DNA of 64,000 nucleotides, taken from an uncultured virus (IMG/VR IMGVR_UViG_3300027816_004729). Taxonomy: Duplodnaviria; Heunggongvirae; Uroviricota; Caudoviricetes. The stretch lies in IMG/VR virus record IMGVR_UViG_3300027816_004729. One strand, given 5' to 3'. The translations under genes were made by a program, and so were the position numbers. Of this stretch, positions 1-64,000 are shown piece by piece (the stretch's first letter is position 1; the number at the start of each line of letters is the position of its first letter). Below the pieces are notes generated by a model. The model saw only the letters and a list, made by a program, of their open reading frames with translations. It did not search any database and was not told the origin of the DNA.

Positions 1-195
1 TTTTATTGTTTTTGAGAAGTGTTCCCAAGCATATTTTACGCTTGAATCTTTTCTGTCTGGATTGGCATATGGAATATACGAAACCGACAACTTAATTGAA
101 CCAAGTTTACCTTGATGTTCTCCAGTTGGCGGAATCGGTATACTCACACATGACGAAAGATACACTACTGAAAATATTGTCAAAAAATATTTCAT
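1..195 (-). CDS. small lipoprotein (spanin-like), runs off the window edge
   Basis: Manual translation MKYFLTIFSVVYLSSCVSIPIPPTG...: hydrophobic N-terminus, LSSC lipobox, Pro-rich mature start; ATGA overlap with the upstream ORF; no stop before position 1. Not in the ORF track. Confidence 0.6.
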   Translation of the reverse strand, partial: MKYFLTIFSVVYLSSCVSIPIPPTGEHQGKLGSIKLSVSYIPYANPDRKDSSVKYAWEHFSKTIK

Positions 196-398
196 TCAGA
201 TTTCTTGCTTTTTTCTTTTTTCATCTTCGATAACATCATGTAGATGCTAACCCAAGCAGCAGCAATTGCTGAAATTGAAGCTAAAATACGAAACCATACA
301 TCTAATTCAGGTAACATAGAGATAACAACGGCAAATATGCTGAAGATTGTACCAGCAAATCCGGTTCCTTGCGAATAAATTCCATTGTCAGAGTTCAT
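192..398 (-). CDS. small two-TM membrane protein (holin-like)
   Basis: 68 aa, two hydrophobic segments and a strongly basic C-terminus (KMKKEKSKKSE). Confidence 0.5.
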   Translation of the reverse strand: MNSDNGIYSQGTGFAGTIFSIFAVVISMLPELDVWFRILASISAIAAAWVSIYMMLSKMKKEKSKKSE

Positions 399-399
399 T

Positions 400-1869
400 T
401 TAATTCAATTTGTTAGGTATGACTGCATTAAATCTTGTTGATGTAACAACTCCATTTGTATAGATAATATTTGCGTAAGCAAAGAGATATTTAGCGTTAT
501 CCGCTACTGGCATTGAGCCAATCCAAGTGCGTCCATCATTTGTTGTTGCTACGCTAGACCAAACACGATCCATATTAAATGGCTGAACTTCTGCCTTCCA
601 AAACTCAACAGAAGAAATTGTTAGCGATGTATCTGGTTGGACATTGAATTGACAAGTTCCCGAAACTTTTGACAACCATGACGCAGGTCGTTTTGGCCAA
701 GTAATAGCAGAACCAAGAACATACTTGTTAAGCCACAGAAGTTCGTTTCCTACATTGATAACGACATCGTGCATTTTATTCGCATCATGCGAGAAATCCC
801 ACGGGACGCTAGTTGGTATCTTATCGAAAGTATCGTCTACTCTATCGTGTCCTCCGTGATGATCCGCTGATCCGTTGATAAGAAGAATTGGAACCCTTGT
901 ATACTTTGCCGTTGCTTCTGCCGTAGGTGCATTCAGATAAATTTTTTCACCAGTCGTAAAAGTGGGATATACTGTTGCTGGCAGTTTATATTTCCAAAGA
1001 CTTTTGTCTCGGTAATAAACATTCCACCCATTACCAAACCAAGACACAATAGCTTTTATGCGAGTGTCCATCGACATATTCCACGCAATAGTGCCTCCGT
1101 AGCTATGTCCACGCATACCGATTTTATTAACATTTATCTCTGATTGGGTTAGGAGATATTCAAAAGATCGGCGCATGATTGCTTCCCATAGGTATTCACT
1201 CGTCTGGCGAGGATTGCTGATCTGACTACCATCTTGTAGCGTTGTATTTATTGTATATCCACCTTCATCAGTTCTGTGAATACCGTAAGCTAATTGAGGA
1301 ACTGGATACTCTGTTACAGGCAGCGCATCTGGTCTTGCGCCAGCATAATCAAATCCAAAAGTGGCCCACCCAGCCGAGTTGTAGGATGGATACTCTGATG
1401 GATACCCAGTCCATCCTTGCGCGATAAATAAACATGGGAATCCACCAGCAGGAGGAGTGCTAGTCGGGACGCAGTAAAGACAGAAAATTCGGAATGTTAG
1501 ACCAGCAAAAGTAATGTCGATGTAAAGCCTGCGCTTGCGAACTCCACCTGAAGTAATGTCATCAATGATCTGCGGGTTGAATGGCCCGTTTCCAGCAGCA
1601 GTAGGATCAAATTGCGCGAAGGCTCCACTCCATAACGCTGCGGAGTTAGCAACCAGATCTGAATTGTCAATATTTTTCCAATTATTATCTTTCCTGAAAC
1701 CATACGCTCCAGCAATTAAAGATGAATTGGGGATGGTATAGCCATTTCCGTCTGGGCAATAAATAATTTCTCCGTTATCAGCTGAAATTGGAAGTCGATC
1801 AGCCGCATATTGATTGATGTCTGATACAACTGGAGAAAGTGAAGAGGTTCCGATTTTAATTGGCATCAC
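400..1869 (-). CDS. alpha/beta-hydrolase (carbohydrate esterase-like), probably virion-associated
   Basis: GHSYGG nucleophile elbow, NGSAD (Asp) and downstream His; located among tail-fibre-like genes; N-terminal segment resembles the 'IKIG..' starts of fibre proteins. Confidence 0.7.
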   Translation of the reverse strand: MMPIKIGTSSLSPVVSDINQYAADRLPISADNGEIIYCPDGNGYTIPNSSLIAGAYGFRKDNNWKNIDNSDLVANSAALWSGAFAQFDPTAAGNGPFNPQIIDDITSGGVRKRRLYIDITFAGLTFRIFCLYCVPTSTPPAGGFPCLFIAQGWTGYPSEYPSYNSAGWATFGFDYAGARPDALPVTEYPVPQLAYGIHRTDEGGYTINTTLQDGSQISNPRQTSEYLWEAIMRRSFEYLLTQSEINVNKIGMRGHSYGGTIAWNMSMDTRIKAIVSWFGNGWNVYYRDKSLWKYKLPATVYPTFTTGEKIYLNAPTAEATAKYTRVPILLINGSADHHGGHDRVDDTFDKIPTSVPWDFSHDANKMHDVVINVGNELLWLNKYVLGSAITWPKRPASWLSKVSGTCQFNVQPDTSLTISSVEFWKAEVQPFNMDRVWSSVATTNDGRTWIGSMPVADNAKYLFAYANIIYTNGVVTSTRFNAVIPNKLN

Positions 1870-1891
1870 TTTAATTTTTTCTTACATAAAA

Positions 1892-3211
1892 TTAAACGGT
1901 CACAGTCCATCCTTTAGCAGTTGCAATAGTTGTAGTATGTGTTGCTGTTCCAAAATTACCTGTAACTGTAATTGTTTTTCCAGCTCCAGACGAAGAAAGA
2001 CCTGTATAGATAGCATTAAGTTGTGTACCGGAAAGCATGCAATTTAAAAAACTCGTCGAGTTATTAATTCCTATAAATCCAGCAGATTTTAGAGACGAGG
2101 CATTCGCGCAGAGACTAGTAACTGTTGCTGTTGACGGAACATTTATAGTTCCGATCAATTGAAGGCTATAGCAATTCTCAAACATTTGATTCATGTTTGT
2201 TGCAGCAGGAAGAGATAGAGTTATAATATTTAAATCGCGCAGATTCCAGCATCCAGAAAACATTCCAGAAAAATTCGAACAATTCGTAAGGATCCAATTG
2301 CCAATTGAAAGTTTTGGTAGTGCTAGACAACTATTAAAAGCATTTGCCAGCGTTGTCACATTGTTCATAGACCAATTACTAACATCTATGCTGTAAAGTG
2401 AGGAGCAACCAAGTGCAAAATTTGACATGTTTTGTAGTGATCCAGTATTCCAACCAGCACACTTAAGCTCGACTAGCGCAGAACAACTGCGAATCATTGC
2501 ACTAAATGATGTCACTAATGAAGTGTTCCACGTACTTGCATCGATTGTTTGAATTGAAAAGCACTCAAAGAACATCGTATTCATATCTGTAATTGCTGAT
2601 GTATTCCATTGTGCCGAGTTTATTTCACGCAATCCTGTGCATCCATAAAACATAGAACTGGCGTTAGTGATCGCTCCCCATGAAGTAATATTTACTCGTT
2701 CAAGTAAAGAATGTCTTATTGAACTTCCACCAATTAATAGTCTTTGGCCAGAAATCAAATTTGGGAGGTTAATATTCATATCTAGCCAACCAGAAGAATA
2801 TCGTGTGCCTGACGGGATTGTGACTCCAGATGAATATTTATCACTGAAGTTAGCGTAGCTGAATGTTGCTCCAGACGGAGGAGTGATAGTTACAAGTGCT
2901 TGACGATATCCGCCAGAGGTAATCGTTGCGGAAGAAACATTGTCCCACGCATAATTGTGCTGCATTACCGTATTACTTGCAGCGGACTCGACAATGCCAT
3001 CACCCCAATCAATCGTATAAGCCGCACTATTCGATGTCTGCATGCGGATTGTGGCGAAATTCGTTGTATTGTTAAACACCGCATGCAGTCCTCTAACTGT
3101 GTTGGCTCCTGCAGTCGGCAAATTCAGCCAATCTGAAGGACGAGTCCATGTTAATGCATCAACCTGGAACAAAGGGCTTGAGCCTAAGTATGCTTTTACA
3201 TATGTAGCCAT
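1892..3211 (-). CDS. BspA/DUF285-like leucine-rich-repeat protein (tail fibre/receptor-binding candidate)
   Basis: Repeated WNTS..T.M..MF..C..L units, IDWGDG PKD-like motif, C-terminal IATAKGWTV. Confidence 0.75.
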   Translation of the reverse strand: MATYVKAYLGSSPLFQVDALTWTRPSDWLNLPTAGANTVRGLHAVFNNTTNFATIRMQTSNSAAYTIDWGDGIVESAASNTVMQHNYAWDNVSSATITSGGYRQALVTITPPSGATFSYANFSDKYSSGVTIPSGTRYSSGWLDMNINLPNLISGQRLLIGGSSIRHSLLERVNITSWGAITNASSMFYGCTGLREINSAQWNTSAITDMNTMFFECFSIQTIDASTWNTSLVTSFSAMIRSCSALVELKCAGWNTGSLQNMSNFALGCSSLYSIDVSNWSMNNVTTLANAFNSCLALPKLSIGNWILTNCSNFSGMFSGCWNLRDLNIITLSLPAATNMNQMFENCYSLQLIGTINVPSTATVTSLCANASSLKSAGFIGINNSTSFLNCMLSGTQLNAIYTGLSSSGAGKTITVTGNFGTATHTTTIATAKGWTVTV

Positions 3212-3212
3212 T

Positions 3213-3614
3213 TTATTTTATAAAATAGATCGTAAAATTGTCTTTTACAGGAATAGCGTCGTAAGCAGTTTGCGTTAAAGCACGGATTGTATTTACTGGA
3301 GTCGCATCTGTCGTATTTTTCAGAACAACATCCGGCTTATTGAGAATTTGAGATAAACCAGTCGAAGAATTCCAGTTTGAATTGACTTGTGCCGCTGGAA
3401 TTGTTAGAGAAACAGATCCGGTTTGAAGACCTCCGCCGTTTACACGTATTGAAGAAACTCCGGCGGTTCCTCCTCCAGAAGAAGCATTATTTATCGCAAC
3501 GATAAGTAATCTTCGCCATTCGGCAGTATCGAGAATCGGAGGGATTTCAGACGGATCGATTCCTGCAGCAAGTAGTGTAAGTTTACGGAATTCCGCAGTA
3601 TCGATATCGCTCAT
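3213..3614 (-). CDS. virion fibre/adaptor protein
   Basis: Duplicated DTAE(F/W)R.L motif and C-terminal LTQTAYDAI..KD..TIYFI motif typical of fibre proteins. ATG at 3614 preferred because the GTG at 3635 lies inside the terminator stem. Confidence 0.55.
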   Translation of the reverse strand: MSDIDTAEFRKLTLLAAGIDPSEIPPILDTAEWRRLLIVAINNASSGGGTAGVSSIRVNGGGLQTGSVSLTIPAAQVNSNWNSSTGLSQILNKPDVVLKNTTDATPVNTIRALTQTAYDAIPVKDNFTIYFIK

Positions 3615-3628
3615 TTTGTATAAAAATT

Positions 3629-3661
3629 TAGCCACAGGGAGATTGTAACTCCCTGTGGCTA
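3629..3661 (-). terminator. intrinsic terminator downstream of the major capsid gene
   Basis: Perfect 13-bp stem TAGCCACAGGGAG/CTCCCTGTGGCTA with 7-nt loop, followed by AATTTTT on the minus strand. Confidence 0.75.
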
Positions 3662-3673
3662 TTTTAGTTTAAC

Positions 3674-4885
3674 TTACAGACCCGTTGAAGAACTTCCAAC
3701 GCAGGTTTCAAGACCTGTATTGAAAGTGCAACGCTTGTAAGCAAACGGGACAACCGCGTGGGGACGGAGCGGCTGATAAGCACGCGAGATTTGATAGATG
3801 TGCTGTCCGTAATCAAGGAACAAGTTGCAATCGTTATCGCGTTGAGCAACCCACTCGAGTTCACCCATGGCGAGCTGAGGAGCAAACTTGAAAGTTCCCT
3901 CACCAGAATAACGCTCAGGAGTCAAACGCGAGAAACTCTCGCCACCGACAACGAAACCGATTTCGTAGTTAGCGTTGATCCACGCAGGGTTGCGTCGGGC
4001 TCCACGACCATTCGAAACGGTAACGCCAATTTCAGGTTCAATAAGAACCGGGCGACCTTGACTGTCAAAGGTATTAAAACGGAGAGGTTGGGAATCGACA
4101 CCGAAAGCGAAACCGCGATAACCTTGGAACTGGTAACCCGTCAAAGAATCGTTGCCGAGTTTAAACGAACCTGCAGTCACGTAGTTAAGATCTTCTTTGA
4201 CGTCCGCGTCATTACGGAAGGCCTCGATTTGGTCAATTGAAGCGATTACCATAAAGTAATCTCCATTTGCCGTACCAAAAGGTTCAACGAGAAGATCTTC
4301 ACGCAGAAGCGATCCAAGCTTATAGAGGGTTTTGAAATTCATCTGCGCGTCAGGGAGCGCATTATAGAATTTCGTATCAATAGCTTGGGACTCGCCAGTG
4401 ACAAGGGTATCAAAGGAAAGTCCTTTTTTGGCCAAGAATTTTACACCGGAACGATTCAAAAGAGTCGCGCGGATGTCAGAATTCATGATTTGGAGGATGC
4501 CTTTTTCCAAAGCCATTTGGGCTTGGAGATAAGCACCTTTAAAAGCCGTGCGAGAAGTCTTGACGCAAACGCGAGGACCGCGACCACGCAGAGACTGCAG
4601 TTGGTAGGTGTACTCGGTAGAGCCAACTTCGTCGGCATCGGCGCCAGTTCCGCAAAGCGTTACGTCATCGCTGAATGTCGGATTCGCTAAACTGGACTGA
4701 AGAACTGCGCGTTCTTGGACAACAGAGCGGACGACATCCGAAACGTTCGGAATAGTTCCACCCTTGAGGATGTTCATATAGGGAGATTTACGGGCAAGAA
4801 CCTTGCCAATCTGACCTACAATACGGTTTTTGTCTTTTGCGGCGAAATCTTGAACCGCCGACAAGTCAATACAATCGTTTGCCAT
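3674..4885 (-). CDS. major capsid protein (putative)
   Basis: 403 aa, downstream of portal and scaffold, long structured leader, followed by a strong terminator. Confidence 0.7.
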   Translation of the reverse strand: MANDCIDLSAVQDFAAKDKNRIVGQIGKVLARKSPYMNILKGGTIPNVSDVVRSVVQERAVLQSSLANPTFSDDVTLCGTGADADEVGSTEYTYQLQSLRGRGPRVCVKTSRTAFKGAYLQAQMALEKGILQIMNSDIRATLLNRSGVKFLAKKGLSFDTLVTGESQAIDTKFYNALPDAQMNFKTLYKLGSLLREDLLVEPFGTANGDYFMVIASIDQIEAFRNDADVKEDLNYVTAGSFKLGNDSLTGYQFQGYRGFAFGVDSQPLRFNTFDSQGRPVLIEPEIGVTVSNGRGARRNPAWINANYEIGFVVGGESFSRLTPERYSGEGTFKFAPQLAMGELEWVAQRDNDCNLFLDYGQHIYQISRAYQPLRPHAVVPFAYKRCTFNTGLETCVGSSSTGL

Positions 4886-5106
4886 AATAGTATATTTTAG
4901 TTGTTGTGCTTTGTGATGTCATTAGACATCGTTGAGGTTGAATTTCGGTGGCGTAATTGCCATCGCTATTTTTCGTCCTCGGCACGCTAGGACTTTGTTG
5001 CGGCCAGTCTGCAGCAGTAGGTCTGATGCTCCCCAATTGCTATCGGCAATCGCTCGTGAGAAATCCATACGACTAAACTATTTTTTTAGACAACTAAATT
5101 TACTAC

Positions 5107-5817
5107 TTAGGTTATAATTTTATTCTTAACTAAATTTATAGCCGTGTCGTCTTTTACCCCGTGCAACCAAACGCAACCGGACTTTACGAGATGGTCAAAT
5201 TCTTTTTCGGAAAGTTCTTTTTTGCGATAAAGATTTTGAATGGCTTTGGATTTTTTCCAACCTAGTTTTTCAAACTCGTCGGCAAACCACGTATCCCAAG
5301 CCCGATTTTCTGAGCATCCAATAAATTTACTATGCATTCTAGAAATCATTGGGTGAAACATAGCGTTACCATTAATATGCCCAACCTCATGCTCTCCGTT
5401 ATTGTGCCAGCAACCCACGACCGCGTATTCCTTATCCCATTCGGCGATTAACTTTTCTTGCCAATCTTTAGCAATCGGCAAGGCATCGACTTCCGTAGTT
5501 AAAACAAATTTGTAATTCCATTTTTTCTTCGAGTGTTGATTCGCTACGTGGTCGACAAGATCGCACCAAACTCCGTTAGACCCACCAGGAAAGCCAACCT
5601 CACGACGTGAAGACCTATGAATGTGCACTGTTTCAAAACTTTCTGCGAGTATGTTTTCTAACTTTTTACTTTCTGGGCAATCTCGACGGTAAACGACACA
5701 GCAATCCGCATGATCGAAGTGCTGATCTCCTGCCATGTCAGCAAGCAATCTCGCTATCTTTATGGCTTGTGGTATTTCTTCATTGTAAACTTGCAGTGCG
5801 TATAGGAATGTTTTCAT
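5107..5817 (-). CDS. glycosyltransferase-like protein (GT-A fold)
   Basis: EVD (DxD-like) after a hydrophobic strand, HINGNA, C-terminal HGVKD; clustered with other GTs. Confidence 0.55.
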   Translation of the reverse strand: MKTFLYALQVYNEEIPQAIKIARLLADMAGDQHFDHADCCVVYRRDCPESKKLENILAESFETVHIHRSSRREVGFPGGSNGVWCDLVDHVANQHSKKKWNYKFVLTTEVDALPIAKDWQEKLIAEWDKEYAVVGCWHNNGEHEVGHINGNAMFHPMISRMHSKFIGCSENRAWDTWFADEFEKLGWKKSKAIQNLYRKKELSEKEFDHLVKSGCVWLHGVKDDTAINLVKNKIIT

Positions 5818-6539
5818 TTTAGTATTTGTTCTATTTTTTGCATGTGTTGTTCAACTCCGCCCCACGACCAATGCTGTGTTGCGCATGTTTCTTTTTCTCC
5901 TGATTTTAGCCATGTGAATTTGTCGTTGTGGAATCTGTTTGCCCATTGGCCAAGTGTATTGAATTCGCTGAACTGCCTGTATGGTTGAGCACATATCCAT
6001 GTTTCCAGATCGTGCTTTTGAACTTGTTGAACGAATTTTCTAAACTCAGGATAAATCCAACGAGGATAAATTATTGGAAGTCTCCGCATGTATTCTTTTT
6101 CATCAAACCAACCAAGAGTTAGTTTTGCAATTTCTGGCCAAGGAGTCGGTCTTATTGTCGAATAAATTGGGCAGACCGCCATCACATTTTCGTCGTATAG
6201 AACTATAGGTTTTTCGTGCTCGAAAAAATCTTCAGGATGTGTTTCTTTAAAAAATATACAATCGCTGTCGACGTGCAAGATATAATCCGCATTGCAGAAA
6301 TTATCTGCATACATCTTTGTCACTTGTTGAGCTAAATACCCTTCGCACTTATCACAAACTCCATGGGCAATTTCTCCGTCTAAAAAATCCAATGCAGAAA
6401 CGTCTTCATTTGGCACTGCAACATGGACATCATTAAATCCTTTGCAGAATTTCTTTATGCTTCTTAAACAATATTTTAACCACTCAAAGTCATTTTTGTA
6501 TGAACGGATAAAGATGTCAACTTTTACAGAGGATGTCAT
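5814..6539 (-). CDS. glycosyltransferase-like protein (DUF6492-like, GT-A)
   Basis: IFIRSY start, GYLAQQVTK, HVDSD (DxD), FSEFN. Confidence 0.65.
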   Translation of the reverse strand: MTSSVKVDIFIRSYKNDFEWLKYCLRSIKKFCKGFNDVHVAVPNEDVSALDFLDGEIAHGVCDKCEGYLAQQVTKMYADNFCNADYILHVDSDCIFFKETHPEDFFEHEKPIVLYDENVMAVCPIYSTIRPTPWPEIAKLTLGWFDEKEYMRRLPIIYPRWIYPEFRKFVQQVQKHDLETWICAQPYRQFSEFNTLGQWANRFHNDKFTWLKSGEKETCATQHWSWGGVEQHMQKIEQILK

Positions 6540-7161
6540 ATTGCTCGCCTTTTTCTGGAAACGGTGTTATTTTATAGCCTAGTTTTTCTAAAAAACTTTC
6601 GACTTCGTATGGACTTGTACCGTTAGCTTCAAGCGCGCCTCGGTTTATTTCAATCCACATAGTTGGTTTAAACTCTTGGACTGTTTTTAGCGCGCCGCGT
6701 AAAGCATTCAACTCAAATCCTTCGACATCGATTTTTATAAACTTGACGTTTTGGATTTTCAGTGAATCTAACAATACGGTTTGAATTTTTGTTTTTCCCG
6801 ATAACTTTATTCTACTAGCGCCGGCATTTGGGTTAGTTTCGTAGGATAACGTTTCTTCTTTGTCAGATATACCGGCGTTAAATACGAGCGCGCCAGGACA
6901 ATTGTGGCATAAACAATCAAATGCCTCTTTGTTAGGTTCGAATGCGTAAACATGGCCAGTTTTTCCAACTCTATTCAAATACGCAATCGTGTGGTCGCCA
7001 ATAAAAGCGCCTGCATCAATAACGGTATCGCCAGGTTTTATATGCTCAAGAATTATCGGCAATGCGTACTGATCATGGTCAAGTCGTCCAGATTCCTCAA
7101 CCCATTTTGAGATGTGCGTGTCGCCGTCTATGACGGCAACATTACCGTGAATAATTTTCAC
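6517..7161 (-). CDS. FkbM-family SAM-dependent methyltransferase
   Basis: IDAGAFIG, AFEP and KIDVEGFE motifs. Confidence 0.9.
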   Translation of the reverse strand: MKIIHGNVAVIDGDTHISKWVEESGRLDHDQYALPIILEHIKPGDTVIDAGAFIGDHTIAYLNRVGKTGHVYAFEPNKEAFDCLCHNCPGALVFNAGISDKEETLSYETNPNAGASRIKLSGKTKIQTVLLDSLKIQNVKFIKIDVEGFELNALRGALKTVQEFKPTMWIEINRGALEANGTSPYEVESFLEKLGYKITPFPEKGEQYDILCKS

Positions 7162-7931
7162 AGTATCTTACTCAAGTTTGACGTGTGAACGCCGTATGTT
7201 CCGTAACCTACGTGGATAGCCTGTAGTTTTGTATCAACGTACGGTTGGAAACCGCACTCGCGAGCTCTGCGGCAAAACGCAATATCCTCTCCTGCGCCGT
7301 CAGTATCGGGTTGAAAAAAGTTCCACGGCAATTCGTCATTTCCAGGTGCTAAATCAGGAAACTGAATCATCATCGTCTCAAAAACTTCGCGCTTTATAAG
7401 CATGCACCCAGTTCCTAACCAGTTGCATGGCATGACAGAATCCGTGAAAGAATTTACGCGCTCTCGGTATTCGGAATCATTATGCAAACTATTTATAGCA
7501 CGGCCATCCTTGTGGCGGCCAAAATATGTAGCACCGACAATTGGCTTATCGTGCCCTATCAATCTATGGATTGTATCAAGTGCTAGTGCTGAATCAGGAT
7601 AATCGTTTGGCAATCTGCACATCTGGCGCATGAATTGTGGACGGCCAATTGGCAATATCATATCATCGTCAATAAACAAAAGCCATTTTGCTTCTGTCTT
7701 GAGGAACTTTGCGGCAAGATTATTACGCGCATGATAAATCATCGCATCGCCAATTTCCATGTCGAAACGAATTTTATCTTTGCCGATATCAAGAGCCATT
7801 GCCAATAAACACCAAGCCGTTACCGGATTAGTTTGCTTATAGCAAGGAAACCCGACAAATAAGTCGCGGCCAAGCCATTCAGCGGAGCAACTTTCTACAA
7901 GTTGTTCTTTCTTTTTTCTAGGTTGTCTCAT
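7158..7931 (-). CDS. GT2-like glycosyltransferase
   Basis: ARN, FIDDD (DxD), GTGCMLIKREVF, GEDIAFC. Confidence 0.85.
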   Translation of the reverse strand: MRQPRKKKEQLVESCSAEWLGRDLFVGFPCYKQTNPVTAWCLLAMALDIGKDKIRFDMEIGDAMIYHARNNLAAKFLKTEAKWLLFIDDDMILPIGRPQFMRQMCRLPNDYPDSALALDTIHRLIGHDKPIVGATYFGRHKDGRAINSLHNDSEYRERVNSFTDSVMPCNWLGTGCMLIKREVFETMMIQFPDLAPGNDELPWNFFQPDTDGAGEDIAFCRRARECGFQPYVDTKLQAIHVGYGTYGVHTSNLSKIL

Positions 7932-9196
7932 TAAACTCCTTCAGCGGCTAAAAGACCTTGTTCGATAGCATCTTCGTCGGATAGTTTCATCGGATCAAAT
8001 ACGTCGCTAGCTTTACGCATGCCGTTTCTTGGAGCGGGAGCGCGGCCTGCTGCTCGAATGGCTTCAAGTTCTTTAGCAAATTTAGCGGATTGACTAGTTG
8101 CTGTTTGGAGTTGAGATTGAAGATGCTCGATTTCTTTCGCGAAGTAAATACTTGCTACCGCGGCCATGGCAACTTCAGTCCGAGCTTGCGGATCGCGCGC
8201 ATTTAAAGCTTCTTGAAAATGATTTTCCATTTCTGCCACGGTATTGTTGTGGTTCTGTATCTGCGCAACTTGATCTGGAGTTGCATTTCTTGGAATTTCC
8301 ATGTAGCGAGCTTGCGGAAGCTCTTTAGTCATTTCATCAAGATGCGTGTGGATTGTATTCTGTTCTTGCTCGTAGAACTGCTGCATTTTCTGCTGTTGTT
8401 CGGCAAAAAATTCTTCTTTACGTGAACTGAACTTTTCTATTTCTTTGTGCTTGGCGTCGACGACATCCGCGCGCTCGGCAAGTTTTTTCTGGACGCGTTC
8501 GCGTTCTAAGAAATTTAATTTTGGAAGTATGCTTTCTTCCCACCACGACGCCGGAATTTTATCTAAACCAAGAGATTTGAGTTTATTCTCAGTCTCTTCA
8601 GGCAATCCATTCTTTTTAAGGATACCGAGAACATCCGAATCTAACGTAGTAATGCGCTCGTTAAACTGCTTTTGGAATTCAGGATCGTTTTCGGCATCGA
8701 AAATTTTGCGGAATCGGCGATGATCTTCTAGTTCGGCTAATAACTCTTGCGGAGGTTGCGAAACTTGGTTTTTAAGATGCTCGATGTATTGCTCGTATTT
8801 CGGGATTGCTTCCGCTTGTTCTTTATAATGCTTAGCGACTTCGCGTAGCTTATTAAAGTTGACAAGATTCCTTGGACTAATATCGGCAGGCGGCTGGATT
8901 TTATCGAGATCGAGATTCGACGGATCTTCAGTTTTCTGACTGTCTTTTTGGTCCGCAGGTTGTCCATCTGCCGGTTGGTTGTCAGGAGTCGCTTGACTTT
9001 CATCGGGTTGCGCAGGATCTTCGGGCTGTGTCGGCGTGGTTTCATCTGCGGTAGGTTGAACTGAGTCATCTTGATTAAAAACGCCTGCTGCGTCTAGCGC
9101 TTTATCCAAGCTATTTAAATCTTCGGTGCTAGGGGTTTCAACATTACCAAGGTCGAGTTCACTGGGAACTCCTTCGTCAGTTACTGATTTTTCCAT
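7931..9196 (-). CDS. head scaffolding protein (putative)
   Basis: Acidic Pro/Gln-rich N-terminus, long coiled-coil, located between portal and capsid genes. Confidence 0.55.
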   Translation of the reverse strand: MEKSVTDEGVPSELDLGNVETPSTEDLNSLDKALDAAGVFNQDDSVQPTADETTPTQPEDPAQPDESQATPDNQPADGQPADQKDSQKTEDPSNLDLDKIQPPADISPRNLVNFNKLREVAKHYKEQAEAIPKYEQYIEHLKNQVSQPPQELLAELEDHRRFRKIFDAENDPEFQKQFNERITTLDSDVLGILKKNGLPEETENKLKSLGLDKIPASWWEESILPKLNFLERERVQKKLAERADVVDAKHKEIEKFSSRKEEFFAEQQQKMQQFYEQEQNTIHTHLDEMTKELPQARYMEIPRNATPDQVAQIQNHNNTVAEMENHFQEALNARDPQARTEVAMAAVASIYFAKEIEHLQSQLQTATSQSAKFAKELEAIRAAGRAPAPRNGMRKASDVFDPMKLSDEDAIEQGLLAAEGV

Positions 9197-9228
9197 ATTA
9201 TTTTATTTTACTGGTTTTATTTTGGCTA

Positions 9229-9489
9229 CTACGACATGTCGCGGTAACCGGCTTCTTGCTGATTCTTACGGTTGACACTCGCCAACCCAAGAAATGCTTT
9301 TACGCATCCAGTCCACCCGGCTTGCATTGCCGCGGCGCGGGCGATAGCTTCGGCATCATTATTGAGAATAATGTCGGACGTAATTTTTGCCGGACACATT
9401 TCATTTAAAATATTCTCGATTTTTTGTGCCGGTACGCGAACAAAGAATTCTCTAAGCGCTACCCCGTCTTCATTTTCCCAGTTTATCAT
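9229..9489 (-). CDS. hypothetical protein downstream of portal
   Basis: 86-aa ORF overlapping the portal stop. Confidence 0.55.
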   Translation of the reverse strand: MINWENEDGVALREFFVRVPAQKIENILNEMCPAKITSDIILNNDAEAIARAAAMQAGWTGCVKAFLGLASVNRKNQQEAGYRDMS

Positions 9490-11756
9490 AAATTGCGTGG
9501 AGGTTGCGGACGAGTTGGATTAGCAACAGATCCTATAATTGTTTGCGGAGTCGCCGCAGCATTGACCGTATCTACAGCTAATTCCGTTGCGGGAATAGCT
9601 CCTCCTGAAATTGCGGGTTGCGCCGCTTGCATAGCCGCAGATTCTAACGTCGGTTGTTGGACCATTTGCATAGCTTGTGCAATCATATCTTGAAATTGTT
9701 TAAGATCGCCAGGTTTAACCCCTTTTTGAGTAGCCGACTGAATATGCTGTTGGGCATGCGTAAGCGCGCCAGTCATGAAACCTTGACTCAGTTCGTAAGG
9801 AATTTGTCCGGCTTGTAAGAACGGCGCCATTCGATCCATGATTGTTTTGAGATGGATCATATCGTCGTCTGATACGTCGATAGGGACTTCTTGGCCGTCC
9901 ATTATCGAAGATAGTTCAAGAATTTGTTGGCGCTGTTGTTTGACTTGAGACATCGGGCTAAGGTCGACGTTCATCAAGCGATTTGCGGCATCTGCACCTA
10001 GTTTTGAAGAAATATCACGCCGTTTGAGTTCGACAGTGTCGATAATCGGGTCAGCGCCATAGCGGGCGATTACGTTGTCGATTAATCCAGATTGAGACGC
10101 AATAGCATCATCCACGTTTGAACGGGATTTGGAATTTGCTAGAATTACAATCTGAGAAGGAGTTAATCCTTCGTTGGTCATTTTAAGGACGCAATCAAAA
10201 GCATCGGATTCAATGTACTCGGGCAATTCAATGTACACGAAATCTTGGTCGATGCCCAGCGACGTCATTTGATTAAATAAATCTAGGTCATAAATCGGCA
10301 CTTTGCCCATGTTTTTAATTTGCTCTGCTACCGTCGCAGCGTACTCGACGGTCTCAGGATTGCAAATGCGGCGCTGGATTTGGTCAATTAACTCAAACAT
10401 CTGATCGGCAAAACGAGCTAATACCCCAGCGCGGATCTGCGCGTCAATACTGGCAACATAATTAACTTCTGATGCTGTACGAGTTTGGCCACCACCTTGT
10501 GCATTGGCTAATTGTCCGGGCATGAATGCGCCAACTTGAACTTCCGCAAGGCCTGTTGCGTGTCGATCAAGAGCGAAGAAAGCATCGGCGTCGATTTCAA
10601 AGCGTACTTTTTCAAGTACCTCGAATCCTTCTCCGACAACCGCAAACGGATGCATAACCGTTAAACCCGGCGTTTCAAGCACTCCCGCGCCGACCTTTGT
10701 TGTCCGCTTCATCAGCAACAAACCGTTTAAGTGCAGCGCATCTTGAATTAAGTTACGCGCCTGCTCAACCGAGACGTGCGTATTGTATAATGCTCGGCCC
10801 GCTCCACGGCTGCCGTGTAATGTGCGGTCGCCAATTTCTGCGCTGAACAGCGTTAAACATTCGGTCATTTTTGAATAGCGGGCTCGGCGAAAGAAAAGCG
10901 CCGTGCCGTCGTCGCGGTCGAAAATATAATGGTCAATACCGCCAGCGGGGTTTAAAGCAAAAATATGCCCGGCTTTGACGACGCGGATACTGGATGTGAA
11001 CGAACTAGCGAGGTTGTTCTCACGAATCAGATCTTCGTAGACTCGGCTATTAGCTTCATCAGCGCGGTCATCGAACTGCTTTCCTGCGGTGTTTAGTTTC
11101 TTAATGAGGTTGTCGACTCTCCAACCGGCTGATTGAGCGGCTTCTATGTTTTGTAAAATGGCGGTAATCTCGTCGACAAAGTAATCTTGTTTGAGTCCCC
11201 ATATTTTTACTTTTTCGGCTTGTTGCGGACAACCTACGTAAAACATAGCCTCATCGGAGCGATGAAGCTTTGGCTTCCAACTAAACTCGTCTTCACGGCC
11301 GACAGCCGCATAACCGTAGCCGATATCCTCGTCAATCAACTGCGTCACAAAATCAGACCAACCAGACCAATTACGGATACAATCGGTGATGCTTTTGCGG
11401 AAGATGTCTTGTTGAGCTTCGGACCCAAGAGACTTTTCAGGGAAACGACTATACGTCAACAACGGCAATTGGTCAACCATTTGTTTATATGGCGGCGTCA
11501 GTCGCTTCATCAGCGACGACATAAAGCCAGTCGGCCGATTGCTGCGCCATGCTTGGCCAGAAGCTTTAAGTTTTTTCGGACTCCACGGTTGTTCACCGTT
11601 AAGTTTCCTAGCAATAGCCGAATTTTTAGAATTACGTTCGCGATTATCGCTAACGAAATTCTTATACGTTTGATAGGCTTGCTGAAATGTTATTGTTGCC
11701 GGAACCACTTCACCACTTGAAGGGTCCACGATGTCATTCATTGTTGCGTCATTCAT
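9486..11756 (-). CDS. portal protein (putative)
   Basis: 756 aa after terminase; RTASEV motif typical of podovirus-type portals; Gln-rich C-terminus. Confidence 0.75.
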   Translation of the reverse strand: MNDATMNDIVDPSSGEVVPATITFQQAYQTYKNFVSDNRERNSKNSAIARKLNGEQPWSPKKLKASGQAWRSNRPTGFMSSLMKRLTPPYKQMVDQLPLLTYSRFPEKSLGSEAQQDIFRKSITDCIRNWSGWSDFVTQLIDEDIGYGYAAVGREDEFSWKPKLHRSDEAMFYVGCPQQAEKVKIWGLKQDYFVDEITAILQNIEAAQSAGWRVDNLIKKLNTAGKQFDDRADEANSRVYEDLIRENNLASSFTSSIRVVKAGHIFALNPAGGIDHYIFDRDDGTALFFRRARYSKMTECLTLFSAEIGDRTLHGSRGAGRALYNTHVSVEQARNLIQDALHLNGLLLMKRTTKVGAGVLETPGLTVMHPFAVVGEGFEVLEKVRFEIDADAFFALDRHATGLAEVQVGAFMPGQLANAQGGGQTRTASEVNYVASIDAQIRAGVLARFADQMFELIDQIQRRICNPETVEYAATVAEQIKNMGKVPIYDLDLFNQMTSLGIDQDFVYIELPEYIESDAFDCVLKMTNEGLTPSQIVILANSKSRSNVDDAIASQSGLIDNVIARYGADPIIDTVELKRRDISSKLGADAANRLMNVDLSPMSQVKQQRQQILELSSIMDGQEVPIDVSDDDMIHLKTIMDRMAPFLQAGQIPYELSQGFMTGALTHAQQHIQSATQKGVKPGDLKQFQDMIAQAMQMVQQPTLESAAMQAAQPAISGGAIPATELAVDTVNAAATPQTIIGSVANPTRPQPPRNL

Positions 11757-11996
11757 TTACCATTTTCCTTTCGGACAATTTTCTGTAGCGAGAATTGCTT
11801 TTGCTATAACTAAACACTCGCAAATATTACACTGATTAGTAACATTGTGCTCGCATACTTCGCAAATGTCTAGTCTTTTGCGTTTTATCGAAGAGTCTAC
11901 AAGTACTGGATCCCGATTGATCGTTGCGGAGGCAACTCTGCCTACGGCGCCGACAAAGTTAGATATGCCGTGTTTGGTCAGTTTCATTTTGCCCAA
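11757..11996 (-). CDS. small Cys-rich protein (DUF6171-like)
   Basis: R..IC..C..N...C..C.C....K......CP.GKW pattern. Confidence 0.65.
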   Translation of the reverse strand: MGKMKLTKHGISNFVGAVGRVASATINRDPVLVDSSIKRKRLDICEVCEHNVTNQCNICECLVIAKAILATENCPKGKW

Positions 11997-12586
11997 CAGT
12001 GAGACGGGACGTCGTTACTCCTCATTATTTTTTCTTTTTTAAGCCATACTGCAGATCGATTTTCGTGCTTAAGGATTTGACAAGCTTTTAGTTTGTGGCC
12101 GCGCGGAACATCATTACCAAGTCTTAACACATTGCTCATGCGACTTACGGCTTCTGAACAAGAACCACAATTTGAATTCCACTTAGTATTGTAACGGCAA
12201 TCAAGACAAATGTCTGCTCGTCGTTTGGCTTCGGTGTTGATCTCGAGATTCTCGATCGAGTGGTGATCGATTGACCGATTAAGCCACTGAATCATGTGAT
12301 CGGTTAATGTTTTGATCTCGTTTGAGTTATTATCCACGTAGACTTCAACCGTATATGGCAACTCAGGATGGCACATGTGCGGAAAGTTTGCGCAAATATA
12401 CTCATCAACATCGGCTTTGACGTCGCCAATCGGGATAACATTGTCAGCGCGGAACTTGATTACAGCTTCAATTAATTGCCGATAGGTGTCGGCTCGTATA
12501 GGCGCTGGCATGTCCATGCCGGCTCGGTTCTTTTCGGGTTTGTGCCAACCTCCTGGCATTACGACTGATTCAATTACTTCTCTCAT
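11984..12586 (-). CDS. Cys-rich hypothetical protein
   Basis: RADICLDCRYN..CGSC..C..HCW, a C-terminal pattern resembling the downstream small ORF. Confidence 0.6.
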   Translation of the reverse strand: MREVIESVVMPGGWHKPEKNRAGMDMPAPIRADTYRQLIEAVIKFRADNVIPIGDVKADVDEYICANFPHMCHPELPYTVEVYVDNNSNEIKTLTDHMIQWLNRSIDHHSIENLEINTEAKRRADICLDCRYNTKWNSNCGSCSEAVSRMSNVLRLGNDVPRGHKLKACQILKHENRSAVWLKKEKIMRSNDVPSHCWAK

Positions 12587-14514
12587 GTTGACATATCCAA
12601 GAATTCCAGCACATCAACGACGCCGTGTTGTTGTTTATGCGCGGGTTGTTTTGTTTGCGCCGGGTTTTCTACCATTAATCCCGACATGCCGGCGTTCATA
12701 CGCACTCCATGAACGGCTATGATCAGGGAGTCGAACCTATCGGGCGAATTGTTTGAGTTGCGTTTCTTGAAGTCTTTTTTACTCTCGATGCGCAGAATAC
12801 CACGACCTTGTTGAGAATACCGGCGAGGAACCGTTTCCTTTTCTAGTTGGTTCCAACTGATACCAGGGTTCAGTTTAATTAAGTCGGTTTCCATGAATCT
12901 ACGCACCGCGAATGCCATTTCCGTAACGATGTCGTGATAGATCTCGGAGCATTGATGCGAGTCGTCGTCTAAGATGCGGGTATCCGTTGCAGCCCAACCA
13001 AACATAATGCCAAACACTTCTGGACCAAACATTGAGCATAGCGCATCATGAACTCCAGTGCCGTTACCCGTACGATCCGTTGATAACCATTGAGGTTTGA
13101 CGAATAACTCATTGCTTAACTTCATGATGGCTTTAGATTGCTCGATTGTATCGCATTTGCCGAGCACAAACTGTTGCTCAACTTGAATTACTCGGCGTTC
13201 TGTTTTGAACTTATGGAATTCGCCTCGTATGTCGGTCCATCCGATTGCCGAGCCGTGACGCAATAGCGTATAGATCACGCTATCATTGCCGTCAAAAGCC
13301 ATGTCTACTCCGGCGGCGGCTACAGTCGGTCCGCTAAATGTGTACAGTCCTTTTGAGTTGGAAAATAGTTGTTCATTGACGATGACGACTTGAGCCGATG
13401 ACTCTGGGAACCAACCTCTCGCCATGGTGAAATACTCGGGATTGTCGGTACCGAGTTTTAGTAACCTCTCGAAACCTTCCCATGTTTGCAACCCAGGAAA
13501 GACAATCTTCTTTTGCTCGACGTTTTCGCACCTAGCTCCATCAAGACGGACAACATTCCAACCTTTAGCCGAGGTCCAGGTTTCGTGTTCGTCAATGTCA
13601 ATCGAAGACCAACCGTTCTTGGGTTCGGCTAAGATACCGAATTTGCTGTTACGATCTTTAGGGTTAGTAGCGGCAAAGACTTTAACTCGATCGCCTTGAG
13701 ATTCTTCAGTTAGCAGGATGTTGTTGACATCTTCCCACACGCCTTCAGGTATTTCCTCGGCTTCATCAAGGATTAAGGAGATGCGACTCAACTTGCCGAA
13801 TTGCGGATGCTCTTCAGGTCTGGGTACAGGATGGAAACCTCGTAACCGACCTTTGCCGTCATCGCCTTGAGGGATCGATGTCAGATGAATCCCTTGCTTA
13901 TCGTCGTTGTTGACGCGGATTGAATCTGATTTAAGGATTAAGTTCGGAATTGGGACGATTGTACTCTGCAACAAGTTCTTTAGATGGGCGAAAACGTTCG
14001 TGACCGCGTGTTGCCGAGTTACCGATAGAACTTTAACGCATGTCCATTCGGGGTCTCGCATGTAATCGAGGCCAAAGAATACGGCGCCCGAGTACGACTT
14101 TGACAATGAACCGCCGCCTTGAATCAAGTTTTTAGCGTGTGTTCGTAGGCTTTCCCAAACAAGCTGCGTACAATGCGGTTCTGGAGTAAACAGATCAGGA
14201 CCCCAAGACACAATAGCCGCGGCTTTGTACTGCTCTAGCGAAAGCAATCTTTGGATAAATCGCCAGATTAAAAACTCGCAGTCTTGGACTCCTAAAGTTA
14301 ACGAGTCGTCTATTTTTGTTTTGACGCAATTCCGTAGAAGATATTCGGCAGGACCGAATAGGTCGTCCGTTCGCTTATGGACTTCGCGTAATGCATACGC
14401 GTGGTCTAGGTACTCGGCTTCCGAGATTGCCGATGGAGATTCAATGTGTTCTGATTTTGACTTTTTGCGTACGCCCGACTTATGATAAGACATCTTCGCG
14501 CCTTTTTTTACCAT
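12583..14514 (-). CDS. terL: terminase large subunit
   Basis: Walker A-like GGGSLSKS, Walker B LILDEAEE, ATNP coupling motif, nuclease GVDMAFDG...DRTGNG...SPDRFD. Confidence 0.85.
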   Translation of the reverse strand: MVKKGAKMSYHKSGVRKKSKSEHIESPSAISEAEYLDHAYALREVHKRTDDLFGPAEYLLRNCVKTKIDDSLTLGVQDCEFLIWRFIQRLLSLEQYKAAAIVSWGPDLFTPEPHCTQLVWESLRTHAKNLIQGGGSLSKSYSGAVFFGLDYMRDPEWTCVKVLSVTRQHAVTNVFAHLKNLLQSTIVPIPNLILKSDSIRVNNDDKQGIHLTSIPQGDDGKGRLRGFHPVPRPEEHPQFGKLSRISLILDEAEEIPEGVWEDVNNILLTEESQGDRVKVFAATNPKDRNSKFGILAEPKNGWSSIDIDEHETWTSAKGWNVVRLDGARCENVEQKKIVFPGLQTWEGFERLLKLGTDNPEYFTMARGWFPESSAQVVIVNEQLFSNSKGLYTFSGPTVAAAGVDMAFDGNDSVIYTLLRHGSAIGWTDIRGEFHKFKTERRVIQVEQQFVLGKCDTIEQSKAIMKLSNELFVKPQWLSTDRTGNGTGVHDALCSMFGPEVFGIMFGWAATDTRILDDDSHQCSEIYHDIVTEMAFAVRRFMETDLIKLNPGISWNQLEKETVPRRYSQQGRGILRIESKKDFKKRNSNNSPDRFDSLIIAVHGVRMNAGMSGLMVENPAQTKQPAHKQQHGVVDVLEFLDMST

Positions 14515-14516
14515 AG

Positions 14517-15014
14517 TCAGATGAAACTTTTGCTGAACTCTAAAACTTTCTCGGAGACTTCAAGTTGAACTGAATCTTTGAACTCTCCCATCAACCGTGA
14601 ATCAATTTCGAGTGCTTGTAGTTTTGAGGGTAATTTTACCGTTGTAGTTCCATCCGAGTTAACTTTAAACTCTTGAACCACGGCATCGGTACCATCGACG
14701 ATTCCGGCTTTAGCCCTGACAACATCGGCTAAAAAGGCCCGCTTTTCATCGAATGACAGAAACCTTTTTTGTAAAGCTCGATCAGCGAGTTTGGCTTTTA
14801 GTTCGTCGATATACGCTATGGAGGCCGGTTTATCTAAAACTGACCGACCTAATCTGGCTAGCGAAGTCGGCACAGGAACTTGACCGCGTGTGGTGATGAA
14901 GAACCTGCGGTAGGCCTTTTCGTATGCGCGATAGATAGGCAAGCCATCAATCACGTGGAGTTCAAGGAACTCACGTTCTTGTGGTGAAAGTCGCAGTGCC
15001 GCTTCGCTAGCCAT
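14517..15014 (-). CDS. terS: terminase small subunit (putative)
   Basis: Immediately upstream of terL; HTH-like LSPQEREF...RAYEKAY and KLQALE..SRLMG. Confidence 0.65.
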   Translation of the reverse strand: MASEAALRLSPQEREFLELHVIDGLPIYRAYEKAYRRFFITTRGQVPVPTSLARLGRSVLDKPASIAYIDELKAKLADRALQKRFLSFDEKRAFLADVVRAKAGIVDGTDAVVQEFKVNSDGTTTVKLPSKLQALEIDSRLMGEFKDSVQLEVSEKVLEFSKSFI

Positions 15015-15060
15015 TCAAAACGTATTAGCTTGTGCCGCGTAGTCCGGACATTAAAAATCA

Positions 15061-15540
15061 CTAAGTACTTTTAGAAGCGGACCGTAAAAACCCGAACTTA
15101 CCGATCAACGGCGCGTCAGCTTTCTGCAGAGTCCATTTGCGATTCGGCCACGTTTGTCGTGTAAGCTCTAACAATTGACGCTTTCTTTCAGTTCTGTCAC
15201 GACTACGCTCATTCGCTGGAATGGCGGCGTTCATCCATAAGACAGGACCTAACTCGTGTAGTTTAGGCCCTCGATACATCCTAACGGCTCCGCATATAAA
15301 CTTGTAGTTCCCATAGAGTACCGCCATGAAAGCGGCAGATCTATTTTCACCAGCAAATTTAGGAATGGCTTCAATAAAAACATGCTCAACTTGTGAGCAC
15401 CAATCAATCAACAAATCTACTAAGAGTTGTTCATCTTCAGGCATGTTTTGGCAATCGATAACGTTGAACTCAGATCCGACTATTTCAATTAAAGCCAGAC
15501 TGCCGTGTTTTCCTGGATCAATTCCGATTATGCGCATCAA
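15061..15540 (-). CDS. RuvC-like Holliday junction resolvase
   Basis: IIGIDPG..G, FIE, ADA catalytic motifs. Confidence 0.8.
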   Translation of the reverse strand: MMRIIGIDPGKHGSLALIEIVGSEFNVIDCQNMPEDEQLLVDLLIDWCSQVEHVFIEAIPKFAGENRSAAFMAVLYGNYKFICGAVRMYRGPKLHELGPVLWMNAAIPANERSRDRTERKRQLLELTRQTWPNRKWTLQKADAPLIGKFGFLRSASKST

Positions 15541-15597
15541 TTATTTTCGTACAAATGGCCGAAGACTTAAACACTTTTAAACTACGGCGGATTTATG

Positions 15598-15888
15598 CTG
15601 CACTATCCTGCACTATCCTGCACTACTATCCTGCACTAATTATATTCTTCTTTTCTAATACTTTATATTAAATAGTGCAGCTTGTGCAGCTTCTTTTTGT
15701 ATTTTCCCGTGGGGACCTAGCTCATCTTCTTCCTTATTTAAAGAGGAAGATATATTATCCCGGTAGGGGATTTCGCGGAAAGTTCCTGCACAAGCTGCAC
15801 TACGCAGCTTAAGTTGTACGGCATCAACACTCTATCGAGTGCAGGAACTTATTTTTCGATCCTGCACTAAGCTGCACTTCCTGCACTA
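15598..15888. repeat. cluster of 12 CTGCAC/GTGCAG repeats with nested inverted repeats (candidate origin or packaging site)
   Basis: CTGCAC at 15598, 15608, 15618, 15631, 15786, 15795, 15862, 15872, 15881; GTGCAG at 15675, 15684, 15839; 17-bp perfect IR 15673-15689/15786-15802; 12-bp IR 15780-15791/15839-15850; AT-rich tract 15638-15673. Confidence 0.85.
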
Positions 15889-16166
15889 ATGCCAAATTTG
15901 GCCCTGGCTTCTTCGCACAATGCCGAACCTGACTCAAACTTACGGCAAGCTTGCGGCCTATCCGTATAAACCGAACATGAGACACACTCGCCAACCTCTC
16001 CTTGCAACGCCACGCATCTTCCTGCGCTAGACGTTTTGAGCAGTGGATAATCTGTCCTCTGCATGGCCATAGGAATATTGGTGGCGTCAGACCGATCTCT
16101 TTTTAGCACAGGCCAAGACCACTTAAAAGAACAACACGCCCCGCATTGTTGGCAATCGTATTTCAA
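15867..16166 (-). CDS. YkgJ-family (CxxCxxCC) zinc/iron-chelating protein
   Basis: CQQCGACC, C..L, CSVY..RP..CR.F motifs. Confidence 0.85.
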   Translation of the reverse strand: MKYDCQQCGACCSFKWSWPVLKRDRSDATNIPMAMQRTDYPLLKTSSAGRCVALQGEVGECVSCSVYTDRPQACRKFESGSALCEEARAKFGISAGSAA

Positions 16167-16282
16167 CGGTTCTTTTTTAAGGCTTTTAACAAGGCTAATT
16201 CTTTGCGTTCAATTTCACGCAATCGCTTCTTAGAAATAGCCGACGTTTTATTACAGTTTTTACAAGGAATTTTTTTATTCAC
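16163..16282 (-). CDS. small basic protein with CxxC
   Basis: Manual translation (GTG) NKKIPCKNCNK...KKNR*; stop overlaps the TTG start of the YkgJ gene. Confidence 0.35.
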   Translation of the reverse strand: MNKKIPCKNCNKTSAISKKRLREIERKELALLKALKKNR

Positions 16283-16298
16283 TACGTAGTATTTTTAT

Positions 16299-16697
16299 AT
16301 GTTCAAATGGTTAGCTGCTTGTTTCAATGCGTCCTGTATGCGCCAACCTTTTCATTTCTTGCCTGTTCCAGAAAGTCACGAAGCTGTATTGCTTCCTGAC
16401 GGTTCACTTCCGCTTGAATATATTGATTCAGCATGGCAGTTATTAGTCTGCTGCGGAGCAAATCCTCCTGAATATATTTTCACTAATGGTAAGGGACTTC
16501 ATCGAAACTGGGAATCTTCGTATCTTTACCATTACGGACATTCTATCACACCGATCGGGGCTTTAAAAATTGTTTGTCCTGATATGAAAAATCTTGCCGT
16601 CAAAATCCTCGACTACGGGGAATCGGCAAAACTTGGAGCAAAACTGTCGAGCAAGTCCTCCAAGAAAACCAATGCTCGTGAAACTACACTACAATGA
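16299..16697 (+). CDS. hypothetical protein
   Basis: First ORF of the plus-strand block; ATGA overlap with the next ORF; start uncertain. Confidence 0.5.
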   Translation: MFKWLAACFNASCMRQPFHFLPVPESHEAVLLPDGSLPLEYIDSAWQLLVCCGANPPEYIFTNGKGLHRNWESSYLYHYGHSITPIGALKIVCPDMKNLAVKILDYGESAKLGAKLSSKSSKKTNARETTLQ

Positions 16698-17002
16698 GCA
16701 GTCCTATAGTGGCGAATATCGCCAAACCAAAACGTACACCGCAAATAGACAAAGTCAATACCGAGATCGCCACTCGAGTAGCGTCTTCAACTCGGGATAT
16801 TTTGAAACCAGATTACAACTTCCGCTTACGCAGTTTAAGCCGGGCAATTGTCGATTCAGTTCCAGACACTGAGAAGAAAAACTTGCGTAAAGATCTCAAA
16901 GAAGTTTTTGAGTACGCGGCTCTCCGCCGTAAAGCTCTTCTCGTCATGTCAGAAGCCGATTGGGAAAAACTTCTAGAAAACTGGTTCGACAACGGAAAAT
17001 GA
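16694..17002 (+). CDS. hypothetical protein
   Basis: ATGA overlaps on both sides. Confidence 0.6.
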   Translation: MSSPIVANIAKPKRTPQIDKVNTEIATRVASSTRDILKPDYNFRLRSLSRAIVDSVPDTEKKNLRKDLKEVFEYAALRRKALLVMSEADWEKLLENWFDNGK

Positions 17003-17220
17003 AATCTAAGAAAGAACGCTTGAAAGAAATCTCTCGGCTTAGAGAGATGCTGAAGCACGGCAAATGGACGGTAAAAGAAATCGCCCAAATACGTGGCCGC
17101 ATTGGCGGACTTTCCGGCGCGGATCATCCTGGCAAACGTGAGGCGGGTCTTAAAGGCTCAGCCGCGCGTTGGAAAAACCACAAACCTAAAGTCAAACCTA
17201 AAACTAAAAAGACTAAATGA
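16999..17220 (+). CDS. small basic protein
   Basis: ATG at 16999 overlapping the previous stop; GRIGG..G..K..AG.KG..ARW motif. Confidence 0.55.
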   Translation: MKSKKERLKEISRLREMLKHGKWTVKEIAQIRGRIGGLSGADHPGKREAGLKGSAARWKNHKPKVKPKTKKTK

Positions 17221-17227
17221 ACTTAGC

Positions 17228-17313
17228 GCTCAAGTGGCGAAATGGCAGACGCAAGGGACTTAAAATCCCTTTTCGCGAACAGCGAAGTGCGGGTTCGAGT
17301 CCCGCCTTGAGTA
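17228..17313 (+). tRNA. tRNA-Leu (anticodon TAA)
   Basis: Acceptor GCTCAAG/CTTGAGT, D-arm TGGCGAAATGGCAGACGC, anticodon arm AGGGA-CTTAAAA-TCCCT, long variable arm, T-arm GCGGG-TTCGAGT-CCCGC; no encoded CCA. Confidence 0.95.
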
Positions 17314-17345
17314 AGCTTTTCTAACTCCCATAACAAACCAAGCCC

Positions 17346-17528
17346 ATGCAAATACCACAAACTGTATTCGACGAACTCGAAACGCTCGCGCTTTGCGCGC
17401 AAGATCAAGGCCATTCAGACGCGGTAGCCTTACGCGACGAGGATGGATACTATGTCATCACAATTTCTGGCATACCCAGACTTTTTGTTGACTACAAGCA
17501 AGCATTAAAATACGTCGTGAGTTTATGA
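17346..17528 (+). CDS. hypothetical protein
   Basis: 60-aa ORF after an AC-rich leader. Confidence 0.5.
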   Translation: MQIPQTVFDELETLALCAQDQGHSDAVALRDEDGYYVITISGIPRLFVDYKQALKYVVSL

Positions 17529-17647
17529 TCGACTTATCTGACCCAGCGGCAATTTGCCGGTCAATAAACTACTTCATTGAATTCCTAGTCAAGATCGGTC
17601 CTGCGGCGCTACTTTGCGTATTCGCGTTATGGGTTTTCAAGAAATAA
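17525..17647 (+). CDS. small membrane peptide
   Basis: Manual translation MIDLSDPAAICRSINYFIEFLVKIGPAALLCVFALWVFKK*; ATGA overlap with the upstream ORF. Confidence 0.4.
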   Translation: MIDLSDPAAICRSINYFIEFLVKIGPAALLCVFALWVFKK

Positions 17648-17727
17648 GCCAGAACCAAAAACTGCCGTGTCCTCATGGCAGAATTTATTGGTGCGAAAAA
17701 TGCAACGCGGTTGTTAATCCAAACACT

Positions 17728-17997
17728 ATGCCTAAATCCACAAAATACATATCCAACGTCGAAATTGACGTCGATAACGCTTGGGAAGATTTTCGTGAAA
17801 ACTGTTTAGAGGGCATCGACAACGACTTTGTTTTGAAGTTGTGTCGCATTGCCTTCATATCAGGAATGATGAATATCAGCCATGTCAACGCCGGGTTTGC
17901 TATCTCTATGTCAGAGTATTTGCGTGTAGTTGCTCGGCAAAATATTTCTTCAGAAGAAAACTTTGAGCATGAAGATGAAGATGAAGATGAAAACTAA
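17728..17997 (+). CDS. hypothetical acidic-tailed protein
   Basis: ATG at 17728 (MPKSTK); ends EDEDEDEN. Confidence 0.5.
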   Translation: MPKSTKYISNVEIDVDNAWEDFRENCLEGIDNDFVLKLCRIAFISGMMNISHVNAGFAISMSEYLRVVARQNISSEENFEHEDEDEDEN

Positions 17998-18166
17998 ACC
18001 TACGTCAAAACCCGACAAACTATTGGGTCATGCCACAGATTATTTTGGAGATCGGCCGTTAGTATCCCCGGAAATCTACATACGACTATTCACGGCAGAA
18101 AAGCATCCTAAAACCAAACTTCAACAATTTTCAGACTTACTTAAGAAAATTTTCGGACTCTCTTAA
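17987..18166 (+). CDS. hypothetical protein
   Basis: MKTKPTSK... ending 1 nt before the helicase start. Confidence 0.4.
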   Translation: MKTKPTSKPDKLLGHATDYFGDRPLVSPEIYIRLFTAEKHPKTKLQQFSDLLKKIFGLS

Positions 18167-18167
18167 A

Positions 18168-19514
18168 ATGCGAATCGAATTACGCCAGTATCAAAAGAAC
18201 GCAGCCTCAGATTTAGCTGAAATCTTATCCGAAAAGAAGTTTGCGTTAGACGGTTCAGATACCGGCATTGGAAAGACGTTTACTGCTATAGGCACTTGCT
18301 TGCGCTTTAACAATCCGGTGGCCGTTATATGCAAAGCCAGAACCTTGACCAAATGGAAAGAAGCTCTAGCACAATTTGGAATTGAACCTATATTCTTGTT
18401 GAGCTGGGAAAAGGCACGTAATGGCAAGAATGGATTCTTTCTTCCGCTCAATTCAAAAGGCCGTGTTTCTGGCTTCAATTTGCAGCTTAAAGAACCAACG
18501 GTCGTTATCATTGACGAGATTCATTGTGGCGGTGCGCTCAAGAGTTTAAACGCAGAACTTGTCATTGCATGCAAGCGATGCCCAAATGCGTACACTCTTG
18601 GGCTTAGCGCTACCGTCGCCGACTCGCCTCTTAAAATGCGGGCGATTGGATTTTGTTGCAATCTGCACTCATTAGGTAACGACTTCTGGAATTGGTGTCG
18701 GAAGAATGGTTGCGGCAAGTCTCCATTCGGCGGTTTGTATTTCCGACAAAAAGATCGTGAACGCGTACTCAAGACACTTCATCAATATCTATTCGGTAAA
18801 GATGCCAAATGGGGAATCCGTTTACGTAAGAAAGAACTCATGGAGGAAGGCAGTTTTCCTGAGTCCGAAGTTTATGTGGAATTGTGGGATCCGCCGAACT
18901 CTTTGCCAGCTTGGGCACAAGCTTCTATAGCTGAGATTGATCAACGTGAACAAGCCGACATGGAAAAATACGACGGCAATCCGCATGGTGGAATTCTGCA
19001 CATGCGTAGTCGTCAGCGGACAGAAATCCAAAAATTACCGTCTCTCATTGATGAAATCGAAGACCGGTTGGCCGAAGGAGAGTCTGTTATTGTGTTCGTC
19101 CAATTCACCAGAACCATCCAGGTCTTGGCGAAACAATTGGAGCATATTCCTCATGCCATTATTTCTGGTGTTACGGCTAATAACCGCGTTGGTAGAGACG
19201 GCATTGAATACTTCCAGCGCAATCAAATCAAACTTATCATTTGCCAAGTAGACGCTGCCGCCGAAGGTATCGACTTACATGACGTTCATGGAGATTGCCC
19301 GCGACATGTTATCGTATTCCCAACTTACAAAGCGATTACGCTGATCCAGGTTTTAGGCCGAGCAGTGCGCGCTAATGCCAAAAGTCCCGTGGTTCAACGC
19401 ATTGTCTATTCTTCAGAAGGCATTGAGGAAAAGATCGCCCGTACCGTGGAAAAGAAACTTGAGAACTTGTCAATGTTATCCGACGGCGAACTCAATGCTG
19501 GAGGTATGTTGTGA
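18168..19514 (+). CDS. superfamily 2 DNA helicase
   Basis: LRQYQ Q-motif, TGIGKT, IIDEIH, SAT, EGIDL, QVLGRAVR. Confidence 0.92.
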   Translation: MRIELRQYQKNAASDLAEILSEKKFALDGSDTGIGKTFTAIGTCLRFNNPVAVICKARTLTKWKEALAQFGIEPIFLLSWEKARNGKNGFFLPLNSKGRVSGFNLQLKEPTVVIIDEIHCGGALKSLNAELVIACKRCPNAYTLGLSATVADSPLKMRAIGFCCNLHSLGNDFWNWCRKNGCGKSPFGGLYFRQKDRERVLKTLHQYLFGKDAKWGIRLRKKELMEEGSFPESEVYVELWDPPNSLPAWAQASIAEIDQREQADMEKYDGNPHGGILHMRSRQRTEIQKLPSLIDEIEDRLAEGESVIVFVQFTRTIQVLAKQLEHIPHAIISGVTANNRVGRDGIEYFQRNQIKLIICQVDAAAEGIDLHDVHGDCPRHVIVFPTYKAITLIQVLGRAVRANAKSPVVQRIVYSSEGIEEKIARTVEKKLENLSMLSDGELNAGGML

Positions 19515-20380
19515 AGACCGCTTTCGCTGGAATCCTAAACAACCCGGCAAATAGTCTTAACAGTCATTCTGCGGGTTGGAACCGATTAGTCCGTTCTCTC
19601 GTTGATCCTAAAGCCGTATTTGTCGGTGAAGACTGCGACTGGTCTGCATTTGACCGTATCATCATCAATCATGGACCGAACTTTAAACCCGGCTCGTTTA
19701 ACATTATTGGCGGTATCGGTGACGCGGTACTCATGCGTTTAGAAAAGTTAGCTGCGGCTTTTGATACGGCAGAAGTTTATCAAATGGATGGATTCAATCT
19801 TGGCGACTTCTTGCAAAAGCGTTTACCTGGGCGATACGACTTTGAAGGCGAGATTCCATTTATGCCTTTGCCACAGCGCGACAAATTGGTACTGGGTGAT
19901 AGTCATTCTATCTCGGTTTGGCCAGGACCTGAATATACGATTGAGCGGCGAGATGGCCAAACGTTATGGGGATTCATGAGAGATCCCAAACCCGCGGACT
20001 TCCTATATCTGGGCAATATCGATATACGCTTCCATCTTTGCCGCCAAGAGGATCCGTTAAAATCCATGCATTCTCTTCTTGACCGATACTTACAATTTGC
20101 AGCGGACTGTAAGGCAAAAGTTAGTTGTTTACTCCCGGTAGAATCCGAAACTCGTAAAATTCCCGGCACCGGTCTTTACAAAGGTCAACCTTTCTATGGG
20201 TCACAAGCCGACCGCGCGCTTCTCGTTAATGAATTCAACTCTAGACTCATTGAGTCTGGATTAGACGTCTATTGCTGGCCAAAAACCTGGTATGAAAACG
20301 TCGAGCAATACGAGAATGAAGTCATGGAACCCCGTCAATCTGTACATATACGCCCAAAACACTATGCAAGTCAAATCTGA
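19511..20380 (+). CDS. SGNH-like protein in DNA-modification cluster
   Basis: LGDSHS (block I-like), YLGNID (block III-like), SVH at the C-terminus (block V-like); overlaps both neighbours. Confidence 0.5.
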   Translation: MKTAFAGILNNPANSLNSHSAGWNRLVRSLVDPKAVFVGEDCDWSAFDRIIINHGPNFKPGSFNIIGGIGDAVLMRLEKLAAAFDTAEVYQMDGFNLGDFLQKRLPGRYDFEGEIPFMPLPQRDKLVLGDSHSISVWPGPEYTIERRDGQTLWGFMRDPKPADFLYLGNIDIRFHLCRQEDPLKSMHSLLDRYLQFAADCKAKVSCLLPVESETRKIPGTGLYKGQPFYGSQADRALLVNEFNSRLIESGLDVYCWPKTWYENVEQYENEVMEPRQSVHIRPKHYASQI

Positions 20381-21329
20381 AATTCTTGAAGCCTTAGACG
20401 ACTATCACTATAAAAGTCTACGAATGCAGCGTTATTTCCTCGACAAACAAACCCGAGGTCTTTCGCTTGAAGAAATCGAGTTAGAAATCAATGATGACTT
20501 AATCTTCCGCGTGCCGATTTACGACATGTTAGACCGACGCTATGCGGCTTTCTGTTCTTTCCTGGAAGCTCTTGACAAACGAGAAGACGACCCAAAAGGA
20601 CATGGCCTTCGATTCAAGGACCACCAGGTCGCGCGTAGAATCGACAAACTCATGCTTTATTATCTTTTCCGTTTATGCGGTTCTGGGATCAATTACGTGC
20701 CAACAACGCATGGATTCGGGAACTTCTGGATCGTTAAAAGTATCCTGGACGGAAGATACCGCTATGAAGAATGGCTTCAAGACTTGCCGGACGCCAAGTT
20801 CAGTGACAACAAAGGCTATCTTCTTCCGCAATTCTCAATCGGTCTTAAGACATTCATTCTTGAACACGCTTACGGCCTTGTGAAGTTTATCGAATCCGAA
20901 ATTGTGGATTCACTCCAAGACATCAAAGAGATTGTGGACAAAGGCAATATCTATCTGAAAGAAAACGGCTTCAAGCGCCAAACGTTTGTGCTCTCTGCTT
21001 TTGCCGCGGATATTGCCGAGTATTATCCTGATTATGTGAACCCCCATAGCATGATTTACGCCGGTACAAACGCTCAGAAGTGCATCAAGGCTATATTCGG
21101 CCGTTGTAATCCGGATGAAGCGATTTCGTTCTTAACCGAACGGTACAATTCCGTACCTTATTCCATTGAAGACTCAAGACTCTGCGATCCAGTACGGTAC
21201 TTTCTGGAATATCAGTCAAAAGACCATATCCGCGCTAATGGCGGAAAAACTTACAAGAACAATTCAACCCTCAAAAAATTGTGGACCGAACAAGAATACC
21301 AAAATTTTCAGCAACAACTTCAGAAGTAA
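20364..21329 (+). CDS. 5-hmdU DNA kinase helical-domain-like (aGPT-Pplase clade 1-like) protein
   Basis: Order of motifs IYDMLDRR, YLFRL, F.LSAFAADI, YAGTNA.KCI..IF, IED..LCD..RY parallels the NV.RE.D / LFR / F.AY....DL / GPGA..GL / IE..LCE..KY pattern recalled for this family; divergent. Confidence 0.55.
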   Translation: MQVKSEILEALDDYHYKSLRMQRYFLDKQTRGLSLEEIELEINDDLIFRVPIYDMLDRRYAAFCSFLEALDKREDDPKGHGLRFKDHQVARRIDKLMLYYLFRLCGSGINYVPTTHGFGNFWIVKSILDGRYRYEEWLQDLPDAKFSDNKGYLLPQFSIGLKTFILEHAYGLVKFIESEIVDSLQDIKEIVDKGNIYLKENGFKRQTFVLSAFAADIAEYYPDYVNPHSMIYAGTNAQKCIKAIFGRCNPDEAISFLTERYNSVPYSIEDSRLCDPVRYFLEYQSKDHIRANGGKTYKNNSTLKKLWTEQEYQNFQQQLQK

Positions 21330-22129
21330 ATCAGGACGCTATCTATACTCGAGACCAGTATCTCGAAATGATAGGCGACTTCAAGAGTTCTTTTCCTACT
21401 CCGGTTATCGAGACGCATGAAGGTCGGTACGTTGTGCGTGAAGATTTACTCGAAGTAGGCACGAAATCCCGAGCTGGAGAATTCCTTATCGCGACTTGCC
21501 CTTATGATACGATCGTTTACGTTCAACCTCGTTGCGGTTTTGCCGGAATTTCGTTGACCAAACTCTGTAAAATGTACGGCAAAAAACTGGTCTTGTTTAT
21601 GCCTTCGTCAAAAGAAGTCTCGAATCATCAAGCTTGGTGCATTGAACACGGCTGCGAATATCATTTCCATAGGATTGCGGCTATGCCCAATTTGAATTTG
21701 ATTGCGGCTAAATGGGCTGAAGAAAACGGAGCATTTTTCGTTCCTCTTGGTTTGCACCATAAATTGGTCACGGCCATGCTTGTCAAAGTCGCCTATGAAC
21801 TATGCGAACCGGATTGCTTTTGGACGGCATTTTCAACGGGTGTTCTTAACCGCGCTCTTCAAATTGCTTGGCCCGAGGCTGAAGCAAATGGCGTAGCGGT
21901 GGCCCGCAATATCCATGAAGGGGAAAAAGGTCGTGCCAGGATCGTGGGCCATTATAGATCCTTTACTCAAGATAGTCTAATATTGCCGCCATTTCCTTCT
22001 GCACCAAATTATGACGCCAAAGTCTGGGAATTCACAGAACCTGGCGATTTATTTTGGAACGTAGCCGGAGAAGTCAAAAGCAATTTAAACCCTGCGACAA
22101 TCAATTCTTATCGAGACTGGAAAAAATGA
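21281..22129 (+). CDS. PLP-dependent enzyme (fold type II), DNA-hypermodification type
   Basis: VVREDLL..GTKSR (PLP-Lys motif), STG loop, NYDAK.W..; start uncertain. Confidence 0.7.
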   Translation: MDRTRIPKFSATTSEVNQDAIYTRDQYLEMIGDFKSSFPTPVIETHEGRYVVREDLLEVGTKSRAGEFLIATCPYDTIVYVQPRCGFAGISLTKLCKMYGKKLVLFMPSSKEVSNHQAWCIEHGCEYHFHRIAAMPNLNLIAAKWAEENGAFFVPLGLHHKLVTAMLVKVAYELCEPDCFWTAFSTGVLNRALQIAWPEAEANGVAVARNIHEGEKGRARIVGHYRSFTQDSLILPPFPSAPNYDAKVWEFTEPGDLFWNVAGEVKSNLNPATINSYRDWKK

Positions 22130-22752
22130 GTGCTAATCACCATTGCTTAAACGCGTCAATTCCTCAGCATCTTTATGGCTATGTAAACCGTCTTTTTTTG
22201 ACGGGGTATGACCCAGAAGAAGAACTTAATTACGAACCGTGCGTCATTTTTGGCGTGACGTCGATTCCTTCGCGCGCGTTGCATTTTTCAATTTTATGCG
22301 AAAGCGGGGCGCAGTGGGCAAGAGTCCCATTGCACATGTTACGCTGGGAAATTCCGGCAATAGACAAAGCGCCAGAGCATTCACTCTCCGAGTTGCAAAT
22401 GTGGGATTCTCATGGCTGGGATTTTAGCGTTTGTCGTTACGAGTATTTGCGCGAACTCGGTTGCCAATACCGCAAACGCGACGGCGCATTATTGCCCGCG
22501 TCGTATTGGTTCACCCTCGATCACACGGACAACGGATATAGTCAATATCCACCTGAACATAAGTGCTACCATTTGCTTTTGATTGAAGATGGATCTGGAC
22601 AAATTGCGGCGCAACCGAATAACCGTATCGTATGGCGCGATGATAGTTTTGTCAAGCCAGGACATAGTCTGAACTACAAAGTCGTAACGCGTGAAACTTA
22701 TCACGCTGAGATTGGACGCAATCCCCAAGATACCGCTTTTACAACTGAGTAA
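22126..22752 (+). CDS. conserved-looking phage hypothetical protein
   Basis: ATG at 22126 (ATGA overlap); motifs GA.W.R.P, YWFTLD, EHK, QPNNR. Confidence 0.65.
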   Translation: MSANHHCLNASIPQHLYGYVNRLFLTGYDPEEELNYEPCVIFGVTSIPSRALHFSILCESGAQWARVPLHMLRWEIPAIDKAPEHSLSELQMWDSHGWDFSVCRYEYLRELGCQYRKRDGALLPASYWFTLDHTDNGYSQYPPEHKCYHLLLIEDGSGQIAAQPNNRIVWRDDSFVKPGHSLNYKVVTRETYHAEIGRNPQDTAFTTE

Positions 22753-22753
22753 A

Positions 22754-22797
22754 TTTTTAAAAAAAAATGTTTACTTAGCAGCTGGCCATATTAAAAC
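22754..22797 (+). promoter_or_regulatory. degenerate copy of the phage promoter motif
   Basis: TTTTAAAAAAAAATGTTTACTTAGCAGCTG shares the A-tract, the TGT.TAC-like box and TAGCAGC with the copies at 32675 and 34121. Confidence 0.4.
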
Positions 22798-22807
22798 CAA
22801 CATTGTC

Positions 22808-23239
22808 ATGAGTACAACAAGCCCAAAACCCAATCTCGTCATTAGACGTGATGCTAAGAAAGAAATCGTCGAAGCTTTGCAAGCAGTTTGCGATTCCCTT
22901 AAAGGATCCAATTCGCTGCTTCTTCGTCAATGTCAGTCAGCCTTGAAGAAAGCTCTTGCGCTATCATTTGCGGTATCGCTAAGCGCATGCTCTTCGATGG
23001 TCAAAGAGACCTACACTGAGACACGCGAATTCAACTACCCGAAAGGTGTCACCCCGCACCTCAAGGATATGTATATGCACAAGTCGCCGCCACCGCAAGC
23101 TTCCAATAACGACGTAGTCGACTTTGCTCAACCAGTCGCGGAATTACAAGATGAACTACCGCGTAGTCTTGAAGAGATCAAAGCCGAAAACCGCCTTCTA
23201 GCGGCAATGCACGTTAACAAAATGCTACGCGAACAATGA
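22808..23239 (+). CDS. hypothetical protein with internal hydrophobic/lipobox-like segment
   Basis: ATG at 22808; ALALSFAVSLSAC segment. Confidence 0.5.
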   Translation: MSTTSPKPNLVIRRDAKKEIVEALQAVCDSLKGSNSLLLRQCQSALKKALALSFAVSLSACSSMVKETYTETREFNYPKGVTPHLKDMYMHKSPPPQASNNDVVDFAQPVAELQDELPRSLEEIKAENRLLAAMHVNKMLREQ

Positions 23240-23700
23240 AACGTTTATCGATCGAAGACTATGCAATGGCTATTGCTTTTGCTGCGTCCATGCGCAGCGA
23301 AGATCCATCCAGGAAAGTTGGCGCAGTGGCGCTAGACTGGGAAAACCGGGTCATAGCCACAAGTTATAACGGGCTACCGAAAGGGTTCCAAGAATCGGAT
23401 TCTTTCTGGGAAGACCACGACAAACGTCGTAAGTTTGTGGTACATGCCGAGACTAATCTTTGTTCATTGACGGTGCGCGGTCAAGTTCTCACAGTAGCAG
23501 TGACAACGATGCCTTGCGCAGCTTGCGCTATAAACCTTGTAGCGCATGGAGTCAAAAAAGTTATCTACGGCGAAGACTATCCGCGCGATCCCGTAGGACG
23601 AGAAATCCTTGAGCATTACTGCGTAGAATTAATTCACGTTCCACGCAATGCATTAACCCGCATTAATTTTCCAATTCAAACAAGTCAACAATCATTATGA
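23236..23700 (+). CDS. dCMP deaminase
   Basis: RSED..RKVGA, YNG.P, HAE and PCAAC zinc motifs. Confidence 0.92.
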   Translation: MKRLSIEDYAMAIAFAASMRSEDPSRKVGAVALDWENRVIATSYNGLPKGFQESDSFWEDHDKRRKFVVHAETNLCSLTVRGQVLTVAVTTMPCAACAINLVAHGVKKVIYGEDYPRDPVGREILEHYCVELIHVPRNALTRINFPIQTSQQSL

Positions 23701-24857
23701 GTACATTAAACCATAGCGAACGCGAGCATTCGCGTATATCCCCATCAGGACTAAAGTCCTTGCAGGTTTGCCCGGGTTATCAATCCGATGGCAAAGAAAA
23801 CGCAGCTTCTAAACGCGGCACTAGTTTGCATGAAATCATGGAACTCGGCAAGATTCCGGATAATTGCACGCTACCTCCTGAAGACATTGCCGTGGCAAAT
23901 CAAGTTTTAGAATTGCTAAAAGAGATTGACGCTCAAAGCGAGTATGAACCTATTGTGGAAATACTCGTACGTTACGATGCCTTAGAACTCAAAGACTTTG
24001 AACAAGGCCATATCGATCGAGTTTTAGTTCTCGACACGAATCCTGAAGGCGAACCTACTAAGTTAGAATTAGTTGACTTTAAGTTTGGGCAATGGGAGGT
24101 TGATTCACTCCACGAAAACATCCAGTTCAGGGCTTATGCCTTGGGTCTTTTCTTGCAATTTCCGGCAGTACAAACTATTCGATTACGACTCGTTCAACCA
24201 GCGTTGAATATCAACACTACATACGATCTAACTCGCTCAAAAGACTACGAGTTGATTGTCACGCAAATTAAGTCAATTGTCAAACGCAAGCATCACTACG
24301 ATGAAACTAAAGATGCAAGCATGCTCAAACCCGAATCGCAATGCGCATTCTGCGCGGCTCAAGCGACTTGCAAAAAATGGCAAGAGCACATGGTTCGAGT
24401 GGCCAACGAGAGTAACTTTCTCGGCACGCAAGTCGTACCGATCGAAAAAGTAGATGATCCATACTCGGCCGAACCGAATGAAGTCGTTAGAATCTTCCGC
24501 TGGATCAAACCCATGGAAGATTACTTGAAAAAAGTCAAAAAATTGGCTTTGGCTTGTTATGACAATGGTAGATTTTCGGACGAGTTCACGCTTATCGAAA
24601 AGTCAGGCGACGTGACAGTCGTCGACCCGATCCTTGCCCGCGACTTATTACAGCAGCACTACGGCATTGATCCGATGGAATACTTGGCATCTTGTGAGAT
24701 TTCTTTAACCAAAATACGCGAGTTAGTTGGCGCAAAAGCTTCTCAAGGCAATAAAGGAAAAGATCAAGAAGAAGCCATTAAACTTCTCTCTGATAACGGG
24801 ATCATACAATATGGCCCTGAAATCCGATATGTCCAGTTATCGCGTAAACGCAAATGA
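23697..24857 (+). CDS. Cas4-like PD-(D/E)XK exonuclease (DUF2800-like)
   Basis: SPS..CPG, GT.LHE, GHID, DFKFG, Q..AY, C..C.....C. Confidence 0.8.
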   Translation: MSTLNHSEREHSRISPSGLKSLQVCPGYQSDGKENAASKRGTSLHEIMELGKIPDNCTLPPEDIAVANQVLELLKEIDAQSEYEPIVEILVRYDALELKDFEQGHIDRVLVLDTNPEGEPTKLELVDFKFGQWEVDSLHENIQFRAYALGLFLQFPAVQTIRLRLVQPALNINTTYDLTRSKDYELIVTQIKSIVKRKHHYDETKDASMLKPESQCAFCAAQATCKKWQEHMVRVANESNFLGTQVVPIEKVDDPYSAEPNEVVRIFRWIKPMEDYLKKVKKLALACYDNGRFSDEFTLIEKSGDVTVVDPILARDLLQQHYGIDPMEYLASCEISLTKIRELVGAKASQGNKGKDQEEAIKLLSDNGIIQYGPEIRYVQLSRKRK

Positions 24858-25096
24858 CGCTAACTAACTTTCAAAAGATGCTAGCCGACGAGGATTTACT
24901 CCCGGCGTGCATCGTAGACCATGAAACAACTTTCGCACAAATGAAGTTCACTGACTTGGATGTCGTGCAACTCGTCTTTGCGACTAGAGAATTTAGCCCG
25001 GATTTCGACGTGGAATTCGGGTCAGCTGACGAAATGTCGGTTGGCCAATGGCTAAAACTGGCTGAATGCCAGGAAACCAACAAACAAACAAAATAA
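24854..25096 (+). CDS. acyl-carrier-protein-like small acidic protein lacking the DSL serine
   Basis: 80 aa, acidic; TDLDVVQLVFA aligns with ACP DSLDTVELVMA; C-terminal SVGQW resembles TV.D. Confidence 0.4.
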   Translation: MTLTNFQKMLADEDLLPACIVDHETTFAQMKFTDLDVVQLVFATREFSPDFDVEFGSADEMSVGQWLKLAECQETNKQTK

Positions 25097-25110
25097 CATA
25101 CACACATAAT

Positions 25111-26079
25111 ATGGCAGTTGTACCAATGAAGTTGTCGCTGAAAAAGAAAACAGCAGACGTGACACCCGCACAAAACGCAGTTCAAGAAGAACCTGTAGCT
25201 CCAAAAAGGCTTACTAAGAAAGTTGAAGAAGAGCAAATGGAATTATTTGAAGACGCTCCGGCCAAACCCGTAGTTCAAGTCGACTCTGAACCTGTAGAAG
25301 AAACTCCTAAATTGAAAAAAGTCGCAATTGTTGAAAAAACTCTGGCGCCTAAAGTTGAAGAAGTTGACGAGGAACTTGAAATCATTAGCGCCGATCCGGC
25401 AGATCGTGCTTTGGCCAATTTCTCGCCAATGGCAATGGGAACAATCGATGGTGCAATCACAGAGCGCGATCTTTTGCGCCCGCGTATCACCATGGTTCAA
25501 GCCAATTCGTCAGATTTGGAAGAACGAGGATATACCGTTGGCCAAATCGTTCTGAATGGACAGGTGTTGATCTGGGACAAAGGTTTTGATCCTCTTAATT
25601 TAGTCCTCGTAACTGGCCGTAAAAAGTTTATTCAAAAACTTAGCGACGAGGAATACAAAGAAGGAGTTATTCCGATGATCTTTGAAAATCCTAAGGACGC
25701 AGAAGCCGCTGGATTTACTACCGAGTGGGAAAATAATGAACCTCCAACCGTTGACCCGGCGTTGTTCTGCTTGTTCCTCTTGCAACAACCGGATTACATC
25801 GAACCAGATCCGATTTTCAGCATGGAGTTTGACGGTAAAGCATACACGCTTGCAGAAATGCGTTTTTCAGGCGTTAACTTCCGTAGTTCCAGCGCGGGCC
25901 GTTGGCTAATGACGCAAACGCGCACATCGCTTGCGCCCGATAGTCGGCATTTTTCAATCGGTATGACATGCTCTCGTGAAAAACAGAAATCCGGGAATAT
26001 TGTTACGGTTGCTTCATTCCGCAATCAAGGGCGCCACAAAAATCCACGATTCATAGAGTGGGTTATGTCGCTCGCATAA
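25111..26079 (+). CDS. ssDNA-binding/recombination protein (putative)
   Basis: Sits between exonuclease and PolA; DL..PRI..VQ..S motif; low-complexity acidic N-terminus; ATG at 25111 after an AC-rich leader. Confidence 0.45.
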   Translation: MAVVPMKLSLKKKTADVTPAQNAVQEEPVAPKRLTKKVEEEQMELFEDAPAKPVVQVDSEPVEETPKLKKVAIVEKTLAPKVEEVDEELEIISADPADRALANFSPMAMGTIDGAITERDLLRPRITMVQANSSDLEERGYTVGQIVLNGQVLIWDKGFDPLNLVLVTGRKKFIQKLSDEEYKEGVIPMIFENPKDAEAAGFTTEWENNEPPTVDPALFCLFLLQQPDYIEPDPIFSMEFDGKAYTLAEMRFSGVNFRSSSAGRWLMTQTRTSLAPDSRHFSIGMTCSREKQKSGNIVTVASFRNQGRHKNPRFIEWVMSLA

Positions 26080-26081
26080 TT

Positions 26082-26161
26082 TGGGCGCTAGTTCCCTAGG
26101 GCTTCGGGACTAGCGGCTCATGACACCCGAGCTGGCAGACCTCGGTCAAAAGCTGTCTGCC
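26082..26161 (+). ncRNA. structured intergenic RNA: hairpin plus H-type pseudoknot
   Basis: Stem 26086-26095/26106-26115; pseudoknot S1 CCGAG 26127-31/CTCGG 26141-45 and S2 GGCAGAC 26134-40/GTCTGCC 26155-61. Confidence 0.55.
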
Positions 26162-26168
26162 TATTTTT

Positions 26169-26810
26169 ATGAACCAACCCGCAATTTACCGATTTAGAAT
26201 TCCAGATTTTCCAGGTCACGAAGACAGCGTTACCGGTTTTCATTTTTCATTTTTGGCAAACCTGACTGACATAGCCACACTCCCTAATCTTCCTTGGACG
26301 ACTATCTTTGTGGATTCTCCAGAAGAAGCCGGCGAACCTTTGGCCTGGCGAATGAATGCCACAGACCAATCTACATTCGTGGAGTTGGAAACAATTTCAG
26401 ATGCCGGTATGTCTACTATGTTAGACGAAGCTCGGAAAGCTTGGCAAAATTTAATCGCTACAACGTTTAAGAATGCTCGCTACATGTCATTGTTAGGAGC
26501 GCACCGCGAAGTCATTGATAGAGTCCAAGAACCGATTAAAAAGCGGCACGTTAAAGTCTACACGCTGCAAGATGATTTTTTAGCTAAAATGTATGCCGTA
26601 GGATCCGCGGATATCGTTCGTATAGCGGGTGTCCTCTCAAGGAAAGACAGCGAAGATGAGGCCGATCATTTTATCGGGGCTATAAAACTTGAACATTTTT
26701 TGTGGGGACTAAACGAAACTCGTCTTGAAGAATGGCAACAACAGCGTTACGATAAGGCCATTGCCGGGGATTACAGTTTATTTATCAGTAAATACGCTCC
26801 ACAAGAATGA
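26169..26810 (+). CDS. hypothetical protein
   Basis: 213-aa ORF overlapping the PolA start. Confidence 0.65.
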   Translation: MNQPAIYRFRIPDFPGHEDSVTGFHFSFLANLTDIATLPNLPWTTIFVDSPEEAGEPLAWRMNATDQSTFVELETISDAGMSTMLDEARKAWQNLIATTFKNARYMSLLGAHREVIDRVQEPIKKRHVKVYTLQDDFLAKMYAVGSADIVRIAGVLSRKDSEDEADHFIGAIKLEHFLWGLNETRLEEWQQQRYDKAIAGDYSLFISKYAPQE

Positions 26811-28594
26811 AAAAACCATTTGTAGCCATCGACTTTGAAACTTCCTTCTTCCCTAAACGGAAGATCGGGTTAAAGACCATGGGCGTTGACCAATATCTTT
26901 GGCACCCAGAAGTTGAAATTTATCTAGTCTCGGTTTATTCCGACATTTTAGAGCCTTTTGTAGGCCATCCGTACGATATGGATTGGAGTCTTATCAAAGA
27001 CTTTGATTGGGTCAGTCATAATGCCGGATTTGACCGCCGTGTTTTCCGTAGACTTTGCCACTTAAGACCGGAAATTGCTGAAGGCGAAACAAAGTATTGG
27101 CAATGTACGGCAAACTTGTCTACGTGGTTTGGCCATCCAAGAGACTTAAAGAAAGCGTGTGCCGCAGTGTTTAACAGCGACATTAGCAAAGACGCTCGGA
27201 AAAAGATGGAAAACAAAACCTATACCGAGTTAAAGCACTCAAATGACTGGAATGAAATTTTAGATTACGCCGCTCGCGATGCCTATTGGTGTTGGCGTCT
27301 TTGGGATGAACTCGCCGACGCATGGCCTCAAATCGAGAAAGACATATCAGATATGACGACTCGGCAAGTCATGCGCGGTTTACCTTGCGACAAAGAGTAT
27401 CTCGATCGCTCGATCAAAAAACTCGAGCGCGAATGTTGGGAAGCAAAGAATAATATTCCATGGGCTAGTAACTCCAACGACAAAGCCGTATTAAGTCCTA
27501 TTGCTTTGGCCGAAGAATGCCGCAAGATTAATGTGGCTCCGCCTAAGTCAATGGCTGAAGACAATCCTGAAACGCAACAATGGGAACTAGACAATTTGTC
27601 CATTCCATGGGTCAAAGAAATGCGTCGATATCGGAAAGCAAATTTGTTGCTGACAAAACTAAGTACGATGAAAAACCGTCTTCGGCCGTATGATGGCCGT
27701 TTTGACTTCAGCCAAAAATACTGCGGAGCCCATACAAAGCGCACTTCCGGCGACCAAGGATTCAATGTTCAAGGTTTTCAGCGTGATCCATACATGTGCA
27801 GCGATAACGAGCGCGTGGATATGCGCCGGGTCATCCATTCCATGAATGGCGGCAAACTCATTATCGCCGATCTTGCGCAAATCGAACCTAGGACGTTAGC
27901 TTGGATCACCGACGACCGAGCTAAAATTGACCTAATCAACAAAGGCGTTTCGGTCTACGAAGTTCACGCGATTCAAACGTTGGGTTGGTCCGGCGGAAAT
28001 CTTAAAAAGGAAGACCCTAAAACGTATGCGCTTTGCAAAATGCGCGTCCTTGGACTTAGTTATGGCTGCGGATGGCAAAGATTCATTGACTATTGCTTCA
28101 ACCAGTTCGGATACGAGCTTAGCGATCGTGATTCAAAGATGCAAGTCAACGATTTTCGCCGTAAAGAACGGTTGATTGTCGGTTTATGGAATCAACTACA
28201 AAGCAAGCTTGAAAATTCAGCCGGCCAAGATTTAGAAATTGAATTGCCTTCTTGGAATACTCTAAAGTATCGCGATGTACGCAAAGTTGCCGGTCAGATT
28301 ACGGCCACTCTTGCGACTGGACGCGTCAACAAAATTTGGGGCAGTCTAGCTGTTGAGAATATTATTCAATCTACGGCGAGAGATTGTTTTTACGAGAAGC
28401 TCATACAAATCGAAAATGCCGGAATTCCAACGTTGTTTAGCGTGCACGATGAAGTCATTACGGATGAAATTCCGGAAGATCAACAAAAAGACGCGCTAGA
28501 AACCGTCGAAAGTATTATGCGCGGCGAATGCGCGTGGATGCCTGGAATTGCCTTAGACTCAGAAATCACCGTTAGTCCCTTCTATTTAAAATGA
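26807..28594 (+). CDS. polA: family A DNA polymerase with 3'-5' exonuclease
   Basis: ExoI IDFET, ExoII HNAGFD, ExoIII YAARD; motif A ADLAQIE.R, motif B K.RVLGLSYG, motif C VHDE. Confidence 0.93.
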   Translation: MKKPFVAIDFETSFFPKRKIGLKTMGVDQYLWHPEVEIYLVSVYSDILEPFVGHPYDMDWSLIKDFDWVSHNAGFDRRVFRRLCHLRPEIAEGETKYWQCTANLSTWFGHPRDLKKACAAVFNSDISKDARKKMENKTYTELKHSNDWNEILDYAARDAYWCWRLWDELADAWPQIEKDISDMTTRQVMRGLPCDKEYLDRSIKKLERECWEAKNNIPWASNSNDKAVLSPIALAEECRKINVAPPKSMAEDNPETQQWELDNLSIPWVKEMRRYRKANLLLTKLSTMKNRLRPYDGRFDFSQKYCGAHTKRTSGDQGFNVQGFQRDPYMCSDNERVDMRRVIHSMNGGKLIIADLAQIEPRTLAWITDDRAKIDLINKGVSVYEVHAIQTLGWSGGNLKKEDPKTYALCKMRVLGLSYGCGWQRFIDYCFNQFGYELSDRDSKMQVNDFRRKERLIVGLWNQLQSKLENSAGQDLEIELPSWNTLKYRDVRKVAGQITATLATGRVNKIWGSLAVENIIQSTARDCFYEKLIQIENAGIPTLFSVHDEVITDEIPEDQQKDALETVESIMRGECAWMPGIALDSEITVSPFYLK

Positions 28595-29094
28595 ACAAAC
28601 CAACACCAAAATCCCTGCCACAACCACTACCACACTTCACGGTTTCCGTGATTCCTTTGGATCCAGAAAACTTGACTACGGCGTTACTCTACCGAGGCGA
28701 AGGAGTGCGCTCTGCTAAAAATTGTCTGGCCATTCCATCCGGACTTTTAGAACACGGCGAATCTTTTAAAGAGTCTATCGTGCGAGAACTAGAAGAAGAA
28801 CTCGGCATACCCGCGGATGCTTGCGGATTCCTTAAATTTCACTCACTTTACCGGAATATTTTACCAGACGGTTTTGATTGGGTAATCGGAATTTGGAGTA
28901 TAGAAGTTTCTAACTTGGCGGATCTCGCGAAAAACTGTGAACCCGACAAACACGATTACGTGAAAGTCGTGAAACTTTATGAACTTTGGGATTGGCTTAA
29001 TAATGAAAAGTCTCTTGAATTTGCGCCTAATTTAGCAGAAAACTTAAAACCCGTTGTCCGCGAAATTCTAATAAATGCTCCAATCGGAAAATGA
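28591..29094 (+). CDS. NUDIX hydrolase
   Basis: Nudix box GLLEHGESFKESIVRELEEELGI. Confidence 0.9.
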   Translation: MNKPTPKSLPQPLPHFTVSVIPLDPENLTTALLYRGEGVRSAKNCLAIPSGLLEHGESFKESIVRELEEELGIPADACGFLKFHSLYRNILPDGFDWVIGIWSIEVSNLADLAKNCEPDKHDYVKVVKLYELWDWLNNEKSLEFAPNLAENLKPVVREILINAPIGK

Positions 29095-29783
29095 ACCCAA
29101 TCATCATCATTGAAGGTCCGGATGGTTGCGGTAAAACAACATGGTGCAAACACTATCAAGCCATGTTCGGCGGAAAGTATATGCATCTCGGATTGCATAA
29201 AAATTTATACGCATATCAGACTATGAGTTTAGTTCGCGCGGTGTACTGGGCAAAAAAAGTCCCGGTGCTTATCGATAGGCATTGGCCTTCTGAACAAATC
29301 TACGGGTCTGTTTACCGCGGGGCATGTTTGCGCAAAGAAGCCGCTCGGCTAGAAAAGTTTTGCGAGGATCTCGGTATTTTTTATGTTGTGGCCATTGGTG
29401 ATGATGCCGAGTCTATGGCAAATTGGCATCAAGAAACTTCGGCTCAGCGTCCCGAAATGTACTCGCCTGACTCGAACTACCGAAAAGTACTAAATGGCTA
29501 TCTTGATTGGTGGTCAGGTAAAAGTACTTGCGCCGTGAATATCGGCCATTGTGCTGAAACTAAGCCTATGTGCTCTAAATTTTTTTCGGCCATCCAGTAT
29601 AACCGCGAAGGATTTAAAGGTCAAACCGGTATTAACAACCATATTCATATTACTCAGGTTTTAGCTACAAACTGGCGTAATTTTCGACTTTCGTTAAAAG
29701 ACAGCAACACCCTCACTAAAAACCAACTCATCAAAGAATGCGGATATGAAGCCCCAAAAAACAGCAACCAATGCATGGCTTGA
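29091..29783 (+). CDS. deoxynucleoside monophosphate kinase (thymidylate-kinase-like)
   Basis: IIIEGPDGCGKTT P-loop and IDRHW.SE.IY. Confidence 0.85.
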   Translation: MNPIIIIEGPDGCGKTTWCKHYQAMFGGKYMHLGLHKNLYAYQTMSLVRAVYWAKKVPVLIDRHWPSEQIYGSVYRGACLRKEAARLEKFCEDLGIFYVVAIGDDAESMANWHQETSAQRPEMYSPDSNYRKVLNGYLDWWSGKSTCAVNIGHCAETKPMCSKFFSAIQYNREGFKGQTGINNHIHITQVLATNWRNFRLSLKDSNTLTKNQLIKECGYEAPKNSNQCMA

Positions 29784-30567
29784 CCTAATAGCAAAAATTA
29801 CTGCTTCAGGTCAAATTCACAAACCTAGAAACCTCCCTATTCGGGAAATCGTCGGAAATCAAGTCAAATTTGACATGAAGTATCCGATCGTCTTAACTAA
29901 AGCTAGAAATCTTAACTACAAGTTTATGGCCGCCGAAGCTTGGTGGATGCTTAGCGGCCGAAACGATACCGCGTCTATCGGAGAATACTGTAAAGCAATT
30001 CTAAAGTTCTCAGATGATGGCAAAACTTTTTTTGGTGCTTACGGTCCCAAAATTTCGTCTCAGATTGACTATGTGGTTAGCAAATTGAAGCAAGATCACG
30101 AAAGTCGACAAGCCGTCATAAACATCTGGAGAGAAAATCCACCTGAAACTAAAGATACGCCTTGCACAATTTCTGCGCAGTGGTTGATTAGAAATGGCGA
30201 GTTACACTGCATCGACACTATGCGTTCAAATGACGCGTGGCTAGGTTTTCCTTACGACGTATTCAACTTCTCGATGTTATCTTGGCATATTGTTAATGAA
30301 CTCCAAAAAGACGGGTTTAATGATCTTAAACTTGGCACTTTCACGCTGAATGCCGGATCGCATCATCTTTACGAGCCGGATTGCGAAAAGATCCGCGTCC
30401 TATCGCCGATAGAGTGGTCTGACAGCATAGACTTCAATATTTGCGCCGGCGGCGAATCCTGGCCAATCCTGGATCAACTGGCGTGGGTTTTAGGTAAAAC
30501 TGAAAATCCAGAAGGCTCAAAAAGCGCATTTTTCACGGAGTTCAAATCGAAACTTGTCTCCAAATGA
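29746..30567 (+). CDS. thymidylate synthase homologue with Asp at the specificity position (dCMP methylase/hydroxymethylase-like)
   Basis: AYG, SRQA, catalytic PC (DTPCT), MRSNDAWLGFPYDV (Asp where ThyA has Asn177), SHHLY. Confidence 0.8.
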   Translation: MKPQKTATNAWLDLIAKITASGQIHKPRNLPIREIVGNQVKFDMKYPIVLTKARNLNYKFMAAEAWWMLSGRNDTASIGEYCKAILKFSDDGKTFFGAYGPKISSQIDYVVSKLKQDHESRQAVINIWRENPPETKDTPCTISAQWLIRNGELHCIDTMRSNDAWLGFPYDVFNFSMLSWHIVNELQKDGFNDLKLGTFTLNAGSHHLYEPDCEKIRVLSPIEWSDSIDFNICAGGESWPILDQLAWVLGKTENPEGSKSAFFTEFKSKLVSK

Positions 30568-32675
30568 AATTAGCCACCATCCAGAATCTGCAATGCCAGG
30601 ACGTTTCGTTTGACCATCCGTGGACGTTCGAACCGAAAGTTCCGACTTTCAAAAATAAAAAAGCTTACAAAGAGTGGCTCGGCCAAGAAAACACGGAGCA
30701 CATGCTCTACAGCGGTTTTACCGGACTCATAGCGTCCCTTAGAATCCACAAAGATGCTAATGCCATACACTCGATGCAAGCTTTGGTGGCGGATTATGAC
30801 GCCGAGATAAGCTTATCAGATATCGAATCGATGCTTTCGCGGTGTGAGGCTACTGCCCCAAATTGGGTTCACAAAACTCCTTCGGGAGGAGCCCGACTCG
30901 TTTGGTTAATCGAACGCCCGGTCTTGGTGGCTTCAATGCCAATATTAAACAAGGCCCTGAAAATGGCGGCGAAACAACTCGACTTAAAAGGACTTTTGCC
31001 AGGTTTTGACTATCAAAACGCGTTCTTAAATCCATCCATCTACTATGACGTCGGCAAGGACTGGATGGTTGTGGAAGGATCCGAGCCGCTTAAAGCCGCG
31101 CTAGCTGAAGGTTGGATGCTTAAATCTTCAGACAATATCGAATGGCATGGAGAAACTATCCCGTTGGATGTTGTCGAGAAAAAAGTCCATGAGATGTTTC
31201 CAAATCGGTGGAACGGTCCGTTTTCTGAAGGTTCTAGAGGTTGTCGCTTTTGGGATCCAATGGCGGATAACCCTTCTTCGGCAATTGTGCGTCCTACTGG
31301 AATGCAATGTTTCACCGGTCCGTCAGGTTTTGTGCCATGGTCAAAGATTTTCGGCTCTAAGTTTGTCGATCAATATACCGTCGAGAGACTCGGCGATATA
31401 GTCGATGGGATTTGGTATGACGGCTCATCCTATTGGTACGAGTCGGCGGACGGAAAATGGGAAGCTCGGTCTGAACGCGAAATGTCACGCTGGCTTAAAG
31501 TAGAACAAGGACTTTCGGGCGAAAAGGAGAAGAACGCGACGTTTTCCGAAGTCGACCACGCGCTATTCACAATCGATCAACATAAACGCGTTATCGGCGC
31601 GGCCCCTTTTGTCTACCTTCCAGCAGGCATGATCGAGTTCATGAAAAAGCGCGTATTGAATACGGCTAGGGTCAAGCCATTGCCTCCAGCTCCGCCCGTT
31701 GACGACTGGGCGCATGGTTTTCCGTGGCTCGCGTCTTTCCTAGAAAAGTTCTTTTCTTGCGAAGACCAGTTAATGCACTTTTTGAGTTGGCTAAAACGGT
31801 TCTATGTTTCCGCCCTCGAAGGAGCCCCGAAGCAGGGACAAGCGTTGTTTATCGCCGGTGAACCAGGTCAAGGAAAAACCTTACTCTCAAACCGCATCAT
31901 TTCGGGTTTAGTCGGCGGGCATCAAGATGCGACTCAGTTTTTACTAGGGGCTTCTAATTTTAACAAAGAACTTTTCCATCACGGTCTGTGGACAGTCGAC
32001 GACGCAACTCCAGGTGACAATGCCGCGGACCATAAAAAGTTTTCCAGTCTGTTAAAAAAAGTCACCGCAAATACCACATTCGAGTATCACGCCAAATTCC
32101 AGGATTCGGTAATGGTCGAATGGACAGGCCGCGTAATCATTACTGGCAATTTGGACGCCGAGTCACTAAGGATCTTGCCAGATTTAGACACCTCGATCCT
32201 CGACAAGATTATGCTTTTCAAAGCCGCGACTATCGATAAAAAATTTCCTGACCGCCATGAGTTGCAAAATACGATCAACCGCGAGTTGCCTTACTTAGGC
32301 GCTTGGTTAACCGAATACCAAATTCCCGAAGAGTACTTCGGAGAGACGCAGCGTTACGGCGTGAAAAGTTATCACCATCCAGAATTACGGCATGCGGCAG
32401 GCGAATCCACGGACGCCGCGGTGCTCGACGAAATATTGGATTCGTTTTTAGAGCAGCGAAAAAAGAATCGCGAACCTATTCCTTGGAGTGGTACTGCCAC
32501 GCAACTCATGCAAGACATTTTTGTCGACGACATTTTAAAAGGTATTGTTGGCCGCAATTCAGCGCGATGGTTCGGAATCAATCTTGGAAAACTTGAAGCT
32601 CAAGGCAGAGGCGTAGAATCGAAGCGTTCCAATGGCAAAAAAATTTATATCGTAGGCCTAGAGAAAAAAAGTTGA
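30564..32675 (+). CDS. primase-helicase (AEP-like N-terminus plus SF3/D5-like P-loop)
   Basis: ADYD and HKTPSGGAR primase-like motifs; GEPGQGKT Walker A, VDD, ITGN. Confidence 0.75.
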   Translation: MKLATIQNLQCQDVSFDHPWTFEPKVPTFKNKKAYKEWLGQENTEHMLYSGFTGLIASLRIHKDANAIHSMQALVADYDAEISLSDIESMLSRCEATAPNWVHKTPSGGARLVWLIERPVLVASMPILNKALKMAAKQLDLKGLLPGFDYQNAFLNPSIYYDVGKDWMVVEGSEPLKAALAEGWMLKSSDNIEWHGETIPLDVVEKKVHEMFPNRWNGPFSEGSRGCRFWDPMADNPSSAIVRPTGMQCFTGPSGFVPWSKIFGSKFVDQYTVERLGDIVDGIWYDGSSYWYESADGKWEARSEREMSRWLKVEQGLSGEKEKNATFSEVDHALFTIDQHKRVIGAAPFVYLPAGMIEFMKKRVLNTARVKPLPPAPPVDDWAHGFPWLASFLEKFFSCEDQLMHFLSWLKRFYVSALEGAPKQGQALFIAGEPGQGKTLLSNRIISGLVGGHQDATQFLLGASNFNKELFHHGLWTVDDATPGDNAADHKKFSSLLKKVTANTTFEYHAKFQDSVMVEWTGRVIITGNLDAESLRILPDLDTSILDKIMLFKAATIDKKFPDRHELQNTINRELPYLGAWLTEYQIPEEYFGETQRYGVKSYHHPELRHAAGESTDAAVLDEILDSFLEQRKKNREPIPWSGTATQLMQDIFVDDILKGIVGRNSARWFGINLGKLEAQGRGVESKRSNGKKIYIVGLEKKS

Positions 32676-32712
32676 AAAAAAGTATGTACGATAGCTAGCA
32701 GCCTGATAGCAT
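32675..32712 (+). promoter_or_regulatory. phage early-type promoter, copy 1
   Basis: AAAAAAAGTATGTACGATAGCTAGCAGCCTGATAGCAT: A-tract, TGTACG (-35-like), TGn-TAGCAT (extended -10); near-identical to the copy at 34121. Confidence 0.7.
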
Positions 32713-32722
32713 AGCTCTCGTC

Positions 32723-33655
32723 ATGAGCATACCAGACATACAAATCGGTTCACCTGTCACCGTCAAGGTCCAAGGTGAAGTAGTCAACGCCACCTACCAA
32801 GGTTGGTCAGATAAATACAGCCTCGCTATTGTCGAGGTCAACGGGCAACGGCTTTACCGCAAGTTGCAAAACTCACCTACTTCTTCGAAGCAAACCGTAG
32901 TTCCAAAGAAATCGCGCTTCGACATCAACACGCGATTCGACTTCATCGAACAAGTCGTCGATATGGTTGTGTCTGGCGAATCAAAGTCCGTGATTATCAC
33001 CGGCGACGGTGGTCTCGGAAAAACGCACACCGTTATGGACCGCTTGACTAGTCAAGGTCTTGAATGCGCGGATGTCGTACTTGACAGTGACGACGAAGAA
33101 GACGATGGTACAACTAGGCGCGGTGCCGGCGACTATGTCGTTATCAAAGGTTTTGTGACAAGCCGAGCGCTTTACGATCTTCTCTATGAGAACCGCGACC
33201 GACTCATCGTATTTGACGACTGCGATTCTGTCTGGGAAGTGCCTACTTCGGTATCGCTGCTCAAAGCGGCTTTAGATTCTTACGACAAGCGCACGATCTC
33301 CTGGCTCACGGCCACGTCTCCTGATATACCGCGCTCCTTTGAGTTTACTGGCCGCGTCATATTCGTGTCAAACTTGCACCTCGGCGAACTCGACCAAGCT
33401 GTACTTAGTCGCTGTCTCTATGTGGACGTCAGCATGACGACCGAAGAAAAGATTGAGCGCATCCGCCATGTAGCTCCCCGCGTCCGACCTGACATGACGA
33501 AAGATGCCAAAGACGAAGTCATCGAACTACTCGACTCTGTCCGAGATCAGATCGGCGACCTCAATATCCGCACCTTCCTCAAAGCCTGCGAAATCCGCAA
33601 TCGCAATTCCGCCAATTGGCGCGACCTCGTCGAATACGTAGTCACCGCATTCTAA
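32723..33655 (+). CDS. AAA+ ATPase
   Basis: GDGGLGKT, VFDDCD, LKAALDS, FVSN, SR. Confidence 0.85.
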   Translation: MSIPDIQIGSPVTVKVQGEVVNATYQGWSDKYSLAIVEVNGQRLYRKLQNSPTSSKQTVVPKKSRFDINTRFDFIEQVVDMVVSGESKSVIITGDGGLGKTHTVMDRLTSQGLECADVVLDSDDEEDDGTTRRGAGDYVVIKGFVTSRALYDLLYENRDRLIVFDDCDSVWEVPTSVSLLKAALDSYDKRTISWLTATSPDIPRSFEFTGRVIFVSNLHLGELDQAVLSRCLYVDVSMTTEEKIERIRHVAPRVRPDMTKDAKDEVIELLDSVRDQIGDLNIRTFLKACEIRNRNSANWRDLVEYVVTAF

Positions 33656-33663
33656 TCAGCATA

Positions 33664-33686
33664 GCGCCAGGTTCAATCCCTGGCGC
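33664..33686 (+). other. hairpin with a tRNA T-loop-like loop
   Basis: GCGCCAGG-TTCAATC-CCTGGCGC, 8-bp stem, no U-tract. Confidence 0.55.
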
Positions 33687-33704
33687 ACAACATTTCTGGA
33701 GTAT

Positions 33705-34112
33705 ATGCAAACCTTCCTTCCATACAGTTCATTCACAGCGAGCGCGGCAGCACTAGACAACCGCAGACTCGGTAAACAGCGCGTTGAGTGCTTGCAAATT
33801 TTAACGGCTCTCAGCAATCCATCTTACGGCTGGCAAAATCATCCCGCGACTAAAATGTGGCGTGACTGCAAAGGCAGTCTAGTCATCTACGCCCAGTCAA
33901 TTTGCCTTGAATGGCGCTCGCGCGGATTCAACGACACCTGCCTTGAAAAAGTTTCTTGCTTTGCAGGACCTCTCGGCGACTTGTCGTGGATTACGCCGGA
34001 CCTTTGCCGTTCGCACCAGTCTAATCTTGTTCGTAAAGACCAGGATTACTACGGACCGCTTTTTCCTGGCGTGCCAAATGACCTACCGTACATCTGGCCG
34101 GTCGCGGCCTAA
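33705..34112 (+). CDS. pyrimidine-dimer DNA glycosylase/endonuclease V-like (MSMEG_6728-like)
   Basis: MQTFLPY, LD..RLGKQRVE..QI, HPA..MW, SHQSNL.RKD..YY, Y.WP. Confidence 0.85.
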   Translation: MQTFLPYSSFTASAAALDNRRLGKQRVECLQILTALSNPSYGWQNHPATKMWRDCKGSLVIYAQSICLEWRSRGFNDTCLEKVSCFAGPLGDLSWITPDLCRSHQSNLVRKDQDYYGPLFPGVPNDLPYIWPVAA

Positions 34113-34120
34113 AATTTTTT

Positions 34121-34159
34121 AAAAAAAAGTATGTACACTAGCTAGCAGCTTGATAGTTT
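34121..34159 (+). promoter_or_regulatory. phage early-type promoter, copy 2
   Basis: AAAAAAAAGTATGTACACTAGCTAGCAGCTTGATAGTTT. Confidence 0.7.
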
Positions 34160-34236
34160 CATCCTTGAAGCGAGGGTGACCGAGCTTCAAAAACCAACCA
34201 ACAAAAACCAACCAACAAAAATAGAAACCAAATAAA

Positions 34237-35082
34237 ATGAACATCCGCATCACACCCGACAGCATCCGCAACCTCGCTCCTTTGAGCAACGACCAACTCC
34301 AAACAATGGCGCCCGCCATCTTCTCTAAGAAAGCTGCGCCTGACGTTAGCGACCGCTACTCGTTTGTGTCCACCGCTGAGATCCTCCCGGTTCTTCGCGA
34401 CCACGGCTTCCAACCCGTCGCCGCTGCTCAGCGCGGTAGCCGCAACTTCGGTGTCCACCGCGTTGAACTCTTCCACGAGAATCACCTCAAGGGTCTCACT
34501 TCTGGCAAGCTTGAAGAAGCTCCTCGCTGGATTCTCAACAACAGCCACGACCGCACGACTCGCCTCAACTTGATCGGCGGTTTCTTCCGGTTCGCTTGCT
34601 CAAACGGCATGATCGTCGCTTCTGGCGTCACCGCGTCACTGCGTATGCTCCATATCTCGCTGGACGATGCGGCTATCCGCACGGCAATTAGCGGCATGTC
34701 GCAAATGCTCGACGAGACCATGAGCCGCGTGGCTGACTTCCGTAACCGCAAGCTCAACAAGATCGAGCAAAACCTCCTGGCCAACTATGCGGCCGAAGTC
34801 CGCTACGCCGGTTGGAATTCGGTTCCAGTCGAAGCCAAGGACCTTCTAGCTGTGCGCCGTGACGAGGACCGCGGCGAAGATCTGTGGACGGTATTCAACC
34901 GTGTCCAAGAAAACAGCACTCGCGGAGGTATCGCGACTCGCAATGGCCGCGTCACCCGCCCGCTCAAGTCGTTCTACGCCGACGTAACCGTCAATCGGCG
35001 CCTTTGGGCCGGCGCTGAAGCCATCTTCGAAGGTGGTGCTTCAGGTATCCAAGCCCTCCGCAAAGAACTCGCCAAAAACTAA
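34237..35082 (+). CDS. DUF932/DUF945-family protein
   Basis: AP.IF, SDRY.FVST, NSHD, G.FRFACSNG, RR.ED...DLW..FNRVQEN. Confidence 0.85.
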   Translation: MNIRITPDSIRNLAPLSNDQLQTMAPAIFSKKAAPDVSDRYSFVSTAEILPVLRDHGFQPVAAAQRGSRNFGVHRVELFHENHLKGLTSGKLEEAPRWILNNSHDRTTRLNLIGGFFRFACSNGMIVASGVTASLRMLHISLDDAAIRTAISGMSQMLDETMSRVADFRNRKLNKIEQNLLANYAAEVRYAGWNSVPVEAKDLLAVRRDEDRGEDLWTVFNRVQENSTRGGIATRNGRVTRPLKSFYADVTVNRRLWAGAEAIFEGGASGIQALRKELAKN

Positions 35083-35090
35083 TTGGCCAG

Positions 35091-35127
35091 AGGGGTCCGG
35101 GGTAAATTCCCCGGGCCCCTATTTTTT
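35091..35127 (+). terminator. intrinsic terminator at the convergence of plus- and minus-strand blocks
   Basis: 12-bp GC stem AGGGGTCCGGGG/CCCCGGGCCCCT followed by ATTTTTT. Confidence 0.85.
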
Positions 35128-35131
35128 ACGG

Positions 35132-38100
35132 CTAAGATTGCCGTCTAACTTCACGCATCGCATCGCGTACCATCTCTTCCCATTCATCTTCGGTTGACGA
35201 AGAGCGATAGACACCCCGCCGCCTGAGAAATTCTTCAGCGCGGCGGCGGTCGTTTAACCAGGCGTCGCGGTTAAAAGAGCCATCGTCATTCGAATACCGA
35301 GGATTATACCCTGGCATATAAGATGCTTTAGATAATGGACCTCTGTCTGTATTAGGTAATGCTGTTTCGGCAAGACCTGGACCATCCTGGTTAATAGGAG
35401 GTCCCATTTCTTCGGGCATAAAGTCCGAATCTAGCGAATCGGCATCTTTTTCGAGGTAAAAGTCACCCAAGTCGACTTTGTCGGTGAAAATCCCGACGGT
35501 GGGTACATTACTTTCCCAGGCGATATATCCGTCGAATCCGGCTTGATTTATTAACTTCGCATAAAATTCGACACTTCCTCCTCCAGAAACCTTGTCTTTT
35601 CCAGCTTCAAGTTCTTTGCGAATTTGCTTGTCAGTTCCGGCGACTTTCTTAATGTCTTCTTCGTCCGAGGGGTCGAAGATATTCTGATTGACTAAATTTC
35701 CGGCAAAAACATCGCCTTCGCTTGAGTAATACAAAGCTTGTCCAGGATCCGGCGTGAGATACGTAACCGGGGTCTGTTCTTCTTCGTATGCCGGATAAAG
35801 TGCCGATTTGTCTTTCGATAGAGTCTTTGGAATTTCTCCACTTTTGTTTTTGTCAACGCCATGGTAGAAAACCCCATCAAGAGAAGTCGGCATATAGGAA
35901 ATATTCGGCGCTACGGCACTAACCATGGCCTCTCCATCGTTTTCCCACATTCCGTCCATAGTTTCTTCTTCTTCAAAAAGTTTACGGCGAGTTTTTGCCG
36001 CACTTTCACTAACCTGATCCGACACAAGTAAACTAGCGTCATTTCGTTGAGCAATTCTGGCCAACTCTCTATAAATCTGTTCTCCGTATCCTTTATTCCG
36101 ATCCTTTTTGTTAACAAAAGTGTGGTTAACCACTATAGAATCAGAATCTTCGAAAAAACTAAATTGTCCTACTTCTTTTCCTTTTTTATTAAAAACTTTG
36201 AAAGCCTTGGGCGTAGAGACTTCATCTCCCATTTCTTCTTCATCCATTTCATCTAACTCGTACTCCTCGGATATTTCTTTAAAAGTAACTTCTGGCAACT
36301 TTGCTTTTCGCTCATCTAACGTGACTTGGCTTAAATCTGGATTAGAAGTCGGCATATAGGAAATGTTCGGCGGCACTACACTACGCATGCCACCGACTCC
36401 TCTTTCAAAAGGCCATAAATCGCGAGGGTCTACGCCTTCTACTCCTTTTGACCAAGACCGTTCGCCTTTCCTAGGTTTTTCTTCAAATAGTTTATTCCTA
36501 ACCGCCGCGGCTTCTGGGGAAACCTCCATTGCGTAAAGATATTTCATCCCGGTTTTTTGCGCATATCGCGCAACTGCCCGGTATAAAGCTTGACCGTATC
36601 CGGCACCCCTGTATGGTTTTGCCACGTTCGTGAATTCGACAGCCAAAGATTTAGCATCAAATTCGTGGCCCACGTAAACATGCGCAAATCCGATAATGCG
36701 CTTTTCATCTTCAGGTAAATCCGCGCCTTCGTATTGATCAAGATAAGATTCTCCGTACTTAGTACCGCGTTTCATCTTTTCTCCTTTTGGTATTGAAATA
36801 AAGATAAAAGCTTCACGCGGGCCGTCGTACTTATTTTTTGGAATTCTTTCGGTAATATTTATTTCGTGTTTTGGCAGATTTTTCTTCGTGCGGTTTAGCG
36901 CCGCTTGAGTTGGCATGAAACTCGGAATCCCTTGCGCAACTTTACTGAGTGATTCTCCCTTGCCAAAATAGCGGTGGACATTGAGTGGATTTGTATTTTT
37001 TACAAGTACTTTGATACCCGACTCGCTAGATCCTAAAGCCTCGGCTTCAATATCGTCGGCCGCAAAAGTTTCGTTTAATAGTTTTACTAAGGTCGAAGTA
37101 TCATTCGAATCCACCGCGTTTCTAATCTGACTGGATTTTTCGACATACGAACCGTATTCTTCTGGATTACGCCAATTCCTTCTAGCATGAGCCATTAATT
37201 TATTCTCGACAGAATCCGGATCTAGCTCAATCGTAAAATCTCGGTCGGCGTAAATTGATGTCTCGACTCTTTCCGGGGTCGAGTCTTCTCCGTAATCCCG
37301 GTAAATTGCGGCTATCGTCACCAGTTTTTTTCCAGGCCGCGCGATAAGCTCGGATTCATTGACATAGCGACTACTAGCGTTTAGTTCGGAAACGTCAATG
37401 GCCACGGAGTCTGAATCCAATACCGTCGACAATACTAAACCGTAGTCTCCTGGAAGACCTTTGCGGTTTTCTTTTTCGGCTTCAGATTTATTGCGCAGCC
37501 ATTGCATTGTCGACCCAAACATGTCCATTCCGGTATTGCTTATTTTTGTAGCAAATCTGATGGCGACTTTAGGATCCGTCGACCAAGACTCGTATGCCGA
37601 TGAATCGACTTCTAGCGTGTCTCCTACTTTCAACCCTTCGATAAGAGGACCATTTAGCGCAATTCCTCTGAAAGATTCTACCGGTTCTCCGGTATACGGC
37701 GCCGCACCTTCGATACGCCAGAGTTGATTGCTCTGCCGGTTTTCGTTAACATAGTTGCTGATAATCTCGGCGATTTCTTTAGTATTAAAACTTTTCGGGT
37801 CATTAAGAAGTCTAGTAACCGATGAACGCGCGCGTTTTATATCTGCGGCATCCCCATTTTTAACGGATCTATTCAATTCCCGCAACCACGAACTAAGTTC
37901 TGCACTAGGTAAAGATCTTCCTTGTCGGGGTTTTTGCTCTTGCATGAACACCGAAAATACCGGGTCCGCGGCAATAGCGGCAAAATCGTTTTCATTACCG
38001 GTTTTTACATACCGGGCGACCATATCTTTAAGTCGGTTTCGATCCCGAAATGCAGCGTTTACGCTCTGCATGTGCTCCGGCGTTAATCCAACTTCGCTTA

Positions 38101-41100
38101 AGACCGTCGGCATGAAAGATCCAGCGGGTCCGCCAAAGTCAGAGGATAGCCGCAGGTCTCTATCAACATTTCGACTATATGCTCTAACATCCCGGGCATT
38201 TGCGATGAGATTAAAGGCCGCCATGAGATCGGAAGCGTTGCTAAACTTAGAAAACAGGAGTTCATCCGTGTTATGGATGGCGTTATTTAAACGGTCCATG
38301 TAGAAAAGCCGCTGATCCCGCGTTTGGGCACTTTCTAAACCTTTCAGAAATTCAGTAACTAGATTCCAAACATCATTTCGACGACGCATATCACTGCGGT
38401 ACGTTCCGCGCATCAACTCGTCTAGTTGACTAGCGGACTTGGCGTTCTTCAAAGCTTCCTTTGTGACAAAAGGATCTACGCGGCCTCGGCGAATATACTT
38501 GTTGATTTGATTTTTGACAAGATCCGAAAACACGTTAAGGTAGAGATCTTTGTATTTTTTGATGTACTCGTTCTGTAGAGACCGGCCATACTCGTTTCCA
38601 GGGTCTCCTTCAGTCGAGATATAATACAGATTATAGAGAGTCTTCGGCGTCAATCTAGACTCGGATTTTTCCCCACTTTCAAGTCCGTATTCTTCGCTAG
38701 GCATGAAAGATGCCGGAGGATTTTTAGTTCCGTCTGGTTTCGACCACCGCAAGTATTCTTGGTAAAGTTCTGGTTCAAAACTTGTAGCTTGTATGATGGA
38801 GTTTAAATCCTGCATAGTCGCTAAGTCTAAAGCTTTTTGGAAACTCTCAGCGGATATGCCTTGGAGCATATCCCAAGCACTCTCGTGAATATTCAGGATT
38901 TCTTCGGCATACGCGGTTCCAAAAGTGTCAATACTTGTTTCTTTAGCCGAATCTCCGAGGGCTGTTTTTATACGCTTGAAAAGCTTCAATTTCCAAGGGT
39001 CTCCTCCGACTTTCAATTTCTCAAATCCCGAAACTCCTGGTGGCCATGCGACACCTTCTTTCCAATATTCTAAGATATTTTTCTTGCTACCATACGCGTC
39101 GTTAAACGAGAACAAATCGTCCGTGGCAAAACCGCTCTCGCCGTCCTCGGTTTCCATCTGGTAGAGTTCTTTTTCACCAGTCGGTTCTTGTAAACTTTTA
39201 TTGGTTTTAGTTTCAACAAGAGGAACCCAAACGCCGCTAGAATTTTTGTATTCCAGCCATTCTGGCGGAATAGTTTCCAACGCACCCATGTCATCGGTCG
39301 AAAGGTAGACTTCGCCATTGTAAGGATCAAACTGAAGTCCCATCTTAACAACTTGGCTGTATTGTCCAAAGGCATCCAGCAACTTGTTTTTATTGACGCG
39401 AAGTATAAAACTTGTTTCTGAATCGAGGTCGTCGTAAACTTGGGTATTTTCTGGAGTATTTCCGAAATAAACTCCAGGCCCGGAATAACCGCGTTTAGAT
39501 GGCAGTATTCCTTTTTCGGTAATTGAAGCTATGACGTCCGGATCATTTGACGTTAAATGGTAGACATAGGGGTCGGTCGTACCAAAAACAGGTTCATTTG
39601 CCGGAGTCGGTGGCTTCTTATTTGAGACAGGTTTAATGCCGGAAGTTAAGGCTTCGTTGGTAACTGCCTCTATAAATTTATAGAATTTAAATAGTTTGTC
39701 GAAATGTATTTGACTAGTTTCGATACCTGATTTTTTAAGTACTTTATCAGCATCAGTTTCAATTTCGCCGGTATCCGGATTGACAATGGCTTTTAAAACC
39801 GGGATAAGGTCGTCCATCGAAAAAGCTCCGCCAAAATACCCGTTACTATCCCAATATTCCGACATGAGCGTCTTCTTGCTTTTTTCAAACCATGTATTAA
39901 TTTTAGACTTAGGTGATGTTACCGCTGGAGTTGGGTAATGCGCTGTTGACCATGCTTTTTGGACCCAAGGATATGCAATTGACGCCCCGGGAGGCGGCGG
40001 GATAATTCCGGTTTTTTTCCAAACTTGTTGTAAGTTTTGCGCAACTTCGCCAGTATTCGGATTAATTATTGCGTCCAGTATGTCTTGTTTTTCCGCGTCG
40101 GAATAGTATCCGGCGTTTTCCGACATCATTGCAGTTTTCCAGTCTTCCGCGGACTCAAATTGGTCGGGCAATACTCCTTCTAGTATGGGTTTAGGAGTAC
40201 CGTAGATAGCGTCTAGCGTTTTATTCTCTTCGGCATGCTCTTTGACCGAATTTTTTATAGCCTGATCAATAGCCTTGGCTATTTCTGTACCTATTAAAGT
40301 ATTTTCGAATAAAGTTATTATCTCGCTATGTGGCTTAAATGTACCTCTGCTAATTAGGCTTTTATATTTTTCAATGGCAGATTTAATTTGAAACTCCGGG
40401 ACATCATTAGTTATTAAGTTGTCTACGTCGTAAAATTCAAGCCCGAAGTCTTCAAAATTATCGGCGACGTATTCATCAAGTGCCGAAGGATCTATTTCTT
40501 TCGGCGCACTTGCTTCAGGTTTTGCCTGGGATTTAAGTTTTACGGCTTCTCCAATTGCCGCTTTAATAAAATCCGCCTGTTGACTATACGGAGCATTTAC
40601 GCCAGATTTAGTTTGGATAAATGACAAATCCGTAGTCAACTCGCCTGTTTTTTCGTCAACGATAGCTTCAAGAAGTTTTTGAGCCTGGTCTTGGCTGTAA
40701 ACAGGTCCGGTATTAGACTTATAGATGTTTTGCGTTTGCAGCGCATCGAGCATCTGCGATTTCCATTTCTTTTTCCAAGCACTTGCTTCAGGTTTTGCCG
40801 GAGATTTAAGTTTTACGCCGGCCTCTAAAGCTCTAAAATTTTCTTTTAGCTTACCTTTAAGTTCTTCGGCTGTAGTTCCGGAAATTTCGAATAACGTTTC
40901 ATCCGGATTATATTCTCCGGACTCTTTCATTGATCCTTTTTTGCTAATGGTAAAGGTTTTTACCGGTAAAGCCGTTCCTTGTTGTCCCGTATTTGTGGCA
41001 ATATATGTTGCCAATCCATTTGGAGTAGAAACCTGAAATTCAGTTTTTTGACCGACATTTTTTCCGATTAGCGTATCGCCTAGAAAATTTAAATAGTGAG

Positions 41101-44100
41101 TCGTAAGAAAGGTTTGTTTTTTCTTGATTCCTAAAGAGGCTTTAATAAAATCGGAGTAAAGCAGAGCAATTTCGTTGTAGTCTTCAACGGAAGTTGGGAC
41201 AAGACCTTCGGCTAATGGATCAATTTCGTCAATCGCCGCGCCGCTTTCGTCTACAGCAACTAAAATTGTGCTGCTATAAGGGTCTCCTTGTGGGTCATAT
41301 CCGCTACTATTTTCTAGTTTAAAAGAATACTCGCCAACCCGAAACGTATTTTTCTTGCCAGTAACTAAATCTTGTGCGCCTTGCAAAATTTCATCATCTG
41401 ATATTTTTACCCCGGCGTCGGTTTGTTGCGGTTCATCGGAGTTGTTTATCAACTGGGCATTTTCTATGGCCGACTGTTCTGCTAGGTTTTGATTTTTGAC
41501 ATTCTCAAAAATCTGTTTCATTTCTTTAGACGCAAACACGCCTACGGGTTTTGAACCCATTTTTTCAGAGATTAGCAATTGCGCTAGTTCGATAAAAGCT
41601 TTTGGAGGTTTAACGTCAACAGCGTATTGCGTACCGTCTTCGCGCGTAATGATTTCGCTTTTTTTCGGAGCATAACTAGTAAGCTTAGATTGCAACCATT
41701 TACTCAACTCCGTAGAAAAATCTCTGCCGGATTCTTTTGGCGCGGAAACACCAATTCTCGGATAAATCGAGTATCCGGGTTTCATCTTTTGGATAAATTC
41801 CGTAAGTTCTCCGACCGCTTCGGGTCCAACCTCATCGGTAGCCACTTTCTGGAGGAATTCTTTTGTCGGGGCTGTTGCATTCCCAAAATCCTTGAGAACC
41901 GGAAGGGCCAATTTTTTCAAATCTGAAGAAACTAATGGAAGTAGCTCGCGAGGATTTTTCAAATGGTACTTGAAATCCAGCATCTCCATAACCCAGCTAT
42001 ACCCGCCATCTTTCGCGTACCTTTCAATTTTGTTGAAAACGGTATTAGTATTATGCTGTAAGTCGTAAACCTTGTCGATGGCAAACGCTATTTTTTCTGG
42101 CGTATTGGCATAATGCAACAAAACAAAAGCTTCAGCAATTTGTGCCCATTTTTCTCCGCCATATCCTGAACTCCACGCTCCTTCGCGGAATACTTTTGCC
42201 ATTTCTAAAGCCAGATCTTTCCTGCGCGCTTTTGCGAAGTCTTTTCCGCCGTAATTCTCTAATGCCCGAGTTGTAGCTTGCCAAGATTTTTTGCGAATAC
42301 TTTCCGAAGTTTTGAATTCTTCCGGTACACCGGGTTTTCGACCTTCATACGGACTTGGAGCGTCATACGCGGAAAAGTATTTGATATATTGATTCATGAT
42401 CGGGCCATAGATGGCCGGATCTTGAGATCTCTTAATTGCGTGCCGTATTTCAGCGGAGAGCGAAAAGAATACTTGGTCGAGTAAATGCTCTTTTAAGAAA
42501 GTTTGTAGACGGTCTTGCGTGACTTTTACGATAGGACGGTAATCTTCAGATCGAAGGAAACTAATAGCTTCTGGATTTTCTCCAGAATACTTAGCCAGAC
42601 TCGTTTCACTGAGACCCGCCAAATTTCCTTGAAATGGAACATCGGAAAACCCAGACAAATAGTTGATAAGGTAAAAATCTGCCATCAACGTCCTAGGGTC
42701 GCTAGGAACCGTATAATTCAAGTTCGGCATGAAGTTGATCTTCATCTTGCCGTAATCGACTGGTAGTTTTGTAGACGCCGATTCTTGAAAGTGGTTTATG
42801 CGGTCAACCCTTGCCGACATAATTAGCCGATCCGGCGAATCTTGTCCTTTTTTGGCTTTGATCTTGGTCCGCATCGGGTTTAAAGCCTCTGTACCTTTGT
42901 CAAACAAGTTGAAGAAGTCATTAACGCGGTGTTTCTTCAATTCGGCTACGGCATCGTCTGCGTCTAATCTTTCTCCAACGTACTGATTTGACGAGTTTTT
43001 GCCATCGCCTGTCAAACCCGCGTTGTGGTTGTTCAAGACTTTAAGTAGATCTTGCCAAAAGCTAAAAGTATCGCCATTCCAGAGTGTCAAATTTTCAGGA
43101 AATTTTGAAGACCAGACATTCAACTTATCAAACATCCGGCTAACCGAAATTGAAGTGAACAAGAAGTTTTGCTTTTGGCTGATACGCCAGCTTAAAGGAA
43201 CAATGTCTCGAACGCGCGGGGCTAGTGAACGCGCTTTTCCTCCGCGGTAGACAGCCTGATAATCAATAATTGCCCGAGTTCCATCTTTGCGTTGCAACAT
43301 GGCATTGCCTTCGGCAATAATTCGTTTCAGTCTAGCCGGAACAAGATTGTTAGGCAAGTTCAGAACGGCTTGTAACTGCGCAGGACTTAAAACACCAGTT
43401 AGAACACCGTTGTTATCCACATCACGCATTTTAGGCATACCATCCTCAGGGGCAGTGATGATAGCGTCGTAAATAATCTTGCCGCGCTTAGTTGCTCGAG
43501 CATTAGCTTCGCGTGGAGAAATTACAACCGGCGTCCCATCCGGATTCCGCCGAATCCTAAAGTCAGTTTCAACTTTGGATCCATTAGGCAAAGCACTCAA
43601 ATTTACTGGTTGACCAAGGACAATCTCATTACCGGCTTCGTCCACAATCTTCCCATCTTTCATGTAGTATTGGGCGATATATGGATCAAGTCCTACTCCG
43701 TCAGGGAGGACAACTTCGGATATTTTATTGCCGGCGTCGTCGTAAGCCGCCAGAACCTGATCTTTAACGAACCGATCGTCGGAAATATATTGTTCCTGAA
43801 GAGCCGGACTTGACATGACTACAGCCCACGGAATATCTCCGTCATCCCGCACTTTTTCGGTACCATCAGGATTTAGTCCGTCGGTCTCGAATGTGTACGA
43901 CCCAATTTCATCGCGTATCAAGCGCGTAACGCGGCGCATTAACGCCGAAGATTCTGGATCGATCTTTGCTCCTAAAGCCGTAGAAAATTGACCTTGGCTA
44001 TCGAATATAATTCCTCGACTGCGCAAAGCCTCTTTTAGTTGTTTTAGAGATCCGTTCCGAGTCTTTGCTTCAATCCAGTCTACAAGAGCTTGACCCGGAG

Positions 44101-46756
44101 AATCAGCTGCCGCGCGCAAACCGCCTTTAACATTTCCGGATGTGGCGTAGTTCTCTACGAGCATTTCTTCGCGGATATACTCTAAGAATTTATCGACGCT
44201 GTCAAACTGATCGATAAACGATTGTCCTCCCATGCGAGCAGCATAGTTTTGGCCATACCGCATGACCTCGGCTTCGCTATAAATACCCGGGATTTCGGCA
44301 ATAACTTGACCGTTATCGTCTTTAATTTTCCGCCCGAACATTTGTTGTTCGAGTTGTTCTAACCCTAGAGCATCGCGGACTTCTTTAAACTGTTTTAATA
44401 CGTGGAAACTTTCATGCCGCAGGGTGTGGCCAGGATTGAAACCTTCTCTTCCAAGATGGGAAAGAAGGTTTCCATTCAAAGCCACAATAGGAGAGTCCAG
44501 GTTTGCCGGAATCAAATGCGCCGGTTGATTAATGTAATGATTTTTGTGAAGCGCAAAGCCGCGCGTACTTTTTGCCGCTTCCACCATATCGCTAGCGAGC
44601 TTGATGGTCTGTTCGGCTTTTTGCAGTAATTCGGCTTCATTCGGTTCCAATGTTGGTTTGCCAGCAATTTGACTACGGAAGAATTCTGCATCGGCTAAAG
44701 TTTTTCCCCAGATTTTGCGAATTTCCTCTTCGGCATTTGCATCATCTAGAATTTTAAAGCTTGGACTGCCTAAACCGGCTTGGTTTCCTATAGCTTTAAG
44801 TTGTTCTAAAGCGTCTGCAAAATCTAACGTGACTTGACGCTGAACTTCGTCGGTAAACTGTTTGTTATTCTTGTTCTGGTCTAGTAAGTTTCGATGTCTG
44901 GTTAACGTATTCATTTCGTCTTGCCAGAATTTCCACTCTCGACTATTTTTAGTTGAATCGCGGTAAGTTTGGAACTGCTTTATTTGTCCGTCAAGTGTAG
45001 CAATTCGCGCATTAACGTCAGAAAATGCGTTTATCTTAGACTTTACGTTTTCATCCGCTAAATCCATGAATCTTGCAATATCGGCATCCTCGTCTGCACG
45101 ACGCGATACCGGATCCGGATCAATAAACTGATCTATTTTTGTACTGAAGTTAGTCGTCGGATCAAGAAGAGCGCTTACTCGACCGACCGGATCTGAACCC
45201 ATGACAAGGCCAATGCCTACACCAGTTCCAAGCGACTGACCAAGTTGCGTAGGGTTCTCAATTTCAGGCAACCCTAGCATAACGTTTAACGCCGCGCCAC
45301 TAGTTCCAGCTCGAGTCATTGCGCCAGTATAACGGCCAATCCAATCTGCCGACCGCGCGCGCATGAGACCGCCTTTTGTCGTACCAAAAAGTCGGCGGTT
45401 AAACTCGCTAGAACGCGCATCTCCGCCTATTTTTTCGGCTAGTCCTTTCCGACCGCGCATTCCTTGCTTATCAATTTGGCGGCCCGCGTCTCTGAGTAAA
45501 CGTCCAGTTCCAGTTAAAATTTTTCCAGAAAGATACGTAGGAACTTGCGGGACTAAACTAATATTTTTCAGTAAAGTGTCAGGATCACCGGTCAAAACTT
45601 GACTAAGTTTACGTCCTGCTATATTTGAAAACTCCGAAGCTTTTTCCAAACCCATGCCGACGGCTTCAACAGGATGCACACCTTTAATCGTCCCGGTCAA
45701 AGCTTTGGCTGTTAAATCTGTGCCTTTACGGAACGGTTTTGCAATAACTTTTGAGACCGGTTGAACTAGTCTATTCGGTAATCCGAGTGGGTTAAAGATT
45801 TCCCCGGCTAAAGCCATTTCTTTATCCGGCACAATGGACTTTTCAAGGATGCTCTTTCGGTAATCTTCTTGCGCAACGTCTAGTTGTTCTGGAGTCAGTT
45901 CAACGCCCTGCAATGCCGAAGTTGTGGCTATAATCGGTCGAACTAGCGGGTTTTCAGCTAATAGCGCTGCCGCGCGATCCGGATTTTCATTAGCTTTTGC
46001 CGCGGCTTCGCGCGTCATGTAAGTCCGATCTACGAAGTCTTTAAAGGATTCTTTTTCGGTCTTTGTACCTAAAGCTTCTTGAACTCGGTCGGTAAAGGAA
46101 CTTCCGAAGTTGTAAAATTTAGTGGCGGATCCAGCGGTTTCCTCTAGATCATTAGCCATACCAGAAGCTACAGAACGTAGAGCAAGTTCAGCATCCGCCG
46201 CTTCTTTAACTTGTTGCGCGTTTCTATCCCAAGGATGCAAGAACTTACTACCGGCAGTAGGAATATTTGCGCCTGGACCGAATTGTGTAGCATAAAGACG
46301 TTCTCCGCCTAACGCCGTAGAAACTTTATTGATTACTTCGGATGCTGCGTCAACAGGCAAACCCACGATATCTGATAGTGCTCCGGCAGGATTTGCTACG
46401 ACTTGATCGACGGCGGCTTCTTTCGTAAATTTACCAAGTCCTATTCCGGTATCTACCGCCATTTCGGCCACCCTAGGAAGAAAATTCGTAGCAACTTCAG
46501 TAGCTTGGTCTACTAAAGGTTGTTCTCGCTGTTTTTCAAATACAATTTTTAATTGCTCTTGATCGAGTTCTGGGTCGCCTTCATTGTAACGTTCGTATAG
46601 CGAATCGGGATCTTTGTCTTTTTTGCGGCGTATGATTTCTGAAGTCGGAACTTTAGATTTCAGTTTTTCGCGTATTTGTTCGGATGCACTAACTGACGAA
46701 GGAGGCTGTTGGCCTCCTTCTCTCAGACGTTTTCGGATTTCTTCAGAAGCGGACAT
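35132..46756 (-). CDS. giant polyvalent virion/ejection protein: HExxH peptidase-like core plus ART, GNAT and unknown effector modules
   Basis: 3874 aa, last gene of the ejection-protein block; HESFH at 44402-44416; ART-like YHLT..GVYF, FRG..SWS..ESE and YHG..YLT motifs; two GNAT R..GYG motifs; eight [S/N/D][F/Y]MP junctions. Confidence 0.8.
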   Translation of the reverse strand: MSASEEIRKRLREGGQQPPSSVSASEQIREKLKSKVPTSEIIRRKKDKDPDSLYERYNEGDPELDQEQLKIVFEKQREQPLVDQATEVATNFLPRVAEMAVDTGIGLGKFTKEAAVDQVVANPAGALSDIVGLPVDAASEVINKVSTALGGERLYATQFGPGANIPTAGSKFLHPWDRNAQQVKEAADAELALRSVASGMANDLEETAGSATKFYNFGSSFTDRVQEALGTKTEKESFKDFVDRTYMTREAAAKANENPDRAAALLAENPLVRPIIATTSALQGVELTPEQLDVAQEDYRKSILEKSIVPDKEMALAGEIFNPLGLPNRLVQPVSKVIAKPFRKGTDLTAKALTGTIKGVHPVEAVGMGLEKASEFSNIAGRKLSQVLTGDPDTLLKNISLVPQVPTYLSGKILTGTGRLLRDAGRQIDKQGMRGRKGLAEKIGGDARSSEFNRRLFGTTKGGLMRARSADWIGRYTGAMTRAGTSGAALNVMLGLPEIENPTQLGQSLGTGVGIGLVMGSDPVGRVSALLDPTTNFSTKIDQFIDPDPVSRRADEDADIARFMDLADENVKSKINAFSDVNARIATLDGQIKQFQTYRDSTKNSREWKFWQDEMNTLTRHRNLLDQNKNNKQFTDEVQRQVTLDFADALEQLKAIGNQAGLGSPSFKILDDANAEEEIRKIWGKTLADAEFFRSQIAGKPTLEPNEAELLQKAEQTIKLASDMVEAAKSTRGFALHKNHYINQPAHLIPANLDSPIVALNGNLLSHLGREGFNPGHTLRHESFHVLKQFKEVRDALGLEQLEQQMFGRKIKDDNGQVIAEIPGIYSEAEVMRYGQNYAARMGGQSFIDQFDSVDKFLEYIREEMLVENYATSGNVKGGLRAAADSPGQALVDWIEAKTRNGSLKQLKEALRSRGIIFDSQGQFSTALGAKIDPESSALMRRVTRLIRDEIGSYTFETDGLNPDGTEKVRDDGDIPWAVVMSSPALQEQYISDDRFVKDQVLAAYDDAGNKISEVVLPDGVGLDPYIAQYYMKDGKIVDEAGNEIVLGQPVNLSALPNGSKVETDFRIRRNPDGTPVVISPREANARATKRGKIIYDAIITAPEDGMPKMRDVDNNGVLTGVLSPAQLQAVLNLPNNLVPARLKRIIAEGNAMLQRKDGTRAIIDYQAVYRGGKARSLAPRVRDIVPLSWRISQKQNFLFTSISVSRMFDKLNVWSSKFPENLTLWNGDTFSFWQDLLKVLNNHNAGLTGDGKNSSNQYVGERLDADDAVAELKKHRVNDFFNLFDKGTEALNPMRTKIKAKKGQDSPDRLIMSARVDRINHFQESASTKLPVDYGKMKINFMPNLNYTVPSDPRTLMADFYLINYLSGFSDVPFQGNLAGLSETSLAKYSGENPEAISFLRSEDYRPIVKVTQDRLQTFLKEHLLDQVFFSLSAEIRHAIKRSQDPAIYGPIMNQYIKYFSAYDAPSPYEGRKPGVPEEFKTSESIRKKSWQATTRALENYGGKDFAKARRKDLALEMAKVFREGAWSSGYGGEKWAQIAEAFVLLHYANTPEKIAFAIDKVYDLQHNTNTVFNKIERYAKDGGYSWVMEMLDFKYHLKNPRELLPLVSSDLKKLALPVLKDFGNATAPTKEFLQKVATDEVGPEAVGELTEFIQKMKPGYSIYPRIGVSAPKESGRDFSTELSKWLQSKLTSYAPKKSEIITREDGTQYAVDVKPPKAFIELAQLLISEKMGSKPVGVFASKEMKQIFENVKNQNLAEQSAIENAQLINNSDEPQQTDAGVKISDDEILQGAQDLVTGKKNTFRVGEYSFKLENSSGYDPQGDPYSSTILVAVDESGAAIDEIDPLAEGLVPTSVEDYNEIALLYSDFIKASLGIKKKQTFLTTHYLNFLGDTLIGKNVGQKTEFQVSTPNGLATYIATNTGQQGTALPVKTFTISKKGSMKESGEYNPDETLFEISGTTAEELKGKLKENFRALEAGVKLKSPAKPEASAWKKKWKSQMLDALQTQNIYKSNTGPVYSQDQAQKLLEAIVDEKTGELTTDLSFIQTKSGVNAPYSQQADFIKAAIGEAVKLKSQAKPEASAPKEIDPSALDEYVADNFEDFGLEFYDVDNLITNDVPEFQIKSAIEKYKSLISRGTFKPHSEIITLFENTLIGTEIAKAIDQAIKNSVKEHAEENKTLDAIYGTPKPILEGVLPDQFESAEDWKTAMMSENAGYYSDAEKQDILDAIINPNTGEVAQNLQQVWKKTGIIPPPPGASIAYPWVQKAWSTAHYPTPAVTSPKSKINTWFEKSKKTLMSEYWDSNGYFGGAFSMDDLIPVLKAIVNPDTGEIETDADKVLKKSGIETSQIHFDKLFKFYKFIEAVTNEALTSGIKPVSNKKPPTPANEPVFGTTDPYVYHLTSNDPDVIASITEKGILPSKRGYSGPGVYFGNTPENTQVYDDLDSETSFILRVNKNKLLDAFGQYSQVVKMGLQFDPYNGEVYLSTDDMGALETIPPEWLEYKNSSGVWVPLVETKTNKSLQEPTGEKELYQMETEDGESGFATDDLFSFNDAYGSKKNILEYWKEGVAWPPGVSGFEKLKVGGDPWKLKLFKRIKTALGDSAKETSIDTFGTAYAEEILNIHESAWDMLQGISAESFQKALDLATMQDLNSIIQATSFEPELYQEYLRWSKPDGTKNPPASFMPSEEYGLESGEKSESRLTPKTLYNLYYISTEGDPGNEYGRSLQNEYIKKYKDLYLNVFSDLVKNQINKYIRRGRVDPFVTKEALKNAKSASQLDELMRGTYRSDMRRRNDVWNLVTEFLKGLESAQTRDQRLFYMDRLNNAIHNTDELLFSKFSNASDLMAAFNLIANARDVRAYSRNVDRDLRLSSDFGGPAGSFMPTVLSEVGLTPEHMQSVNAAFRDRNRLKDMVARYVKTGNENDFAAIAADPVFSVFMQEQKPRQGRSLPSAELSSWLRELNRSVKNGDAADIKRARSSVTRLLNDPKSFNTKEIAEIISNYVNENRQSNQLWRIEGAAPYTGEPVESFRGIALNGPLIEGLKVGDTLEVDSSAYESWSTDPKVAIRFATKISNTGMDMFGSTMQWLRNKSEAEKENRKGLPGDYGLVLSTVLDSDSVAIDVSELNASSRYVNESELIARPGKKLVTIAAIYRDYGEDSTPERVETSIYADRDFTIELDPDSVENKLMAHARRNWRNPEEYGSYVEKSSQIRNAVDSNDTSTLVKLLNETFAADDIEAEALGSSESGIKVLVKNTNPLNVHRYFGKGESLSKVAQGIPSFMPTQAALNRTKKNLPKHEINITERIPKNKYDGPREAFIFISIPKGEKMKRGTKYGESYLDQYEGADLPEDEKRIIGFAHVYVGHEFDAKSLAVEFTNVAKPYRGAGYGQALYRAVARYAQKTGMKYLYAMEVSPEAAAVRNKLFEEKPRKGERSWSKGVEGVDPRDLWPFERGVGGMRSVVPPNISYMPTSNPDLSQVTLDERKAKLPEVTFKEISEEYELDEMDEEEMGDEVSTPKAFKVFNKKGKEVGQFSFFEDSDSIVVNHTFVNKKDRNKGYGEQIYRELARIAQRNDASLLVSDQVSESAAKTRRKLFEEEETMDGMWENDGEAMVSAVAPNISYMPTSLDGVFYHGVDKNKSGEIPKTLSKDKSALYPAYEEEQTPVTYLTPDPGQALYYSSEGDVFAGNLVNQNIFDPSDEEDIKKVAGTDKQIRKELEAGKDKVSGGGSVEFYAKLINQAGFDGYIAWESNVPTVGIFTDKVDLGDFYLEKDADSLDSDFMPEEMGPPINQDGPGLAETALPNTDRGPLSKASYMPGYNPRYSNDDGSFNRDAWLNDRRRAEEFLRRRGVYRSSSTEDEWEEMVRDAMREVRRQS
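35882..36372. repeat. 29-nt direct repeat (28/29) flanking one GNAT module
   Basis: AGAAGTCGGCATATAGGAAAT(A/G)TTCGGCG at 35882-35910 and 36344-36372, encoding PNISYMPTS twice. Confidence 0.9.
40506..40817. repeat. 39-nt direct repeat (37/39) inside the giant ORF
   Basis: GCACTTGCTTCAGGTTTTGCC(T/G)G(G/A)GATTTAAGTTTTACG at 40506-40544 and 40779-40817 (VKLKS.AKPEASA). Confidence 0.9.
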
Positions 46757-46761
46757 TATTC

Positions 46762-48105
46762 TTATTTGCCTTGTTGCTGAATTATCAGTTCTTCTAATTT
46801 TTTATACAACTCTGAATACTCTTTTGAAGCAGGATCTACTTTCTCGATTTTCCGGTCAAGTTCGTTAATTTGGTCTTGCAAACTGTTTTTTGCTTCTATG
46901 GCTTTGAAGTATCCGGAAACGTCGTAACCGCCGTTTTTGGCCGACTCTAAATATTTGCTTCTTGAAGACTCAAGTTTCTTTTCAAGTTGCGCCATTAAAC
47001 CATCAGCAAGCTCCTGCTCTGTTCTTACATTCGGCACCATCGATTTGTAGCGCGCCACGTCTTCATTTGTTAAAACGCCAACTTCGCCAAAGACGGATCT
47101 AGCTAATCCTGGGACAATGCTTTCAACAAGTTTATTGAGTCTTTGCGCCGCGACGTCGTAAGGATTTTTTTCCTTAAAAATACCAAATAACGGTCCGCGG
47201 GTCACATTTTTCATCTGAGCCTTAATATCTTCCAGCGATGCGCCTAACTCGTCATACTGAGCCATTCTTGTCACAAAAGTGTCAGTTACCGGTCTCCCTT
47301 CGCCTTTTGGCTTTACCGTTACGGTTCCAGTTGGAGTTTTATAAGTTTGCGACGTAATTTCGGATCCCTCGGGTATGTTTACTGCGCCTAAAGGAGAATC
47401 ACTTTTCTCGTAAGGATCACCTACACGTTTGCCAGTTATCCGATCCACGAGTATAACTTTGCTTGTTCCTTCTATAGGCATTTCTACAAATGGCGATGGT
47501 GGTTTGGATCGCGCCAATGGTGCGGCACTTGCAGGCGCTCCCGATTGTCGATTGTCGTACGAAAATTGTTCGACTCCTTTTCCAGGTTTTTCTGTAAAAC
47601 CGAATCCAAATTTGCTGTCAGATGGAATATCTTGCGGAAATAGTGAAGCATCTACATCGCCTAATGGTGTAGTTTCGGTAGGCAAAGCTTCTGGCGGTAA
47701 AGGACTGTAGTAATTTGCCGCAGCTTGTTCGCGCCGTTCTTTGTCTATTTGGAGTTGCGTTAGCGTATCTTTGAGTACGTTGTCTTCGGACTTTAAGTCG
47801 GCGAGATAGACATTTTGTAAAAACTTGTTGAGATCTTCCTCTTCCTCTAGCGCGGCTTTTTCTTTTAATAGTTCTTTTTCGTGTTCTTGCTTGAATCTTT
47901 CAGATATGCCTTCGGTTACGCCTTTAACGCCAATGGTAATGCCTGACAAGAGATTTTCAGATGCTTGTTGTTGGCCTTTTAACCACAAGTCGATTCCCGG
48001 GTCAGCGACAAGACTTTCGCCGCTCGCAAATCCAAAACTTGGACCTTGAACGTTTTCAAGTCTTGCTGCCGCCGGGGCGTTAAACTGAAATCCTCCTGTT
48101 TGCAT
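46762..48105 (-). CDS. internal virion/ejection protein (putative)
   Basis: Position directly upstream of the giant protein; coiled-coil and Pro-rich segments; GEVGVLT..D motif. Confidence 0.55.
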   Translation of the reverse strand: MQTGGFQFNAPAAARLENVQGPSFGFASGESLVADPGIDLWLKGQQQASENLLSGITIGVKGVTEGISERFKQEHEKELLKEKAALEEEEDLNKFLQNVYLADLKSEDNVLKDTLTQLQIDKERREQAAANYYSPLPPEALPTETTPLGDVDASLFPQDIPSDSKFGFGFTEKPGKGVEQFSYDNRQSGAPASAAPLARSKPPSPFVEMPIEGTSKVILVDRITGKRVGDPYEKSDSPLGAVNIPEGSEITSQTYKTPTGTVTVKPKGEGRPVTDTFVTRMAQYDELGASLEDIKAQMKNVTRGPLFGIFKEKNPYDVAAQRLNKLVESIVPGLARSVFGEVGVLTNEDVARYKSMVPNVRTEQELADGLMAQLEKKLESSRSKYLESAKNGGYDVSGYFKAIEAKNSLQDQINELDRKIEKVDPASKEYSELYKKLEELIIQQQGK

Positions 48106-48108
48106 AAC

Positions 48109-48891
48109 TTACATTCCTCCAACTCGGGCTTGCGGATTTGAATAAGTCAAATTGGCAGCCTTATTAATAGACTCGCCGAACTTCGTAAACACCTGAGAGT
48201 TTGCCGGCAATCCTAATATTGTATTTTGGACTGTTGCCGGAGACATAACACTTACCGCGGCGGGTCTAGTGGTTCTTGCTACTCCTGTGTCCGCACCTTT
48301 TTCTTTCTTAAGAAACGTTTCTCCGCCAGTGACTTTTGTAGCTGCAGAACCGGCCTTTGACTCGTATTCTTTGCGTCGTTTTTCACCTTCGGCTTTACTA
48401 ACTTGCTCAAATCGCGTTTGCTCTGCTTTTTTACGCGCGTCTTCGGAAGCGGCTGCCGTCCGCGCGGCTTGATCATCCGCAATTTGTTTATTAGCCTGAG
48501 CCGGGGTTCCTCCAGAAGGCGTAGCCGGTTTGTTTTGCGGCTGTTGTTGCGGTTGTGATTGCGGTCGCGGTTGTGGTTTAGGCTCTTCTTTTTTTGGCGG
48601 AGAAAAAAAGTTTTTAACGGCTTTAAATACTTTACCAAAGAAGAATTCCGGATAACCCGTCGTCGGATTTATTTTATTTGCTTCATTACCGACGGTAAAT
48701 TCGTTAATATCCACGCCATAAGAAGCGAAAACCTCCTCGATAGTAGCTTTAATTTCCGGGATTTCGGCTAAACTAGTAGGAATGACAATTTCGCCGGCCG
48801 TTAAGTGCCCGACAATATTGTCCGTGGATCTTCCGGAATTTTCAATTTCTTTGAAAATTTCTTCCATTCCGTTATCGGGAGTATTTTCCAT
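48109..48891 (-). CDS. internal virion protein (putative)
   Basis: GR..D...GHLT.GE.VIP...INP.TG.PEF N-terminal domain followed by an amphipathic helix and a Gln/Pro-rich region. Confidence 0.55.
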   Translation of the reverse strand: MENTPDNGMEEIFKEIENSGRSTDNIVGHLTAGEIVIPTSLAEIPEIKATIEEVFASYGVDINEFTVGNEANKINPTTGYPEFFFGKVFKAVKNFFSPPKKEEPKPQPRPQSQPQQQPQNKPATPSGGTPAQANKQIADDQAARTAAASEDARKKAEQTRFEQVSKAEGEKRRKEYESKAGSAATKVTGGETFLKKEKGADTGVARTTRPAAVSVMSPATVQNTILGLPANSQVFTKFGESINKAANLTYSNPQARVGGM

Positions 48892-48892
48892 A

Positions 48893-49354
48893 TTATAGTC
48901 CTCCCATACGAGCGCCAGATGTTTGGTAAATCATGTTGGCTGGTTTGACAATGGCTGTTCCGAACGGCGTTAAACCTGGCGCTGGAAGTGAAGATTTAGA
49001 CTGGTCGCCAATTTTTTTGTTCATTGCAGAAGTTGTCGAATCGGCAATTGTGCTATCTTCTGGCGCGCCTCCTGCTTGCTGCGCAAAAGTTTCGGTTTCT
49101 GTTTTATATTTTTGTAAAGCATCCGCGTCTTTAGCCATTTGTTTTTCATCCCATAATGCTTGTTCGCGCTTAGCATTATCGGCGGCAATTCTCGCATCCT
49201 CGTCGGCTTTTTGCTTTTCGTATTGCTTAATCATATCGTCATATTGCTTTTGTTGCATTTGACGTTGTTTGTCCATTTCTGCAGCCCAAATCTGCATTGA
49301 GTTGTCTGGAGCAGGTTTACTGCTACTACTACTACGACGACGTCCTCCACCCAT
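48893..49354 (-). CDS. internal virion protein (putative)
   Basis: MGGG start, coiled-coil; C-terminus resembles that of the downstream ORF (ARMGGL versus ARVGGM). Confidence 0.55.
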   Translation of the reverse strand: MGGGRRRSSSSSKPAPDNSMQIWAAEMDKQRQMQQKQYDDMIKQYEKQKADEDARIAADNAKREQALWDEKQMAKDADALQKYKTETETFAQQAGGAPEDSTIADSTTSAMNKKIGDQSKSSLPAPGLTPFGTAIVKPANMIYQTSGARMGGL

Positions 49355-49387
49355 ATTATTTCCTCCTTATTTTATTTTTGTGTTATA

Positions 49388-49717
49388 TCAAAACCCGCGT
49401 CGTGCGGGATTCGAAAAATTAGTTCCCGAGTACATTCCGCCATTGCGAAGATCTGCGTCCGACGTAACGCCCGACCCAAAGTTATACTTATAATTCGCAA
49501 AGACTGGTTTATTCATTTCAGGAGAATATCCAGTTTTTTGGTTAGCATACGCGTCTCCAAACTTGCTAAACGCGTCCGTGACTCCTGAAGCAAGAGCTTG
49601 CCGTTGTGCTAATTGCTGTGCGGCTTGCTGTGTTGCTTGTTGTGTTGCGGCCGAAGTTGCCGATGACGCGGCGGCTGATGACGCGGCTCCGGCTCCCGCT
49701 GATGCTGCTCCTCCCAT
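49388..49717 (-). CDS. Ala/Gln-rich internal virion protein (putative)
   Basis: ATG at 49717 gives MGGAAS...; low complexity. Confidence 0.5.
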   Translation of the reverse strand: MGGAASAGAGAASSAAASSATSAATQQATQQAAQQLAQRQALASGVTDAFSKFGDAYANQKTGYSPEMNKPVFANYKYNFGSGVTSDADLRNGGMYSGTNFSNPARRGF

Positions 49718-49770
49718 ATTTTTATTTCTTTCTGGTTTGTTGTTATTTTGTAGAAAGTCCTTTTTTTGCT

Positions 49771-50571
49771 TTAGTTCCTTAACCCGCAATACGGGATTTT
49801 AGGTTCGCATATTTGAACCGACTCCGATACATTTGGAATGACCATGTCGTTTAGTTTCGGGCACTTAACATACTCAGGGGAATTTTTATTTATGCAATTT
49901 GTGCAAGCGTGGTAATAGTCGCTATTTAGATGTTTATCGGATTTGGTTTTGATAATTCCATCCACCACTTCATAACGGTTTTCGTCAAAAGGAATATTAT
50001 TGTTTAGCGTGTAATCGGACACGTCTTTTTCAGACCAATCTTTTAAAGGAAACCAAATATCCGCAGAATTCGGGATTTTTTGAATGTCCAATTGAAGCGG
50101 AATTGGTCCGCTTAAAGGATCTACGTCGCAACTTTTGTGCCCGCAAATAAGACTGTCCCAAACAAACTCGGTTTTGTCAATTTTGGGTCTTAAAAGCCAC
50201 TCAACTCCGCATACAAATTTTTTATTTGGCTCGTACGGTTCGGTTCCTCTGGCGATGATTAAACTTTCCTGGCCGATGGAATAGGATTCCATAAAATCAA
50301 TCCTATCGTTTCCATAACAAAGCGCGATAGACTTAGGCATCGAGTCATAAACCGAAAGATTTAAATCTTGCGATAGTTTATTGTGGAACGACCACTTTGC
50401 TTTCATCCAAGGAAGAGTCCATTGAATGCAGTCAATGTCTTTCTTCATCACTTCTTTTATCAGAAAAAGAAGGACGGTACTATCTTTTCCACCAGACCAA
50501 AGTAGCGCGGGTCTTTTCGATTTCTCGAAAACTAAGTGAATTTTTTCTACCGTTTTGTCTATGAGTTCCAT
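49771..50571 (-). CDS. PAPS-reductase-family (PP-loop) protein
   Basis: WSGGKDS, G.K..D, PLKDWSE.DV..Y, C-terminal C..C...CP. Confidence 0.8.
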   Translation of the reverse strand: MELIDKTVEKIHLVFEKSKRPALLWSGGKDSTVLLFLIKEVMKKDIDCIQWTLPWMKAKWSFHNKLSQDLNLSVYDSMPKSIALCYGNDRIDFMESYSIGQESLIIARGTEPYEPNKKFVCGVEWLLRPKIDKTEFVWDSLICGHKSCDVDPLSGPIPLQLDIQKIPNSADIWFPLKDWSEKDVSDYTLNNNIPFDENRYEVVDGIIKTKSDKHLNSDYYHACTNCINKNSPEYVKCPKLNDMVIPNVSESVQICEPKIPYCGLRN

Positions 50572-51330
50572 TTAGAAAATAATAGCTGCGCCAGCCAAAG
50601 CGCCGGCGGCACCAATTCCTGCTCCCATAAGCGCCGTTTTATTTCCTTCTCCGGCAGCGGCCGCCGCATTTTTTGCTTGAAGATTTTGAGATCTCCTTTG
50701 CGCGTCCATTTGAGCAAACTGTTGAAAACCGCCCATGATGTTTTCGGCGTTGTTTGACATCAATCCCAAATTTCTTGTTTTATAAGCATCTCGCGCATTT
50801 GCGTTTTCAGCAGCCATCTGCGTCTCATAACTGGCAATTGCGCCAGGATCTAATCCAACCATTGCCATTGGATTTGCCGCCAAATGACGGGCAGCGCGGT
50901 CCTGGGCTAATGCCCGGTTCATATAATAATCTTCGCGGGTCTTATCCGCAAGCGCAGAGCGGGCAAATCCAGACCGGAGATTAGCGCCCGTCGATATGAC
51001 ATCGGCCAATCCCTGTTTGAGCCACATATTGGAAAGTTCTTTACTTGGACCTCCTTCAAGATCTTCTGCTGTTTGCCTGGTCAATCCTTTTCGTATTTCA
51101 GCTAAACGCGGATCCATCCGTTCTTCAAGACCGCGCGATTTAAGAGCATTTATTTCGGATTCTCGGGCTGCAGATTTTTGAAGTGCGTCGACTTTTTGTG
51201 CCCGCATTTCTGGCGACATCTTAATAGACGACTCAAGAATACCCGTTCCTAAACCTAACCCAGAAATCATAGTCGGGGCTAGAAGCGGGTTCCCTGGATC
51301 TGTTTTTACTTTTGGCGTTCCTCCTCCCAT
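50572..51330 (-). CDS. DNA pilot/ejection protein (putative)
   Basis: MGGG start; C-terminal Gly/Ala-rich hydrophobic segment GAGIGAAGALAGAAIIF. Confidence 0.55.
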   Translation of the reverse strand: MGGGTPKVKTDPGNPLLAPTMISGLGLGTGILESSIKMSPEMRAQKVDALQKSAARESEINALKSRGLEERMDPRLAEIRKGLTRQTAEDLEGGPSKELSNMWLKQGLADVISTGANLRSGFARSALADKTREDYYMNRALAQDRAARHLAANPMAMVGLDPGAIASYETQMAAENANARDAYKTRNLGLMSNNAENIMGGFQQFAQMDAQRRSQNLQAKNAAAAAGEGNKTALMGAGIGAAGALAGAAIIF

Positions 51331-51332
51331 AA

Positions 51333-51716
51333 TTATTCTCCGGTAGTTACGTATATTTCTCGTTGCATTTTTTCAAATCCTTGTCCCTCGATCATGGCCT
51401 GCGGGAATGTACTTCTTGTAGCGTCTAATGGCACACCAATAAATCCTTCACCGGCACTTACGAATTGACAATGAGCTTTAAATCCTTGGACAACTTCGAT
51501 GACGGATCTTGGCGTTGTGACTTCAGGATGGAAAGCTGGAAAAGCTACCGGTAGATAAAATATGTCGGCGTATCCAAACGTTTTGTCGTCACGTTCAAAA
51601 GCAAATAATTTAGCATTGCGTTGCGGCACGATCAAATGATCGAAACTAGCAGCAAATTGCTGCATCTTCACAAAGTCATCACTAAATGGAGATACTTCTA
51701 CAAATTTTGTTTTCAT
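51333..51716 (-). CDS. hypothetical protein, possibly a degenerate GNAT fold
   Basis: Position before the ejection genes; ..GFEK.. C-terminal motif. Confidence 0.45.
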   Translation of the reverse strand: MKTKFVEVSPFSDDFVKMQQFAASFDHLIVPQRNAKLFAFERDDKTFGYADIFYLPVAFPAFHPEVTTPRSVIEVVQGFKAHCQFVSAGEGFIGVPLDATRSTFPQAMIEGQGFEKMQREIYVTTGE

Positions 51717-52975
51717 CGGGTTGCCGTAACCACAATCGAAATGTCATTCATAATATTTGTTGCCACAGTTCCTGTCGCGGATACCGCTCTAAACCTAAGA
51801 GACGCCGGCGTTTTCCATTGATTATATGGAAGCGCGGGACTTCCGATCCACAAAGAACCCGTTGACGCGGTTCCTACCGAACCAGTCCAAGAATACGATG
51901 TGTCCGTAAACGGAGTTGTAAATGTTAATCGGTAGTCAAAAGCGGCTAATCTTGTTAACGAGCAACCGTAACTTGACCTAACTCCATCGGATGTGACGGT
52001 AAATGTCGTCACGCCGTTTTGAGTCGTGGTCGCGGCACCAGAAAGCATTTTGAATTCAAGTTGCGTCGCTGAAATTGCGCGCGTTATTCGAACTCCAAGC
52101 GTAGAAACGTTTGCTCCGCCAAGCGTTGCATTTGCGGTACCGCTAATGCTGACTATTTTAAAAATCATACCCACAAAACGATCTCCTTCAAACGTCGTGG
52201 CATTTGTCATCGTCCAAGTTCCGAGATCACTCAACGCCGTTACCGCAAGTGTCGATCCAGTTGCTGCGGCAATTGTTCCATTTGCAGGAATTGCTCCTGC
52301 CGTGCAAACTAGTGATCCTCCTGTGGCTTCCAAAAATGCCGGGTCAAAATTTATTGAAGCTGAATTTACGCGTCTTTTAGTATTTTTTGTATAGTCAGAA
52401 TTGTCGCTTAAGCTCGGATATTCTATACCAGCTACAGGCATTTGGGAAGTCGTAAAAACTGTTGCTCTAAGACGAGCAGGAGTAATAATTTTTAAAGCAT
52501 CAGTACCCGTGTCTACATCAGATTGAGTTGCTAAAAAAGCAACGCCTTTTACAGTTTCAGAAGCCGGAGGATACGAAAACCCAGTTCCGCCTAGCGTGTA
52601 CGATCCTGGAGGAATACCCGTAATGGCAAGATCAATGGCAAAAAATGCCGCCGTAGTACTAACTTTAACCACGATCGGACTTGCTTGAGAATAAACAGCA
52701 AAAAGGATACCCGTGCTTGTAATAATACCGATTTCCTGGCAAGTATAAGTGTCGGTTGTTTCGTCCGAGACTGTAAAATGGATTGTATCCGAAGAAGGGT
52801 TCGAAAATCCTGAAGGAGTTAGCGATTTAATCGGAGCTTGAAGTGCCGTTTGCGTAGGTGACGGCGTGTATCCGGCATTTCCAACTTGAATCGTAGAAAG
52901 AACAACTGGCCCAAGTGTTCCGGCTTGTGCAATTGCCGCTTTGCCAACGTTTGTGATTACGAAGTTTAGAGCCAT
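51713..52975 (-). CDS. tail fibre protein
   Basis: N-terminal ITNVGKAA...EIGI....G.LFAVYS collar-fibre domain; ASET.KG...LAT...IITP motif; Thr/Gly/Ser-rich. Confidence 0.8.
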   Translation of the reverse strand: MALNFVITNVGKAAIAQAGTLGPVVLSTIQVGNAGYTPSPTQTALQAPIKSLTPSGFSNPSSDTIHFTVSDETTDTYTCQEIGIITSTGILFAVYSQASPIVVKVSTTAAFFAIDLAITGIPPGSYTLGGTGFSYPPASETVKGVAFLATQSDVDTGTDALKIITPARLRATVFTTSQMPVAGIEYPSLSDNSDYTKNTKRRVNSASINFDPAFLEATGGSLVCTAGAIPANGTIAAATGSTLAVTALSDLGTWTMTNATTFEGDRFVGMIFKIVSISGTANATLGGANVSTLGVRITRAISATQLEFKMLSGAATTTQNGVTTFTVTSDGVRSSYGCSLTRLAAFDYRLTFTTPFTDTSYSWTGSVGTASTGSLWIGSPALPYNQWKTPASLRFRAVSATGTVATNIMNDISIVVTATR

Positions 52976-53018
52976 ACTAGTTTAATAATTCACTGTGCAT
53001 TTTAAAAAGAAAATAGAA

Positions 53019-53540
53019 TTATAAGATTGTTTTTGAGAAAGAAACTCCAGACGTTACTGCCGAAGGAGTCGTGCCATCTCCCCAGTCTATCAAAGTTGGT
53101 TGCCCATTAGTCGTGATAATCATATTGGAGATTAAAGTCCCCGTCGGTGCATCAAGTGTCCAGAATATTGGAGACGACGTAAAGTCAAACCGCTCCCAAG
53201 TTATTTGTTGCAGTAATGCAAAACTATTAATTTCTCCTTCGAAATCCACGGTAACGCTTTCAAGTGAACCTGAAGGAAGAGGCGGTATAGTCGGGGTCTC
53301 AGAAGAAGTCGAAATAGAATTTTGCGGAAGTATTACTTTTTCTTCGGCGAGTTGGATTATAAACCTAAGTAGTTTATTCGAATTTAAAGATGTTAACGAG
53401 CAAGGAAGACAGTCGTCGTCATTAGTACCTTTAATAGCTATTGAAGAGTATAGCGCAATAGGCGGTTTATCTGAAAATGGACTTATAAACGCGCTAGGAG
53501 AAGTTTTTTTGAAATTTTTTATGTCAATTGCAGAAGGCAT
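53019..53540 (-). CDS. virion structural protein (putative)
   Basis: In the tail module; C-terminal IDWGDG. Confidence 0.5.
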   Translation of the reverse strand: MPSAIDIKNFKKTSPSAFISPFSDKPPIALYSSIAIKGTNDDDCLPCSLTSLNSNKLLRFIIQLAEEKVILPQNSISTSSETPTIPPLPSGSLESVTVDFEGEINSFALLQQITWERFDFTSSPIFWTLDAPTGTLISNMIITTNGQPTLIDWGDGTTPSAVTSGVSFSKTIL

Positions 53541-53541
53541 A

Positions 53542-56500
53542 CTATTGGCAAGTTACTCCAGAATTTACGTAATCTTGAGCGATGGTCAGCGCGTTAATAT
53601 CCGCATCAGTTTGACTTATTTGGCTCCTATAAACACCGCCAATTGAGTAAGCCAAAAACGAGTTAATAAAAGTGCCGTTAAAATCTAGTCGGGCAAATCG
53701 ACTAGCAGTTTCTCCGTCGTATTCGGTAAATTTTCCGACGACAATCAACTTGTTGTCATTTATGATAATTTGATTTGCGACATCATTAAACCCAGAACCC
53801 ACAATAAATGAAGAATCGATCGTTCCGGTTGAAAGAATTTTAACGATTCGGTTTCTTGGACTTCCGTTGTATGACGTGAATGAACCCGCGGCATATACGT
53901 TACCGGTTGCGTCAATTACAATAGATTTTGCAGCAAAACCATTGCCAAATCCAGATCCAACATTGAATGAAGAGTCGACAGTGCCATTGGCAAGTAGCCT
54001 GACTATATTTTTGTTTGAATTTATTCCTATGGATGAAAATATTATTTTCCCATCGGATTGAAGTGCCAAAGCGTAAAATAAATTATCTGAAGCATTGTGC
54101 TCGTAGTGTGTAAATGAAGTGTCGTCTGTTCCGTCTACATTCAAACGATTAACAGCAATTTTCGAATTTGTCCCAAAACCTGCAATTATCAGTTTCCCAT
54201 CAGGTTGTTCAATAAAATCTCTAATAGAATCAAATGGCACGCTATATGTTTTGGCAACTGTCCCATTGGCATTCAATTTTATAATTGGCGATATTCCTGA
54301 ATTTCCATTGTAGCTCGTAAATGTTCCAGAAACAAAAATTGATTGGCCGTCGTTGGCGATCTTTACTTTTCTGGCGGTTCCGGAAGGAAATCCCGCTCCA
54401 AAAGTTGGGGTTTGAGCTAAAGTTCCGCTTGAAGATAATTTTGTTATTCCGATTCTATTTTCACCGGAGTATTTTTGAAAATCGCCTACGCATATTGCGG
54501 ACCCGTCGGAATAATTGGCAATTGAATACACATTGTAACTTACCGAAGGATCTAATGGGTTGAATGGCGTATTTACGAATCCGTTTGAGGCAATATTTAC
54601 TGGCGTGTAGTTTGTCAGTCTTCCGCCATTAATTAACTCTTTTGCCGTTATTTTGCCTTGAAGTCTTGTGTTGTCAAACCAGAAATTTCCAACTAAAGCA
54701 AACTTATCCGGTAACGCGGTGATCGCGTTTACTTCGTCATTCAATACGCTAGAACATGTTCCAGGAGCAAATTTTACCGAGTCGTAGTAGCACGGATACC
54801 CTTGGACAACAACCGCGAGTTGATCTTCGGCGGCTTTTTGGGCCACAGCTAAAGCTTGAATATCGGCATCGGCTTGAGAAACTTTCGATCGGTATGTTGC
54901 CACGGCCGTAACCGCCACAGGACCGGTTACCGAAGGCGAAGGACAAAGTCTTTCCGCTTTATACGATTGAGTCGATATGAAAATTGAAGCCACCGAATTT
55001 TCGTAGCGATCGCTTATTTTTATGAAATCTTTGGCTCTGCCGTACGAATGATTTTTTCCTTGTTCGTCGACGATGCAGACTTTAGTTTCATCTTCTTCGC
55101 ATCTTCCATCTGACCGTTCTGGATGCGGTTCCATGAACATTCTTACCGATTCGACGGCTAATTGGCCGCACCACCGTATTAAAAGACTGAAAGCTTTGTC
55201 TATACTCTCTACGTTTTCGCTTTCGCATGTCGGACAACCAGTATCTAGATTTCCGTATTCGGTGATGACCCGACGACTTTGTTTTCTTAGCACTCCTAAG
55301 TCTTCAGACGCGTCATCAGGAATATTTGCTCCGGCGTCGTCAATCGCGATTGGCGCGATAATTTCTTTGCATAAAACATTCTTATAGCTACCGCGCATCC
55401 CTTTGTAGTCGACTCTCAAAGAGACGTCGCCTGAAATTTCGATAAGATTTACGTCCGCGTACAAGAATACTTTCAAGTCGTGACCATCACCCATCAATCT
55501 CGTTTCAAATTCGCAATAAATCGGGCGGCGAAAAATTTCTATTTCATTATCGGCGCCGAGTTCAAAAAATGAGTCTTCGCGTTCTGGCATAAACGCTTCC
55601 CAAATATGGTTGTGGCTTCCGTCTGATAGCGCATTATAGTCTACCGAAGCAGCAAATGCTCGGCGGCGACTACCGATGTTGGCAGCGACCCATTGTACAG
55701 GTCGTATTCCAGTCCATACGCTAGACCAAGCCGGAATTTTTTCCGCAGAAGCTTCGCTCATGGTAGCGTAATCAAGAACGAAAGTTTCTGAATTTAAATT
55801 TTCGCTAATTGGCGCAGAAACGAGCAGATAGTTTTCAAAACTTAAAGTACAAATTCCGGATTGGTCGGAAGCTAGCGATTGCTTACTAAAAGCCATTTCC
55901 GCATCTCTAAAATTAATTTGGCTAGTTAAGTTTGAAGATGCCGCGGCATCCGAAGAAACAAGACCGCCAGCGCTATACCACCACATTAATCCAGATTGGA
56001 ATGTGATGCTCCTTCCGGCAATGCATCCAGTACTAGGAAAAAGTATTGACTGAAAGTTTGGAGTGGTAGCCCATTTTGTCCGATCTCTTATTCCAGATTG
56101 AATAACTTCGCTTCTATTTTCTGTAAAAACGGTTAAAATTTCGGCTCGATTGTCGCCTAAAAACCCTACAAGACCTGTTATATCTTTCGAAAAAAGAAAG
56201 TCGCCGCGACTCGACCCGTTTATTCGTTCTGAGAATCTTAGAGGATCAAAGAGATCGGAAGCCACGACAACTTTTCCTCGTGCAACCCAAAGTCTTCCTC
56301 CTGAAAAAGCCATCCAGGTACCTCTAGGAGTTTGAAGACCAGGTTCAGCTTCTTTTAAATGTCCGGAATCAAATCCGTCCCAAAACCCGGCTTCGCTGAC
56401 ACCGTCTTGGATTATGAGTATATTGTAACTAGGAACGAGTTGTATAGCTTGATTTGAAAGAGTCGTTACAGTTTTTTCCGCAACGCAAAAATGAACCATG

Positions 56501-56862
56501 CTAGCCGCGGAATCGAATTTTAAATTCGGAATTTTAAAAAAATCCCAATCTTTTGGCTGGGCTAAAGGAAAAGGAGCTGCGTAAATTGAACCGTCTACGG
56601 CAAAAACAAGATAATCGGTTTCGGCTTCAGAGTTTTTTGTGGATACAAAATGTGCCATTCCCTGCAAATTTCCTGCAGGAAGAGTCAGTTGATGCGCAAA
56701 TCCGGGTCTTGTCTGGGCAATTCCGCCACGATTGACTATATTTACAGCCCTTCGGTATTGGTCTGGCCTTAAAAGCCAAGGATGACGAATAGTATTCATG
56801 CCAGCCGTCCATCCGGCATCCACGCTCACTAGTCTTCCAGCCGCGATATTTGGTGCCTGCAT
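53542..56862 (-). CDS. tail nozzle/stabilisation protein fused to DUF5977-like and delta-60 beta-propeller repeats
   Basis: N-terminal ~600 aa beta-rich nozzle-like region; two S..SQ.DAD..AL..AQ motifs; repeated Q.DGK.I..G.F..YNG..R..I.RL..GT.D.SF units. Confidence 0.65.
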   Translation of the reverse strand: MQAPNIAAGRLVSVDAGWTAGMNTIRHPWLLRPDQYRRAVNIVNRGGIAQTRPGFAHQLTLPAGNLQGMAHFVSTKNSEAETDYLVFAVDGSIYAAPFPLAQPKDWDFFKIPNLKFDSAASMVHFCVAEKTVTTLSNQAIQLVPSYNILIIQDGVSEAGFWDGFDSGHLKEAEPGLQTPRGTWMAFSGGRLWVARGKVVVASDLFDPLRFSERINGSSRGDFLFSKDITGLVGFLGDNRAEILTVFTENRSEVIQSGIRDRTKWATTPNFQSILFPSTGCIAGRSITFQSGLMWWYSAGGLVSSDAAASSNLTSQINFRDAEMAFSKQSLASDQSGICTLSFENYLLVSAPISENLNSETFVLDYATMSEASAEKIPAWSSVWTGIRPVQWVAANIGSRRRAFAASVDYNALSDGSHNHIWEAFMPEREDSFFELGADNEIEIFRRPIYCEFETRLMGDGHDLKVFLYADVNLIEISGDVSLRVDYKGMRGSYKNVLCKEIIAPIAIDDAGANIPDDASEDLGVLRKQSRRVITEYGNLDTGCPTCESENVESIDKAFSLLIRWCGQLAVESVRMFMEPHPERSDGRCEEDETKVCIVDEQGKNHSYGRAKDFIKISDRYENSVASIFISTQSYKAERLCPSPSVTGPVAVTAVATYRSKVSQADADIQALAVAQKAAEDQLAVVVQGYPCYYDSVKFAPGTCSSVLNDEVNAITALPDKFALVGNFWFDNTRLQGKITAKELINGGRLTNYTPVNIASNGFVNTPFNPLDPSVSYNVYSIANYSDGSAICVGDFQKYSGENRIGITKLSSSGTLAQTPTFGAGFPSGTARKVKIANDGQSIFVSGTFTSYNGNSGISPIIKLNANGTVAKTYSVPFDSIRDFIEQPDGKLIIAGFGTNSKIAVNRLNVDGTDDTSFTHYEHNASDNLFYALALQSDGKIIFSSIGINSNKNIVRLLANGTVDSSFNVGSGFGNGFAAKSIVIDATGNVYAAGSFTSYNGSPRNRIVKILSTGTIDSSFIVGSGFNDVANQIIINDNKLIVVGKFTEYDGETASRFARLDFNGTFINSFLAYSIGGVYRSQISQTDADINALTIAQDYVNSGVTCQ

Positions 56863-56865
56863 AAA

Positions 56866-59850
56866 TTAATCCAACCAATCGTCAGGGTTTGACATTATGT
56901 CGGCGTTGACTTGTATAGGGGTAATTCTTGCACCGTCAATTGCGCGATTCCGCTTATTTAAGTATTCGACGGCGATGGCTCTATAGCGTTCGGATTCATC
57001 GGCAAATTTTCGCATCAGAAGTTCTTGAGATTGAACCATCATGAGTATTGCCATCTTGGAATCGAGATTGATGAAATCATATTCCGTCATTAAGTCATAA
57101 CTACGACGGCGGTATTTCATTCTGATCCATTTTGCGTTATCTCGTATTTTTATCCGCCTGTAAGCCGGATTGGTTTCAAAAAAAGGAGAATTTCCTAAAA
57201 ACGCGATGTTCTGATCTCTGCCGGTATCCCAAGCGTAAAGTCTTTTAAAACCATCTGTAATCGGATGCTGTATGTTATGAATTTCGGCGATGTTAATTTC
57301 TGGAACGGAAAAAACCAATTTTTGTACGCCGGATCCTGTAGAAAAAAACGTCAGTCTTCCAGTAATAGAGGTTGTATTTTCGGCTTCGGCTTTACTTCCG
57401 TATAGTTCAACGGTATCTTGCGTTAGTGATCTTACAAAATATGTCGTATTAGGTAAAAGCGGATCCGGAAAATCCAACTCGGCCTCAACGCTGACTTCAG
57501 TTCCTGTGGAAAATGCTTGATTTGAGACGTCTAAGCTTGTCGCGGCATCGACAGTTAATGCTCTTGCAATTTTTAGTTTATGCGTTCCTGACCCAATTCC
57601 GGTAAAAGAAACGAGGACATTAGATGTCGTATAAACTTCAATTTGGTCGTTAACTACAGAAACTAAATACGGAGAACCAGAAATAAGAGGTTGGGGAAGC
57701 GTCCCGGTTGTCGTAAATGTTGCCGGAACTAAATTTCCGAGAAACGCCGAAAACTCAATATCCAATTGATTGTCTCTAGGAACTATTTGCGCGGATCTTT
57801 CAGTAAAACCGTAAAGTTTTCCTATTCCCAAAGAAATTGCCGAAATTATCCCAGTCGTAGTCGCCGTGTTTATCGCCTGTTGATACTGGCCGTACAGTTG
57901 AATTCGTGTATCGCCGAGTTTTCGTATGTAAAATGGATTTTGCGTGTCTATTTGAGGAGACGTAACCGGAACGGCTCCTGTCGTAAATACTCTAACCGCA
58001 GATCCAGTTACAAATGAAGTCGCACTTAGTTGCCAGTCTTGCGAAAATCCGACTGAAAAAGTCCTATTAATAACTAAGAAAAGCGAACCACTTCCTGTAG
58101 ACGTGATATTTATAGGTTCAGGGATTGCCGAGCTTACCGTAAAACTCGTAAGTCCCATCGGATTTAAATCGGTGCCTTCTGCTCGATAAACAGCTTCCGC
58201 AGTTAACGGTGCTGGAAGCGTTCCAGTTGTCTGGAATTGAATAAAACTTCCAGAAGCCGGAACAAACTGTACTGCCGGAGCGGTTGTATATCCTGTACCT
58301 CCAGTGATTACAGAAACTGCGACCACTTTTCCGCCGGATACCGTAGCGACGGCTGTTGCACCAGTTCCCCCGCCTCCGGTTAGTTTGATAACAGGAGAAA
58401 CATTATAACCGGTTCCGGCGGCCGTTATATTTAACGAGGTGACGGTACCATTTGTTATGACTGAAGTCCCCGTTGCTCCACTTCCAGAAGGGTTATTTAA
58501 ATTGTGCGGAACACTAGTCGTTATATTTGCCGAAGCACCCGTAGTTACCGTAGAAATTGGGATTATTTTTTGTACGACACTTATGCCAGAACCTAATGAC
58601 GTAAAAACTATTGAATTTAAATTTCCAGTTGCATCGGCCGATGTATTATGCAACGTTATTCGGGTGTCGTCTATTTTCCGTACAAAATAAGTCGTATTTT
58701 CGACAAGAGGTTCCGGCATATCTCCGCCAGAATTTTTGACGGTGACACTGTCTCCGGTTATAAAGTTATGAAAGACAGAAAAGTTTAGGGTTGTTACCGG
58801 ATCGAGAGACAAGAGTTGCCGAAGTTGGAGTCCAGAACCCGGATCTGTAACATTTACAGGATCGGTGCCCGACTTTGCGTCTTGCAAAGTTTTATGTATA
58901 TTAAAATTCTCGGTTCCAGCAGTTTTAACGTAGAATATGTTGTCGGCTTTTATTTCAGGCGGATACGTCGTTGCGCCAAACGCAACTATATCTAAATCAT
59001 TTAGCCCGTTAGCTCCAAAAGTTTTTACCATCGTCCGAGCCGTCGTACTTCTTTCGTCGATAAGCGAAATTGAAGAGTTAGACGACAATTTTGTTACTTG
59101 AATCGGACTTTGATTTAATTGCGCGTCAAGTCTTGTTGCGTGAATGGTAACCGTGTTTAAATCGACCGCCCGTACGTAATAATAAAAACCATTATTGAGA
59201 GGTTGCGGAAATAATCCGGTATTGGCCAAGGCCTGCATTCTAACGCCCGTTATCAGCTTATGGTCTGTAGATGAACTAAAAAACTTCATTACCGAAGTAG
59301 TGAATATTCTTTTTTGAGTTCTAGTTAAAGGTTTTGCAGTTGGTATTAAAGCAGAAAATTCAAATGGCAAGAATATCCCATCTAACCACAGACCGTCTTC
59401 GGTTTGTTGTCTAAGTGTATTCCCAAATTCGTCAATTCCCATTATTCGGGTCTGCAATCCTTCATCAGACCTAAGATCGCATCTGGCTATAACAGGACCC
59501 GGAACTTTTATATCCATGGTTGTCGGGACAATTCCGACGTCGTCCCAAACCCAAGGAACAACTCTTTCGTCGGTTAATCCGTCACCATTTAAATGAAATC
59601 TAGAAAATTCATCTCTACCAAATACCGGGATACCATCGATTGTGACAGCCAACGGAGTTTCGACCTCTCGCGGCAAAGTTACGGTATTTCCGTCATTGAA
59701 AGTCCTTATATCAAGGACGCCAATGTTGGCATTCCAGTCGCCTTCGTCTTGGAGGGCTCTTACTGCGTCGGTAAGGCGTTTAAGCGCTTTTTCGCGATCG
59801 CATCTTCCAAGAATTTCTACGACATCGTCGAGGATCTCAGAGACGAACAT
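56866..59850 (-). CDS. tail adaptor/tubular protein with inserted beta-repeat modules
   Basis: Helical N- and C-termini (TLPRE.ET; YRRI...YRRR) enclosing ~7 G..P.PL....Y.VR.....I.L..T..DA repeats and a GTGY...P....GGGGTGATA module. Confidence 0.6.
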   Translation of the reverse strand: MFVSEILDDVVEILGRCDREKALKRLTDAVRALQDEGDWNANIGVLDIRTFNDGNTVTLPREVETPLAVTIDGIPVFGRDEFSRFHLNGDGLTDERVVPWVWDDVGIVPTTMDIKVPGPVIARCDLRSDEGLQTRIMGIDEFGNTLRQQTEDGLWLDGIFLPFEFSALIPTAKPLTRTQKRIFTTSVMKFFSSSTDHKLITGVRMQALANTGLFPQPLNNGFYYYVRAVDLNTVTIHATRLDAQLNQSPIQVTKLSSNSSISLIDERSTTARTMVKTFGANGLNDLDIVAFGATTYPPEIKADNIFYVKTAGTENFNIHKTLQDAKSGTDPVNVTDPGSGLQLRQLLSLDPVTTLNFSVFHNFITGDSVTVKNSGGDMPEPLVENTTYFVRKIDDTRITLHNTSADATGNLNSIVFTSLGSGISVVQKIIPISTVTTGASANITTSVPHNLNNPSGSGATGTSVITNGTVTSLNITAAGTGYNVSPVIKLTGGGGTGATAVATVSGGKVVAVSVITGGTGYTTAPAVQFVPASGSFIQFQTTGTLPAPLTAEAVYRAEGTDLNPMGLTSFTVSSAIPEPINITSTGSGSLFLVINRTFSVGFSQDWQLSATSFVTGSAVRVFTTGAVPVTSPQIDTQNPFYIRKLGDTRIQLYGQYQQAINTATTTGIISAISLGIGKLYGFTERSAQIVPRDNQLDIEFSAFLGNLVPATFTTTGTLPQPLISGSPYLVSVVNDQIEVYTTSNVLVSFTGIGSGTHKLKIARALTVDAATSLDVSNQAFSTGTEVSVEAELDFPDPLLPNTTYFVRSLTQDTVELYGSKAEAENTTSITGRLTFFSTGSGVQKLVFSVPEINIAEIHNIQHPITDGFKRLYAWDTGRDQNIAFLGNSPFFETNPAYRRIKIRDNAKWIRMKYRRRSYDLMTEYDFINLDSKMAILMMVQSQELLMRKFADESERYRAIAVEYLNKRNRAIDGARITPIQVNADIMSNPDDWLD

Positions 59851-59859
59851 TTTGCGTAG

Positions 59860-60093
59860 TTAAATTCCAAGACGCGAATCAGACATCCCAGAAAGCTCTT
59901 GGCCGAATCCTTCAAGGCCGGGAGCTTCTGCGCCAAGGCCAAGGCCTTTCATCTTTTCAGCGGCTTTTGCGCCTTTCATGTCGGCTTTGATTTTTGCTTC
60001 TGCGCCGTCAAGCGCTGAACCTAATTGAGCAATGAATTCTTTTGCCATTTGAAACGTGGTCATTGGCATTGTGATTGTAATTTCTTCTTCCAT
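59860..60093 (-). CDS. hypothetical protein
   Basis: ATG at 60093 (MEEEITIT), 1 nt after the upstream stop. Confidence 0.55.
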   Translation of the reverse strand: MEEEITITMPMTTFQMAKEFIAQLGSALDGAEAKIKADMKGAKAAEKMKGLGLGAEAPGLEGFGQELSGMSDSRLGI

Positions 60094-60094
60094 A

Positions 60095-60460
60095 TTAGTC
60101 TTCCTTTTCGTTTTCTGCTTTATCTTCTGTTTCGTCTTCTGATTCGGATAAACCTTTTTCAATTTCATCTTCGTCCGAAGAGCTTTTGCTTCCCGAATTA
60201 AAGTCAATTCCCATGACGTCGATGTCCACGGATTTCATTTCTTTAACGCTACCGTCGTCATTTTTGCGTTCAGTTTCGTGTTTAGAAACTACGCGAAATT
60301 TAATAGTAGCAGTTCCTTCGACTCCAACATCCGGAGTTTCTAGATCTTCAATCCCGCTTAAATATAAAGTCGGGTAATGCACGACTTCGTCCATATTTTC
60401 GTCAGAAACAAGTTCAACGACGTCCATTTCTGAGTTACGTTTTTTTCCAAGATCGACCAT
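60095..60460 (-). CDS. acidic hypothetical protein
   Basis: 121 aa, HYPTLY motif, very acidic. Confidence 0.6.
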   Translation of the reverse strand: MVDLGKKRNSEMDVVELVSDENMDEVVHYPTLYLSGIEDLETPDVGVEGTATIKFRVVSKHETERKNDDGSVKEMKSVDIDVMGIDFNSGSKSSSDEDEIEKGLSESEDETEDKAENEKED

Positions 60461-60496
60461 AGTAGTATTATTATCGTTTTGTGGGTTATGAGAATA

Positions 60497-61039
60497 TTAT
60501 TTACCTTCTAGTAGAAGATACGGAATTGTTTTTTGGTGGTATCTATTCATTTCTGAGTAGACGAGATTGATGAATCCGTCCCATTGCGGCGGGTAAATTG
60601 TTTGGCAACCCTCAGATGAAGTCGTTCGATAACCTCCGCGATGGATATTAATGGCAATGCCCATGTCGTCTCCGGTAACATCCCGCGTAACCGGAAGTTC
60701 TTCTTTTGGGTTAGCAGGTCGCAATGCCGGGTAGCCGCCTCCGGGTTTAGAGATACCGTGATTACCTTTGCGGTATCTGTGAACGCCCGTTTTAAGAACC
60801 GCGATGCCTTTTTTGTAAACCGAAGGATCCGTGTTAGCATTAAAAGTAGCATGGACTGACGGAGAAATTAAAATTATGGCATCGTCGTAGATGCCTCTAT
60901 CGTTTTTTCCTTTTTCTCCCATGCTATCCAGATAATATCCGCGAATCCCGACCAACGAAACAACGTCTTCAATCCCGGCTTTGATAACCATAGCCAAGGT
61001 TTTTTCTTTTGCTTGTTGCGGTCGGGAATTTGGGATCAT
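60497..61039 (-). CDS. endolysin candidate with a YkuD/L,D-transpeptidase-like catalytic motif
   Basis: INIHRGG...SSEGCQTI (H..S.GC); directly follows holin and lipoprotein genes. Confidence 0.65.
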   Translation of the reverse strand: MIPNSRPQQAKEKTLAMVIKAGIEDVVSLVGIRGYYLDSMGEKGKNDRGIYDDAIILISPSVHATFNANTDPSVYKKGIAVLKTGVHRYRKGNHGISKPGGGYPALRPANPKEELPVTRDVTGDDMGIAINIHRGGYRTTSSEGCQTIYPPQWDGFINLVYSEMNRYHQKTIPYLLLEGK

Positions 61040-61212
61040 TTTCCTTTGCGGATTACGTTAATTAGTCCGACTAAACCTAATCCGGCAACAAGAATTGCTT
61101 CTTGAAGTTGCGGTTCAATTTTTACTCCAACTGCCGTAGCAATCAGAATTAACCCACGCCAAGTGGAGTTTTCGCTTAGTTTGTCGATCAGTACGTTGAT
61201 TACGTTTTTCAT
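61036..61212 (-). CDS. holin (putative)
   Basis: Manual translation MKNVINVLIDKLSENSTWRGLILIATAVGVKIEPQLQEAILVAGLGLVGLINVIRKGK*: two TM segments, STWRG motif, ATGA overlaps on both sides. Confidence 0.7.
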   Translation of the reverse strand: MKNVINVLIDKLSENSTWRGLILIATAVGVKIEPQLQEAILVAGLGLVGLINVIRKGK

Positions 61213-61364
61213 TTTTTGGTTCCTTTTGGTTCTGGAAGTTCGTATGTGAACTTTCCGTATTCTGTTTCGAAAGAGATTCCTAGCGTTGTACAGCCGGCTA
61301 AAAAAATTGCTCCGAATGCAATAAACAAAATTACGATGATATTTAAAGATATTTTTTTACTCAT
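61209..61364 (-). CDS. small lipoprotein (o-spanin-like)
   Basis: Manual translation MSKKISLNIIVILFIAFGAIFLAGCTTLG...: canonical LAGC lipobox. Confidence 0.65.
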   Translation of the reverse strand: MSKKISLNIIVILFIAFGAIFLAGCTTLGISFETEYGKFTYELPEPKGTKK

Positions 61365-61368
61365 AAGT

Positions 61369-61641
61369 TTATTTTTGTTCCAATCGACGCAGACGTTGCT
61401 CGTGGTCGAGAATAGCGAGGTCGTGTCGTTTATCGGTTTCAGCGTTTGCTTCCATACGAATTAAAACGGCTTCAATTTTTTCAATCCTTTGATTAACCAT
61501 GGCGAACTCTTCTCGGGTCGCAAATTTTGTTCCTAACAAAGCTACACCCACGAGGGCCGCAAATGTTCCTAACTTTAACGCGTTATCAAAATAACGCATA
61601 ACTTCGTCGCTTTTTCGTCGGTATGGGTTTTCTTCGGGCAT
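61369..61641 (-). CDS. single-TM coiled-coil protein (lysis module)
   Basis: RRKSD, TM helix, coiled-coil ending DHEQRLRRLE. Confidence 0.6.
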   Translation of the reverse strand: MPEENPYRRKSDEVMRYFDNALKLGTFAALVGVALLGTKFATREEFAMVNQRIEKIEAVLIRMEANAETDKRHDLAILDHEQRLRRLEQK

Positions 61642-61642
61642 A

Positions 61643-64000
61643 TTAGCTAATTGTTAAAGTTGATGTTGTTTTGTTGTAAGTTCCAGTCCTTCCTGTAGCA
61701 CCAGTCAAAGCAACAGCCGAATACGTATTTGTTGTATCTGCAGGGAAAAATTTCCAGGTTGACCCAACTGCAGGAACTGGTCCTGTGAAAGTTACATTGA
61801 GTGTGGTTCCTGCCGTAAAACTTCCTGTTGCAGTTGTTGTGCCGCTTACAACAGATCTTGTCAGCGTTCCTGCGCTTATCGTTGTAGAGCCATCGTAGTT
61901 GTGCGCATGGTTGCCAAGGTTTAGCGTTCCTGTACCAACTTTTGTTAGAGTAGAAGCGTTAGATGGTCCTGCTGTTGAAATGGCACCAGAAAGTGTTATT
62001 GTTCCTGCACCATCAAATGCTAGTGGTGCTGGCCATACGCCAAGAAGAGAGTCATTTCTGGTTATGCCATTTATTGTTAAAGTTAATCCTGCTGCACTCG
62101 CTATTCTGTTTACTGCAGAGCCGCCAACTTTAAGAACTCCAGACCCTATCGTGTTGTTCAATGCCGTGTTGTTCAAAGCACCTTGAGAAGAAACACCATT
62201 GCCAGAAATTGTTGTTAATTTTGAAAATGTTCCTGCAACTGTAGGTTGAATTTGAAGAGTTGCTCCATCGTTAACAATAACTTCAGATGATGTTCCAAAG
62301 GAAGAAAAAGACGTAATTCTTAAAATTCCTTGCAGGACAGATGTTGTGCCTGTGTAGGTGCTTGTTGTTCCAGAAAGAGTCAAAGTTCCTGAACCGGTCT
62401 TTTGGAGAGTTCCAGTTGTCAGAGCTATTTGATTGCTGGCAACAATTTCTGCTCCTGCCGCGGTTGTAAAAATTAAATTCCTTGTTGCTCCAGTGATTGT
62501 TCCTGAAATTGTAAAAATTCCAGCAGAAGATCCAATTGTTGAATCTGCGCCAAGTGTTATTGCTCCTGAAAAAGTATTATTTCCAGAGCGATTCATCAAT
62601 GATCCTTCAGATGTTGCTCCAATTCCGCTAATTGTGACGGCTCTGGCAAATGTTATTGCTCCTGAAATTTCAAGAGATGCGTTTGTTGCGGCAGTTATTG
62701 TTCCGGCGGTTCCAAGAGCTGAAGCATTGGAAATTCTAACTGCTCCAGAATTGATCGCCGTGGCTCCTGTATACGAATTAGCCGCAGATAAAATTATCGT
62801 TCCTGTTCCCGCACAAATTATTCCGCCAGTAGTTAAAGTTATTATTCCAGAAAGTGTAAGTGTTCCAGCGCCGCCAAGAGTTAAAGTCCTTGTTGCTCCA
62901 CTTATGGCTCCAGAAATCGTCAAAGATCCGGCAATGCTATGAATTCGGGCATTAGCCGCCATTGTTATAGCCCCGGACATCGAATTTGTTCCAGAAAGGT
63001 TGGCAATTGCTCCGTCAAATGCTGCTCCATCGCCAGAAATTGTCAATGGCTCTGCAACAAGAGTTATTCCTCCGCTAACTTGAAGAGATGCTCCTGAATT
63101 TACAGTTGTTGCTGTTGCAATTGTGCCGAGAGCTGAAGCATTGGCGACTATAAGGTACCCGGCATTGATTGTAGTAGTACCGCTATATGTGTTTGCTCCA
63201 GCTAGAGTCCATTTTCCTGTTCCAGATTTTACAAGCGATATAAAGGCTGTTCCTGTGGCTGGAGAAGTCACTAAATTATCACGAATTGTTCCAGAAATTT
63301 GACCATCAGAGCTACCGCCAAGTGTCAGAGTCCTTCCAGCACCAACTCCAGTTGTTGCATTTGTCTGAATATTGAAAATTGCTGCAGAAAAAATTATCGT
63401 TCCTGTTCCGTTTGAAAGTATTATTGCCCCGCCAATGTCAGTTGCTGCAGGAGTTGCTGCATTTATTCCAACTCTTATTGTTCTATTCGATGTGTCTCCA
63501 GATCCTTGATAATTTAAAGTCCCAGTTGTCCCAAAACCACCAAATTGGACAGGATTTGAAGAATCAGCACCAAGACTCGATGGTGTTGAAAAATTTTTTA
63601 TGGAATTTACATTTGTTGTTCCAGAAAAAACGTGAAATCCGTTAATAAACGTATTCGCTCCAAAAATTGAGCACTGACCTAACACCATATTAACTACAAC
63701 GCCGCCAGTTCCAGAAATAATTCCAGAAGAAACAATCGATCCAGAAGAGTTAGATACAAAAGTTAAAAGGTTGCCAGAAGGATTTATATTGTTTGATAAA
63801 ACTAATGTGCCAGATTCACAACCAATTCTTGCTGTTGAATTTAAAGTTATTGTCCCAGAAATCTCATTCGACCCACTTAAATTTTTTATTGCCCCACTGT
63901 TGTCAGGACCAAAAGAATTTATTGTGATTGGCCTAGATATAACGATATTATTTCCTAAATTAAACGCTGTTCCTGATAAAATTGTTAATTGTGAAGAAGA
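61643..64000 (-). CDS. long fibre protein with autotransporter-associated beta-strand repeats (5' end outside window)
   Basis: Repeated K.G.GTL.LSGANTYSG.T.IN.G.L units; I read the frame as open without a stop from 63688 to 64000, so the real start lies beyond the window. Confidence 0.8.
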   Translation of the reverse strand, partial: SSSQLTILSGTAFNLGNNIVISRPITINSFGPDNSGAIKNLSGSNEISGTITLNSTARIGCESGTLVLSNNINPSGNLLTFVSNSSGSIVSSGIISGTGGVVVNMVLGQCSIFGANTFINGFHVFSGTTNVNSIKNFSTPSSLGADSSNPVQFGGFGTTGTLNYQGSGDTSNRTIRVGINAATPAATDIGGAIILSNGTGTIIFSAAIFNIQTNATTGVGAGRTLTLGGSSDGQISGTIRDNLVTSPATGTAFISLVKSGTGKWTLAGANTYSGTTTINAGYLIVANASALGTIATATTVNSGASLQVSGGITLVAEPLTISGDGAAFDGAIANLSGTNSMSGAITMAANARIHSIAGSLTISGAISGATRTLTLGGAGTLTLSGIITLTTGGIICAGTGTIILSAANSYTGATAINSGAVRISNASALGTAGTITAATNASLEISGAITFARAVTISGIGATSEGSLMNRSGNNTFSGAITLGADSTIGSSAGIFTISGTITGATRNLIFTTAAGAEIVASNQIALTTGTLQKTGSGTLTLSGTTSTYTGTTSVLQGILRITSFSSFGTSSEVIVNDGATLQIQPTVAGTFSKLTTISGNGVSSQGALNNTALNNTIGSGVLKVGGSAVNRIASAAGLTLTINGITRNDSLLGVWPAPLAFDGAGTITLSGAISTAGPSNASTLTKVGTGTLNLGNHAHNYDGSTTISAGTLTRSVVSGTTTATGSFTAGTTLNVTFTGPVPAVGSTWKFFPADTTNTYSAVALTGATGRTGTYNKTTSTLTIS

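Follow-up and report, generated by a model that had tools for sequence, protein, structure and literature searches.

The window, a 64,000-nucleotide stretch of DNA from an uncultured virus (IMGVR_UViG_3300027816_004729), encodes an overlapping gene trio, an overlapping nucleotide-metabolism module, and a dCMP deaminase. All of the open reading frames named in the original prediction were present, on the plus strand:

19511..20380, plus strand: two-domain SGNH protein, 289 aa (AF2 model, VIA-align, invariant residues, phrog_13881/17781)
20364..21329, plus strand: all-helical protein, 321 aa, with an HhH-GPD DNA-glycosylase-like fold (AF2, Foldseek, VIA-align, hhalign)
21281..22129, plus strand: fold-type-II PLP enzyme, 282 aa (phrog_7093, E 1.6e-32; hhalign to M6 gp52)
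23236..23700, plus strand: dCMP deaminase, 154 aa (dCMP_cyt_deam_1, 50.9 bits; phrog_174; HAE and PCAAC motifs)
28591..29094, plus strand: NUDIX hydrolase, 167 aa (Pfam NUDIX, 41.3 bits; Nudix box at residue 51)
29091..29783, plus strand: P-loop kinase, 230 aa (phrog_761 'thymidylate kinase', E 1e-9)
29746..30567, plus strand: thymidylate synthase (TS) homologue, 273 aa (Pfam, PDB match, diagnostic columns, tree)

The NUDIX, kinase, and TS genes form one overlapping module. The TS homologue matched Pfam Thymidylat_synt above the cut-off (84.5 bits), and its best PDB match was the CMP hydroxymethylase MilA (E 1e-20). When it was aligned with E. coli ThyA, D171 (the D of PYD) fell on N177 and D163 on D169, both within RSNDAWLGFPYDV (residues 160-172, nt 30223-30261); in addition, D137 (in KDTPC) fell on L143, and the catalytic Cys was C140. 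The diagnostic columns D143/T147/M165/D169/D177 were the same as those of the gp42 proteins of T4 and 44RR, but differed from those of the dUMP hydroxymethylases (N177), the RB69 5hodCMP synthase (N169), and ThyA (L143). Thus, the Asp-type assignment of the original prediction was borne out, and under the residue rules for substrate and product in the TS family (Lee et al. 2026), the protein carries, as judged from its sequence, the full dCMP-hydroxymethylase signature, namely the catalytic Cys plus Asp at the sites equivalent to 143, 169, and 177 of E. coli. The L143D rule, which separates hydroxymethyl from methyl products, is a published correlation (Lee et al. 2026). In the tree, the clade of the window TS, which included the homologues of AXL3 and HTVC200P, was placed weakly (92/84) beside the dUMP hydroxymethylases and not beside T4 gp42.

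The NUDIX and kinase genes flanking the TS gene, and the deaminase gene nearby, also agreed with the prediction, the kinase through a weak Thymidylate_kin/phrog_761 match confined to the P-loop region. The NUDIX gene occupies the position of the NTP-PPase gp30 in AXL3, to which no sequence similarity was found, and of MazG/dUTPase-like genes at other cassette loci; by this analogy, we proposed that it could be a dCTP (or dNTP) pyrophosphohydrolase clearing the canonical nucleotide. The kinase was 36% identical over 87 aa to the 'thymidylate kinase' gp29 of AXL3 (E 1e-11) and showed no similarity to the M6 DNA kinase gp54. We proposed that it might act, like T4 gp1, as a dNMP kinase for modified dCMP; given that its C-terminal half (~140 aa) has no assignment, it may also have a DNA-kinase role.

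The trio genes (19511-22129) overlap by 17 and 49 nt, and the order SGNH-like, helical, PLP was as predicted. The SGNH protein had no Pfam match and was modeled at pLDDT 93. Its residues 121-289 adopt an SGNH/GDSL fold, with VIA-align Z scores of 10-11.6 to GDSL esterases (rmsd 3.2-3.6, 142-155 residues aligned); 40 chains reached a Z of at least 8, and the O-acetyltransferases OatA and PatB scored 9.3-9.5. S131 (in GDSHS), N169, and H279 of this domain were invariant across 31 relatives. Residues 1-120 form a flavodoxin-like alpha/beta domain with only generic flavodoxin-like matches (TM 0.5-0.65). We proposed, from the modeled fold, that this protein may form an acyl-enzyme that activates 5hmC in DNA.

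An HhH/HMUDK-like fold was present in the helical protein, as predicted, although the protein had no Pfam or PHROG match of its own, including none to the Pfam ADDT/aGPT-Pplase models. Its model (pLDDT 88) matched viral 'amino acid:DNA transferase domain' proteins in BFVD (Foldseek E 6e-10, TM 0.73), whereas kinases were matched only at E 0.07. Against the PDB, VIA-align gave Z 8.7 for 7ugk, Z 6-8 for AGOG, Mag1, and AlkA, and Z 8.6 for PUGT (PaMx11 gp46, 8z2m), the last of which lies in the middling range for helical proteins by the program's own scale. Searches for the family gave 378 metagenomic homologues and, separately, 112 cluster representatives, and it retains many invariant acidic and Cys residues. 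Its 57-member profile matched a HMUDK_hel protein (hhalign, 97.7%, E 2e-12), and no sequence similarity was found to the verified transferase M6 gp51; the HMUDK_hel match, the only solid sequence link of the family, is as compatible with substrate presentation as with transfer. From these models and profiles, the helical protein appears to be a Pfam-less branch of the amino-acid:DNA transferase/HMUDK_hel superfamily, and we proposed that it could act as a base-flipping DNA transferase on activated 5hmC. The original prediction had seen no recognizable amino-acid:DNA transferase at this locus; however, Table 1 of Lee 2021 gives the aGPT-Pplase family that it named as that very family, for which the helical protein is the candidate.

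The PLP enzyme was assigned by phrog_7093, whose archetype is M6 gp52 (E 2e-159), a verified decarboxylase. The alignment with gp52 (hhalign 94%, E 1.3e-7, 219 columns) placed K62, the predicted Schiff-base lysine, which was invariant in 16 relatives, on gp52 K36. By homology, the enzyme belongs to the M6 gp52/ViI gp226 decarboxylase family. Among the HMM searches that had been suggested, Thymidylat_synt was thus confirmed, whereas PALP stayed below the Pfam cut-off of 35 (23.8 bits, E 3.3e-5) and aGPT-Pplase/HMUDK_hel gave no Pfam match. In Erythrobacter and Microcystis phages, PLP homologues were neighbors of ParB/DNA-methylase genes or fused to them.

We then considered the distribution of these genes. 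Viral contigs contained 202 relatives of the helical protein. Of 80 loci, 76 had SGNH, 79 had PLP, and 57 had TS, and the order of the genes was conserved (in 76-79 of the 80); other replication genes occurred only in the five close relatives of the window. Where at least 7 kb of downstream sequence was available, TS was found at 25 of 30 loci, and a Pfam search recovered a TS at one of the other five (L053). D143/D169/D177 were present in all 33 representative cassette TS genes, 32 of which formed a clade (99/95) sister to T4 gp42; the phylogeny that had been suggested as a check therefore fits T4 gp42 for the cassette TS but not for that of the window, where the trio is paired with a second, distinct Asp-type clade. 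These results indicated that the trio is a mobile cassette that travels with an Asp-type TS across unrelated phage backbones, and because of this the link between trio and TS is no chance neighborhood.

The same linkage bears on a reading in which the TS product is 5-methyl-dCMP or another 5-substituted dCMP while the trio serves a non-DNA role, for example in the metabolism of amino acids or lipids in the infected cell. Metabolic enzymes of the SGNH and PLP types are common, and the product specificity of the TS is drawn from a single residue correlation. We consider this reading very improbable, given the association of the trio with Asp-type TS genes in unrelated phages, the DNA-glycosylase-like fold of the helical protein, the ParB/DNA-methylase neighbors or fusion partners of PLP homologues, and a pattern scan of 185,579 cellular genomes in which the cassette was not found.

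A second reading, raised in the original prediction, is that 5hmdCMP is converted by the phage deaminase to 5hmdUMP; 5hmU would then enter the DNA, and the trio would act on thymidine positions, as happens in M6 and ViI. A dCMP deaminase gene is present in the window, and such a gene adjoins TS at five of seven scanned loci and was found at 19 of 30 long-flank loci; moreover, the PLP and helical proteins are related to thymidine-pathway enzymes, and the tree places the clade of the window TS, weakly, as sister to the dUMP hydroxymethylases. In T4, however, gp42 coexists with a deaminase, yet 5hmU is not known to be made. Of the three cassette genomes with a completeness of 98% or more, two gave no match to a deaminase and had only one TS, of Asp type (one TS per genome), all of the characterized T-hypermodifying phages compared have N177 enzymes, and AXL3, with the same TS-deaminase pair, has DNA that is cut at A/T-only sites and at no G/C-containing site. 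We therefore regard deamination as improbable.

The fusions bear on the division of labor within the trio. In eight cluster representatives and in L035, SGNH precedes the helical domain within one fused protein, the layout of the kinase and helical domain in 5-HMUDK, and no 5-HMUDK/HMUDK_hel Pfam match was detected in 144 ORFs of seven loci, nor a HMUDK_hel match in four records. The original prediction had cast the SGNH-like protein as a non-orthologous transferase. It more likely replaces the kinase than the transferase, because the P-loop 5-hmdU DNA kinase is the missing part and the helical protein is the transferase candidate. Alternatively, SGNH would be the sole group-transfer catalyst, and the helical protein would only bind DNA and present the flipped 5hmC, the part played by HMUDK_hel beside the P-loop domain of 5-HMUDK; the product would be an O-acyl (acetyl or aminoacyl) 5hmC, then remodeled by the PLP enzyme. 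The SGNH-to-helical order that mirrors kinase-to-helical, the sequence link to HMUDK_hel rather than ADDT, the SGNH fusion without a PLP gene in Aeromonas phages, and the fold matches to OatA and PatB are consistent with this. In contrast, the PLP decarboxylase homologue at 79 of 80 loci requires a free alpha-amine and a carboxylate, the latter lacking in an ester-linked amino acid, the named proteins closest in structure to the helical protein have the transferase domain (E 6e-10) and are not kinases (E 0.07), and its family retains many invariant acidic and Cys residues. Such a two-part arrangement thus seems rather unlikely.

Taken together, the folds, homologies, diagnostic residues, gene linkage, and fusions form the basis of the pathway that we propose. 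Most likely, the phage genes make hydroxymethylcytosine and then decorate 5hmC in DNA with an amino-acid-derived group; that the two modules work together so that a hypermodified 5-substituted cytosine takes the place of cytosine has, in our estimate, a probability of about 0.5. Before replication, by analogy with T4, the NUDIX enzyme would remove dCTP, the TS homologue would make 5-hydroxymethyl-dCMP from dCMP, the neighboring P-loop kinase would phosphorylate this product for incorporation by the phage polymerase, and the deaminase would supply dTMP synthesis. After replication, 5hmC in DNA would be the target of the translationally coupled trio. The SGNH enzyme, with or docked on the helical protein, would O-acylate the hydroxymethyl group via a Ser131 acyl-enzyme, giving a leaving group as 5-HMUDK does with phosphate in thymidine pathways. 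The helical protein would flip the base and substitute an amino acid attached through its side chain, and the PLP enzyme, which requires a free alpha-amine, would decarboxylate the conjugate, as ViI gp226 does with O-seryl-thymidine; these steps would yield an aminoalkyl-(oxy)methyl-cytosine. Several observations count against this pathway: SGNH enzymes are mostly hydrolases, an acyl donor is not evident, the window encodes a dCMP deaminase, and its TS clade is not beside T4 gp42. Of the original interpretation, the combination of a cytosine-type TS with thymidine-hypermodification relatives in an undescribed pyrimidine hypermodification was retained, and the lack of a transferase candidate was not. 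If the pathway is true, the phage DNA may contain a base without prior chemical description.

The thymidine-hypermodification phages compared (M6, ViI, PaMx11, PhiW-14, and SH-Ab 15599) use a dUMP hydroxymethylase, 5-HMUDK, an aGPT-Pplase/amino-acid:DNA transferase, and a PLP decarboxylase. In both systems, a TS-family hydroxymethylase supplies, or here would supply, the 5-hydroxymethylpyrimidine, the helical protein belongs to the fold superfamily of the transferases and of the kinase helical domain, the M6 gp52-family PLP enzyme keeps its lysine, and the genes are clustered and sometimes fused (Lee 2021). Unlike theirs, the window TS is Asp-type (dCMP) rather than Asn-type, the cassette has an SGNH-fold enzyme in place of the P-loop DNA kinase, fusions included, and its helical protein matches no Pfam transferase model. 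Metaviromes were mined with kinase queries (Lee 2021), which would miss the present kinase-less cassette.

The T4 5hmC pathway consists of the gp56 dCTPase, gp42 dCMP hydroxymethylase, gp1 dNMP kinase, and cd deaminase, followed by glucosyltransferases. The window likewise has an NTP pyrophosphohydrolase, a TS homologue with the gp42 signature, a kinase, and a dCMP deaminase, and cassette TS genes are sister to gp42; in contrast, NUDIX replaces the gp56-type NTPase, the window TS lies in the AXL3 and HTVC200P clade, no glycosyltransferase was found in the window module, and the decoration enzymes are of amino-acid type. In the 5-hydroxycytosine arabinosylation of RB69 and DLP3 (Lee et al. 2026), an Asp177 TS homologue similarly yields a modified dCMP, and decoration follows on the DNA, but there by glycosyltransferases, and the diagnostic D169N is absent from the window TS.

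Aeromonas phages 44RR2.8t, 31, and 25 encode ORF233c (795 aa), which shares homology with the SGNH protein over its first 330 aa (31% identity, HMM E 1e-60) and whose C-terminus has a weak HMUDK_hel match (E 0.0036) and was not detected by the helical-family profiles. No PLP gene match was found in these phages; in 44RR2.8t, the fusion protein coexists with an orthologue of T4 gp42 (55% identity). Among cultured phages, the nearest counterpart is the gp27-gp30 module of Stenotrophomonas phage AXL3, with the same order of NTPase, kinase, and TS, a deaminase beside them, a TS that is 46% identical with the same diagnostic residues, and a homologous kinase N-terminus. Its NTPase, unlike that of the window, is not NUDIX, it also has ThyX, and SGNH, helical, and PLP matches were not found in AXL3. 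AXL3 DNA is cut by only two of 37 enzymes, both with A/T-only sites, and resists all those tested with G/C in the site.

The region 18168-33655 (+) of the window was recognized from ORF calls with Pfam and PHROG as a phage replication and nucleotide module, and the remainder of the window held tail genes, other genes and one tRNA. The following genes of the module were assigned by Pfam and PHROG.

18168-19514, + strand, helicase
23236-23700, + strand, dCMP deaminase
28591-29094, + strand, NUDIX hydrolase
29091-29783, + strand, P-loop kinase
29746-30567, + strand, thymidylate synthase (TS) homologue
within 18168-33655, + strand, PD-(D/E)XK exonuclease, family-A DNA polymerase and primase-like protein

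The trio encoding an SGNH protein (19511-20380), a helical protein (20364-21329) and a PLP protein (21281-22129) showed gene overlaps of 17 and 49 nt, and its first gene overlapped the helicase gene by 4 nt. Neither ThyX nor a DNA kinase was found in the window, no glycosyltransferase was found in the module, and 19511-30567 gave no megablast match against phage records. Between the PLP and deaminase genes, a 232-aa ORF (22054-22752, +) matched phrog_3704 'ferredoxin' (E 1.5e-33) and no Pfam family; it was confined to the close relatives of the window (3 of the 80 loci analyzed below) and could be an extra tailoring gene. In a phmmer search of the PDB, the ORF taken as 22144-22752 gave matches of E ~0.9 at best, covering the N-terminal region of the mammalian thymidylate synthase, and an ESM Atlas look-up returned no assignment for it. 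Immediately 5' of the replication module was a tRNA-Leu (anticodon TAA; 17228-17313, +), and a glycosylase for pyrimidine dimers in DNA (33705-34112, +; Pyr_excise, E 1e-22) was followed by a DUF932 protein (34237-35082). Near the tail genes, an FkbM-type methyltransferase (E 5.6e-23) adjoined a DUF6492/Stealth-like protein (5814-7161, - strand); this pair may be involved in modifying a sugar or a polymer of the surface, with no obvious link to the DNA pathway. The identification of the window as an N4-like phage with an N4-type virion RNA polymerase was rejected, since the giant ORF of 3874 aa (35132-46756, - strand) only weakly matched a PHROG of unknown function (E 1.7e-7).

We addressed the substrate and product type of the window TS by reading diagnostic columns (E. 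coli ThyA numbering) across E. coli ThyA, T4 gp42, RB69 gp48, M6 gp58, SPO1-type gp29, AXL3 gp28, HTVC200P gp14 and both TS homologues of 44RR2.8t. According to the available part of Lee et al. (2026), N177D denotes a dCMP substrate, L143D/E a hydroxymethyl product and D169N a 5-hydroxy-dCMP synthase. The window TS carried D143, T147, M165, D169 and D177, a pattern identical in T4 gp42 and 44RR gp42, whereas the dUMP hydroxymethylases had N177, RB69 had N169 and ThyA had L143. In the numbering of the window protein, alignment with E. coli ThyA and T4 gp42 placed C140 on the catalytic Cys146 and D171 on the N177 position, as in a dCMP-specific enzyme, and the MilA and B. subtilis ThyA alignments were concordant on both residues; the acidic D137 at the L143 position and the retention of D169 as D163 indicated a hydroxymethyl product by the rule in that available part. 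The Asn at the D169 position that marks 5hodCMP synthases of the RB69 gp48 type was absent from the window TS (D163) and from the representative cassette TS genes (Asp in 33/33), and the N177 of the SPO1 gp29/M6 gp58-type dUMP hydroxymethylases, found in M6 gp58 and Goe10 gp29, was likewise absent from the window TS, which has D171. The closest solved relative in a PDB search was MilA, a CMP 5-hydroxymethylase (E 1e-20).

In the maximum-likelihood TS tree, the window TS grouped with AXL3 gp28 and HTVC200P gp14 (97/95), and this clade was placed weakly beside the dUMP hydroxymethylases (92/84), with long branches. All 33 representative cassette TS genes carried D143/D169/D177, and 32 of them formed a clade (99/95) sister to T4 gp42 (94/85). 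The cytosine-type TS of the original prediction was supported at the residue level by C140, D171, D137 and D163, and the phylogeny agreed for the TS genes of the other loci but not for the window TS, which fell outside the gp42 clade. We say that the window TS is, judged by its residues, a predicted dCMP hydroxymethylase, although it lies outside that clade.

The helical protein had no Pfam or PHROG match. Its model (pLDDT 88) resembled viral proteins annotated with an amino-acid:DNA-transferase domain (BFVD; E 6e-10, TM 0.73) and, less strongly, the kinase helical domains of SP10 and PhiW-14 and one Pplase1 protein. The top solved chains were the DUF2419 queuine salvage enzyme (Z 8.7), PaMx11 gp46 (PUGT, 8z2m; Z 8.6) and HhH-GPD glycosylases, all at Z values in the 'middling' range of the tool for helical proteins; the match to PaMx11 gp46, a glycine:DNA transferase (rmsd 4.0, 199 aligned), was tied with those to the DUF2419 enzyme and AGOG, and Foldseek gave no PDB match at E <= 0.001. 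The amino-acid:DNA transferase HMMs (ADDT PF18724/aGPT-Pplase) matched neither this protein at E up to 10 nor any relative (0/33), and ADDT matched 1 of the 63 distant relatives scanned (E 1e-3, below cut-off). HMUDK_hel (PF18723) had no match in the window protein itself and matched one relative (1/33, E 0.0023). A library-wide search with the family profile recovered 112 cluster representatives, and 1 of the 63 scanned was a true HMUDK_hel protein (P0233, 47.3 bits), to which the 57-member profile (A4) aligned at 97.7% (E 2e-12). In hhalign, the family profiles A1 and A4 found nothing in M6 gp51, and A1 found nothing in 44RR ORF233c; A4 also found nothing in the AXL3, HTVC200P and 44RR genomes, a search run without a positive control. 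Used as profiles against PDB sequences, A1, A3 and A4 gave nothing significant, the helical protein had no tblastn match in phage records at E 1e-3, and of the 18 pattern matches obtained with A1 across 185,579 cellular genomes, 0 were confirmed. Because the family aligned to an HMUDK_hel protein and not to M6 gp51, and mostly lacked HMM matches, we concluded that the helical protein is probably an unmodelled branch of the amino-acid:DNA transferase/HMUDK_hel superfamily, outside the curated transferase families.

The PLP protein scored 23.8 bits against Pfam PALP (fold-type II), under the cut-off of 35, and its homologue in the cassette locus L021 scored 43.4 bits. It matched phrog_7093 (E 1.6e-32), whose archetype is M6 gp52, and hhalign of the family profile to gp52 (94%, E 1.3e-7, 219 columns) placed the invariant K62 on gp52 K36, for which the available part of Lee (2021) proposes the role of Schiff-base lysine; the HMM match and this lysine together assigned it to the M6 gp52/ViI gp226 family. 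PLP homologues with 31-35% identity were also observed as the C-terminal portion of a long protein labelled 'DNA modification methylase' (Erythrobacter phage R6L gp1, L002) and directly 3' of two ParB/sulfiredoxin genes (Microcystis phage Mae-JY30, L003:6016-6726), which suggests other DNA-directed uses of this family.

The SGNH protein (model pLDDT 93) was assigned to the SGNH/GDSL superfamily by its fold and its Ser-Gly-Asn-His catalytic residues. Residues 121-289 matched GDSL esterases (Z 10-11.6) and the O-acetyltransferases OatA and PatB (Z 9.3-9.5), with 40 chains at Z >= 8, and S131 (GDSHS), N169 (GNID), H279 and the glycines were invariant in 31 SGNH relatives. Neither the Pfam GDSL model nor any other Pfam model gave a match, even with E values of up to 10 allowed. 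The N-terminal 120 residues formed a generic flavodoxin-like domain, for which an ESM Atlas look-up gave no assignment.

The helical family comprised 378 metagenomic homologues, 202 relatives in IMG/VR and 112 clusters at 50% identity. We retained 80 loci of the IMG/VR relatives, five of them close relatives of the window, and searched them by tblastn with the 17 module proteins of the window: SGNH was detected in 76, PLP in 79, TS in 57 and the deaminase in 35, the gene order was always SGNH, helical, PLP, and the remaining replication genes were observed only in the close relatives. Among the 75 other loci, 30 had at least 7 kb downstream, and TS was present in 25/30 and the deaminase in 19/30; one of the five lacking TS has a TS by Pfam. 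All adjacent TS ORFs had Asp at the N177 column (55/55). The trio thus occurred together with Asp-type TS genes from two separate clades, that of the window and the 32-member cassette clade, and never with an Asn-type TS among the loci examined; in the window, it was paired with an AXL3-type NUDIX-kinase-TS module. Pfam assignment of 144 ORFs from seven diverse loci identified TS in 7/7, DUF6378 in 6/7, the deaminase in 5/7, and MazG in 4/7 or a dUTPase-like protein in 3/7, with neither a P-loop DNA kinase nor HMUDK_hel; a 5-HMUDK, in which the helical domain is fused to or lies next to a P-loop kinase domain, was found in neither the window module, the seven loci nor four records. Three cassette records estimated as at least 98% complete had one TS each and no HMUDK_hel (0/3), and 2/3 lacked a deaminase. 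The DUF6378 protein (~90 aa) was encoded directly 5' of the SGNH gene or 3' of the PLP gene, at the following positions, and Pfam did not find it in the window; the PHROG label 'phosphofructokinase' on DUF6378 families looks like a mis-annotation.

L009:4196-4456, DUF6378 gene
L013:8863-9135, DUF6378 gene
L021:7908-8216, DUF6378 gene
L038:11979-12284, DUF6378 gene
L053:12650-12955, DUF6378 gene
L072:7737-8000, DUF6378 gene

With a probability of about 0.4, we proposed that the cassette makes a widespread class of phage DNA base, a cytosine whose 5-methylene bears a side chain derived from an amino acid, formed from 5hmC via an SGNH acyl-enzyme and not an ATP-dependent kinase. The SGNH acyl-enzyme would O-acylate 5hmC in DNA as the activation, an amino acid would then be substituted, and decarboxylation would follow; this whole mechanism we infer. 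No radical-SAM isomerase was found, which would favour linkage of the amino acid through its side chain, as in ViI. The main rival, which we regard as unlikely, leaves the target unchanged and makes SGNH the sole transferase, to which the helical protein would present the DNA. SGNH-helical fusions occurred in eight cluster representatives and in locus L035. Complex prediction for the two separate proteins scored 0.00, without a verdict.

The deamination of 5hmdCMP to 5hmdUMP, followed by thymidine-type hypermodification, had been offered as an alternative in the original prediction, and bears on the comparison with Stenotrophomonas phage AXL3. An NTP pyrophosphohydrolase, a kinase, TS and dCMP deaminase are encoded by AXL3 in the same order as in the window; the kinase N-termini are homologous (36% over 87 aa, E 1e-11), whereas the AXL3 NTPase is unrelated to the window NUDIX. 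The AXL3 paper, in its available part, describes a separate ThyX and cutting of the DNA by 2/37 restriction enzymes, both with A/T-only sites, and this digestion pattern fits a replacement of C (or G) made by the NTPase-kinase-TS-deaminase module. A deaminase is encoded in the window itself, but the cassette genomes without one and the AXL3 digestion pattern weaken the deamination route, which we consider quite improbable.

Literature searches on kinase/transferase pathways, cytosine hypermodification, SGNH proteins with hydroxymethylcytosine and candidate products yielded no description of the cassette. To our knowledge, all non-glycosyl hypermodifications on hydroxymethylpyrimidines are on thymine and begin with a DNA kinase. 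If true, 5hmC acylation and amino-acid substitution would give cytosine its first hypermodification of the amino-acid type and would be the first case of a hydroxymethylpyrimidine in DNA being activated without phosphate, a cytosine counterpart with other activation chemistry that would extend the known range of natural DNA bases and explain restriction resistance in many uncultured phages (202 viral contigs, 112 clusters). It would also provide new enzymes acting on 5hmC in DNA, useful for 5hmC labelling or sequencing, which is the motive that the abstract of the structural study on PaMx11 states. Cultured entry points are available in Aeromonas phages 44RR2.8t, 31 and 25, all three with a gp42 orthologue and the SGNH fusion, and in Stenotrophomonas phage AXL3.

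In 44RR2.8t, a gp42 orthologue (55% identity to T4 gp42) is accompanied by a 795-aa protein with an N-terminal SGNH domain and a C-terminus weakly matching HMUDK_hel. A sodium:solute symporter gene (L001:4408-5931) lies directly 5' of this fusion gene (ORF233c), and the symporter could import a substrate for modification. The pelagiphage TS and aG/PT-PPlase1 partner genes were rejected as an instance of this cassette, as they belong to a different, Pfam-recognized family, for which the available part of the source names neither an SGNH nor a PLP partner. In the thymidine pathways, as described in the available part of Lee (2021), 5hmU in DNA first receives a phosphate from a kinase, a transferase then swaps this phosphate for an amino acid, and conjugates whose alpha-amine is free are decarboxylated by a PLP enzyme; the metavirome mining described there used kinase queries, so a kinase-less cassette would not be retrieved. 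The window kinase showed no similarity to M6 gp54, the 5-hmdU DNA kinase of M6. A PLP part and a putative transferase-like part are common to the thymidine pathways and the window, whereas in the window the substrate-maker is of the predicted cytosine type, the DNA kinase is absent and the putative SGNH acyl-enzyme stands in its architectural place; on the basis of this comparison, we proposed O-acylation as the activating step.
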